DNA of 64,000 nucleotides, from positions 36,334,001-36,398,000 of the forward strand of contig CM097885.1 of NCBI GenBank assembly GCA_044892525.1, read 5' to 3'. The stretch is from Schmidtea polychroa. Its lineage: Eukaryota. The translations under genes and the position numbers were made by a program. Under the pieces are notes generated by a model. It did not search any database and was not told the DNA's origin. It saw only the letters and a list, made by a program, of their open reading frames with translations. Positions within the stretch are counted from its first letter, which is position 1. Each line of letters opens with the position of its first letter. Below are positions 1-64,000 of this stretch, piece by piece.

Positions 1-645
1 TGTGTCATTGATGTAACAGGAATAATCAAGAAAAACCGGAGCTGCCTCAAATATCTTGATCTGGAATGTGCACGTCGTCCTATGCCCCACTATACCCCAA
101 GGAACTATGAAGAACTTGTTACCAAGATGCAAACTACTTTTAGAAACCTTGAATACAACATGAGCATCAAAATACACTACTTTTTCTCCCATTTGAGTTC
201 GTTTCCTGAGTATCTTGGATCAATAAGTGACGAACAGGGGGAGAGGTTCCATCAATACCTGAAAGAGGTGGAGACAAGGTATCAAGAGCGTTGTGATTCA
301 GTAACGATCTCTTATTCCTGCTGGACCTTGAAAAAAAGACGTCCCTTTTGTTAATTTTTCAAGGACTTACAAGAAACTCAAGTTCAAGCCATTAATTTGT
401 TACCATGATGCTGAAAAACATCAGCTTCTGTAACTTTTTGATATAATATGTTAAGAAATACAAGGTTCTTGTTGAAATCAGATATCTGATTTCCGACTTT
501 CTAATGATTTCTTTAAAATCGAGTTAGCAGGAAAACATTACTTGATACAGAAAAATGGGTATCATTCTTAGATTCAGCTTTGCCAAATTACTATAAATCA
601 GTTAAAAAAGACACCAGACCAAAAAAAATTTTTTGTAGACCAGTG
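1..645 (+). mobile_element. 3' remnant of a Chapaev3-like (CMC) DNA transposon with C-terminal transposase fragment (82..354)
   Basis: ORF reads MSIKIHYFFSHLSSFPEYLGSISDEQGERFHQ..E.RYQ..CWTLK, matching the C-terminal motif I associate with Chapaev3 transposases. Putative right end ...GTAGACCAGTG at 645 is followed by TAA. The left end is not in the window. Confidence 0.6.
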
Positions 646-1312
646 TAATTATAATGTTCATGTTAAGATTGTAAACTATGTATTCATCTCAAGCTATTAT
701 AATAGGTAGGAATGCTCTTAAAAATCGGTTGCTAATTGAAAAAATGACAGGAATCCATTTTGTGGATTAAGATTTTACAAAATACACACATACGATGGCA
801 CGCTAATGAGCCAGTCCAACCAGTAATGTTAAAGATAGACTATCTAGGGTGTCGTTTTTTTTCGTGCATGGCATTTGATAAAATTTTTTATTTTTTAATA
901 ACATTAAAAAAATGTTACATCCCAATTTTGCGCCCCTTTCAGATGTGCGTCCTGTGTGACTGCGCCGCTAGCATCACCCTTGTTACGGCCTTGCCACTAT
1001 GTACTTAATATTGAAATGAAGCATATTTACATAAATTAGGAACATCACAATTCAAAACCAAGGAAGATATGATCAAGTTATTTTAGACGTTTAGCAAAAT
1101 TCGAGATATTATTATTATTATTATTTTCAAATTATTCACAAAGCGAAGAAAGTAAAACGTGACATAAAGTGGAGGGAATAAAACATAAGAAAATTGCATG
1201 AATATAATACTAAATCAATTATTATTATCATAATAATAATTATATGTTGATCTAATAAATTATCTATCTGCAATTTAAATCAATTTATAAAATAAATTTT
1301 CATTTTGTTTAG

Positions 1313-2114
1313 AAATTATGTATATTGGATGGCGATAAACAGGCAGTTTTAATATCCAAATTTTTAAAAGAACTTCTAGAGAGTATAGGTTATTGGAATC
1401 CTGAAGATATCAAATTGGGAGTTGTTCAAACTGCATATGCTAATTTTAATTGTACTAAGACCTTAATTGAAAATATTGGTGTTCCAGTAGTTTGTGTCCC
1501 AACCGGTGTCAAATACTTACATCACACCGGAAAGGAGTTAGACATAAGAATTTATTTCGAGGTAATTTCTTGCAATATATAGCATATCATTACTTATAAC
1601 ATAACATTACTTCTAGACTAATGGTCATGGCTCTATATTATTATCAAAAAGAGCTAGAATTTTTCTTAACAAATACCTTGATTCAGAACATCCTTTGAGA
1701 TTTATACTATTGAATGGACTGATTAATGAAGCCGTTGGTGACTCATTTTCAATTTTGTTATTAATTGAACATATTCTTTCGTGTTCTAATTTGTCACTAA
1801 ATTCTTGGTTTGATATGTATCATGATTTTCCATCATCTTTGCTTCAAGTTCAGATAAGAGATCGTCGGGCTATATCAACAACAAATTGTGAGAGAACTGT
1901 GTCAAGGCCAGCTAAATTGCAACAAAATATTAATGAGAAAATGTTGGAATTTAGTAAAGAGTTTATGTCACGAGTATTCGTTAGACCTTCTGGAACTGAA
2001 GATATTGTCAGAGTTTATGCAGAATCTGAGAGTGAAGAAGTAGCTGAATTAGTTGCCACAGAGGTAGCTCGATTAGTTTATGACCAGGTTGGAGGAATCG
2101 GGATTAGGCCTTAA
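1313..2114 (+). CDS. PGM3: Phosphoacetylglucosamine mutase, last two exons (1313-1561, 1617-2114); 5' exons not seen
   Basis: Motifs [22 protein letters not shown] and [17 protein letters not shown]. Removing the 55-nt GT..AG intron 1562-1616 joins IYFE to TNGHGS, restoring the family YFE(A/T)NGHG motif in frame. Confidence 0.92.
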
Positions 2115-2381
2115 TTGTTTAAGTGTTTTCTCTACTATATTATCATTACTTATATCTTGTGCAAATTCAATATTATAGTCAATTATATTGTCAATGAACT
2201 TTAGATCTTTCAGAGAATTTAATGATCGCTTTTTGTTGATATTCGTATTATTTGATCTGAAATTTCATTATTTTTTTGAAGGTTTTTCAAGTAAATAATT
2301 TGTTTATTTAATTTAAAATTTGGTTTTTATTACTGTTAATGAGGTACATTTATTCAGTTTCCTAAATCTGTCCCATTAAAC

Positions 2382-2793
2382 CAGTGTTGTCCAAATTTTT
2401 TTGAGCCACGGCACACTTGGCTGAATTAAAAATTTTCGCTGAACACCTAAATTTTTTTTGCTTTATTTGCAATTTTTTATTGCACTTTTACTAATATTTT
2501 AATAAGAAATGAAAAACTTATAAACTAAAAAATATTATTATGTAATATTTAAGATTCTAATTAAACATAATTAAGCTGCTTACGTATTTTATATATTCAA
2601 TATTTCTAGTAAGAAATATAAATATGATTGTAAACAAATAAATTTCACACTTAAATGACTGATTAACATTTAAATTTGAAATAACTGTTAAAATATCCAC
2701 AATTCAATTTCCTTTTATTAAGTTGTTTGGAAAAACAGGGTTTTTTTGACTTTTTTTAAAAAAATTTCACGGTACACAGTTTGGACAACGCTG
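2382..2793. mobile_element. hAT-type MITE, family A copy 1
   Basis: TIRs CAGTGTTGTCCAAA / TTTGGACAACGCTG, perfect 8-bp TSD CATTAAAC, and a second copy at 62166-62616. Confidence 0.92.
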
Positions 2794-3063
2794 CATTAAA
2801 CCGAGGTTTTTGAAACGATATATAGTTAAAGTGAGTGATAAGTGTGTTTGACATCATTGTGTGAAAAACTGTTTGCTGGATTTTTTTCTAAATAATTTTG
2901 AAGCATTCTCCATCATGAATAATGGAAGTATATTTTCAAAATACTTGTATCTTATTTTCAGTGGTGTGATTCAAAATATTTAATAACCGTTTCGCACCCT
3001 GATCGCACTCACTCAAAAAAAATTAAAAATTAGTCAAATCGCGGTTTGTTATAGGGTTATATC

Positions 3064-3372
3064 CAGTGGTGAGCTGTGAAAAAACAACAAAGAGCTCGAA
3101 GAAAAAAAATTTAGGTGTTTTTGTCACGAAAAAAATGCTTTTTTCCGATTTTGCATTTTTAGCAAAATATAAGAGCGTCCAGAAAATTTTTTTTTGATAT
3201 ACAAATGCGGTAAAATTGTTTTAAAAATGTTTACTACCAAAACAATAGAAATTTTAATTTGAAGTTAAGCGCAAAATCACAGTTGAAAGAACAACAAGGG
3301 GCTCACAAAATTTTTTAAAAGTTAACAAAGGGCTCTGCCGAGCCCCCGCGGGACATGCATAGCTCACCACTG
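3064..3372. mobile_element. hAT-type MITE
   Basis: TIRs CAGTGGTGAGCT / AGCTCACCACTG with perfect 8-bp TSD GTTATATC. Confidence 0.9.
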
Positions 3373-4520
3373 GTTATATCTGTGCCAGAATTCGGTTTCT
3401 TTACAAAAAACTCGGACAAAACTTGTTGTCCAAAGCGCTTCATGATGGCTGAAACAAATACCGAGAATTTACATAAGAACAACTAATATAATTTACTTTA
3501 ATGTAAATTTAACGTTGATTATTTTACTATATAATAAATTTTATTTAACAAATTGTTTATATATATATACAGTAGACCATCGCCTTACGACCGCCCGGTT
3601 TTACGACCTCGCTTTCTAGGGCCAATCACGACAATGACTCACAATTACGAAGAGCCTAGCCACGCATTCCCCCAGCCTACAATAGTTAGGCCCTAACTTC
3701 AATGCAAGTATAATGACTAATTTTGTAACAAAATACTAGACATTCATGTTTTCAATCACAATACTACCGAATGTTATTAAGTATTTTGTTTATTTTTAAT
3801 ATTTATTTTTAAGTGAATAATATTTAAAATACAAACAATATTTCTTTCATAAAAAAAATTAAACTACAATTTTATTTAATTAAATTTGGTAAAATTGCGT
3901 ATTTGAGTACAAATGCTACTTTTCGTGTGATTGAGAATGGCATTATTCAATTGAGTCATCATTGATTGCAACTACATCATTTTCAATTGTTAAATCTTCT
4001 ATCACCTCTGTATTATCAACTTTCATTGTTTGGCTGGCACATACAGGTGTTATTAGTGATTTTGTGGTTCTTATACTCGCATTTAGTTGCCTGAAATTAT
4101 TTTGTTAAAGAATAGATAGGCGAAATTCAAGACCTAGCCATTTATAACATTGGGTCAATGGGAAATAATTTCAATCTTTTGCTGTTGGGTATATCAATCT
4201 GTCAAATTGAAACTGTAATTAAAATTAAAAAAACGTTTATTCAAAATCACATTTTTAATCGTAACCAACAAACAACATGCTTTTTTATTTTGTTTATATT
4301 TAACAAAATTATACGTGACTGGTATTTTTATTTTAAAGTATTATTATTAAAATATCGAATTAAGTAATATCCAAGTTTTAATAAAATATAATAAAAAGTT
4401 TGTGCGTTCCTGAGCTGCAGAAGCTTCAATCTAAGTAAAATATAATAAATTTAAACATTTACATTATAAATAGTTATGCTGACTATTATTTATTATTTAT
4501 TATTTTAAACCTATTTTAGA

Positions 4521-6542
4521 ATGTCAATAAATAAATGGAAGAAAATCATATACAGTTCAGCAAAAGCTAAATATTATAAGCAAATATAAAAAAGACATCT
4601 ATGGATTTCAAAAACTTTCAAATGAAACTGGAGTTCCTGTTACAAATTTGAAAAGGTGGTATAGTCAGAGAGCTGATTTTGAAATACTGCTTAATAAACA
4701 TGATGTCTCAATAAAAACTTAAGGCGGTTAGAAGGTGGTGGACGAAAAAAGAAATTTGCCGAACTGGAGCAGTTATTAGTTGAATGGCTGACGGAAAGGA
4801 ATAAAAATGGGCTACGGATGAAAGATAGTTATATACAAATTAAAGCTAAAGATTTATCTGCAATTTTATATGATAAAGATAAAAGGCAGGACTAAGTTGA
4901 TTTTAAAGTCACTAAAGGTTTTCTAGAAAATTTTAAAAAAAGGTTTAATTTAGTTTCCAGGCGTCAGACGTCATCGCGACAGCTACCTGAGAATGTGTTT
5001 AACATCATTACCAGCTTCCACGAAAGATTTTTCAAATATTAGAGGAAAAAAATATTACTCCAAATAATGTTATCAATATGGACCAAGTACCTCGTTATTT
5101 TGAAAGTTAACCAAAATCAACTATAACACGAAAAGGTTCTCATAATGTCTTACTTCGAAAGGCAGCTCACAAGCGATGTACTGTGACATTTAGTATAACA
5201 TTGGCAGGCAAAATTTTACCACTTCATGTACTTTTTTTTAAATTAAAAAATAAACCGACTGTGAGTGAGGGTTGTCTTGTTGATGTCAACAAAACCGGGA
5301 TGTGGAACGACGACATTTTGGACAATTACATTAAAAACAACATCGTAAAAAGAATAGAAACTTCGTTTTATCGACAACCAATTTTACTTTTGATCGATAG
5401 TTATGGTCCTCACGTTAAACTATTTAAAAACAAAAAGTGGGAAAAAATGAATATATTTATAGTACTGATTCCACCGAATTAAACGGGGATTTTACAGCCG
5501 TTAGATGTTGTGCAAAATCGTAGTTTTCAGGAGTTTTATAGTACCCAATATGACACTTATATAGCAAGTGCACTGTTAAATGCTGAGTTGAAAACCAAAT
5601 CAGGTAATCCAAAAATACCATCGTATCTTAAAGTTTCAGAATAGACTCTAAATTGGATCAAGACACACTCAGAACAAAAAGTCCAAAATTCTTTTTCAGT
5701 GTGTGGAATAGGCCTAAGGGATAGCTTTAATGTAGAAAAGTTACATACCCCATTAAAAATGTTCCTATCACCATTAATGGATACATACGAGTGGTTAGAA
5801 CTGTATGGAGCTGTTTTGAAACAAAATTGTTAGTTTGATGAGGATCCTTCCGATTGGTTTTGGCCAGCAAATAGTATACCAAAAACCAGTTTCTTTATAT
5901 GTATTATGAATTTGATACCAAATAATGAAGCAATGGATTTGTAGAATGGATAAAGATCTATGGACCAAAAATATTTAATATTATAAAAACAGACACGATT
6001 TTTGTGGGGTATATGATGAAACGGATATCAATGCTATATTAAGAGGTGAGTACACAAGTACACGTTTGGAATTAAAAGCTGTTTCAATACATGAAAAATG
6101 GGAAATAAACGTAATAGAACTAAATGAAGTTCTTCACGAAGCGGAAAATAGTTTTAAAAAATTAACTTATCTAAGTTGCCAAGAATTCTATGGGTATAAA
6201 CTTTAAATTTAAAGTTCTATTTTATAACAATGGTTATGCTATTCTTCTTTATTTTGTTATATAATATTATTTTTTTATTGTTTTTTAGCTATTATAATTT
6301 TTTTAAAAATTAATATGTTACATCATTTGTATCTTGAATTGAATTTAAAACGAATGAATAAACTTTATATTTATACTCAATTTACCATTAATTTCAAATT
6401 TCAGTCCCATTATTCGAATATAAGGAATAGTCCTTATATTCGAAAGTCCTTACATTCAATTTTTTTACCAACTTTTAAAATATCAATATAAAAAAAGAAA
6501 TCGAATAGAAGGACCGGTCCCTTTATTCGAGGGAAGACGGTA
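4521..6542 (+). mobile_element. Decayed pogo/Tigger-like DNA transposon (CENP-B-type HTH + DDE_1 transposase pseudogene)
   Basis: Broken frames read GGGRKKKFAELEQLLVEWL, NMDQVPRYFE, LLLIDSYGPH and IPPN*TGILQPLDV, with stops and frameshifts. Pogo-like right terminus ...TTATTCGAGGGAAGACGG|TA ends at 6542. Confidence 0.8.
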
Positions 6543-7660
6543 GCACTCGATGATGCTATAAATGAAATAAAACATGTCAACCACTCTAAAATTTTCTTAT
6601 ACAAAGTGTATACTATATATCATCTATCCAACAAAAAACCAAAATGAATTGGAAACCGTTGCCGAAGAAATGAACATCGAAATCGTTAAGATTGGTCTCG
6701 TGTTAGGTCCTCATTGAGCAGCCTGTAGCTTAAGATCTGCTACTGCGGTGTGGCACTATACAAACATTTTGCCAACTCTATATTATACACAGGAATGGCT
6801 AAAAGATTAGCTAATATAAATTTTATTAAAGATTTAGCACTGATGATAAACATTTTAGAAGAACTTTCTATTCTTTCAAATGCCTTGCAATCACGAACAA
6901 TTAATATATCGAGAGCCGACAAATTAAATATACATTCAATAAGAGCAATAGAAATGCGAAAAACTGATTTTAGAAAGCATGAAGAACAAGTTCCAAGTTT
7001 AACTATTTCAGATGACTTCAAATGTGTACCATTCGAAAACAATAATAAATTTAAATCTATTCCAAGAGAAAAATTATTGGATAGTGTTGCCCAGAATATT
7101 AAGCTTAGACTGTTATGTGATACCCATATAAGGTTAAATAATAGACATATATTGATAATAATTATGATAAATTTATACAAATATATAAATATTTGACGTT
7201 TTAGAACTTTGCACATGGGCTTTTGATGAAATACTTTCACCTTGGGTAAAAGGGGAAGAAAAATTTACTGAATTAAGCGAAATTCTAAAATTTAACATTG
7301 ATATCAACGAATTTCGTGATTTTGTTGATGGTAACATACAGTCACATAATATTAAGCTGCCTAAAACAATTTTGGAGGCAAAGAAAATAGCTAACACCAT
7401 AGCAGTTAGCAGTGTAGAAGCCTTACGAGGATTTAGTTTGATGAATACAATTGTAACAAAATTAAGAACTATTTTAACAATAGATTATATTGCAGATCTA
7501 ATGTCCATAATTTTATTGGGAAAGCCGGTCAATGATTTCGATGTAACAACCATGGTAAAGTCGTGGATAAATGAAAATCAGACTGGAAACGAAGACTAAA
7601 ATGAAAAAAAGGGCCAAGGAGAAGTTTTCGGAAAATGAAGTAGGCATGTGTAGCTTATAA
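6543..7660 (+). pseudogene. hAT transposase C-terminal relic (ZNF862-like, dimerisation domain)
   Basis: ORFs 6750-7196 and 7372-7599 give LALMINILEELSILSNALQSR and IAVSSVEALRGFSLMNTIVTKLR (degenerate hAT 'S..ERGFS' motif); frameshifted. Confidence 0.75.
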
Positions 7661-8215
7661 TAATGCATTAATAAGGACTTCATATATAAAGTTCATTTTC
7701 CTCTGTAATACTGTTAATATTTATGTATTAATGTATGCTTAATGTTTTATATGTATAATCTTATTTCAATATAATTAAAATTAAATTAAAATAAAGCTGG
7801 ATTTCTGCCAAAGTTTTTATGGATAATTCCAAAAAATGATGAACTAGATAGAACTAGAAATAACGGTGGACTCGTGCACAAAATAAATAAGGAAAATAAT
7901 ATTAAATGATCAGCGCCAAGGTCTAATTTAAATTTAATAAAGCCGAAATTCAGAGTGAATTCCTACTCAAAATATTTAAGAATGATAGCAATTGTGACAT
8001 GGAACTTAAACTAAAATTTTGAAATCAAGACATAGGAGTGAATCCCTGCACAAAAAATTGGAAATAACTTCGGATAATGGTGATTATTATAGTAACCTAA
8101 GTACGATCAAATCAAATAAAGAATTAAGGGTAGCTCCCTCTCGAAAAATGTATTCGTTTTTTATTTGAATATGCGTGAATATTTGAAGGAACCGGTATAT
8201 AGTTCGGCATAGAGT

Positions 8216-8595
8216 CAGTGCTCGAAGTGAGGCGGGATAGCCGGGATATTATCCCGGCATTGATTATGTAGGCGGAATTGCATCCCGGCACTTCATTTCA
8301 TATAATCTATAGGTTTATCCCGGTACTTATTTCATTTTATAGGCACACAAATACTGCAATTAAGGTCACACATAGTACATCCATATATGTATGTATATAT
8401 ATATATATTCTTTATTCTCTATTCTCTATTCAATTAAGAATTTCCCAAGCAGCAGTAATGGATAGGTAGGTATTTGTTGGACACCCCCCAAAGTTTTGCA
8501 ACACCCCCAACTGAAAATTTCTGCATAAAAGCCTGGAATCCCGGGTGCCACAGCATGCCTATCCCGGCACATATTTTGTTCCACTTCGAGCACTG
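8216..8595. mobile_element. hAT-type MITE
   Basis: TIRs CAGTGCTCGAAGTG / CACTTCGAGCACTG, perfect 8-bp TSD CATAGAGT, repeated internal ATCCCGGCA motifs. Confidence 0.9.
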
Positions 8596-10117
8596 CATAG
8601 AGTCATGAAAGGAAATATCACAAACTAAAAATTACCTCAATAAAGGGTTCACTGAAGTCGATTGGGAAATAGTTTGCATATTCAAGTCATTATATTAGAT
8701 CATGATTCGGAATCAATCGCATTTACTTAAGTTCTTAATCATGTAGAATTATCAATGAACCTAACAAGAATTGACCCAAGCTATCGAAAATTAGTGGATG
8801 ATAATCCCGATCAGTATAAAGATAAGGCGGCGAAACCAGCCCGAGAGGCTGGCAACGACGACAACTGATAAACGCATTGCGGCAGTAAAAAGAAAAAATT
8901 TCTTAATGGGAAAATACGATTGCTACTGCTAAGTTGGAATAAATATGAATGCGAAAAATCAATAGTCACCACCAGTTGGGAACAAGTTGTGGATAAAATC
9001 TGGATAAAAGCTATTGAGGTAAATGTATTAATACCAGATAATATTTTGATTGCAGGATCCTAATAATTGTGGGCAAGGTCGTACTGAGTGGCTGTCAACC
9101 AACGGGAATGAAAGGAAACAAATTTAGAGACCTAGAATCGAAGCTGTCAGATGAAGACTACCGGGCGCCACAATTAATCTGGAAGTTCAGAGGCATTGAA
9201 TAGCGAACGGGAGCATCGAATGTTCATCGTGAAACGGGAGCCCATCCTAATCCCACCATGATTGATCCGTACACAGGCCGTCCAAGCAATCCAGGTCACC
9301 ATAAGTAACCTGCATCATACAGAGCTCATTTCTGTGTAGTGATTAAATAAAAATTTTCTGTTTCGATCATAAATCTTTGTTTAAAGCACCTGGTATTGAT
9401 TAGATATAGAGAAACGGACATATGCTCTCTATCAGCTGTCCGTGAACCCAATTGAATTCTGAATGACCATAGTTCACTTATCGCGGGTATTCACTCATAT
9501 GACACAGTACCAGCGTTGATTGTTCAATGGGAGTAGGATGGTAATGAAAACCATTACATCTTGAGTTACGTCAGAGACGACACGAAAGGGCTAAATATTG
9601 AATGCTTGTAATCCACCATAATTGTAATTTAAATAGCTTTCAGGAGACACTGATTCCTCATTTTTGTTAATAAAAATTTAAAACGCTTCCCGATCATAAT
9701 TAGGAATGACATGCTTCAATTATGAACCAAATTTTATCATGAATTCAATAGACTTAAACTCCATCCTTGGAAAATTAAAAGTGGAGAATATGTAACACTA
9801 AATGATAATATAAAACATAGCCAAATTTATTACAAAAATGTCGAACTTTTATAATCCCCAAATTTAGGGCAGTAGCACGCGTTCCAATCACTGATTAATT
9901 TAAAAATGAAATGTTAATTAACATTTTATTAAATTTTACTTTTATTATTTATTATATTTTTCAAAGTTTAAACATTATTTTAATATTTAGTTTTTAAAAT
10001 CATTAAAGCTACTGATTAATTAAACAGTAGTGCAAATAAATAACCAATGACCAATAATCAACAATTATCCTCGGAAAAAGACAAATCAATAAATATATGT
10101 AAATATATATTTAAATA

Positions 10118-10774
10118 TTAAAAAAGGTCATCTAAATTAAGATCTTTTAACGAATACAAAGACTGCTTTTGTTGAAGCTCTCCATTCATACTGGCTGCCT
10201 TGATTGATGCATTACTTTTCGATGTTTGATAGACAACATCAGCATTGTTAGATGGCAATTTGTTTTTGTTGGCATTCATGGACTTTTTTTTCCTTGATGA
10301 GCAATCGACGGAGTTCCCATTAATTGATAGTGAGGAATTCACAGTATCCCTGTTATCATAAAGGGGCTTACCGGATTGGATGTTTTTTGTCATGATACTC
10401 TAGTAATATTGTCACGATTATCAGTTTGATATTTAAAAAAATTAATTTTCTGGTATTGTAGAGAGGGACTCAACAAAAAACGGCCCTTTTAAAAGTCATA
10501 AAAAATGTTCAAATGATATATATTCATCAATTAAAACCAAGGTGACCCTAACCCCCCTCTACCCCGCCGGTTTTCCAAACTTGATATACCTGTTGAATAA
10601 CAATTATTGATCTCTAGATAATCACTGACCCAGATCAGTTATCGATCATACCCCGCGATAACTTTCTAAAATATCAATTCCACAGTTACTATGGCAACTT
10701 TAAATTACTTTTTAAAACATAATAACAAATAAAATAATAATAAATATAAATAATACTGATAATAAAAATTATAA

Positions 10775-10845
<71 letters not shown>

Positions 10846-11644
10846 ATAATAATAATTTCTATGAACAAAATTTTCCTGTAGAACAACAATGCAACTCATA
10901 AAAACGTTTATCACAAAATTACAAATTTATGAATTACTTCAATAGATTCCCATATTGTGTCATTTGAATTAGGTTTCATATTTGATGCGGTTTCAGATAG
11001 CTTTGGTGATATATTCTGATCAGTGCTGTTAGCATCGGCATTACTTGACTCGATATTCATTGAAACCTTTGCTCCAAGCATTTCCGATAATTGATTTAAT
11101 AATCGGCGACCTTGTCCGTAACCTCCGGGTAGTTCGAATCGAATCGGTTTAGTACTGCTTCCTTCCCATTGGTCAACAATTAAATGCCCCCAGTGGCGAT
11201 TGTGCAATGGACATCGACTTAATATTAATTTGAAATTGCTTCCACTCAAGGGAGATCGAATAATCATTTGATGAACGCATTCCTTATTCGATAATATTAT
11301 TCCAAATATGCCCATCACAACTTACTTCATGGCAGTCGCTGAACTTAATATTTGAAGGAGGATTCATTTTGAAAATTGTTTGTTTCTGATTCTAGAAATT
11401 ATTATTATATAATATAAAATATTTATAGATTTTTAAAAATGGTAACAAATGATTGTAAATAACATTAAAAAATCATAATTAATAATAACAAATATAAAAT
11501 ATTTATAGATTTATAGTAATTATAGATTTTAAAAATGGTAACAAATGATTGTAAAATAATATTAACGAAATCATAATTAATAATAACAAATTTAAAATAG
11601 TTCTATTAAAATATTTTAGGTCAGGAATAATTATAAAAAACAAT

Positions 11645-11726
<82 letters not shown>

Positions 11727-13095
11727 TTCCTGAATGAATTTAGTAATGTCGACATTTTCCCCCATCCCTTTCTGCTTGTTGCTAGCCATACAATGAATTC
11801 TAATTGTTACTCCTTCAATACCAGTATTGGATAAATTGCATCCCTAACCCGCTGCTTTTATAATGTCAATCAAATAAATAATTACCTCTAATAATTTTGA
11901 AATTTTTTCTATTGCTTCATCATTTAATTGAATTTTGTGATTTGAAACAATTTCCTCTGATTTTATACGATTCTTTATTTGGATTTTGCTATCGATATGC
12001 TTCTTAAGACGTATATTTTGGATGTTGTGTAAGTTACCGATATGAAATCGTCCATCGGTTGCTGAATTCCATTGAATGCTTTGTTTTTTGTGCAAAATTT
12101 TTGCAACGTGCTTCTTTTGGACGAGCCTCTGAAACCATTCGCTGTTCATGAAGTTGAAACCATCTATATTTGAATGCTAGATTATTTATTTAAAGTATCT
12201 TCGAGATTAACCGTCACTGTCGGGATCTTTATTTAAATTTAAATTGATCCTGCTAAAATTTCTTGCTACCCATTGCTGTTCCTCGCGTAAATCACCCAAA
12301 CGGGACTTTATACCCGTTAATTTCATTATGCTATTGTCCGTTATTCGAAGAACAGTAAGATATTTACGCTCTTGGATTTCTGATGAATGTATTTCATTAT
12401 TTCCTATCTGATAACGTCTATCAAAAATTTCCACTATTACGTAATTAGAATACAAATATTGTTCCTAAATAAGTTTTAATCAAAAAATAGTAAATAACTG
12501 AAACATAAAAATTTCTGATTACAATAGTAAAACAAGCAATTAATTAATTAATTTACAATATATATATATATATTTCATTAAATTAAAATTAACATTTAAT
12601 AATAAATGCAATATCAATTCATCATATGAAATATCAGAAATATTAATTTCTAATAAAAATGAAAATATTTCTTAAATTGGCAAATTAAATAAACTTAATA
12701 TAATCAAATTTATTAATAAAAAATTTTAATTTTAAAGAATTGATAAAGTATAATAGTATTATTTAACCTTTGCTTGACATAAACCAGATAATATTGTAGT
12801 TGGCAGCTAAATTATTCATCCTAAAATGGTATGTCAAAAAAATTGTATTACCAATCCGTAGTCAATAGAATCCAAAACTCGAGAATCCTGAATTTCGATA
12901 ATATTAGAAAGTCAAAAGAATTCATATTACTTGATAAGTGAAATACATAGACTCCTCTTTATCATTAACTTTCATAAAAATTTCATATCCTTCTTCCAGT
13001 GGATATAATATGATTTTGATTTTATTTAAATTATGGCGGATAATTAAATTTTCGATATCAAAAGAATCATAAAAATTCCATAACTTAAAAGACAT
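10118..13095 (-). CDS. SUPT20H: SAGA complex subunit SPT20-like protein, multi-exon (first exons 13095-12931, 12887-12852, 12806-12768, next from 12464; last exon 10399-10118)
   Basis: Hand-spliced through GT..AG introns of 43, 45 and ~300 nt. The product KIILYPLEEGYEIF...YQDSRVLDSIDYGLLPTTILSGL...YSNYVIVEIFDRR parallels the Spt20 domain (NLYPGNEGY...[23 protein letters not shown]...CVIAEIRDYR). Middle exon boundaries are only partly resolved. Confidence 0.72.
10779..10834. repeat. (TA)n microsatellite in an SPT20-like intron
   Basis: Direct reading. Similar (TA)n runs occur at ~11649-11718, ~57740-57780 and ~59284-59381. Confidence 0.95.
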
Positions 13096-14299
13096 TGTGA
13101 TTCAATTTGTTCACTCTTTAAATATTAAAATAAATACAATTGAAAAAGATTTAAAAATTCTAATTTTCAATTGAAAAGCAGGTTAATGGTCAATCTTCCA
13201 TGAAAAATATCTACTATAATAATCTTCAATTTAAATAAACTGAATAATTCTTAAAAAATCAAATATTATTTTATGAACAATTTTAATTTTGAAAAAATAT
13301 ATATAAAATATTGTTAGAAATTATTCTTAATTATGATTAATTTGATTACTTTAAACAAATTTATTTATTTTAAAAATATTTTTTTAACAGTAATACATAA
13401 CTTAATTTTATCAAAAAATAGGTACCTAGACGTTACAAATAAAATTTATTACACATAAATTTTAATTATCTTCTTGCTCTGGAATATAAGCAAAGTTATT
13501 CCTTAATAATCTTCTTAAACTATGTAAATATATATTTATTGTGCCAAAGTTCTAAAACTCACCACACCACCGAACAAGCTGTTGGGCCAGGAAGAATTAT
13601 TTTGTTTTAACGAAGAAACTAATTTTGTTTTTCTGTGTTCAAGTATAAATCTTTATTTTCTTAGAATGAGGACTTTCGCATTGGAAAATGTAATTATAAA
13701 ATAATCGGCCATTTAAACAATAAATAAATAATTAAATGAAAAAATATATATAATTAAAAAAGTAATCATGTAATAATTCAATTAGAAAACTCAAATAACT
13801 AGCACTTGCTAAATAAAATAAAAATAAAATAAAGAAAAAAAAACATAAAAATTTAAAAATAAAATAAAATTTCGCTAAATTACATACCCGCTTAATCCCT
13901 ATTGGATAAAGCATTGGTAAAAATAATATATATACGGCCATAAAATTGCATTTTTCAATGTTAATTCTTTTGCGAACTTAGATATTATTCGGGACTTCAC
14001 TTACTATTTCAGAAAACTGGCCAATTCGTAGGAACTTTCTTAAAACTTTATTTACAGGAATCATTTGGACAATCGGTAATAGTTTTATTGTAAATTTTTA
14101 GTTTTATTTGTGTTTATAATTGATGTTAAAGGATATGCTATTTGTAATATAATGAAAAATTAAAATTTTTAAAACCAATGCATTTCCTTTTCTCTCACAA
14201 CTGTATTTGATTAATGTAATAATCAGTAAAACCATAAAATGATAATTTAAGCCTTTTGCTGCAAATAATGTATTTAATGAAAGAATTTTCGACTATACG

Positions 14300-16080
14300 A
14301 TAGTCCTTGTCAATCTCCATTCAAAAAAACCATTCTCACATTTATTTATCGTATAATCGAATCAAGGATCATAAAATGTCTCACATCATATAGTTTTAGT
14401 CTCGATTTATGATTGAATTAATAATATTTGAATATTGCATTTTTTAATTTTTTGTGCTGAGGGATTCTAGGAGGTTTACGATGGATAAATACCTTGAGTA
14501 TTTACTTTGGTGGGGTCTTCGAGAGTCTCCGGTACCAGTCGGTTGGATCTGTCAGGCCCGGGTTCGTCACTGACAGCGTATTAGAACTAAAAATTTCATC
14601 TAGAGAAGAGTTGCAGGAATTGAGAGTTCATGATTCCACTGACCCGCATTAATTGTCATAAGCGGAACGATGTCGACGATTGACTTGTCAGAGATGGATG
14701 GATGAGCTCGATAGGCCATATTAGAAAATGAGATCGAATTATTATTATTTTCAAGAATAGCGGACGAGAGATTTCCAAGCGATAGTTTGAGGATAGTCAC
14801 AGACCAAAGATTTGTCATCTTCTCAATTCTTCGATAGTTGTGACATAAACTACAAGCGACAGGACCTAAGATAACTTCATCATCTGACGTCGATAGCATA
14901 CACTAGGATTGTATGCGTTCATTTAGTTAAAAGCCCAGCAAGAAATTCCCATAGAGAAAATTAAGAAATACGTTTGCTGTATAACCACTACAACACTAAA
15001 TTTCTCATAGTCCTATCAGACGATCATTCGATAAATTTTCCATCTCGAACATGGTATAGATAAAAATCCAACGTATTATTCGCATAAACACACGACATCG
15101 GCAACTCCAACATGACACCGGTTTTCGCAGAAATAATCGTTAACGTTGAGGTTCAGCGCGTCGCATCTACATGTTTATGACATGCGGAAAAGATGTAAAC
15201 ACCAGAAATGTCATGAAGTAATGTATCAGTCGCGAGAACGAGGTAGATTAGTAATAAACAATTGATTTTCACTGAATGTATTTCCAATGCCAATGTGGAG
15301 ATAACATCAACATCCGCCAGGCAGGATGCTATTTTTCTAAAGCCACGAATAATGAACAAAACCAAATGTTCACGGTTATATTTGCATTAGTGTCAATTAT
15401 TTCCTACTTTGAATAGGCTGTAACTCATCGAAGTCGATATATTCCTTTAATATTCCTTTCTGACTCCTCGATTCATCTTATAATTCTTTTCTTCTTTTAT
15501 TTTATTCCTCGAAATCATATCGTCTACATAAGGCTACTGCCGATTATGTCAATTTTGAGTTCCTTTATATATTCCCATAATCATTGTAATTGCCCCATTT
15601 TTTACCTAATTGGTTTTGACTTCTTTGGTTATCATTCCCTAATTAGCTATTTCTGTTGACCCTCTTCGTAATTCCCCTTCTTTTGTTTACCCTCGTTTAT
15701 CGGTTGTTTGGATAATTGCCCTCTGAATTCCTCGTTTGTTTACCCTTCCAAATTACTGTGCTCGGGTTTTCTTCATCACTCGGGTTCTCCATTGGCTCGG
15801 GTTTCCCATTAGCCAATTAATTAATTAATTAACATTTTACGTTTTCTCACATTTGTCTGTTTTACGACCCTTTCTAAATATTTTCTAACAATTTCTTGCT
15901 CACTGTCTTCTTCACCATTCCCTAATCTACCTCTCTCCGTTTTCCAGCTTCAATTTCAATAACTTTTCACTTTATTCCACTTCCTCAGGTTTGCGCATTT
16001 TTCCATTTCATGCCTGATTGTACCCTTTTATAGTTCTGTTTTTTTCATATCTTTCTTTGTCATTGGTTCTCTGCTTGACC
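14300..16080 (-). mobile_element. Heavily decayed Ty3/gypsy-like gag-pol relic
   Basis: Minus-strand fragments resemble the protease region (LEIHSVKINCLL) and the pre-RT linker (HRKPPRIPQH), with a purine-rich gag-like stretch upstream. No intact motifs or LTRs found. Confidence 0.35.
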
Positions 16081-16164
16081 GCCATTCAATTTCGGTTTTT
16101 CTTTTAATCCGAACTATATAATTTAATAATTTACTTTTAAAACCTCAACATTATTATAGGTGAA

Positions 16165-16560
16165 ATGGAAGGTGAATCGCAAAAAGGAAAGAATATGATA
16201 GTTATTAATGGTTACTTAATGATCAAAAAGAAATGCAGGAATGACTTTTTTTATTTGGAGTGTAAACATCAAAACCATTCAGCAAGAGGAAACAGGCTGA
16301 AGGCTTTTGTAAAGCACGGAAATCAACTGTATGCACAAATGGTCAACATACCTTAAGAAAGAACAGCGAGCATAACCATGCTCCAAAATCAACTGATACA
16401 ATTATTTCTGAAAAGTAACAATAATGAAAAGGATTGCTGCAATAATTCAAGAACAACCTGCTCAAATTATTCAAGCGGTTGCGTTCGAAATGAGTAATAT
16501 GGAATTGCATGAAATAAATGACATACCAAGAACTCAAAATAAAGTGGAGGGTTGGTGTTA
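16165..16560 (+). pseudogene. FLYWCH zinc-finger fragment, probably a MULE/Mutator transposase relic
   Basis: SQKGKNMIVINGYLMIKKKCRNDFFYLECKH, followed after a frameshift by SEHNHAP: FLYWCH pattern. Confidence 0.65.
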
Positions 16561-17083
16561 GAGCTGTCAATTTCCTATATTGTTCAGGATGTGCTATTTT
16601 TAATTATTGGTTATTTATTTATTTGATGATTCGTGCTGTGTAAGGAAAGTTGTAGAACCCAGCCGAGTCTCCTTTAAATGAAACTGTCTTGGGACAGCTG
16701 GGGTGAATGTATGTACTGAAAAATAAAAAAATACTTAATTAAAAATGAAAAGTAAAACCTTAGTTATTGGTTCTGTGGTATCCAATTATTGTATCTAATG
16801 GTTTTAGATTATCCGCTCGGATTTGAGTGGGTAAATAGTTTGATACAAGATTAGAATTTGTTTCCCGAACTTATTTTCCTAATAGTTTTGGTTGAGATTT
16901 CTTCTGGCTCTTTAGTTCGATTGACACTGGTTAGATACAAGATTATAATTTACATTCTAAACTTGTTTTCCGAATAGTTTAGGTTGAGTTTTGGCTTGAA
17001 ATAATAATTAACAATTTTTTTATGGATTTTTTTTTGTAATCCATTTTCTATAGAGATAATTTACTATGGTAAATTATCGCTAT

Positions 17084-18745
17084 TGTTGGTTACTTAGGGG
17101 TGTGTCCTTTTTACAATTTAAAATACGTTAGGGGTAATCATAATCGTTCGACTCTTTCCTAAGCACCTCCATGACTATTGCAATTTAAACCATTTGTGTA
17201 CCCATGGCGACGACCATGTTGGTACTGTACACAAAGGTGAAAAAACAATGAGCAGGTGAGCTCTATTACTAAAACTACTCCCCATTGGATTTTCTTTTCG
17301 GGTTCTAGACTGCCGATAGAAGGTCTTACATCCTTATTCACTATATATGCTATTTTTGGATCGATGTTGGTCCTCAATTACGGGTATTTTTAATTGTTCT
17401 CTTATAAAATTTTGTGCAGGGATCCGTCCTTATTTCCCAGCTAGTAATTATTGGTCTACACTTCCTACAATATTTAAATTATCCTTTGAAAAATTTGCGC
17501 AGGGATTGGCCCTTATTTTCAAGTTAATCCACACTTGCCATAATATTTAAATTGTTCTTCAAAGATTTTGAGCAGGGATCTGCCTGTGTTTCTAATCCTG
17601 AGCTGTCGGAAAAATTACATAAATCTAACTTTATCCATCTTCAACTGGTCTCAACTATTCCATCTTTACTCCTAACTCACTTATGTCTATAAAACATAAA
17701 GGCGACTAAGCCACCTACATCATCTAAATCTAAATAAAATCCTAAACGACCTAAAATGACATTACACTCCCAAATCATTCCTATCACTATCACTGTCCTC
17801 TAACTCGATGGACTCAACCGGCGAAATATCTGCCGACCAACAGCACGTAGTGCCGCCCGTCCACAAACTTTTCCCCAGCCCAGACCATCGACGCAATCAA
17901 CAAATAATATAATTGAATTCAATAAAAACTATGATTTAGAATAAATGAATTTAAACCATTAAAAAGGATCACTAAAGAAAATTTAACCGAAACATTAATA
18001 GCATATAAAATTTATTAATTAAAATACTCCATAAAAATTACAGAAAACAATAACAAATAAATTACCACATCCACGTTGGCATAAAATCGAAACTGAGAGT
18101 TCTGCAAATTAAGTGGCTATGTTGGAAAAAGTGAGAGAGTGTGTTTTTCAATTGAATTTGTGATCAGTATTTATACTGATTTTGAATGCGTACTCTATCC
18201 AATCAGAGTGCGAGAATTATTGAATTGATTTTGCACACATGCATGAATGTGTGTAATTATTTATTTGTTTTAATTTCATAAATTTAATTAATTTCTTATT
18301 TAATTTTTATTAATTTTAATTTTACAAATTTTATAATTTAACTAATTTGAGTTATATTAATTTTTATGAATTTAAACATTTTTATTCTTTAAATTTAATA
18401 AGTTAAATAACCATTTAATTCTATAAACTTTACAATATACATAATGCTAATTAATTTTATTATTTTTGACGATTTAATTTTTATATTGTTTAAATAATTT
18501 TCAACTAATTCCATTTTCTATTTTATTATTTTTCTATTTAAATTTTTAAGTGTTGAATTTTCTGTTAAATTTATTTATCTCTTTATTCTATTATACGGGG
18601 TTTATTGATTCTTAATGTGTAATGTAGTTTATTTTATTTATTTTAAATTAAACCTTGGTCATAAATTTTTTCAACTTTGCGGTTTTTGTGTTAGGTATTT
18701 TCGATCGATTAAAACAAACTCTCAGTTCTCGTTTTCAGCCCAACA
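17084..18745 (-). repeat. 3' LTR of the Gag-only element (1662 bp)
   Basis: Near-identical to 30040-31701; the ORF track shows the same two short ORFs at a 12956-bp offset. Confidence 0.95.
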
Positions 18746-19773
18746 AATCACTCCGGGACCCGTTAAAATTGCGTCCCGCAATTCTGTTAGACATATGAAT
18801 TTCCTAGGCCATAGTCTATTACATTCCCATTAACCTATAAACATACTATAATAGTTTAAGACATGTTAGAATTCAATTAGCAGAAAAAGGTCTAAGCTCA
18901 AATTCAAGCAGTTGCCACATACAGTGACTGGTCATAATACACATACATACTGATACAGTGTCCAAACTCAAGTACGAGTCATATGCAAAAGTTTTATTTC
19001 TGGATCAATTCTTCAGTTGGTTGTTTCTTATCTTTTCTGGGTTCGGTTTTCAATCTTTCGGCTGGGTTTTGTAGGCATGTTTGATTCCTGTTGTTGATTT
19101 TCATAATTAGCTCGTAATACTTACTGAAGATCATAGGATTCTCTCTATCGGGGTTTGACTGTTTTCCCATATTCTCTTTGGATTTTTAGGTTGGGATTCT
19201 GATTTTCTGGATCATTTGATGGTATTGACGGACCTTGCTCCAGGGTTTTCGGAACTTTTGTTCAACTGGGTGATTTGACACATTGATTTTTCTTTTGGTT
19301 TTTCTTGGTGGTTTTGTTTACGGTATTGCTCTTATTAAGGGGTTTTCTTCCTCTAGTGGGTAACTTGAATTATTTTCGATTTTGGTCTAAGTTCGCTTGA
19401 TTTGATTAAGTTTCTAATGTCACTGGGTCTGTGACTTTCGTCTCATTTATCAGGATCTTTTGCCGTTCTTTGTTTAGGGGTTCCAAATTAGGTATTATTT
19501 TTAGATATTCGTTTAACTCATTCTTTCTAGGTTTGCATCTTTATCTTTCTTCTGGATTTATATTCTTTCTTCTCATTTGAGCCTCTGTTCTCCTTTACCA
19601 TTGTAAGGGTTCAAATTTTGTATTTTTCCCAACTGATTACTTGATCCATTTCTATTTATACATCGATCTTTTGCCACATTATACATCAATTTATACCTAT
19701 ACATCTAGTACATTTAGTTTGCTATTTATACATCAATTTTTACATATGTTCACTTCCTTTTTACTATTTTCAT

Positions 19774-22335
19774 CTACACTTCCTCTTTAATTTCCACTAC
19801 ATCCTTTGGACTACCCTTCTGCTTTTCTTTGGCTGTCATCATTTGTGTCTCTTCTGCCATATCTTTACATTTTTCTTGATTACTCGTTATTTCATTGATT
19901 CTTAATTCGGCTGACCTTGCTTCTTCTTTTAGTCGGAGTATAGTTGTCTTGAGTACTTCATTTTCTCTTGTTCTGTTTTCTGCAACCTTTCTCCATATCA
20001 TTATCAATTCATCCTGTCTCGTTTCTTTTACAACTAGTTCCATTATTAACCTGCACTGTTCCACACATTGTCTCCTCAATTCCTCGTATGCGTTGGGTTT
20101 CACCTGTTCCTTCACGTCATTTGTCCGTCTCTGTACATTTGTCGACTGTTGTTTTATTAGCATTGGAGATTGGTGTTTTCTAATTTCTGGCTGATAAATT
20201 CTGTTTTCGACATATTTTTTATTGTTCTGTTCTGTGACGTATTCTCGTGACTGATCTCTCACTGGGTTTGTCCCATTCGGACAGTTATTGACTAAATGTC
20301 CAGTTCTTTTACATTCGTAACACCTCTTTATGCGGCGATATTTATTTTTTCTGTGCTCATTTTTCTGATAATTTCCATACGTCTTATCGAAGAACCGATA
20401 GCGCTCATTGTGTCCTTGTGGTTGGTATTTGTTCCAGTAATTGTTTGTACTCGCGTCCCATTCGATATCTGGTTCGCACCCGCTTTCAATTTTTAACGTG
20501 TTTATGTCAAGGTACTTTTCTTGCGTTTTTTCATTATTTCGTTTTTCGTGATTTTCGCCATTCTTCGATTCGCGCTTTTCCGGGATTACTGCAATTCCAA
20601 CCTGACTATCGATGCCGGTATAATCTCTCTGATTGTCCTCAAATGTTTTGATGTTTTGATGGTCTAATATTACCTGTTCCAGTTTTTCAATTATTTCGCT
20701 TTCGATCCTTGAGTCCGGAATTTTTTGTAAATCTATTTCGTTGCTCGTTATCATTCTCATCATATTGATTTGTATTACTCTTTTTTGTTCTCTTTCCCAT
20801 ATTCCTTTTATCTTTTCCCTCTGGTTGTCGTTGGTGGTTAGTCTCATTATATCCAATTTTAAAAGTTCTTCCTTTCTCGTTCTCCAATATTTTTCTTCTC
20901 TTCTTGCCTGAGGTTCTTTTCGTTTACTCCATCTTTCTTCCGCTTCTCGTGCTTCCGCGATCTGTAAGGTATTCCATTCTCGTTGTTGTTTTGTTCGGAT
21001 ATTTTGAATTTGTAATGTGCCTCCCACACATTGTAATACATTTATTCTTGATTGTTGTTTTCCTTCCGCTTGAAACTGATAATCGATCATGTTACTGCAC
21101 AGTCCTGTGAGAATTGTTATTTGATTTTGCATTTCAGCTAGTTGCTTTGCTGACGTATCCCTATTGTCACTCCGTTGTTGGTTTCTTTTATTCGTACATG
21201 CAACTGCTAGATGGTCTCCTTGTCCGCACGAGAAACATTTTTTGGATACTCCACATCTTACTGCGGTATGTCCTTTCTTACCGCAATTCCAACATCTTCT
21301 TTGCCCATGACATTCATCGAGCCAGTGTCCTTGCCTCTTGCAGTTATTACAAAACTTTCCAATGTTTCCATTATTCGACCTCTTGCTTTTGTTGTCATTT
21401 TCGTTTCTTCGATTATTGTTGTTATGACTCCACTGTCTGTGGTGCTGGGGTTGATTATCTGCGATAGGCCTCCTACTTGGTGGTTGTGTTACTTTGGTAT
21501 ACATTTCGCTTACATTCGCTGCCTCTACTGCTTCGTCCAGCGTCTTGCAGATTTTGCATCCGACTACACCTTTAATGTCATCTCGTCGCAATCCTTTTAC
21601 AAATTGGGTTACTAGTTGTGTTTCCATATCCTTTTCACTGAACAGCGGTTTGGCTAGACGTCTTAGTGCGCTGGCGTAAAGTATATTTGATTCATTCACT
21701 GCTTGTCCTCGATTGAAGAATTCTAGAAATTTGTATTGTGCATCTTTTGCTTCTCCAAATGTTTTTATCAGAGCTTCCTTAATTTCTTTCCAGGTTTTTA
21801 GTGGGGTTGTACACTCTTTTATTCCGACGTACCAATTAAACGCGTCATCTGCTAGATATAGTGGGAGTCTTCTCACTATCATTTCGTTTGTCCATTTTAG
21901 AGCATCGCAATAAGATTCAAAATGTTGGATAAAGTTTGATAGTTTGTTCGGTTTTCCGTCGTATTTTTCGCCATTATATTTTCCCTGGAAATTGGGTATC
22001 TCCATTTCACTGAGTCTCTTGTTGATCGCTTCCATTTGGGCTGTTGTATCTACCATCTCTAATTGTATTCTTTTTCCGTTTGTCTTTTCTTTTATTAGGT
22101 TTATGTCACTTTTATTATTTCTGTTTTCAGATAGAGTTTTTCCTTCCTGAGGTTCTGATACGCGTATTACGCTTCTTGGCCTATTGTTTTCGAAATCCTT
22201 TTCACTGCTTCCTTTTATGGATCGACCTTTGGTCTTTGAGATGTCTTTTTGATTTTGCTTTTCGATTTCTTGTGCTTGCGTGGGTTTAATAGTTCGTCTT
22301 CCTTTCTTTGCAACTTTTAATTCTTCTTCTTTCAA
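19774..22335 (-). CDS. Retrotransposon Gag-like protein (capsid-like region + four CCHC zinc knuckles + coiled-coil tail); first ATG at 22056
   Basis: KYDGKPNKLSNFIQHFE..W...LPLYLADDAFNWY...W..IK..L...F (gag capsid pattern). Knuckles CNNCKRQGHWLDEC, CWNCGKKGHTAVRC, CFSCGQGDHLAVAC and a distant CYECKRTGHLVNNC. Confidence 0.88.
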   Translation of the reverse strand: MKEEELKVAKKGRRTIKPTQAQEIEKQNQKDISKTKGRSIKGSSEKDFENNRPRSVIRVSEPQEGKTLSENRNNKSDINLIKEKTNGKRIQLEMVDTTAQMEAINKRLSEMEIPNFQGKYNGEKYDGKPNKLSNFIQHFESYCDALKWTNEMIVRRLPLYLADDAFNWYVGIKECTTPLKTWKEIKEALIKTFGEAKDAQYKFLEFFNRGQAVNESNILYASALRRLAKPLFSEKDMETQLVTQFVKGLRRDDIKGVVGCKICKTLDEAVEAANVSEMYTKVTQPPSRRPIADNQPQHHRQWSHNNNNRRNENDNKSKRSNNGNIGKFCNNCKRQGHWLDECHGQRRCWNCGKKGHTAVRCGVSKKCFSCGQGDHLAVACTNKRNQQRSDNRDTSAKQLAEMQNQITILTGLCSNMIDYQFQAEGKQQSRINVLQCVGGTLQIQNIRTKQQREWNTLQIAEAREAEERWSKRKEPQARREEKYWRTRKEELLKLDIMRLTTNDNQREKIKGIWEREQKRVIQINMMRMITSNEIDLQKIPDSRIESEIIEKLEQVILDHQNIKTFEDNQRDYTGIDSQVGIAVIPEKRESKNGENHEKRNNEKTQEKYLDINTLKIESGCEPDIEWDASTNNYWNKYQPQGHNERYRFFDKTYGNYQKNEHRKNKYRRIKRCYECKRTGHLVNNCPNGTNPVRDQSREYVTEQNNKKYVENRIYQPEIRKHQSPMLIKQQSTNVQRRTNDVKEQVKPNAYEELRRQCVEQCRLIMELVVKETRQDELIMIWRKVAENRTRENEVLKTTILRLKEEARSAELRINEITSNQEKCKDMAEETQMMTAKEKQKGSPKDVVEIKEEV

Positions 22336-23294
22336 TAAACTTGGTTCTATTATTAACTGTTTTGATCTGGTATGCTTTGTTATTGGTTCAATATTTCCGA
22401 ACTTGGCTTAATTGTTTGACAATAACTTCTAGTTGGTTGCTGATACTTGGCTGTTGGCTTGATTGATTGATTTACCTGAATAGAAAAATATCACTTCTCC
22501 CTATCGTTTATTATATTTATAAATTGTAATATATATATTATATAGTGCAATTGCAATATTTTTACTTTGGTTTCTTTGGGTGCCGGCATATCTTAATATT
22601 CATTTCGTCGTTAGTTTTGTTTACACATTGGTTCTCAAATTCCTACGTAATTTTTTCGATCCTTCTTATTTAATTCACACTCCTTTTCTTCGTTTCTATA
22701 GTTTTCTCTACTTTAACTGTCTTTTTTCCTTGGCTTATCTCTATCTATTGACTTACATTACTTGTATTCTTGTTTCTATCTTAGTTTTCTTCATTGATGT
22801 AGTCTTTATTCTGTTCATGTTTGTTTCCGATTTTTATAATTTCCTCCGTTTACCTTATTGGTCGTCCTTTATATCTCTCTTTTTCCATTATCGTTACCAA
22901 TTTTTAGACTTATTTATTATTCTTGACTCGGTTCTCCATTATTCATTCTATATTCTCATCTATTCTCCTACACGGTTGTCTATTTTCAATTCGTTTTTCG
23001 TCTTTTTCCTTCACGATCTTATTTATTTTCAGTTATATATCTGTCAATGACTTCGGCTGTATTCTCATTTATATTCCCGTCTATGTTTCTTTCTAGGTAC
23101 TCATCTATATTTACGTCTGTTATTTCCGTTTATTATTCGTAGTTATTATTCTCGTTTATATTCGCGTCTATGTTTCTTTCCAGGTACTCATCTATATTCT
23201 CGTTTATCTTTCCTTTTACATTCTCGTCTATATTCACGTCTGTTATTTCCGTTCCTATTCGTAGCCATTATTCTCATTTATATTCGTATCTCTT

Positions 23295-23554
23295 ATTCGC
23301 ATCTATTATTTGCATCTATTATTCGCATCTATTATTCGCATCTATTATTCGCATCTATTATTCGCATCTATTATTCGCATCTATTATTCGCATCTATTAT
23401 TCGCATCTATTATTCGCATCTATTATTCGCATCTATTATTCGCATCTATTATTCGCATCTATTATTCGCATCTATTATTCGCATCTATTATTCGCATCTA
23501 TTATTCGCATCTATTATTCGCATCTATTATTCGCATCTATTATTCGCACCTATT
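23295..23554. repeat. 13-bp minisatellite (ATTCGCATCTATT) x20 inside the LTR element
   Basis: Direct reading. Near-perfect units; degenerate copies extend left to ~23060. Confidence 0.95.
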
Positions 23555-26500
23555 ATTCGTCTACTGGTTATCTTATGAATTTAGTCTTTAAGCTCTAATT
23601 GTTTCTCTTTACTTCGCTTTGTCTTTTTCCAGTTACTTGGTCTTCCTTTTTTTTCTCCTGCATGCTTCTTTTTACTACTGTTCCAGGTTTTCCCCACTCT
23701 CCTGACTCTGGATGCGAAACACTCGCACTGGTCGATCTCCGATCGTGTGGTGATCAGTCACACGCAGAGATGTTCCAGTATATGCGATGGGCCCTGTTCC
23801 ACATCTTTCGCCAGAACAGTTGGTACTTTCCTGGTCTTATCCGTACTACGCTGAGCGTAGCTCATAGGTTGTGGATGTCCTAAATCCTAACAGAAAAAAT
23901 TTCCTTATTCATTTGCTCTCAATTTTCGTAATACTTTATTCTCATTTTTACGTCGTGCTCTTAATCTACTTATCTCGATTACTCTTGGTCCTTCTTCATT
24001 ATTCTAAATATATCCACGTCTCTTGTCTAGTTAACGTCTTATTGCTATCGCTTTTACTCTTACCGCTTTGGTTGACTTGTTTCTCGTTAATATGCTCACT
24101 TTTTCCTCAGGCAGATCCCTCTCGTATTACTCGTAATATTAGTTTCTCCATTTTATTCGTTACCCTTCTATTCGTTAATGGTTTATTTACGAAACATCCC
24201 TGCTCAATTTTGTAATTTATCGCTTCCGTATTTGTATATTTTCCTCAGCTTTGATTTTTTTTTTTTTTTTTTTTTTTTTAATGTGACCTCTCACTGATTT
24301 CCCCGTCATAATGTTTCTCATTTCGTATATTTTACTTTTTCAAAATTTGTTTGTTGTTTTTCTGTTTATGGGCCTCGTTGTTCCACTCCCTGTATTTTAT
24401 ATTTTTACTTATTTCCGCATCTATTTGCTATTTTACTTTTGGCGCGTAACTTTGATTGGTCATTTATTTTCATTATCTCATTTAATTGTTTATCTATGTC
24501 TACATATACACGCATATACTTATACATATACCCTTATCCATAAACATATATTCATATACATATATCCACCTATATCTGGATATCTACATCTGTACGCATT
24601 TCTCCCTAGCTGTTCCCGGAGTGGTTGATATTATTGTTTCTATTATTTCTGAATTTATTCAAATTTATCATTGAAATTCCCACGATTGTATCTTTTTGTT
24701 TCGTAATAAAAGTAGACAGTCCGTTCGTTTTTCATTATTGTAACTTTTTGCTCCATAGTAAAAGTAGGCAGTATGTTCGTTTTCCATAACTAAAACTTTT
24801 GTTCAATGTTTCTAATTGGTCTCATTTTTGTTAGTGTCTCTTGTTATTCTAATTTTCCGTGTCATGATGTTAAGCTTTCACTTTTGTTCTATTATATTGT
24901 ATCGCGTTTCATTTTATATTTGTTGTTTCTCGTAATTTTGATTTTTCATTCAAATGTCTTTGACCTTGCTTTCTTTCTGTGAATTTGTTACTTATTGTTT
25001 CCTGTTTGTTCATTTTGTTTTGTGTTTTCCTTGTCATTTTTATCGTGTTTATTTATTCACATTCTATTTTGATATATGTGCGCTCTTCATTTTCTGTCAA
25101 TCATGTTTTTGTATAATTTTTCCCGATTGTTCCTATTATTGCTCATGTCCATTTTGACTTTCATATTGGTCTCCCGTTTGTTGTTATCTTAGTTTGTAGT
25201 TTGTTCTCATTTTCCTCCGCGTCTTCGCCAAATGTCGTCCCCGACATTCATTATTTGATTTATTTATTATCTTGTGTTCTCTCGGTTCTCACTATTTTGT
25301 TCTCGTGTCCTCTCTACAATATTTGCCAAACGTCCATTTCTCTGATTGATTTTCCTTACTCTTAAATAAGCGTAGATTTTGATGTTTTGATTTTTCGCAT
25401 TATTTTATCTTTGTTTATGGTGATCGGTCCTCTACTTTTATTATATATCATTTTGGTTGGGGTGTATATACCGATATATGCAATTTTTTATATACGATTA
25501 GTCCTCTTTTTGGCACTCAGTTCTGCCATTACCATCTCTTTTCGATGTTATGACCATACTAATAGTTCGTTGTGTTTTTCTCCTTTACGCAAAATACAGA
25601 TACCGCTTCTGCTCATTCCCCCTCCCTCTCGGAATAGTTTACTCATCATCTTATAACAATTTTCAATGAATACTATGCTGGATTTATTGAACTATTTGTA
25701 CTTCATCTTCAGCTCCCGGCATTTTCCTTTTCCCGTTTCCTTTTCCCGTCTGATATTCTCCGTTACATTCTGACCATATCTTTCTCTCTTTGTTTTCCTA
25801 AGCTTTCTTAGTAGTTCATTTCTTGCATTTGGCTTTATCATTAGAGTTGTTCTATTTCTCTTTACCTTAGTTCAATTTTTCCTCTCTGGTCCTTGATTAT
25901 TCTCTCACGACCAAATTCGTTGTTCAAATTTTCGATTAGATTGTTCCTCCATGAGATTCCTTGCTTCTGTGTAGCTAATGTTATTTACGATAATATGACG
26001 CCTTTCTGCTTCCATATTTCTCCTGTGGCGGTATTGGGATTGATTTCCGTTGTGATCCGTTTCATTCTATTAATTCGCCTACATTGATTCCTAATCTTTT
26101 ATCTGAATTTTACTACATTTTATTTCCCAAAGTTATATACTAATTATACCGCGCTGATATATATATATATATACATATACACACATACACACACATATAT
26201 ACATATATATACACATATATATATACATATATATATTTTTATATAATCATATACCTTTATATATTCATTGTTCACACTATATATAGTCATCACCCTTTCT
26301 ATGTATGTGGGTTCGTAATTCGTGATACTTTCTAGATCTCTCCCCACTGTTCTTAGTTTAGTGTTCTGTACTCTTTCATTTACTGTATATTTCACCCGTC
26401 TGGTTCTAATTGTTTCCAATGCTCTATCGTTGACGTTGGATAATTTTTCATACTTCTTTCCGGTTATTAATATGAGCATCGTACGTATAACTGTCTTGTA

Positions 26501-29500
26501 TATTCATATTACTTTGGCTAACCTTAGGCTTCCTGGTTTCTTTCGCTGGATCATTTGTCGATATCCACCACGTTATTCCGGTGTCTTGTGTATTTATTTT
26601 CATTAATTTCTGTATTTATTTTGTTAACTTCCTGAGCCGTTCTACATAAATTTTTAAAATTCATTTTCTACATATCCATTGATGTCTGTGATGTTCGCCT
26701 ATTTTGCAACGTTGTCCAGTCACTTTTAATTTAGTTCTTGTGCCTTTGACACGGGGATTTTCGATTTTCTTCTGCTCACCTTTATACTGTGATTGTTATT
26801 GATGGAGTATTCGCGATTGTCATTAGTTCAGTTCTCAAACAGTTTTTCTTTTCATTTGTCTTGCAGCCACGTTCGGTTCTTACTTTCATTCATTTACTTA
26901 ACGCTTTTATTTATTCTATGTTGATGACAAGTAGCTATCAGTATACCAATGATGTTTCGATGCCTTTCATTGTATTTACTTCCTAGTCTCCTTTCATAGA
27001 TTTTGTTGCCCCGCTCGGTTTCGCTCGATCTACAAAGCTCTTGGTATGTTTCTTTCTCCAGTACGGTGTTCACTCGGAAGAATGGGCGGGCACTATCCTT
27101 TTCACAATATTACTCATTCTGAATTAGCATTTGCAGAAGCATTCGTTTTGTTTGATATTCGGTGTTTTATTATTTGTTGTGCTTTGCTATATTTGAATGT
27201 TCGTTTAATTATCTTTTGCTGTTCCTATTTCCCATTTTACCACAATGTATTTTGACATCTTTGGATACTATTCCCGATTTACCGATGGATAAAGAAGGTA
27301 ATGTGATGTGGTCAGCACCAAAATCATTCCCTTTCAAACTCTAACGCTATATTCATGTCACTCAAACAACCCCATACCTGCCTTTCCAGACGCATTCAAT
27401 ACTTACACCGAGTTACAATAGACAATCATCCCATCTTCATTTTCTTATACATCACTCTATCCATCTACCAATTTACTACTTCGGAAAAATCTTTTGAAAA
27501 TTAATTATCACCAATTCAGAAATATTTATTACCAAACTATTAGCACAATTTTCGAATACAAATTTTAATTTATTTTATTAACCATTAATTCTAATTAGTC
27601 TTCCTATTTATTAATTAACAGTTTGTTAAATACTTACTCAAAACAAACGCATTCAATTTCAATCCAAAATGCATATACTAAGATGTACTAATCAGACGAA
27701 TTTAGTTATCCTGCGCAATGTCAAAACCAACGATTGGGATCCGCCAACTCTGAAACTCGATGACATAACCTAACACAACACCATAAAAGTACCTTAGGAA
27801 GCAACCTGATAACTCCCTGTGTTGGCACTATTCACCATTAACATTCGACAAATTATTGACACAAATATTATTAAGCACACAAACAACCAATCCTCAGTTA
27901 CACCCGAACCAAACCGTCATTCAATCATGCGATCATTCATAACAAATTTAGCAGAAAAGAATTTTATATTTCCTTTTATCAACATTAACCTAACTTACTT
28001 ATTCCATCATAACTAAAATTCCAATTTTTGAATTGATAAAAATCCAACCGAACCGAAATTCATTTTTATTCCATTCTTTTGATCCTATAGTCAGTGATAC
28101 ACGCATACATTATCCTTTTGATACGCACATTTTTGAATATTTTAACCAAGAACCTCCTCATCTACCCCTAAATCCAGAATATCAGAAAACATACTGACTA
28201 TCCACGCATTGATGGATTTGATTAGGGAAAAATTCAAATGGATATTCATTGATGGTTTTCATGTAAGATTTGATAGTCGCTCAAAGTTTTATTCGACATC
28301 GACAAAAACAACGAAACGAACCGAGAGAAATTACAATGAATCGAAGAACTAATCAAATTTCCAGCATCATTTTCAAAAGTAAATATTCGAATCATTATTC
28401 CAATTGATAGACATGTTAACATCAATAAAAACAAATTCCATTTTCGTTTTGTAAATCTCATAAAATTTCAATTTCATCTGAACACTACAGCAATCATCCA
28501 AATGCAAAATACGACGACCGCTCTGCGATTCATAAATAATCAATCAATGAAATTTGTTGAGAAAGCCGCTGAAGTAGCAAGCCTGTTCCGGTTGTGTTGC
28601 TGTTCACATAACACTAGCCGACAGTTCTTTGATCGACACATCAAACGGACCGCCTACTTGATTGACAGATAAATTGGCGCCGCTCTTGAGTGGTCTCTCA
28701 ATCAAACCGAAAATCTGCTCATTGACTCTATGAGAAAATTTACAAATTGGACTTGTTGTGACAAATTGTGACAGGTCATGTCACACAAATTCGCACACTT
28801 ACACACATTATGTCACCGCTGATGCGAAAACGTGTTGCTCAACAATTTATTTGATTGAATTTTTAATATATGACATTGTTTAATTTTTAGAAACATCTGA
28901 CAACGCCACCAGCCACGCAGCAACAGCCGAACGCATTTTCATCAAGTGAGTTGAATAATGTCACAGAAAATGATAATGATACAAAATCAACAGCTGTATC
29001 TGGATAATTTAAAATGCGAGTGAACATGAAATAAATTTAATAAAGTTAAATTATGAATTTCTTGTTTTATTCACACTTAATCGATAAAATTTGCACAAAT
29101 TTTGAATTGAAAACTAATAGATTTCTGTCATTAATGCTTCAAATACCACAAGGACAATTTTCATATGCTCATTAGACAACCAAAGAGAAAACCTTCTACA
29201 AAAATGAAAGAAAAAAAAATACACCAGTAGAGTTACTCTCTACTTTCTATGTTTGTTGGTGGAATTATTATAATGCGCATATTTCCGAATTCTACTATTT
29301 GTACGTTATTGTTGAATTTTTTGGATTATGACATTATCTGTGTGGTCAATTCAATAACCATCATGCTCGCTCAGTGATACGTATTATTTTCTCTCGGCTT
29401 CTCATATCTCTCTCTGGCTAACTAAGAATTATTCGTCCTCATTCTCATCATTCGGACACTCGTATTTTTCCTAATGGAGTAAAATCGTTATGCCTTCGGC

Positions 29501-30014
29501 AGAACAGAAAAATTTCCAAGTCTCACATCAATATTTGGACTTAGGCGGTCTCCCTATGAGCACCCTCACTGAACTGCTGATCGAACTATGAAATAGTATC
29601 TGGACTATCGGGTACAAGGGCGGAATTCCTCTTTACCCTGGACCAGCATACCACTCAGGCGAGGTAATAAATCTTAATAAATATAAATTGTTAAGGTGTA
29701 ATACAATAAATGATTTCTATTTCATGTCTTCCTACTTTAAATAAAAATTTGTTAATTTAATTTAATAAACTCGGTAGGAGAAAGAAAATAATTTACTCAA
29801 AAACATTTAATGATACATTACAAATATAGCTATATTAAATCATAGATAATTAACACATATGTACAGCAAAAATTAAAATTAATGATTTCCCACTAATAAG
29901 CTTTAGAGTAGTTTGGCTGGCTACTAAAATGTTATGATTGATACTGATACTAAATTCGAATTCCGTGAATCGATTTATCAAAATAAATTCTTGAACAATG
30001 TTTGAAATAGAGAA

Positions 30015-30032
30015 ATCCCGGCTGAGCCCCCA
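30015..30032 (-). promoter_or_regulatory. Primer-binding site, tRNA-Pro type
   Basis: Minus strand reads TGGGGGCTCAGCCGGGAT, a 16/18 match to the classical tRNA-Pro PBS TGGGGGCTCGTCCGGGAT, located 7 nt inside the 5' LTR end. Confidence 0.85.
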
Positions 30033-30039
30033 AAAATCA

Positions 30040-31701
30040 TGTTGGTTACTTAGGGGTGTGTCCTTTTTACAATTTAAAATACGTTAGGGGTAATCATAAT
30101 CGTTCGACTCTTTCCTAAGCACCTCCATGACTATTGCAATTTAAACCATTTGTGTACCCATGGCGACGACCATGTTGGTACTGTACACAAAGGTGAAAAA
30201 ACAATGAGCAGGTGAGCTCTATTACTAAAACTACTCCCCATTGGATTTTCTTTTCGGGTTCTAGACTGCCGATAGAAGGTCTTACGTCCTTATTCACTAT
30301 ATATGCTATTTTTGGATCGATGTTGGTCCTCAATTACGGGTATTTTTAATTGTTCTCTTATAAAATTTTGTGCAGGGATCCGTCCTTATTTCCCAGCTAG
30401 TAATTATTGGTCTACACTTCCTACAATATTTAAATTATCCTTTGAAAAATTTGCGCAGGGATTGGCCCTTATTTTCAAGTTAATCCACACTTGCCATAAT
30501 ATTTAAATTGTTCTTCAAAGATTTTGAGCAGGGATCTGCCTGTGTTTCTAATCCTGAGCTGTCGGAAAAATTACATAAATCTAACTTTATCCATCTTCAA
30601 CTGGTCTCAACTATTCCATCTTTACTCCTAACTCACTTATGTCTATAAAACATAAAGGCGACTAAGCCACCTACATCATCTAAATCTAAATAAAATCCTA
30701 AACGACCTAAAATGACATTACACTCCCAAATCATTCCTATCACTATCACTGTCCTCTAACTCGATGGACTCAACCGGCGAAATATCTGCCGACCAACAGC
30801 ACGTAGTGCCGCCCGTCCACAAACTTTTCCCCAGCCCAGACCATCGACGCAATCAACAAATAATATAATTGAATTCAATAAAAACTATGATTTAGAATAA
30901 ATGAATTTAAACCATTAAAAAGGATCACTAAAGAAAATTTAACCGAAACATTAATAGCATATAAAATTTATTAATTAAAATACTCCATAAAAATTACAGA
31001 AAACAATAACAAATAAATTACCACATCCACGTTGGCATAAAATCGAAACTGAGAGTTCTGCAAATTAAGTGGCTATGTTGGAAAAAGTGAGAGAGTGTGT
31101 TTTTCAATTGAATTTGTGATCAGTATTTATACTGATTTTGAATGCGTACTCTATCCAATCAGAGTGCGAGAATTATTGAATTGATTTTGCACACATGCAT
31201 GAATGTGTGTAATTATTTATTTGTTTTAATTTCATAAATTTAATTAATTTCTTATTTAATTTTTATTAATTTTAATTTTACAAATTTTATAATTTAACTA
31301 ATTTGAGTTATATTAATTTTTATGAATTTAAACATTTTTATTCTTTAAATTTAATAAGTTAAATAACCATTTAATTCTATAAACTTTACAATATACATAA
31401 TGCTAATTAATTTTATTATTTTTGACGATTTAATTTTTATATTGTTTAAATAATTTTCAACTAATTCCATTTTCTATTTTATTATTTTTCTATTTAAATT
31501 TTTAAGTGTTGAATTTTCTGTTAAATTTATTTATCTCTTTATTCTATTATACGGGGTTTATTGATTCTTAATGTGTAATGTAGTTTATTTTATTTATTTT
31601 AAATTAAACCTTGGTCATAAATTTTTTCAACTTTGCGGTTTTTGTGTTAGGTATTTTCGATCGATTAAAACAAACTCTCAGTTCTCGTTTTCAGCCCAAC
31701 A
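30040..31701 (-). repeat. 5' LTR of the Gag-only element (1662 bp)
   Basis: Adjacent to the PBS, TG..CA ends, near-identical to 17084-18745. Confidence 0.95.
31119..31160 (-). promoter_or_regulatory. Candidate LTR promoter: TATAAATA box with nearby CCAAT element
   Basis: Minus-strand TATAAATA at 31124-31131 and CCAAT about 25 nt upstream. Both are retained in the diverged LTR at ~47720-47775. Confidence 0.5.
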
Positions 31702-34322
31702 CTATATAGTTTTTTTTTTCAAAAAAAAAGGATAAAAAACCTTCTCCACGTGCAACGTGCAGAATTGTTGTTTACATGTAATTAAAAAAACCAACAAATA
31801 AAACAAAATAAAATATAACAATACATTACAGTTGGCACCAAAGATGACAAATATTGGTTAGAAAAAACCATCCTGGTGTTAGAAGACGGAAGAACATTAA
31901 AAATTTTGAAACTTAAATATTACATAATAGGAACAAATGAATACAGAATAAATATACTTGTGAACAATAATCACTAAAATTTATGTGATGAATGATATAA
32001 CATTATTATATCGTGATAATAACTAATATTGTGATTATTAACAATTTGAATGTGAAACTGGAATTATATATTTTGTTTTATTGATTTATTGTTATAAACG
32101 TTATATTTTAATAGAAAGTAATATTGCTGTTGTTGTGATTGTTATGACTAATCTGATCATTATGATCTTTAGGGTCTAAAACAGTGTTTCCCAAAAAATG
32201 TTGGTACTGCGTATAACTTTGATCGTTTTCATTATATAATGTACCCCTTTGCTTAAAAATTTTATATAATGATTAATTTTTTTTATAATATCTTTTTTCA
32301 AATATACGACCTTTAAATTAATAGCATTAATGAAAAATTAAATACTTTTATAACTGAAATATTGTAAAATAAAAAATACTATATTTAATTTATTGTAATT
32401 AATGAGAAGGATGAAATTGCTTATGCTGAGATAATAATAATAAATCTAAAAACATATTTTTTCTGGTTAATATCTAAAATTAAAGTTGAAAAGGAATTAT
32501 TATGAAACAGTTGGTTTAAATTTAAATAAAGATTAAATTTATAAAATAATTCTAAAAATAAATTTAAAACCAAGCGATTTACATTTTAATTACATTTATA
32601 AAAAAAAGATTTAATTTATGCTTTGATTTTTAAACTTCGTTTATATTAAAAAATATATTATTGATTCGAAAATATAATCAATAAATAAAAAACAAGATTA
32701 TATTTATATTTTTCTGTATTAATAAAATTTTAATAAGACATTTTAATCTAATTAAATTTTTTTATTTATCTTTTAATATTTAGATAATCATATATAAATC
32801 CAACAATTGGCGCCAGTACTAAGTGCACTATGTTTACTTTAAAAAGAAAATTTAATGTTTTTAATTTATTTAAAATTTTTAGTTTAAAAATAAATTTTTT
32901 TAAATTTTATATCTGATAATACTGCCATTCAAATAATTAGAAATATAACGGGAAATTCAGAATTAATCTTTCAACCAAACGTGAATTAATAATATGATAA
33001 TAAAAGTACAATTTTATAAATGCTGTAAAACAAATTGCAATGAGACTTATAGATATGACAAATTAGAAAAAACTAAGAATTTCAGCTAAAAACAACCCCC
33101 CTTATTAATGATAAATTTCAAAATTATAATTGATTATTTATCATAAAGATACTAATCGAATGCAATGAAAATTATTTTAACATTGTTCAAATCAAAATAT
33201 AGTTTGAATCTTTTATTGAATTATTAGGGATAGTTATTGCTTAATTGTTTTAGATCAATGACAAACAAAATACATTAAAGATGCTGGCTGGATAAAGGGA
33301 TAATTCCAAAAATAGTAACAATTAAAATCTGCACTTTTAAAACAGAAATTCTATTGACTTCAACAGAAGAGTGTATTGACATTTGAAATGGAGTGTCAAC
33401 AGGGATTTTATATATAAGTCGACTGATTTCTCAGTCAAACCACCCAAAAATAAAAGCTTCTAAGAAGAATTGCAAATTCAGAAATTGATATTGCAATATA
33501 ATTTAGAGCACACCTATTTATACATCGGAGCTCAGGTGATTGTTAATATTATATAAGTTGTAATTGTGATAACCAAATAAAATTTATTGAACCAGTGTTT
33601 GTGTTCTTATTTTTATAGGAACCATCAAGTTGAGAATATTCTACATAATTAAGCAGTTAAGAATCTAAGTTGCAGACACCTTAATAAATAATAAGTTGGT
33701 GTCTTTTGTTGACACCTTGGTCTAGGGGAAATCCTCGAACCCAACATCACTTGTGAGTCTAGAACCATCGAATATCGATTCTGGATTGGGAACCCAACAT
33801 TACCAATTATCGAAAGAATAGTAAAACTTTCAACATTTATTTGGATAGGGTATATCCAAAGGTTTAGCGCGTAATAAAGTGTTTATTTACATTAATGCTT
33901 GTCACAAATATGCAGTCAATTGAAAACTATAACTATAAACAATGAAAAATAAGTCTATATGATGCGTTTCTATCTAGACGTTCAATAATTAGAGATCACA
34001 TTTTACAGACGATCACTTGCTTACGTTTGTTGGGTTTTAAAATAAGTTGGAATGTGCAAATCAATAAAAAAATCAAAATGACATATTCCGAGTTGGAAAT
34101 TTGCATGTACGGATAGCGAGCGCTAAGTCGTTGATTTTGAAGAGTGTAATCGATAACTTTGTATCAACATTTGTTAATATTTAATAAAGTGTTTTGTGTT
34201 GAAATAAAGAGCACGAGAAATCAGAATCAGTATCGACTTTAACAGTAATAATCCAACATTTCCAACGTTGCTTAGCGTCGAATAGTCAACAGTAACACCC
34301 AATCTGTATTTAAAGACCAAAA

Positions 34323-37300
34323 TTAATCTAAATCGTTTGGTGATGTAATTTTCTTCCAATTACTCAAAAAGGTTTCCGAAAGTTTCGACACGATGTTCAC
34401 CTCGATTACCAGATCTGGCCTCAAGCGGAATCTAGAAACGAGATTTAAATTAGAAAAAAGGTGCAAATTAATTACTGTTTCATTTTAATTAAATCTCGAA
34501 TGGGCGACCTCAAGTTAAACCTCACCATTTCTTCATAGGCATTTTCATAGAAGGCCTGGAAATGAATGGAGTCGTTAATATTTTATTTATTGAAAGGAAA
34601 TGAACTTCTAGAGCCAAATGTAGATCTGGAGTGAATAATATATAATGGCCATTGGAATCCCAATCGACAGATTTCTCACGGGGAGAAAATATGGATGACA
34701 TGCAATCATAAATCCTGTAATGATAATGTGAATTTTTATTTATTGTAATTATTCATGGTTTAAAAAATGCTATTTGAGAAATAAGACAAATCAATAAATT
34801 TCAAAAATCGATAAATTAAAAAGAACAATGAAATTAATATAAATCAATAACTAGATGAGAAATAGAGAAGCAATAATTAATTTTATATAATCAATAATTA
34901 GTTGTAATTTCGAAACTCAATAAAATTAAAAAAATCTATAAATTAAAATGATAATGGGGAAATCAATTTAAAAAATCAATAACTAATTGAGAAATAGACT
35001 TTCAAAAAATGGCAATTAAAATAACTAATTGAGATAATTTAAATTAAAAAATCAATAATTAGATGAGAAATAGAAAAGCAATAATTAATTAGGGAATAAC
35101 AGAGAAATCGATAAATTTTAATAATCAATAAATAATTGTAAAATCAATATTGAAAATCAATTGAAATAATTGAAAATCAATAAAATTAAAAAAATCTATA
35201 AATTAAAATGATAACGGGGAAATCAATTAAAAAAAGCAATAACTATTTTAGAAATAGGCTTTCGAAAAAAATGGCAATTAAAATAACTAATTGACATAAT
35301 AATTTAAATTAAAAAACCAATAAATAGATGAGAAATAGAATATTAATTAATTTTAAAAATCGGTAAAGAACAATGAATAAATAATTAATTAGGAAATAAA
35401 AGAAAATCGATAAATTTCAATAATTGTAAAAACGATAATCAATAAAATTTTAAAATCTATAAATTAAAGATGATATGCAATCATTTTAAAACCTATTGAT
35501 GGTAAAAAAATTCTATTTCAGAAATAAGAGAACTCAATAAATTTAGTAAATCGATAACCAGGTGAGAAATCAAGAAAAATCTATTATCAATTAGGAAATA
35601 ACTGAGAAATCGAAAAATTATTATAATCAATAATTAGTTGTGAAATCGAAAATAAATAAAATTAAAAAATCTATAAATTAAACTGATAACGGTGAAATCA
35701 ATTAAAAAATCGATAACTAGCTGATAAATAGAAAAAACGGTAAATTAAAATAACTTATTGAGAAATAATAGGAAAATTAATAAATATAAAAAATCGATAA
35801 ATTAAATGTGACAGTAAAATTAATTAATCAGTTAATTAAAGCAATCCAAATCGATAATCTGGTTATTGATCTTCCTAAAGTTTTATTATTGATTTAATGG
35901 CAATCACTCGTGTAGAAATATAATGAAGAAAAGAAAGAAACATACGATGCGGTTTCAACGACATCTTGAAGGAAATCTGTCTGTCCATGTTCAGGGTATA
36001 AAATCAGAACATTAAAATGTATAAGATTATCTTTGTCAATGAATGCTTGAGATGTATGCTGCATAGGAATTTCAACAGATATCATTTTTCCATCAACAAC
36101 AACACCACGCTTCATCAATGTGTCCTCAATGACCATTGTTACTCGTGATTTCAACTGCATCTTTTCACACTTCATTTTTTCCATCTAAATCATTTATTTA
36201 CGTCGTTCATTGGATTTATGAATCAAACCTTTCTTTCTGTGAATTTCTCTTGTAATGAAATCAAATCTTTGTTATCGGGGCAAATCTAAATGGCAAATTT
36301 TCATGGGAGAGTTGGAAATTATGCTTTACACACAGAACATTATTGTTATATTATAAATGACATTTGTTCAATGTAAATATCTCGATTAGTAGAAATAGTC
36401 TCATAATAATTGGCATTTTCTTCAATAAAGATTTGATATCAATTATTCTGGTATTTTAAATTAACAGTTATTGAAAGGGACACTCCATATTCTTTAATAT
36501 TAAAAAATTTGAGATAAGCTCAAAAAAAGAAATTCTACGCACTCCTATTATCAAGTGATTTTGATTTGGGAAATATCTCCAAAATATTTTATCGATTCAT
36601 GTGCGCACTGAGAGGGGAGAGATTTTGCCTGCCTCTAAGTAGAATGAATCTTTCACTGAATGCTCAGAAGTAAAACTGTCAATAATACAAGACAAATAAT
36701 GTTTCCCAGGTAATTATCAAATTGAAGTGATAATAATACAGCCATCAGAGGTTCTAACAAAATCTATTGACAAAAATCAGGATGAAGGGTTGTTCGCAAT
36801 TTGTTATAATAGATTCAAATAGAATTTTCGAGATTACTGTAACGAATTGTAATGAATTCACTTGAAATAGGCAGTACCAAAAATACGTGAATATCAAAAA
36901 ACATCGATATATTACTGATTCATATTCGTCAAGCTCTTTTTAATAAATTCATTCCTTAACATTAACAACATTTTCTAAATATTTCGAAGTATTTGAGTTG
37001 AACTAAATATTTTTTGAGAAATTCTCTTTTCTTCGCGTTGACCTATATATATTTTTTGACTTGACATACATATTTTTTCTAAATATTTCCAAGAACTGAA
37101 CTACATAAATTTCTTTGTCTTCGCGTTGACTTACATATTTTTTCAAAAAATTTTGAGTTGACCTACATTAGTGGATATTTTAACAAATTCTGACCTACAT
37201 TTTGTAGGTTCTTAGTTGACCTACATATTTTTTTTCAAATACTTCTAAGCATTTAAACTGAACTACATAAATTTCTGTCTTCGCGTTGACTTACATATTT

Positions 37301-39070
37301 TTTCAAAAAATTTTGAGTTGACCTACATTAGTGGATATTTTAACAAATTCTGACCTACATTTTGTAGGTTCTTAGTTGACCTACATATTTTTTTTTCAAA
37401 TATTTCTACGCATTTGACCTGGACTACAAAAATTCCTTTGTCTTTAAATTAACCTGCATATTTCTAAAGAAATTTTAAAAATTTTATAGTTTTTGCGTTG
37501 ACCAAAAATATATAGTCTGTTTAGGTATCATACAAATCGGGAACGAACTGAAATATTTACAACCAATACGATTAATGATGGATAATGGTACAAGAAAGCA
37601 GAGTGATTATTGCACCATTTTACGAGAATTATTTGATTGCTGATTATGCATTCACCGTAAACAATTATCCTTGTTTTGTAAGAAACTATGGATTATATGT
37701 TAAAGAACTGTAAAGAGAACCGGGAGTGGAATGTGATGTTGTTCATAGAAATTCAATATAATCGGGATTCATAATAGTCAGATTGAATGTTTATTATCTA
37801 TTATGAAAAGACTGAAATATATTAATATGACAACCTCCCATCTGGTTTCCAAGACGACAGTACCATTAAAACGTCCTAATTGTAAACAATTACATTTTAT
37901 ATTAAATTTGAGTGCAAAAGCGAAAGGTTAACGATTTTGCTTATTGGATTTTAGCATATTGACTGCATTGTAGTATTTTATGAATTCAAATGTTGGCAAT
38001 GCCTTTATAAAGCACCCAATAATTCACGAATTATAGATGTTCATTGTCGCAAAAACTATAATTACGTACCGAACAACTAATTGAGTAGAAGCGCTTTCGA
38101 TAATCAATGTTTATAATTGGCAATTAACATAAAAAATACTAATCAAAACTTTAGTCTAATAAGTCATTTATAAAATTTCGCTGACAATTTGTCAGCAATA
38201 TAATATAAATGATAAAGATTGATAAAAAACAGGCTCATTATATTATGATAATCAATATTTGAAGTTATTATTCTCAATAGAAATATATATTCTATAACTA
38301 TTTTCTATGATAGATCATAGAATTTATTTATTGTGGAAATTGAAATTTTACAATATAATACATGTTATTTTAAATTATCAACTTTATTAAATAATATCTT
38401 ACTTTGAGACCTTTTTCGCAGTATTCCAAAACTTCGTCGCATTTATCAATTTTAGCGGCAGCGTGTGCAGCTAAAAAATAATTCAGATTTTGTATTTAGC
38501 AATTTTATACCTCTCCAGTATGCTTTAATATAAATAGGATTCATTTTGATAGCTGATATGCAATCCTTGATACATTTTCGAAAGTTTTCTATTATTTACG
38601 TAAAAATAAAAGAAAAACAATTAATGTTAACCTTGATGAAAATGACATGCTGCTCTGTTAGTATATAATATGCTATTTAATTCATTATCGTCTGCATTTA
38701 ATTTTAGACCTTTTGTATAATTAACAATAGCTAATGTGTAAACTTTTCTATTATAATAATGATTTCCTTCATTTTTATAGTTCATTGCATTTGCTAAAAA
38801 ATATTAATTAACTTGTTATAATTTGTATTTTTAGAACTTTCTGAACAATCAGATTCATATTTTAACGCTTGCATTGCTTGTATATCTGAAGAAAGTTCGC
38901 CAGGGTTATCATCAAGGTTTGTTGCAAAAGCGGGATGATCATTTATCTCCTTGAATGAAATCATAAATTGAAATTTAAAAAATCTAATATACTTTCCAAA
39001 ATTTATCGTCTGCTTTAAATCTATTTTTATCATCCCAATCATCAGTTATTTGATCAATTAAATCATCCAT
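34323..39070 (-). CDS. TTC4: Tetratricopeptide repeat protein 4 / Cns1-like Hsp70-Hsp90 co-chaperone, about 10 exons
   Basis: Hand-spliced: EINDHPAF...IQAMQALKYE...AMNYKNEGN.YY...AIVNYTKGL...ILYTNRAACHFHQENFRKCIKDC..AIKMNP.YIKAYWRAAHA (TPRs), then LIHFNVLILYPEHGQTDFLQD and VDWDSNGHY, ending PNDLD*. All introns are GT..AG: mostly 40-50 nt, plus two of ~2.1 and ~1.2 kb. Confidence 0.9.
34800..35830. repeat. Degenerate AT-rich tandem repeat (~200-270-bp unit) in a TTC4-like intron
   Basis: Motif AATAAAATTAAAAAAATCTATAAATTAAA recurs near 34920, 35180, 35440 and 35655. Confidence 0.7.
37020..37505. repeat. Intronic tandem repeat built on TTGACCTACAT, with a ~160-bp duplication
   Basis: 37098-37259 is repeated almost exactly from 37260; many GTTGACCTACAT/GTTGACTTACAT cores. 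Confidence 0.8.
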
Positions 39071-40603
39071 AACGTTACTTTTGAAAAAATATATATTATT
39101 TAAACAAATTTCACCACAATGCTCAAGTTTTAGAGAATAATGTGAAAATTCAGAAATATTTTGAAATTAATTTAATTTTAAAAATTGATTTAAAATGTTA
39201 GGGAAAAATTTACGGATTATGTTTAAATGCTTAAACATAATTAAACATGAAACTGTTCAATCAAATAGTCAACACTAATGCTATAAATTTAAACTTCCCC
39301 TGTTAGACTTTCATGTCACGAATTTTCTTCCAAACTCGAGAGTGGTAAGTCATTCATTCAATTATGTGTTCCGATATGAGCAATGATGCAAACCTCAGCT
39401 TTTAATATTAAATTTACTATTTTACACTAAATATTTCAATTTCGAAAACATATATCATAATATTAATCATTTTACAATTTTCAATCAAAGTAAATTAAAT
39501 GTAACATTCAAATACAATTAAAATTAAATCATCAATTTAATACTTTAATTTAAAAATATAAATTTTATAAGTAAATGTAAATAAGAAATTGATTTATTAA
39601 CAGTTATAGACTTTTTAAACTTATTGATGGAATTAGGTAATAGAAAGTAAATATTTTTTTAAAAAGTCCTTTAATATTGTAATAATAGCTATTTATTATT
39701 AAATTTACTATTTTACACTAAATATTTCGATTTCGAAAACAATCATCATAATATTAAATATGATACTCTTCAGCCAAAATAAGTTAAGACTCAAATATCT
39801 TATCAAAAGTCTTATAAAATACAATCAAAATTAAATACTTCACTAAATTTTAAGTAAAGTTTTTTAAATTCTCAAATAAATGTTAAAAATATATTAATTT
39901 ATTAATCATTATAGACTTTTTAAACTTATCATTGAAATTAAACAATAGAATGATATTCAAAATATATACAAGTTAAAAATACAATTAAAATTAAATTACA
40001 TACTTTAAAAATTTGGAAAAATGTTGGTAAAATACCATTCACAGCTTGTTATGTAAAAAAATAGTTGCGGCCTGTTATGTAATAAAATAGTTTAAAATAT
40101 CCTTCCTCGCTTATAGCCCCCAATTTCCCACTATTTAATCACTTATATCCCCCCTGATTCTCTATTTTCCACTAATTATTATCACTAATATCCCCCCCCC
40201 GATTCTCTATTAATTAAATTCCGCCGATTTTGATTAATTATTCCCCACAAATATTTGTTTTAAAAGTTTTTTTTATTAAATTTATGAATTTTATGAAATA
40301 ATTTTAAATAAATTCAATTAATATATTTCCATTCTTATCAACTTTCATCTTATCTATGCCCATTCAATGATCCATTAATGAATTATTCTACCAATTATTT
40401 TCACCCATTTGAATTTATCATCGAGTAATGAATAATTTCCTCACTTTAATGAAAATTCTTACCACCTTCATTGTTAATTTTATCAAAGTTTAAAGAATAT
40501 TTCTCTTTACATTTTACATTGCTTACAACTTTAGAATTTTTATCAAAATTTATGATAATTTGACTAATTCAATGAAAAATTTGAATGAGTTAATTAATAT
40601 ATA

Positions 40604-43600
40604 CTCTGAGTTTATCCGACAAAATATTCTGTCCCCCTATGGGTATTGCTCACAAGGGTACTACTCACATTCAACATGTCGCAAGGGTACTTTTAATGCT
40701 TTTATTTGAATGATTATTTAGGCAAATTTGTTTAAGGCATTCATTGATAATTTTTAGAGTTGATGGTTTTAGTAAATATTCAAGTAAATTTCTATCATTT
40801 TTGTGAACTTCTATCATTTTTATGAATTTTTATCATTTTTGTGAATTTCTTTGATTTTTGTAAATTTCTATTATTTTTGTGGATTTCTAACATTTTTGTG
40901 GATTTCTAACATTTTTGTGAATTTTATCGTTTTTTGTGGATTTCCATCATTTTCATGAATTTCCATAATTTTTTGTGAATATCAGTAATTTTTGTGGATA
41001 TCTATCATTTTCATGAATTTTTATCATTTTTGTGAATTTCTTTGATTTTTGTAAATTTCTATTATTTTTGTGGATTTCTAACATTTTTGCAAATTTCATG
41101 TTTATTGAAAGAATATTTAAAAATTTAAAGTTAGTTCTAAGATAAATTTAATTAATTTCTTGATAATTGGATGTATTTTTATTGATTGGTTTTTTAATTT
41201 TAAATAAAAATTTATTTTTAATGAGGTTAATAATTAGAGTTTGTACAATAATCATGTGATAGGATAACTTTTTATGAGGATATTGAACAATTTTCTAAGA
41301 ATTTCATGTTGACTGATTAAAAATTTTAATGGTGATAAATTTAATTGATAAATTTAATTAATTTTTTGATAATTAGTTGTATTTTATTGAATAGTTTTTA
41401 AATAAAAATTAATTTCATTGACAATTAGGTTAATAATTAAGTGATTTTTGATGATAACTTTGTAATATATTTGACTAAATAATGTTTTCAATAATTTTCT
41501 AAGAATATTTACTCATTGATGAACTTTAAAAAACATAAGCTAAGAAACCAGTTAACTTTATCAATGACTTTAAATTTACTTGATAATTATTGTAGGATAT
41601 ACAGAAATTTAGTTTGCTGTTATTGCTTGAAAATGATTGGTTGAATAGCTGAAGAATTATGATCAAACAATATATATCATCTCCAGTTAGGTATTTGATG
41701 GTAAATATTTGTAGGAAATAATGAGTTTATTATATCTTTGTTACATAAGTCGACTTTAGCGTCAAAATGTGTTTTTAAAATATATTTAAATTTTAAAATA
41801 CCGCAACGTAATATATTTTTTCCCTGCCCTTCCATGATTTTGATTGGTTACTGGGCTCTTATTATTTAGCTTCTAAATTATTTCAATGGAAGAATGCCTG
41901 GTGTCTTTAACAGTTTATGAAAAGTCATATTTTTGAAGTTCTCTAAGGACATTAAGAGGATTGATATATATTAAAGGGCTCAAGTGGGTGGAATCTTTAG
42001 GGAAATTAAGGGATATAATCGGATAGATGTTTAAAAGGGTATAAATATTTGCTGAGAGATCGGATAAGATGGGATATTGTCGGTTAGATTTAATGAGAAA
42101 TCGGTTACGATGGGAAAATATGATCTTTTGAGGGGATATTGTTGGTTAAATTTAATGAGGGATGGGTAAGATGGGAAAATATGATCTTTTAAGGATGATG
42201 TTGGTAAAATATCAATGTTTTAAGGGAAATGTCAATTAGTCAGTTATGAATCAATAATAATGTGAAATTATATCTTTTTATTAGGTTGTGATTAATGCAC
42301 AGTAAATTAATTTAGAACAATGTTTTATTAAGTAGGGATAATGATCGATTTACTTGGTTTTGACAATGAAAACTTTACAGATAATTGGGATTGATATCAA
42401 CTTTAAATTATTTTTATCTTTATTTAGACGGACAACGACAAAAGTTGACCATTTGAAGAAATATATTTTATTGAATGGATAAATTTAATCTTTCAATGGG
42501 ACCTAGTCAGTTATATTGTAGTAATATTTATTTAAAATATCGAGTACAGTGATTAACAAAAATTTAATTATAACCAGTTTTATCATTAGATTTCATAAAT
42601 TATTTAGCGTTAATGACCAATTTATTTTACATGTTTTAAAGGGAAATATTCGTGATAATAGGAATTAAAGTTAGAATTATAGTCATTTAAAGGGATTTTA
42701 AGCAATCTTATTAGTCTGAGTGGAATATATGATCTTTTAAGGGTACTTATCATTAAAATATCAATCTTTAAGGATAGAGTTATTTCAATGAAATTTGATG
42801 CTTTTTAGATGATATTTGTAATAATACGAATTAAGGGTTGAAATATAGTCATTTAAGGGATTTTAAGGAATCTTGTTAGTTTGAGGTGAATATATGATCT
42901 TTAACAAGTACTTATCGTTCAGATACTAATCTTAAAAGATATAGATATTTCAGGGGAATTTGATGCTTTTTAGATTATTTTATTAGAGAATTCACTTGGA
43001 TATACCAATTATTGTTATTTAAATGAATTTACTGGTTTGTTAGTTTTCTAGTCTCTTTTGGAATTTAATGATAATTATTTTTATTGTAGATTGCTGACTT
43101 TGATAATTGTAATGAATTCATACTGATTTTTTGAATATATTGAGAAATCAGTTAATCAATTTGAGTACATGTATTAAAAAAAATAATTAAAATTAATTTT
43201 ATTTCAATTAATTTATTCAATCTAAATCAATTATCTACTAGATTTTATTTCAAATTTTATTAATTTATTATCTTAGTTGATTCAACTTGAATGATCAGTA
43301 TTTTTTTTTAATTTACTGGATGATTAATGATTAGAATTTTTTCTTGTCCATTAATTAAATTTTTATGATATTTATTTTGAATAATTTAAATTTTTACAAT
43401 AATTTAATTAATTTTTACCTAGTTATTGATGCCTTGAGTTCAATTAATTTTCCATCTACTTTTTCAAGTGATGAGTATTTTCTTTTAAAGATCAATTTGT
43501 TAGTACATAGTTGTTGGTTGTAGGTAGTTGGTTGTTAGTACTTGGTATTTGGTAGTTGGTATCTGATTGACTTTTTAGATTTTGATAAGATATTGTATGT

Positions 43601-44118
43601 GATGAAGATTATTTTGTATTTAATTGCTATTATTTTTATGTGTTGTTAGTTGATTGTTGGTACTTGGTATCTGGTTGATAGTATTTTGCTGATAGTCTTC
43701 GTATCTTGTTGTAAGTACTTAACTGATAGCGTTTGGTATATTGTTGTAAGTACTTGGTATCTAGTTGAAAATACGTGTTTATAGTTACTGGTAAATGATA
43801 TTTAGTTGTTGGTATCTTGTACTTGGTAGTTGGTGCGATGTTGTTAGTATCTAGTTGTAGGTTGATATTTGTTAATTTCTCGATGGGTTTTGATGTTGGT
43901 TGTAAGTACTTGGTATCTAGTTGTTAGCTGGTTGTTAGTACTTAGTAGCTAGTTAATGGGTAGGTGGGGGGATTGAGAGTTAGCAATACCCTTACGACCA
44001 GTACCCTTACGACTAATACCCTTACGACTAGTACCTTTAGGACTAGTACCTTTACGACCAGTACCCTTATGACCAGTACCCTTAGGGGGTCAAAACATCC
44101 TGTCGGATAAACTCAGAG
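40604..44118. mobile_element. Unclassified 3.5-kb non-coding TIR element inserted at TA(TATA)
   Basis: Perfect 18-bp TIR CTCTGAGTTTATCCGACA at both ends, extending imperfectly to ~42 bp, with TATATA flanks. About seven 15-bp subterminal repeats (AGTACCCTTACGACC) at ~43985-44085 and inverted copies near the left end. No ORF of 60 aa or more. Confidence 0.8.
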
Positions 44119-44559
44119 TATATATAATAAAACTGATCAACAATAAGTATTTATTGAATGTGATTTTTACTTTGCAATAATAAGTCAGTGGTTATCAATT
44201 AAAAGAAGAATGTTTTGTAAATTAGAATTCATTAGTCTTTCATTGTAATTTAAATTATTTTGAATTCCACGTGGTGATGAGTTGACAATTATTCATTTTT
44301 TGATGAAAATCAACATTTTTGTTAAATTTGAAAAGGTTTTTCTACTGATTGTAATTAAATATATTTTTGAAGATAGATAAAAAATTAATTTTAAAAAATA
44401 CATTTCATAAAATACAATAAAGAATATTTAGTAGTTAGTTGTAATTATCTGGTTGTTTGAGAGTTAGTTAGTACGTGGTATCATGTTGTAAGTATTTGGT
44501 ACTTATTTGTTAGAACCTAGTTAAAAATAATCAGTAACCGATTGTTGAGAACTGTTGAA

Positions 44560-44598
44560 TTATTATTATTATTATTTTTATTAATATTATTATTATTA

Positions 44599-44677
<79 letters not shown>
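44560..44677. repeat. (TTA)n microsatellite
   Basis: Direct reading. Confidence 0.9.
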
Positions 44678-45079
44678 ATTTTCATTTGACTTTGAAAAAT
44701 ATTTCATTGAAATTAACTTAAAAATTATTTCATTAAAATTTGTATTTAAAATTATCTTAAAAAAATTTCATAAAAATTAACTTAAAAAATTAGATTAAAA
44801 AAAAATTATTCCATAAAAATTATCATTAAAAATTACATTTCTCAAAAAAGTTGGTGGTTATTCAATCTTTTGATAATAAATTTAAAAATCTTACTTTAAT
44901 TTACTTATTTAGCTTTAATTTAAAATTTGGACCATTGATTACTTAATTTTAAATTTTGAACCTTAATTTTCCTTATTTTATCCTTAATTTACCTAATTAT
45001 TCTTTATTTCTTAAGTTTACACCATAATTTACTTAACAACTAAATATAATCCTTATTTTCATATTTAACCAATAATTTC

Positions 45080-46135
45080 ATGTGGTCATCTGGTTGTAAG
45101 TGTTTGGTATCTAGTTGTTAGTATCTAGTTGTAGGTATCTGGTTGTTGTTGGTTGTGAGTACTTGGTAGGTGGTAGCTAGTTGGTTGTATGTTGTGAGTA
45201 GTTGGTATCAGGTAACTGGTTGTTAGTAACTAGTTGTAGGTATCTGGTTGTAAATACATGTTGGTACTAAGTTGTTGGTTAATAATGCTTAGTACCTGGT
45301 TGATGTTGGTTGTTAGTACTTGGTAGGTGGTAGCTAGTTGTTAGCTGGTTGTAGATAGTTAATAGGTAGGTAGTTGTAGGTACTTGGTATCTAGTTGTTA
45401 GTATCTAGTTGTAGCTAGTTAATGGGTAGGTGGTTGTAGGTACTTAGTAGTTGGTAATTAATGCTTAGTACCTGGTTGTTGTTGGTTGTTAGTACTTGGT
45501 AGATAATGCTTAGTATCTGGTTGATGTTGGTTGTAAGTACATAGTTGGTTGTAGGTACTTAGTAGCAGGTAACTGGTTGTTGGTATCTAGTTGTAGGTAT
45601 CTGGTTGATGGTGGTTGTAAGTAGTTGGTAGGTGGTTGTAGGTACTTAGTAGTTGGTAACTGGTTGTTGGTATCTAGTTGTAGGTATCTGGTTGATGTTG
45701 GTTGTAAGTACTTGGTATCTAGTTGACAGGGCTTAGTACTTGGTTGTTGTCGGTTGTTAGTACTTGGTATCTAGTACCTAGTTAGCTGGTTGTAGCTAGT
45801 TAATGGGTAGATGGTTGTAGGTACTTAGTAGTTGGTAATTAATGCTTAGTACCTGGTGGATGTTGGTTATATGTACTTGGTAGGTGGTAGCTAGTTGTTT
45901 GGTGGTTGTTGTGGGTTGTAAGTACTTGGTAGGTTGTAGCTAGTTGTTAGTTGTTTTTTTAGTTGTTAGTACTTGGTAGGTGGTTGTAAGTACTTGGTTG
46001 ATAATACTTAGTAGCTGGTTGTTGTCGGTTGTGAGTAGTTGGTATCAGGTTGTTAGTAACTAGTTGTAGGCATCTGGTTGTATATACATGTTCGTAAGTT
46101 ACTGGTTGTTGGTACTAAGTTGTTGGTTTGTTGTT
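45080..46135. repeat. G/T-biased degenerate simple-repeat block (GGTATCTAGTTG / GTACTTGGTA / GTTGGTTG words)
   Basis: Direct reading. The same vocabulary occurs at ~43500-43965 and ~44430-44520. Confidence 0.85.
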
Positions 46136-46479
46136 GAATTATTATTAAAATTTGTCTTTGAAAAATATTTCATAATAATTTTCATTAAAAATTATCTTAA
46201 AAATTTCCATCTAAAATTATCATTGAAAAATATTTCATAAAAATTTCCATTAAAAATTAACTTAAAAATTATTTCATAAAAATTACCACTGAAAAATATT
46301 TCATTAAAATTTCTATTAAAAATTACTTAAAAAATTATTTCATAAAAATTTTCATTAAAAAATTTCAATTCTCAAACACCTTCTATTATTTCAACTTTTT
46401 GTTAATAAATTTAAAAATCTTACTTTAATTTACTTATTTAAAAATTATTACTATAATTTACTTATTTAAAATAATTGAC

Positions 46480-47110
46480 CATTGATTACTTAATTTTAAA
46501 ATTTGGATCATAATTTACTTTAATTTAATTTTTTAGAACCATTATTTACTTTAATTGAAAAATTTGGACCATAATTTACTTTAATTTAATTTTTGAGAAC
46601 CATTATTAACTTTAATTGAAAATTTTTTACCATAATTTACTGTAATTGAAAAATTTGGACCATAATTTACTGTAATTTAATTTTTTAGAACCATTATTTA
46701 CTTTAATTGAAAAATTTGGACCATAATTTACTGTAATTGAAAAATTTACCATGTTTTTTAGTGTAGACCACCTTTTTTGTATTGAAAATATCCTGAGACC
46801 TTAAATTACCATGCTTTTTTAGTGATGATCGTATCTTTGTATTGAAAATATCCTGAGACCTTAAATTACCATGCTTTTTAATTGAAGACCACCTTTGTCT
46901 ATTGAAAATCCCAGGACCATCGAGACCCACCTTAATTTACTTTGAATATTCTATGCTTTTTTAATGATAATCGGATTTTTGTATTGAAAATCCCAGGACC
47001 ATCGAGACCCCCTCACTATAGTCTGAATAATCCTTAGCTTTTTTATTGAAGACCACCTTTTTGTATTGAAAAAAATATTTGTATTGAAAATCCCTGGACC
47101 AAGGAGACCC
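46480..47110. repeat. Tandem arrays of ~30-bp (ACCATAATTTACTTTAATT...) and ~60-bp (TTGTATTGAAAATATCCTGAGACC...) units
   Basis: Direct reading. The 60-bp unit produces the repeated peptide in ORF 46703-46930. Confidence 0.8.
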
Positions 47111-47219
47111 CTATCACTATAGGAAAGCAAAAAATGTGAGTTGCAGCAATTGCGTAATCAAAAGTTACAGCAGAACCCCCCCGGGTCATTGCTGCAGTAA
47201 GCCACTAAATGCCTACTTA

Positions 47220-48391
47220 AATTATTCTTCAAAAAATTTGCCCAGGGATCTGGTGTATTTCTAAGTCAAACCTATTTCCGACTAGAAAATACTTACGGAG
47301 ACGGACCAGGGGAGAAGCCTCCTCGTTATGGCCCGATCAATCCGTGTGAAGCTGAAAAGCCAGCTGACCTACTCGCAATAGGAACCACCAGTGTCCTTTA
47401 AGCAGTGGCCTACTGGATCTCAGCTTCACTGTAACTATTTTTCATAAATAATATGCCTAACTATTGAATCCAATAAAAATTATTATTCAAAACTTAAAAA
47501 TTAAATGAAAATTAAACAATTAAACAACTAAACTAAATTGAATATAAAATTTATTTAACTTAATACATTACATAAAATTTCATATTAAAATAAAATTACC
47601 CAGTCCAATCCACGATGGCATAAATCGAAAATTGAGAGCATATGTTCACTACCTGACAAACGATTTGTGGTGTAAATTTGAAAACTAGTTTAACAAGTTG
47701 AACAACTGAAATTCAATCCGTATTTATACTGATTGAATTGTAAGCTTACGCATTCTCTGCTACTATATCCAATTTAAATGCGAGGCAATTCTGATTAATT
47801 TTTGCATGCATGCGTGAATGTGTGCAATTGTTTATTTTTTAATTTAATTAATCAAAATTCTATTTTTTTATTAATTTTTAAGATTTATTTTTATAATTCT
47901 ATAATTTAAATAGTTTTTGCTAATTTTAATTTAGTTTTACAAAATTTTATAATTTATATAAGTTTAGTTAACTTTATTTTAGTTTCATTGATTTAAACAA
48001 TCTGGTTTTATAAATTTCATAATTCATCTAATTTTTCTACTTTTATTCTACCTTTTATCATTTTATCAGTTTAATAGATATTTTATTTTAAATTTTAAAT
48101 TTATTTATTTAACAATTTTTCATATTATTAATTAATTTATTATCCATTATTTTATTATTATTTTATTTTTTTGTTGTTAGCTATTCCGAATGCGATATTT
48201 CTCCTAACTGTGTTAGTGATCGCGACCTTTTTTTGCGTTCCTTTATTTTATTACCCGGTCTTATTTATCATCAATGTGTTATGTACTTTAATTTGTATTG
48301 ATTAGTGTTCTAATTTAACTTGGTGCGATTTTTTTGTTATATATTTTTGATTCGTTAAAACAAGCTCTCAATTCTCAGTTCCAGCCCAACA
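47220..48391 (-). repeat. Diverged relative of the large LTR (solo or truncated; left boundary uncertain)
   Basis: Collinear blocks shared with 17084-18745: TTCTTCAAA...CAGGGATCTG, CCACG.TGGCATAAA.CGAAA.TGAGAG, GTATTTATACTGATT, TGAATGTGTG.AATT, and the terminus CTCTCA.TTCTC...CAGCCCAACA. Confidence 0.75.
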
Positions 48392-48496
48392 GTTGGTTCA
48401 GCCCTAGTCCCACACTTTTCTTTAGACTAATATAAATAACAGAAAATAATGGGCTCTTGAAACTTTCAAAGGCTTATTTAACTATCTATTTGTCTA

Positions 48497-50761
48497 AGTT
48501 ACAACAATTGGTTCCATCTATAGATTTTATTAATATTAACACAGAGTGATCACTCTTAAATAGTAATGTATATTGCGTAATAACTAACACATTGTATTGA
48601 ATTACGCAATATACTCTGAACTTCTTCACATTTGGTCCTTGGCCTCTAATGTAATATCATTACTCTCCCCTTCATAAGATTGATGCCATCTCTTTAACCA
48701 TTCGATTCGTCGGTGCCGCGTCGTATCTGGATATTGCAATTCAACTTGATGATCTGAAACAAATCTAAGAATTTTATATGGACCATCAAATTGAATATCA
48801 TTTTTGTTTCTTCTATGTGGTTCTCGTCTTACTAGTACCTCCTCCCCCACTTCAAAATGTCGTTTAATTCTTTTGTCTTTTTCGAATGTTTTCATCTTCC
48901 ACGCAGCTTGCTTGTTATTCTTTTGTGCTTCTTCCGAAATATCGTGTACCTGATGTTTGAGTCTAGAATTAGCGTGTAACGTTATTTTCCGTCCATATAC
49001 TATCTCAAATGGTGAATATTTTGTAGAACTTTGATAAGTTGCATTTATACTGAATTCAATTCGAGGCAGAAGTTCGTGCCATTGTTTTTCAGAACAGCCC
49101 CCTTTCATCGTAGTCACAAGTAAATCTCTCATTGTTCTGATAGCTCTTTCCACTAAGCCATTCGACTGATGTTGATATGGCGAGGCGAATTCTTGCTTTA
49201 TTCCAAGTTGTTCTAATTTTTCCTTAAAATATTTGCTTTCAAAATTTCGCCCTCTGTCTGTCAATATACTTTGAGGTTTACCATATTTGTAAATCCAATT
49301 GTTCATTAGCGTCTTCAAAATAGTTTTTTCATCTTGGTTTGCTGTAGCCGTTAGACTTACTAATTTGCTAAACCTATCAATAATTACGATAACATACTTT
49401 TTGCCGGTTGAAGTTCTCTCCATGAAAGCAACATCCATCACAATCTGTTCTAGAAATTCAGAACTTTCGTGTGGAATTAAAATTTCCTTTGTCCTCCCTT
49501 GGTATATTTTCCTTCTTGCACATGTGACACATCGTTTTACTATCTCTTTGACAGTTTCTTGCATTTTCGGCCAGAAAAAAATCCCTTCCAAATAATGAAA
49601 CAGTTTCTTAATTCCAACGTGACATAAATCTTCATGTATTTTAATCACTAGTTTAGATTGATATCTTTTTGGGATTATCACTAGATCTATTTTGTCTGAT
49701 TCCAATACAAGCATATCATCCGATATCTTTAATCGATCTTTATATCTGAATAAAAAACTATTTAGAAACGATTCCTTCCGAAAATCTATCTGATTCTTAA
49801 GAATTTCCATCACTTCCTGGAACAATTTATCTTTCTTCTGTTCTTCCATAATTTCTAACATTGTCTGTGTTTTTTGTATCAAATTGATATATCTTACTCT
49901 TGACCTTTCTTGTTTATGTTGTACATGTGCTGTCTGACACTGTGCACATAAACTACCCTCGATCCTTGATAATCCATCTGCGTTTGCATGTTCTTCGCCT
50001 TTCCGGTATTTCAATTGGAAATCGTATTCCGATAGATTAGCCATCCATGTCTGAAATTGTGGACTTATTGCTTTTTTATTCGTGTTCATAAATACTAAAG
50101 CTTTGTGATCTGTTCGAGCCACGAATTCTTTCCCGTATAAATACTGTCTAAAATATAAAACATATTCATGCAATGCCAACAACTCTTTCCTTGTTACGCA
50201 GTATCCCTTTTCATGGGCCGTCAGACTTCTTGAACCGTATGCGATAACTACTTCTGAACCGTCTTCTTTTATTTGACTCAAGACTGCTCCAATAGCTTCA
50301 AAACTGGCATCAGTATCCAACATAAATTTACGGTCTATACGAGGAAAATCAAGAATAGGTGCTTGTGTTAAGACTTCTTTAAGTTGTTTAAAACTGTTTT
50401 CACAATTTTCTGACCATTCGATTGTTTTATTACAACTTGACGCTGCTGCATGTAGGGGTGCTGCTATTTTGGCATAATCTTTGACAAATCGTCTATAGTA
50501 ATTTGTCAAACCTAGAAAAGATCGAGCGTCTCTTGCAGACTTTTTCCCTTCTCCTCGAGTCGTCATTGTGTGAACATTTTCGGCGTGGTCGCCAGTTACA
50601 ACAATTGGTTCCATCTAAAGATTTTATTAATATTAACACAGAGTGATCACTCTTAAATAGTAATGTATAATGCGTAATAACTAACACATTGTATTGAATT
50701 ACGCAATATACTCTGAACTTCTTCACATTTGGTCCTTGGCCTCTAATGTAATATCATTACT
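48497..50761 (-). mobile_element. 2265-bp internally deleted Ty3/gypsy LTR element (LTRs 48497-48664 and 50594-50761)
   Basis: 168-bp direct repeats with AGT..ACT termini, 5-bp TSD GTCTA, PBS TGGCGACCACGCCG (tRNA-Arg type, overlapping the LTR end by 1 nt) and PPT GAAGGGGAG next to the 3' LTR. Confidence 0.93.
48626..50614 (-). CDS. Truncated Pol: RT connection + RNase H + integrase (662 aa, open)
   Basis: RSFLGLTNYYRRFV; RNase H LDTDAS / KELLAL / RTDHKAL / NADGLSR; integrase H..H..CVTC, VMDV / LTDRG / NGLVER (D,D,E) and a GPY motif. Confidence 0.92.
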   Translation of the reverse strand: MEPIVVTGDHAENVHTMTTRGEGKKSARDARSFLGLTNYYRRFVKDYAKIAAPLHAAASSCNKTIEWSENCENSFKQLKEVLTQAPILDFPRIDRKFMLDTDASFEAIGAVLSQIKEDGSEVVIAYGSRSLTAHEKGYCVTRKELLALHEYVLYFRQYLYGKEFVARTDHKALVFMNTNKKAISPQFQTWMANLSEYDFQLKYRKGEEHANADGLSRIEGSLCAQCQTAHVQHKQERSRVRYINLIQKTQTMLEIMEEQKKDKLFQEVMEILKNQIDFRKESFLNSFLFRYKDRLKISDDMLVLESDKIDLVIIPKRYQSKLVIKIHEDLCHVGIKKLFHYLEGIFFWPKMQETVKEIVKRCVTCARRKIYQGRTKEILIPHESSEFLEQIVMDVAFMERTSTGKKYVIVIIDRFSKLVSLTATANQDEKTILKTLMNNWIYKYGKPQSILTDRGRNFESKYFKEKLEQLGIKQEFASPYQHQSNGLVERAIRTMRDLLVTTMKGGCSEKQWHELLPRIEFSINATYQSSTKYSPFEIVYGRKITLHANSRLKHQVHDISEEAQKNNKQAAWKMKTFEKDKRIKRHFEVGEEVLVRREPHRRNKNDIQFDGPYKILRFVSDHQVELQYPDTTRHRRIEWLKRWHQSYEGESNDITLEAKDQM

Positions 50762-51652
50762 GTCTAATTTAATGTATTCTACTTTCAACTTGAAAGTAGT
50801 ATAAATTAAATTGATAATAAAATAAGCCTTTGCAACAAATTTTTAGTGAAAATTTTCGATTATAAAATAATCTTTTATTGTTTAATATTATAAACAACAT
50901 AATTATATTTCTATTTCTGTTTAATAAATAATTCTTTCATTATATAGGGGGCTAGGGGCCGCATAAAGCTTCCTAGCTGTCAGTGTAAAAAGCCTACGGT
51001 AAATTATTATTTATATAAAACATCTACAACAAATTGTTATTAAATAAATAAAACTAGAAAAAACTTTATATTCATTTCGAATGGAAACTGAATAATATCA
51101 ATAAAGAATATTCGCACCAATAAAATAATTCAAATAATATACAAATATAATAAGGAATCTTAATAAAATCTATTTAGAAGAATTTGTTGACGATAACGAT
51201 GGCGAATTCGGATCTTTAAATATGAGTCTGTAATTATTTTTATTGTTTTTATCAAGTCTTTCTAAAAGATTAATATCAACTTCTGGTAGAGGAGAATCAC
51301 ATTTGTCTGTTAGCAATGACTTGGAATCCGACTTTATATCATCAGGAAATAAGCGATCACTAGAATTTTCGATGCCGTCCTAGAAGAAAATGAATTAACA
51401 AAATCCGCTTTGAGAACAATATAATTAACCGTGGCAAATCGGAAAAAAAATCATAAAAATTAAATTTAATTCTGTAGGGGTTACGCTGATGAGTGCAAAT
51501 AAAATTTAAATACATAGATTCAAGTGCAAAGCCATTAAAATTCAAAATTTAATTAAAAATTCCAAAGTTAAATTTATGTGCAAAACTAATTAAAACATTA
51601 GAAAACCAATATTTGTATGGGGAAAGGGTATGGGTGGATAGCAAACGAAAAG

Positions 51653-51684
<32 letters not shown>

Positions 51685-52349
51685 ATCGATGGGGGTTGTT
51701 AATATTTTAATTAATATTTTGTCAACATTAATCATTTTAATAGGAAAACAAAATTCTCGGCTATTACAACTGCCAGTCAAGCGGCGGCAAAACAATCCTA
51801 TATATTTTTATTGAGGTTAAAATCCCCGATTTCATTTTCTCAACGTGTTTTCATCTAATATAAAGGCAGTAATTTTATTTTCCCCAACGTAACCAACAAT
51901 TTATCGAAATATGTAATAATCCATATTAGAAGCAGCTAACACATCTTCTAAATTATTTTTTAAATCCGGTTCAAAAGTTAACGACATAATTTCAAGTATT
52001 TATTATATGACATATTGTATAATTTTAAACAAATTTTCAGTGTTGAATAAAATATTTTCAAAACCATTTATCAAAATTTCAATATTTAAAATATATTTAT
52101 TTAAAAATTTTTCATTAATAAAACTTCTTTTTTAAAAAGCTATTTTAATTTTTAATTCAAAAATTTCAACTTATAAAATCCAATTTAAAAATTATTTAAA
52201 AGTTATTTTAATAGTCAATTATTTACAATTTAAAATTATTTTGATAAATCATTGAAATATTTAATTCTCAGCTGAAAACATCTCACAATCCAATTGTCAA
52301 AATTTTCCCTTGAATTCAATAACTTAATAAATTCTCATGGTTTGGAATT

Positions 52350-53045
52350 TCATTTTTATATTTTGTTTCCAGATCGGAATGTTGAACTCGTTTTTAAAGA
52401 ATTCACGTAATGGTGAATGTAGTTTTTTTATATCAAATTGATCTCGTAGTATAAGTCCAACAGCTTGGAACTTCATCATTCGATTTACTTTTCTTCCAAT
52501 CAACTATCAGAAACTAACCAATAATTGAGAATAGAGTGGTTCTATAATGTACCCTGGTGTTGCGGTTCGAATGCACATCTCAACTCCATTTCAAATTCGT
52601 ATGAAAATTTACCAAACTGAATTTTATTAAGATTTATCAAATCATGAACAGATCTAATAAAATAAATGCAAAGATCTGTCACGTTTTCAGGAAAGATTTT
52701 ACATGATGTAACACAACGAGATTCTACAAACTTATCAATTATTCTTAATTCACATCTATGCTGTTCTACAATACATTACATCAATCTTTGTTTTAATTGT
52801 GGAAATTTCGGCGGCAAACCTCCACCTAATTTTCAAAATTTTCTTTTTTGAATATTCGAATTTTTAGAAGCTTCGATTAATTTATCTTTTTGGCCATGCC
52901 ATTTACTAATGCTACATTCATCTATACTATATTTCTTAGATAAAGTTATAATCCAGATCCTTTCACATTTAATTGATATGAATTTACAATATAAAGTTTA
53001 AACTTCAAAGTGTAGCTCATCCTTAATGATTTTCCATTCGTATGT
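52350..53045 (-). pseudogene. Second decayed, internally deleted pogo-like transposase
   Basis: Minus-strand broken frames SYTLKFKLYIV...ISKWHGQKDKL, GGGLPPKFPQLKQRLM and FQAVGLILRDQFDIKKLHSPL, the last parallel to FSVCGIGLRDSFNVEKLHTPL at ~5695-5755. Confidence 0.65.
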
Positions 53046-53139
53046 TCATGGTTGATAATTGCTTTTGCAGCCAAATTATTTCCCCCCTTTTCTTTCTTAT
53101 TAAACATTTTTTATTGATCAAAAGGATTATTGTATTTTG

Positions 53140-53290
53140 TAGGGTAGGATATCTGAAAAATGAATTTGTTGTCTTACCAACAAACAAACAATTATCAGTG
53201 TGTTCTTTGCAACAACTTGTTTTCAAATGAAGTAATGAAACCGCTAAGGTTGTTTAGGAATTTAGAAAAGATTAATTCTAAAATAAGAAC
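53140..53290 (+). pseudogene. Short Buster/Charlie-type hAT BED-finger fragment
   Basis: YQCVLCNNLFSNEVMKPLRLFRNL resembles the Buster motif QCVLC...LSNE.MKP.KL.RHL. Confidence 0.5.
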
Positions 53291-54450
53291 AATACTAAAA
53301 ATTATAGTACACTTTGTGATCCATCGTTATGGTGGTCAAGAATCTTAGTCCACTACTGAACGAACACACATTAAACAGTAATAAAAGCTGCCAAATAGAT
53401 ATCAAAGGAAACCTCTGAAATACCATGTATTTTGTTTATAAATGGAGAATTTGAAATAAATCTTTTATATACCAAAATTTTGTGAAATATATTGTTTTAG
53501 CATTTTTTAAGATTGAAACTTGTAATAAAATAATCAAAATTATTAATAAGTTAATATTTAACATAATTGAGAAATCTTCATTTATTCATTTCATAAAGCA
53601 CTGTTAAGATTTTTGGTCTAAAATGGGCGTTACTACGTACAACTTAGATTAAAATTCAAAAGAATTTCGGTGCAGCCTTATTTTGAAAAGACCGACGTAA
53701 ATCCTTGCAAAATAAAAATTAATCTAAAATGAAGATAAAATATTTTACTGATATCGCAATTTAGATTTTTAAATCAAACATTACCCTGCTCACTTCATAA
53801 AAATTTTATAGAAAACTTTCATTTTAATGGGAAAACTAAAATGTTTGAAAGAATAATAATTGATTCCAAATGAAAAATATATTATTTTATCCCATAAAAA
53901 CAGGAAAATCGATTCAATGATCAAATATAATCAAATTATTGTATTTTTATGTTTTATTTTGATCTGATCAATTGGTTATTTTACTTTTTCAAGCTCTTTT
54001 TAATAAATTCAATGGGAAAAAATCAGTGGGGAAATTGGAAAAAAGTTCTTATAATATTTTTCAAGTTTAATTGTTTGATAGTTATTTAGTTGTGTTAAGC
54101 ACGTGAGAATTGAAAAATAACTTATAAAACGATTCAAAATAATCACGCGACATTTGTTTATGACATAATTGTTGACAGAATATAACATTTACTAACAAAT
54201 GTCTTTTCCAAACTTAAGAATAGCAATAATAATAATTGGTTAATTAGATTAATTATGTAAAATATTAAGCGTTTATAAATTGAAAATAATAAATTTAGTA
54301 TCTCAATTCGAATGAAATCTGCCCTTCTGAAAATATTAATATTTGACACTTAAAAAACTCAAATAAATTATGTGTTTAAATAATATTGTAAAAAATATAG
54401 TGTTGTTTTGAACTAAATTATTGGATAATTGTTATTTTATGGACGTTATA

Positions 54451-57400
54451 CAGGCCCGACGCTAGAGTATTTGGCGCCCTAGGCAAACTAAAAAAATGGC
54501 GCCTCTAGTCTAGAAACAAACCCAATAATTAAAGAAGTAAATGAAAATAAAATAACTATACTTCATTTATTTATTACACAAAAATATATATAAAAACAAA
54601 AACCATTTAAAATTTAATTTTTCGTGCTTTTAGTTTAGCGAAATCTTCAAGCAGCAACTTCGTATCTATATCACGCGCCATTTCGTGTTCAATCGACAAT
54701 ATTGCTAATCCCACAAGCCGTTCTTGTGACATTGTAGATCTTATATATGTTTTGATCTGTTTAAGCTTCGAAAAGCTTCGTTCACCGCTTGCCACAGAAA
54801 CTGGTAGGGTTAATAAAATTCGCAAAGCAACAAATATATTTGGAACGCTGTCCACTATATTATTTTTACAAATATAATTAAGTACATCTTCCGGCAATAA
54901 GTTTTTTGGAATATGTCTAGCTATAAATATCAATTCGTTCAATAAATCTGTACCATCAATATCTTTAGAATCATCGTGCCGTAAAAAATTTTCCAGTTTA
55001 AGACAATCCTCTAATATTTTCTTTGACGAAATATATTGCAAATTATGTATGTTGTATAGAAATCCAAATGTTGAATTTATCGTTGACATTTGGGTGAATC
55101 TTTGCTCAACAGATTTTAAAGCTCTATCCAAAACTGCGAAGTAAAAGCTGATCTTAAATTTTTCTTTTGGGTTCTGAATGGGCTCATCGTTGGCTTCATA
55201 TTCGAACTGTTTTTTTTGTTTTCTGATACGCTGAGTTTGTTTAAAGATTGGGGAAATTTCTGATTCTTCAGCAAGTTCTCGCGCATCTACCAATATTCTT
55301 TCAAAACCTTCATCATTTCGGGAGTTGAATAGAAATTTTTTGGTATCTTCTAGTAGCTTCATAGCATCTTGAATATTAATTTTCTCAGATTGAAGTTGTT
55401 TGCTTGTAATATTTATGTTGAAAAGAATATCATACCAGATAATAACAGAAACTACAAACTCGAAATTCGAAATAGCTTTAGCAAGGCCCTGTGCTTCTAT
55501 ACGTGAAGTATTACCAGAAACTCCTGTTTGAGAAGTATCTTGAAAAATATCAATAAGTGCAGCAATAACTTTACTTAGCTGATAGCGTAGAGGTTTAAGG
55601 GCATCGATTCGGCTCTCCCATCTTGTATCGCTCAATGGCTTCACTGTCAAGTTTGAAGCATGACGTTTTAAAACTTCCCATCGACGTGTTGAAGCGGCAA
55701 AATAGACATATATTCGTTGCACTAACATAAAAAATGATGTAGCATCTAAACAACAGCTTACAGCGTCATTAACAACCAGATTCAAAGAATGCGCAGAACA
55801 AGGAACAAATAGTGCTCGTGGATTTAGATTCAGAATTCGCCGTTGCACGCCATTTTCTTTGCCTTTCATATTGCTACCATTATCGTATCCTTGGCCACGC
55901 AAGTTCTCAATAGGTAATGACATATCTGCTAACATCTGAACGATTTCATCGGTCATACCAGCACCAGTTGTATCTGTTAGTTTCACAAATCCCAAAAATG
56001 TTCTCTTATGCATATGGGATCTAAATCACAATTTTCTGTATTTGTATGGACAAAACGAATAATCAACGTCATTTGTTCAGTATGGCTAACGTCTGGTGTG
56101 CAATTCAGGATTATTGAAAAATATTTAGCCATGGAAATCGATTTTAAAATTTTTGTTTTAATACTCTTAGATAAAAGTTGTATTAACTCATTCTGAATAT
56201 CTTTTCCCAAATAATGAACTTGTGTTTCATTGTTCTTTATTCTGCGAAGATGCTCACCCATAATTGGATCAAAAGAGGCCAAATATTCTACAAAGCTAAG
56301 GAAGTTTCCATTTCCAGGAGAATACAATTTTTCATTGCTTCCGCGAAATGCAATATTTTGCGTAGCAAGCACTTTAACTAGACCTATAAGACGCTCTAAG
56401 ACTTGTTGCCAGTGTCTCTCTTCTTGTTTTATGAGACGCAAATTATCCTGGTCAATAGTTTTATTCTTTTTTAAACGCAATTCTAGCTCCTTCCAAGTTT
56501 GAAAATTAATTAAATGATCCTTATTTTTCTCATGTCTTTCTAAAATTACAGACATATTTTTCCAATCGCTTGATCCTTTATCGGAGAGATGTATTACACG
56601 CTGGTTATTATTAAAAATTTTGCAACAAAAGCAGAAAGCCGAATTAGTTGTTTTGGAATACTGTAGCCAATGACGCCGCATTTCTTCTCCATTTGCAAGT
56701 CTCCTTCTATAAAAATTCATTGAAAATTTTCTATGGCTCTCATTTTGAGGAAAATCAAATTCTTCAATTTGTTCTGGTCCGTGTTCAACCAAAATTTGCC
56801 TCAAACGGCCAGAACGTAAGTCATGTGAATTTAACCAAGTTGCCGGATCACTATAATCAAGACTCGAATTTACGCTTTCTAATATTTCCAAAGTTTCATT
56901 AATTAAAATTTCTTCAGTGTCTTCTATAGTTTCTAATACAATTTCTTCTATAGGTTCTTCAACAGTTTCTTCAATTGTTTCAACTTCAGTTTCTTCTATA
57001 GTTTCTTCCACATTCGTATGTGGAAACTCAGTCAAAATAGGCACCTCTGCATTTCTAGTTGTAGAGTTCCTATCCATTTGCTCTTCCAAATTGCAGTATA
57101 CTTGTTTTCTCGGAGTCATTTCATTTCGATTTTTATCTTGTGATTGTTGACGACAAATATATTTCAGAAAAGCACCTTCTTGCTTTTTTTCTTCATTTTT
57201 CTTTTCAGCTTTACGTTTTCTATTTTGTGCGCCAGATAATTTTTTTCTATCTGCCATTATGCTACCTCAAGTAAAAATTAATAGAATATAATAGATTTAA
57301 TAATAGGTGTAGAAAAATCCAATATAAATTAAATTACTGTGTTGTATATATGTAAAAATTATACTGGAAGTACGACCGAAATTATATATACTTTAAATAA

Positions 57401-57732
57401 AAAAAATTTGAGCCCTGCACTAATTAAATTTTATTTTTTTTTTCACTTTCTGTTTATTTATTTTTTAACTTTTTTAACATTTACTTTAGTCTTTTAAAAC
57501 TTTACTGCATGTGACTTTATTCTTTTAAAATAAAACTAAAAATTATTGCGTAATTTAAAAAAATTTCAGAGCATGCTATATGCTAAATTTTTTTTAAAAC
57601 CGCTTTTCAGTTAACTTTTTTGAACTTGCAAAATATTTTTTTAAATCGATTTTCCGTTGTATTTTTTTAAATTTTAAAAGAAATAAGTAATCGGTATCGG
57701 ACTAAAACAACGATGGAATTACATGTTTTACG

Positions 57733-57782
<50 letters not shown>

Positions 57783-57932
57783 AATTCATACATATGTATA
57801 TATCAATATAAAGATAGAAAGTTTATAAAATATTTAATTTACTTGATAAAAAAAGCAGAACTATTTGGCGCCCGCTTGTAAATCGGCGCCCTAGGCTGCT
57901 GCCGACGTCGCCTATGCCTAAAACCGGGCCTG
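54451..57932 (-). mobile_element. Full-length hAT DNA transposon (ZMYM1-like transposase)
   Basis: TIRs CAGGCCCG / CGGGCCTG, subterminal GGCGCC(CTAGGC) motifs and perfect 8-bp TSD ACGTTATA. Confidence 0.95.
54607..57257 (-). pseudogene. hAT transposase (TTF-type zinc finger, DUF4371 region, dimerisation domain) split by one frameshift near 55995
   Basis: Two overlapping ORFs: WLQYSK...AFCFCCK..F, AFRG, GNGNFL, then RGQGYDNGSNMKG, CSAHSLNL, TRWESR, LPVSVASGERSFSKLKQIKTYIRSTMSQERL. Confidence 0.9.
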
Positions 57933-58139
57933 ACGTTATACATACGAAATTCACAGTAACTAATATTAAATATTATATAAATATTTACAGAGCTATTATA
58001 GCCCATCCATATTGTTGGAAATTTGAACCATATACGCTCGTGTCTCGTGTGATTAAGTGGCTTGGAGAGTTGATTCGAATATTGAGTCAATTTTCCATAA
58101 AGTAATAGTAATTATGAGTCTTTTTAAAAGATAATTAAT

Positions 58140-58600
58140 AAAAAAAGGCCTGTGAAAGCTAAATCAACTCCGAATCATCATCGAGCCATGGATATGATTG
58201 ATGCAGCGATTAAATCAAGCCATGATTGCACTGGATTGTCGTTGAATTTAATTAAAAAATTTATGAAACAAAATATCACCAATAATAGACAATTTTGGCG
58301 TTGTGCGCTTATTCACGAAATTTAAGTGAAGAGCTTTGATTCGTGTAGGTGATAAAGAAAAAAGAAGCTTCAAGTTCCCACCAAAGAAAGACGTCAGTAA
58401 AATAGAATTAGTTGAAGATGTCGTGAAAAAGCGAAACCGGGAGAAAACTGTTGAAGAAGTCGATGGTAAGGATTGTTACGGAAAAGTCTATTAAAATAGT
58501 CGAAAAATGTTTGCAGAGAACAACGAAGTGAAAGCTGAAAAGGCGGTTACAAGCTATTAAGAAGTTGCTGGTAAGAGGACAAGCTGAAAAAAAGATTTAT
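58140..58600 (+). pseudogene. Linker histone H1/H5-like pseudogene
   Basis: KAKSTPNHHRAMDMIDAAIKSSHDCTGLSLNLIKKFMKQN...ALIHEI*, then after a frameshift LIRVGDKEKRSFKFPPKK and a K/E-rich tail: H15 winged-helix pattern, no introns, with stops. Confidence 0.65.
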
Positions 58601-59281
58601 GCTTAACATTTTAATCTGTGTTTACCGAGAAAAATTCAACGAAAGATGTGGTGAAGTTGAACGCATATTCATAGGTAATAAGGGAAGACATCATTGAATC
58701 TGTGGGATTTTGAGTATGGGAAAGAATGGGTTTCGACAGAATGAGTACCCAACATGACTATTGTATTTCACAAATGAACTTGATAAATATTAGTTAGACC
58801 AAAAGTTTAAACATTAAAAAATTCAGAATTTGTATAATTATTACTCTAATTAATATAAGTTTCAGACTATAAATTTTCGCCTATATTGCTAATCTTTATA
58901 AATTTTTATGTAGTGTTCAAAACAATAATTTCTGAATGTGATATTTTATCATAAACATGTATAGTATCTCAGAAGATTTTGAAAATTGTAATATAGTAAA
59001 TTTACAATATTTTCTATATTAAATTAGTGATGCGAATATTATTTATTATTATTACTGAACTTTGTTTTTAGACAGAAATAAATGTTTTTTTAGGTTAATT
59101 ATATCAGTTTATATATATATATATATATATACTCAATTCAGTTTTTATGCGATAGATACGTTCCACAGAAAAAGCATTAATAAATCGCATAAAATCTAAT
59201 AGATAACCAAAAGATCGCATAAAAAGATTGATGCTACCCTTTCTGGAGTGGATCATGGAGGGTATATAAAAGTGTTTGAAG

Positions 59282-59384
<103 letters not shown>

Positions 59385-60390
59385 ATGTGTTTTGCAATAA
59401 TTAATATTAAATTAAAAAAAAATTATTTCTGTGTTCAAAACAAGAGTTCTTAAAGTGCGCCACGAGGTTTTTAAAAAAACTTACAAAATTATAACAACAT
59501 TCTTATATAATTCCTTAACTTTATTGAGAGATATTTAGCAAAAAGTAAATATATTTGTAATTTAATAAATATCTAATTACATATCTAATTAGTTTACTTG
59601 AGTAAATGTTATAGAATCATAAAATATCGTATTTATTGTTAAAGTTTAACTGTATTAAAATAAATTATATAAAGTTGATTGTGTAAATGGAAAATTTTTA
59701 GGTGTGTCACAAAAAATCTTCCTTGAAGTTAATGTGTCGTAACTTAGCCCAATTTGAGAACTACATAACAAGACAAATTGACTACAGCCATTTTTAAAGA
59801 TTAAATGTTTACACTCTTCCACCATATATAACAGTTACTGCAACGGTACTCAGATTCAAAAGGCTTAACACAATTCACTACTTTGCATTCATAATATTCC
59901 ATTCATCTTTTATGTAAATTCTGGTATCGCGTGTTACAAGAAAAGTTACATTAATTTTACAAAACCGGCTAAAAAATAAAGACATCTTACAAAATTGAAA
60001 ATAAGTTGAGTATAAATAAGTTATCATATTACGATATAGAATTATGAGATTAAAAACTAGTTTTTCGTTTATTAAAATATGCATAAATCTTGAACGTGTA
60101 TAATCTACATTGTAGATACAAATAAACCTTCACTTAACAGCTGCAAAAATCTCCACGTTTTTAAAATTGAAATTCTCTTGTTTTTAATTATATAAATTGG
60201 ATATCTTTAAACATAAATGTAATAATAGAAGCAAGTAGCATGAGTCGGTCATTATAAAAATGTGCAAATCAATTTAATTTATGAGCAAAATATATAAAAA
60301 CGTTTGTTATTTACAATTCATGCACATTTCGTTACGAAAATTTAATATTTTAATAATATCAGCATTAACAACTTTATAGTTTTATTACAA

Positions 60391-60930
60391 TCTTCTAATA
60401 TATAAAGATGAAAGTTTGTTTGTTTGTTACCCATAGAATTCCCCACCGTTGGACCTAGGGTGCTGAAATTTTGCATGTGACCCTCATTTGACTCGGGACA
60501 GGTCATAGGCTATGTTTCACCCCAAGATGACCACCCCTAGGGTACACTAAGTCAGTTGGCTTGTCTGCCCGGTCAGCAATTTACCATATAAATAATATTT
60601 TATTATATGTTTGCTACTTGCAGTTGAAAGTAATATAATTTAGTCAAAAGTTTTCAAGGCAGAATTCAAACATGAAGAATTTGAATTTTATTTGATTAGT
60701 GAACTAGTTTGCAATTGGAAAAATATTGCCAGTTATTTTTCGATTTAAATTGGAGTGCGTTTTCGATTTTTTCAAATTGAAATTTATTTTGAAAGCTTTT
60801 CTTATTGTGAATTAAACATGGAATTGAAGCTGTTATAAAATTAATACTGGAACGTAATAACATCATTGAACAAAAATTAATTTAAATGAATTATAATGTA
60901 AACTCGGGCGAAGCCGGCTACAACCGCTAG
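60391..60930 (+). mobile_element. Non-autonomous Helitron
   Basis: Inserted between A and T without TSD. 5' end TCTTCTAATATATAAAG..(GTTT)n; 3' GC-rich hairpin-like CGGGCGAAGCCGG followed by CTAG. Confidence 0.85.
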
Positions 60931-62165
60931 TGTTATATATAAATTTCTCAAATTTTCACTTTTCTGTCATTTGATTAATTTGATTAAAATAATTTTTATA
61001 ATAAGAATTTTACTCATTTGACTATTTTAAATGACTGATTATCAATTAAAATTTGATTTAATAATATTCTTAAAGCTTCAGCTATTGAATTTTCTTGGAT
61101 ATACACGCAATTTTTAGATTTATTTTTGAAAAATTAATTAAAATTCCTCAAAAAAAATTTCAAAAATACCGCATTTTCAGGTATTTATAAAAAGATCTCG
61201 CGGTATTTGCGGAAAATACGTTAATATCTTGCGTTTTATAAATATCTATTTTATGCCAAGGCATTATTAAAATCTTTATTAATCACACGAAATTATTTTG
61301 AAATAAATGAAAATTTTTTTTATTATTTCTCTTTAACTAAAATAAATATATATATTTGAAAAATGATGGGAAAAAATTAGATTTTATATTTCTTTTCCGA
61401 ATTTTTCATGGTTTCTTTTGTCAATGCACGATTTTATGGTTTTAAACAACTGTGAATTATATAAATTTTTATTTTAATATTCGGGTTCAAATATTTTAGA
61501 AATATCGCAGGTCGAAAACTTTTAAATACACAAGTAAAAAATGACAAAGATCAAATTCCAAAATGAAATTGAGATAAAGGTTAGTTTTACGCAAGTATTT
61601 CTATATTTGGCTTTGTAATCACTCATGCAGCGTTTTTTATGACAAAACCTTTGATAAACACAATCAAATGTTAAAACTTTACCTGTATTCCGAGATTTAA
61701 GGATCACAAAAATCTTAATTCAATTGTAAGTCATTGTAAATATAAGATCAACAAATAAATACGTAAGAAAATATAAAATTTTAAAAACTAACAGCGAAGC
61801 AGTAAAATAATAAAAATAAATATTATACATCCCATTTCCAAAATAATAATTATCTTAGAATTAAAGCATTACTAACGTGAAATAAAGGAAGGGAAAAATA
61901 AATACTACTCGATTTTCCTAATTTATAGACAAAAGAATCGGTTACAATAACGATTCAATTTCAAGTGTCTTACGGAAGGATTCTGACTCTAGATGAGAAT
62001 ATATAAAATCATGAATTAACACATGAAATCATGAGTATTACCTTATTAAAATATCAGTTATCCTAAAGGTTTATGTAAAATGTGCATCACACAATGAAAG
62101 CATAATGTTTATAGGAAGTTTTTAAGGGATTTTTAATATAATTAAGTGAAATTGTTCTACAAGAC

Positions 62166-62616
62166 CAGTGTTGTCCAAACATTTTTGAGCCACGGCACAC
62201 TTGGCTGAATTAATAATTTTCGCGGCACACCTAAATTTTTTTTTGCTTTATTTGCAATTTTTTATTGCACTTTTACTAATCTTTTAATAAGAAATGATAA
62301 TAATCATAACTCCTGCGTCTTTACTTGTTTGAACTAAAAATCTCTTCATGGTTACACTAAAAAATATTATTATTTAATATTTAAGATTCTAAATAAACAT
62401 AATTAAGCTGCTTACGTATTTTAGATAGTCAATATTTCTAGTAAGAAATATAAATATGATTGTAAACCAATAAATTTCGCTCTTAATTGACTGATTAACA
62501 TTTAAATTTGAAATAACTGTTAAAATATCCACAATTCAATTTCCTTTTATTAAGTTGTTTGGAAAAACAGGGTTTTTTTTAAAAAAATTTCACGGCACAC
62601 AGTTTGGACAACACTG
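62166..62616. mobile_element. hAT-type MITE, family A copy 2
   Basis: TIRs CAGTGTTGTCCAAAC / GTTTGGACAACACTG, 8-bp TSD TACAAGAC, collinear with 2382-2793. Confidence 0.93.
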
Positions 62617-62779
62617 TACAAGACTGTCTAACCAATTCTCGAACAGTAGAAAGTAGGGATTTCTTACTTTTTTACAAATACATGACATGTTTTTATCTTA
62701 TTACCTTTTATTTACGGAAATCCATAACTGTGCACGATTTTTAATTAATAATTCTAATTTATAACGAAAAGTTGATTAA

Positions 62780-62963
62780 CCCCTTTACCGTGTGTTACGA
62801 GTTAACTCGTCATCAGATGTTAAAGTCTTCTGTGTGCCGTGCATCCCGAGTAAACTCGTGTTAATACGATAATAGCATAGGAATTTTCACTTAAAAACAT
62901 TTTATTTTGCCAGGACAACATAAGATATCAAATTATGAAAGAAAAAATACACGGTAAAGGGGG
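62780..62963. mobile_element. piggyBac-like MITE
   Basis: TTAA|CCCCTTTACCGTG ... CACGGTAAAGGGGG|TTAC, with internal palindrome ACGAGTTAACTCGT. The right TSD is degenerate. Confidence 0.7.
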
Positions 62964-64000
62964 TTACTCTTTGTCATTTTAGTTATTAGAATCAAAAATT
63001 AATAGGTTTTAAAATAACCCTATTTAAGTTTAGTTTCATTAACATAATATATCGTTTAGATATAAAGGAATCATTGAAATTTTTAGTTGTCTCTGAAAAC
63101 CTTTTTCATATACTAATTTTCCATATTTTTAATCCATTATAGAAAATATTTGCTTACAACTAAATAGTCTCAGAAGGATATTTTATCATAAATATGTATA
63201 GTATCTCAGAAGATTTTGAAAATTGTAATATATTAAATCGTTGATGCAAATATTATTTATTATTATTATCACTGATCTTTGTTCTTTGACAGAAATAAAT
63301 AATTTTTTGGTTAATTATATCAGTTAAATATAATTATATTATAAATTTTTATTAAATTGTCACATTACCTACTACAAAATAATAGATAAAACCAACCTAC
63401 AAATTCGGTCTTAATCACTTAAAAAGTATTTAATGAAAACTAAACATCGTTCTTAAAACAAATTGACTAGAAATTAACAGTTTACCCAACAATATTATAT
63501 ATTATATTCGTGAGTATCAAAAGACTATCAATATATAAACTGATCAAGTCTTCAAGCTCTTTTTTAATAAATTCAATGGAAAAAAAATCAGTGGTGAAAT
63601 TGGAAAAAAAAGTTCTTATAACAATATATATACACCTAATTCTGTTTTTACACGAATTAAAAAGAATTTTTTTTCTCTCTTTTTTCAGGAATTGCTTTGT
63701 TTTAACACGATTTTCAATATTCTATGAATTTTTTTTTTGATGTTCTATTAATTTTTTTTATTTTCATTTTTCACAAATTATGTATACATTTTAACTTCGC
63801 ATTATATTCTTCAGAATTCAGTTAGATTATGCGTATGTTTTCTCTTTGGGTGGATTCTCCGAAATATACATAAAGTAAAAACGTAATGTACTTTGTATAC
63901 AATTTAGTTTGGTTTTGAGAATTGAAAAGAAAAGACGTTTAGTTGTTGTGAATGTTTAACAAGTTATAAGTAAAATAAGGTGCTCGTATAGATTTATTAA

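Follow-up and report, generated by a model that had tools for sequence, protein, structure and literature searches.

LTR elements that encode only Gag are known from plants and, in the form of MaLRs, from mammals, and why they retain Gag is a standing question. The TR-GAG elements of plants are described as shorter than 4 kb, with a 5-bp target-site duplication (TSD) and a polypurine tract (PPT) (PMC4350172), and GAG/PROT-only families are known in sugar beet (PMC13570524). The mammalian MaLRs (ERVL-MaLR) are described as gag-homologous, pol-less, env-less, and non-autonomous, with one copy predicted to carry a 464-aa ORF (PMC11359688, PMC6466679). LARDs are non-autonomous elements of more than 4 kb with a long non-coding interior (PMC13570524, PMC6431247). 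Planarians carry the giant Gypsy-like elements Burro/GYPSM1, described as longer than 30 kb and as encoding a 4,873-aa polyprotein with env-like, protease (PR), reverse transcriptase (RT), RNase H (RH), and integrase (IN) domains (PMC6431247).

Here, we analyzed a 64,000-nt stretch of Schmidtea polychroa DNA (the window). We consider, at a probability of about 0.7, that the element at 17084–31701 represents a very recent insertion of a multi-copy LTR family of Ty3/Gypsy type, with an extended Gag as its sole product and no enzymes. It likely moves with a protease, a reverse transcriptase, and an integrase taken from some autonomous relative, while likely supplying its own capsid.

Architecture of a young insertion

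The element measures 14,618 bp and is oriented on the minus strand in the order 5' LTR, proline-type primer-binding site (PBS), 7.6-kb leader, Gag frame, 3' UTR, and 3' LTR. A preliminary description of this DNA had reported 1662-bp LTRs with a single difference, an intact CTAT TSD, a PBS, and one long gag frame, and each of these was recovered. Pairwise alignment of the 5' LTR (30040–31701, minus strand) with the 3' LTR (17084–18745, minus strand), each 1662 bp, revealed one mismatch (A17330/G30286), an identity of 1661/1662 and a divergence of 0.06%. The LTRs start with TGTTGG and finish with CCAACA, and CTAT directly flanks both outer ends (17080–17083 and 31702–31705, without strand) as a 4-bp TSD. 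The near-identical LTRs support a very young insertion, in line with the recent movement proposed earlier. Contigs of the public run X7 that track the left flank to 17083 continue with right-flank-like letters after the TSD, resembling an empty site; the flank is itself a repeat, and this continuation may come from a paralogous site.

The 5' LTR contains a CCAAT-like box at 31159, a TATA-like box at 31132, and a splice-donor-like G/GTAATT at 31021, to which we assign putative functions; a diverged LTR at about 47200–48391 has CCAAT-like, TATA-like, and donor-like motifs as well. The PBS (30032–30015, minus strand) is of the tRNA-Pro type, its last 9 nt having been compared with tRNA-Pro. No tRNA gene was found in the 64,000-nt window. 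The first 9 nt of the PBS are identical to the conserved PBS-Pro start quoted in PMC10602909. No PPT was found adjoining the 3' LTR, the closest 15-mer with at least 14 purines (19038) being separated from the LTR by about 280 nt. Thus, of the features expected of an LTR retrotransposon, terminal repeats, TSD, and PBS are present and a clear PPT is not. The minus-strand orientation, the position of gag at the 3' end of the interior, the 7.6-kb leader, the distance of 7 nt between PBS and LTR, the first ATG at codon 118, and the absence of a clear PPT are observations that go beyond the preliminary description.

An assembly artefact, in which a collapsed or chimeric repeat join placed near-identical LTRs around an unrelated interior, would be favored by the repeat-rich region with its repetitive flanks, and the whole stretch is spanned by no listed contig. 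We nevertheless regard it as very improbable, given the matching TSD, a PBS that shares its strand with gag and adjoins the LTR end where one is expected, the empty-site-like continuation in run X7, and an X7 contig from another study that links the leader to the gag frame (22370–22638, reaching 38 letters into the frame).

The leader (22408–30014, minus strand) is non-coding by frame scan and Pfam: it contains no stop-depleted minus-strand frame and no Pfam match under E 0.1. It is AT-balanced over its first 2.8 kb and A-rich thereafter, and it carries tandem arrays with 13-bp and 123-bp units (23064–23559), an A25 run (24255–24279), and an AT microsatellite (26157–26264). A RING finger occurs in three scanned gene models of the related Gag family; a decayed RING ORF in the leader was rejected by profile search, with a best E of 0.21 vs 0.29 for the control. 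Rfam analysis of 16500–32500 returned four matches, all microRNA models on AT microsatellites and below the gathering score. The GC content of the window ranges between 22 and 39%, and CpG is mostly not depleted.

The Gag protein and its expression

The interior (18746–30039, 11.3 kb) holds a single long frame at 22407–19774 on the minus strand, comprising 877 codons from stop to stop, whereas the longest frame in 1000 shuffles had 163 codons. Its first in-frame ATG is codon 118 (Met118, 22056), preceded by an ATG-less head of 117 codons. The capsid region covers about aa 140–303. It is followed by three adjacent CCHC knuckles at aa 353, 372, and 391 and, beyond a charged extension, by a fourth at aa 696; all four retain the full CCHC spacing, and Pfam reported a zf-CCHC match (E 1.4e-9). 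In Foldseek comparisons, the modelled Gag core resembled the capsids of dArc1 (best, E 2.3e-5), dArc2, Arc, and Ty3 (E 1.3e-3), and retroviral capsids scored below the Arc/Ty3 capsids. According to this model, the core has a two-lobed capsid fold of Ty3/Arc type, which, together with the CCHC knuckles, is the combination expected of Ty3/Gypsy.

Twelve library proteins, among 912 matches, matched the Gag at E≤1e-30. The nearest relatives are 45–50% identical, which suggests an old lineage, and relatives match Retrotrans_gag in Pfam. Among the relatives, which are fragmentary gene models, P0153 has a protease after the same Gag and P0009 has an integrase zinc finger there; therefore, pol lay downstream of Gag, where only 1 kb remains in this element. 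A word-based protein search with the 760-aa frame yielded none of 7999 candidates. Alignment with Gag revealed no long polyprotein (2355–5000 aa) among 2116 candidates, which is weak evidence, and a metagenome scan matched one of 144 candidate stretches, at an uninformative 29% identity on a 1.5-kb contig.

IN[VM][LM] motifs are found at aa 455 and 547, and two occurrences were reached by 2 of 5000 shuffles. Relatives contain four (P0158) and three (P0152), counts that none of 5000 shuffles reached. These motifs are likely protease sites. The last 292 codons of Gag are without close relative and would remain open by chance with a probability of about 1e-9 as calculated from base composition. 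Homology to relatives was at best marginal and was not adopted, either for the ATG-less head (aa 1–117), whose score was reached by 24 to 446 of 1000 shuffles in seven tests, or for aa 586–877, where 2 to 178 of 300 shuffles, and 5 of 300 in a separate test, did so. An ESM Atlas search with aa 440–877 gave no lead (best score 0.86).

Met118 lies about 9 kb from the TATA box, with 223 ATGs in between; because of these ATGs, we infer that Gag would be produced either after splicing or from an RNA with an internal start. Motif scanning predicted a strong splice-acceptor-like site with a pyrimidine tract and TAG at 29196–29220 (minus strand), and another acceptor-like site was predicted just upstream of the gag frame at 22476–22488 (minus strand), separated from the open frame by two in-frame stops (22431 and 22410). 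The closest relative, P0004, shows a 14-residue match across the latter site (10/14 identical, E 0.041 vs E 0.052 for the best control). Upstream of the gag frame, a candidate N-terminal match to relatives that involves a frameshift lacked significance, as 16 to 936 out of 1000 shuffles reached its score in nine tests. No splice joint from LTR to gag was found among the 15 joints listed (118 further). In run X8, which is only guessed to be RNA, depth was 31–71 over gag and 5.8 and 2.4 upstream, values that are not evidence of expression, as contigs cannot rank the parts of a gene.

These features bear on the alternative that gag is a passenger, that is, that the RNA of a non-autonomous family is packaged by a helper's Gag, as for LARDs or ETn, and that the frame is open only through recent loss of pol. 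This alternative is consistent with the lack of a canonical translation route (the long ATG-rich upstream region and the two stops after the acceptor-like site), with X8 being only a putative RNA run, and with a Gag C-terminal part that varies by about 4% among X7 copies. We nonetheless consider it unlikely, as 877 codons, including the 292-codon tail, remain open, the four knuckles keep their full spacing, the lineage appears old, and conservation in X7 is about tenfold higher on the capsid side than in the rest of Gag, the capsid-side contigs showing 3 differences from this copy in 846 letters vs 64/1527 (leader, 11/404; LTR, 6/329).

Absence of pol and the family in public runs

The preliminary description saw no pol in the interior, and homology searches agreed: no PR, RT, RH, or IN signal was detected in the 11.3-kb interior by Pfam, tblastn, or custom profiles, and no remnant was evident. 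Pfam analysis of the six whole frames returned only zf-CCHC, and the search of 30 shorter pieces of frame yielded no match below E 0.1. When 170 fetched proteins, including pol-bearing ones, were compared with the leader, UTR, and LTR by tblastn, the best match (E 0.005) was a single 27-residue stretch to the N-terminal part of a Gag, and about 0.85 such matches are expected from 170 queries. Custom profiles gave best E values of 0.19 for PR and 1.4 for RT-RH-IN, the control for the latter being circular as the control protein lies within the profile. The valid control was that distant pols do detect the window's other pol fragment by tblastn (E 1e-43 to 7e-4). This fragment belongs to an unrelated short-LTR element and was rejected as helper or ancestor, with its own 168-bp LTRs, a 5-bp TSD, and a best E of 0.52 against the interior. 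No helper was identified within the window or among the protein relatives and metagenome stretches searched.

The family is multi-copy, and its capsid part is supported as the best conserved. The gag, 3' UTR, and LTR are highly abundant in several public runs and variable between samples. In X5, two gag contigs with 2–3 differences each had 37–38x the depth of a host contig, and an LTR contig had 106x; the 3' UTR was more abundant than gag in both X5 and X7. In X5 the capsid side (5/656) was not significantly more conserved than host DNA (11/726, P 0.22). Five of nine gag variants listed (478 further) were synonymous, with 2.3 expected (P 0.046). No second whole copy was present among the listed contigs, where the other copies are represented by gag, UTR, and LTR pieces.

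Another alternative is a one-off deletion, in which an autonomous family has this gag and the copy analyzed here lost pol, either while being reverse transcribed or once inserted. In its favor, PR and IN are joined to the same Gag in relatives, and such a deletion could cause the apparent absence of a PPT. Furthermore, contig depth does not equal copy number and cannot separate pol-less from pol-bearing copies sharing gag and UTR, so depth would be identical if other copies had pol between the two. The junction itself argues otherwise: the gag frame finishes at its own stop, without the start of a protease and without a pol stump on either side, and the 1.03-kb 3' UTR that follows (18746–19773, minus strand) has no pol trace. 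Moreover, no loose end near the gag end occurred among the 24 listed (2019 further), variant rows run on both sides of the gag end in all four runs, and LTRs only 0.06% apart leave little time for a later deletion. None of the contigs listed covers the required 31 letters to either side of the gag stop, and the only listed one crossing it reaches 21 letters beyond. On balance, a one-off deletion appears quite unlikely.

Retention of Gag for host purposes, as a signalling or dominant-negative capsid in the manner of Arc or Fv1, rather than for spread of the element, would agree with the Arc-like fold, which is expected of any Ty3/Gypsy Gag. Domesticated gags are single-copy and old, whereas the locus here has intact LTRs, was inserted into a repeat very recently, and belongs to a multi-copy family that varies between samples, and we give this explanation little credence.

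The earlier proposal of a parasite that supplies capsid and borrows enzymes thus stands in part, as regards the missing pol, the modelled capsid fold, the multiple copies, and the conserved capsid, and the helper it implies was not found in the searches above. In the enzyme-borrowing reading, the full-length RNA would be primed by tRNA-Pro and packaged via the element's own Gag, and a helper's protease would cut at the IN[VM][LM] motifs. The family may descend from a Gag-Pol ancestor that lost all the sequence separating the Gag extension from the 3' UTR.

Relation to described elements

Like TR-GAG (PMC4350172) and the sugar beet GAG/PROT-only families (PMC13570524), as far as these are described, the element combines LTRs and a PBS with one gag frame and lacks enzymes; it likewise bears marks of recent movement, and no helper has been found for it. 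The likeness to TR-GAG drawn in the preliminary description holds for the single gag frame without PR, IN, RT, or RH. It fails for size (14.6 kb), the 4-bp TSD, and the lack of a clear PPT, and a 7.6-kb leader precedes a Gag about twice the length described for TR-GAG1 (877 codons vs 433 aa; PMC4350172). TR-GAG also calls for two or more copies of like structure; here gag, UTR, and LTR are multi-copy, with a single whole copy observed. Because size, TSD, and PPT differ, the element works like TR-GAG without being one. Its size fits a LARD, but LARDs are described as non-coding and an 877-codon Gag frame is kept here.

The element shares with MaLRs, as described, an animal host, non-autonomy, gag homology, and the absence of pol and env. 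MaLRs come from ERV-L retroviruses of placental mammals, whereas the best folds here are Arc/Ty3 capsids and the relatives are of Gypsy type. The LTRs and leader of MaLRs are also far shorter. The novelty for animals implied by the preliminary description was therefore overstated, as MaLRs already combine gag homology with non-autonomy and a lack of pol (PMC11359688, PMC6466679).

Burro/GYPSM1 is described as having a Gag at its N terminus in which two or three CCHC knuckles precede a long charged extension (AIR1 and Smc motifs in Burro), together with internal tandem repeats and a very AT-rich host (PMC6431247). The element shares these features, with three adjacent knuckles at aa 353, 372, and 391. 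Burro differs in its size and in its domains, as no env-like, PR, RT, RH, IN, or cargo domain was found in the 14.6-kb element. Descent from planarian Burro-like elements is a possible lead. A more specific and rather doubtful extension is that the element is a self-packaging satellite of giant Burro-like planarian proviruses, which would retain protease sites and the 3' end of its helper, would express a four-knuckle Gag of its own after removal of an intron of about 8.5 kb by splicing, and would have undergone a recent burst in one host lineage. If this were true, helper and satellite would form a natural two-component system in which the benefit of a private Gag to a non-autonomous animal element could be studied.

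The element is a known kind of genomic parasite, a large invertebrate-type variant of gag-only LTR elements, unusual mainly for the long non-coding stretch before its sole gene, and no new transposition mechanism is indicated. Large elements of this class would escape pol-based annotation. Why Gag is retained could be tested by comparative genomics in an invertebrate family that is young and abundant, conserves its capsid, keeps protease-type sites, and has its 3' UTR in common with more abundant siblings.

LTRs, target site and cis signals of the element

The element at window 17084–31701 (minus strand, 14,618 bp, 877-codon Gag frame) belongs, with a probability of about two in three, to a multi-copy, non-autonomous Ty3/Gypsy-type family that encodes Gag only, and would be a young copy of it. 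Its LTRs (17084–18745 and 30040–31701) are 1662 bp each and differ from one another only at A17330/G30286, and a CTAT target site duplication (TSD) flanks the element on both sides, as the preliminary description had it. The LTR divergence is thus 0.06% (1/1662; 95% interval, 0.002–0.33%). In the public sequencing run X7, contigs matching the left flank as far as 17083 continue into right-flank-like letters after the TSD; this fits an empty site, although the left flank is repetitive in its own right. Two very high-copy repeats lie in this flank (14056–14431 and 15560–16311), with depth above that of the element LTR in the examined runs. A multi-exon gene at ~34300–39000 (minus strand), which by eye we take to encode a TTC4/Cns1-like TPR protein, stops ~2.6 kb short of the element. 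The C-terminal exon of phosphoacetylglucosamine mutase (Pfam AMG1_III, PGM_PMM_IV) was seen at 1617–2114 (plus strand).

The element is oriented on the minus strand, and its 5′ LTR (31701–30040) carries a CCAAT-like box, a TATA-like box and, at 31021, the donor-like site G/GTAATT. The same blocks are kept in a diverged LTR at ~47200–48391 (minus strand; 65–83% in local matches), which shares the 5′ end, the CCAAT/TATA blocks and the donor-like site; it merges into tandem arrays at 46146–47072, and its far end was not found. Large degenerate tandem arrays of TACCAAC/ACAAC-like short units (minus strand), interspersed with AT-rich arrays, occupy 43500–46750.

The PBS begins 7 nt inside the LTR, and beyond its first 9 nt it was compared with tRNA-Pro. 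Those 9 nt match the conserved PBS-Pro start as quoted in PMC10602909. No coding signal was found in the 7.6-kb leader, where minus-strand stop counts in 600-nt windows were close to expectation. The gag frame (22407–19774, minus strand), the single long frame of the element, ends only 1.03 kb before the 3′ LTR, next to which there is no polypurine tract (PPT). The last bases before that LTR (18746–18760, minus strand) include TCCCGG, the complement of a CCGGGA in the PBS; TGATT stands beside the LTR at both interior ends (18746–18760 and 30015–30039, minus strand). These features are possibly linked to the absent PPT and possibly due to chance.

Gag relatives and the search for pol

Searching 1.84 billion representatives with Gag returned 912 matches, 12 of them at E ≤ 1e-30. 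One of these, P0002, consists of a knuckle repeat only; the remainder are unnamed UniParc entries resembling gene models over repeats. The related proteins P0003, P0004, and P0151 showed 39–50% identity across the knuckles and the 180 residues that follow, and therefore the extension to ~aa 585 is a family trait. The frame has four CCHC knuckles, and the AlphaFold model of aa 118–459 (mean pLDDT 62.8; helical core, 70–87) matches the capsids of dArc1, dArc2, Arc, and Ty3. Met118 lies 22 residues N-terminal of the capsid core; a Met 19–27 residues before the core, preceded by a Met-free stretch, occurs in 18/18 scorable relatives (19 tried, closely related to one another). By composition, the 117-codon ATG-less head would stay open with a chance of 3e-4, and its similarity to relatives is marginal.

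Because a retroviral protease follows the related Gag in P0153 and an integrase zinc finger follows it in P0009, the lost pol is placed downstream of Gag. In both proteins, a post-knuckle 'QQQRIN' segment sits ahead of the protease sequence. IN[VM][LM] occurs at aa 455 and 547, above chance, and again in P0158 and P0152; from their sequence, these motifs may be protease sites. In the related Gag family, the gene models P0011, P0155, and P0164 all open with one RING-finger (C3HC4) segment, which may represent an accessory ORF located upstream; a custom profile found no trace of it in the element's leader.

The preliminary description had reported no pol in the interior, and none was found by Pfam, tblastn, custom profiles or a motif scan. 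When the interior was translated in all six frames, with X for stops, Pfam returned zf-CCHC alone. On 30 shorter pieces, which came from the leader and the UTR in minus-strand frames and from 27200–30039 in plus-strand frames, it gave three matches at E 0.18–0.48, none retroelement-related. With 153 and then 170 fetched proteins, the best tblastn match outside the gag frame had E 0.005 over 27 residues, and nothing was convincing; ~0.85 matches as good are expected from 170 queries, and the best control reached 0.052. Distant pols in the set detected the window's other pol fragment, and therefore the test has power. Custom profiles reached at best E 0.19 (PR), 1.4 (RT-RH-IN), and 0.21 (RING), and catalytic motifs were absent from all six frames.

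A separate small Gypsy element lies at 48497–50761 (minus strand), with 168-bp LTRs (AGT...ACT ends, two differences) and a 5-bp TSD, TAGAC. Its 662-codon frame retains nothing but RNase H, integrase and the end of RT. Although the LTRs are nearly identical, gag and protease are absent, as is most of RT, and the element may be a mirror case, an integrase-only non-autonomous copy. At 54607–57266 (minus strand), overlapping frames of 427 and 472 aa would together, judged by eye, make up a single frameshifted hAT transposase.

Mobilization and comparison with known systems

The element proved real and correctly described as a recent Gag-only insertion: it combines cis signals (PPT excepted), an open capsid-and-knuckle frame, no enzymes, and recent integration. 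Integration with a TSD requires RT and IN; therefore, the enzymes came in trans, as first proposed, or were lost afterwards. With supply in trans, the full-length RNA would be packaged into mixed particles that contain helper Gag-Pol besides the element's own Gag, and helper protease would cleave the latter.

The 9 kb from the TATA box to Met118 contain 223 ATGs, so expression of Gag must rely on splicing, on an internal promoter or on internal ribosome entry. Besides the donor-like site, acceptor-like sites occur at 29196 and 22476. P0004 keeps a short match across 22476, but in the window's copy this site and the open frame are separated by two in-frame stops, and no splice joint for gag was among the joints listed from the runs. 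Planarian Burro elements carry internal tandem repeats, and in them AIR1/Smc-like regions come after a Gag with three knuckles (PMC6431247); we consider it unlikely that the element is a satellite of Burro-like elements that splices its RNA and packages itself.

Gag-only non-autonomous LTR elements are already known, and what is unusual here is size and layout. TR-GAGs share the logic, whereas they are < 4 kb and have a PPT and a TSD of 5 bp (PMC4350172). In sugar beet, 28 GAG/PROT-only families are described (PMC13570524), and MaLRs provide the animal precedent (PMC11359688, PMC6466679). Among the papers listed by the literature searches, none described an invertebrate Gypsy family with gag alone; published repeat libraries (e.g. 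Repbase, or those accompanying PMC11410931 and the Dugesia preprint) may already include the element's family.

Family copies in public sequencing runs

A search yielded 19 runs, of which 13, from five studies, contain part of 19774–29700; four were compared with the window over 11800–23050. X1 shows no differences from the host flank and may be the window's source, hence is not independent; overlapping contigs inflate its summed gag depth of ~700–1400x the flank. In X5, two gag contigs stood at 37–38x and one LTR contig at 106x the depth of a host contig, a rough measure that is not copy number. The leader–gag frame junction lies within one X7 contig and a 277-bp shorter leader variant is common to X5 and X7, making the leader's 3′ end a family feature. 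X7 differed at 3/846 letters on the capsid side versus 64/1527 in the rest of gag (P 1e-9), at 11/404 in the leader, and at 6/329 in the LTR; the capsid-side contrast was not significant in X5, and the X7 pattern could also stem from subfamily recombination.

Counting against the family reading, contig depth says nothing of the sequence between gag and UTR in other copies; the sole contig across the gag stop, among those listed, ends 21 letters beyond it. In X1, 3′ UTR and gag depth were similar. In X5 and X7, the 3′ UTR stood at ~4x gag (one X5 UTR contig at 154x the host contig), which suggests that sibling elements with the same 3′ end and another gag exist. The helper is to be sought among elements that have this 3′ end but not the element's gag.
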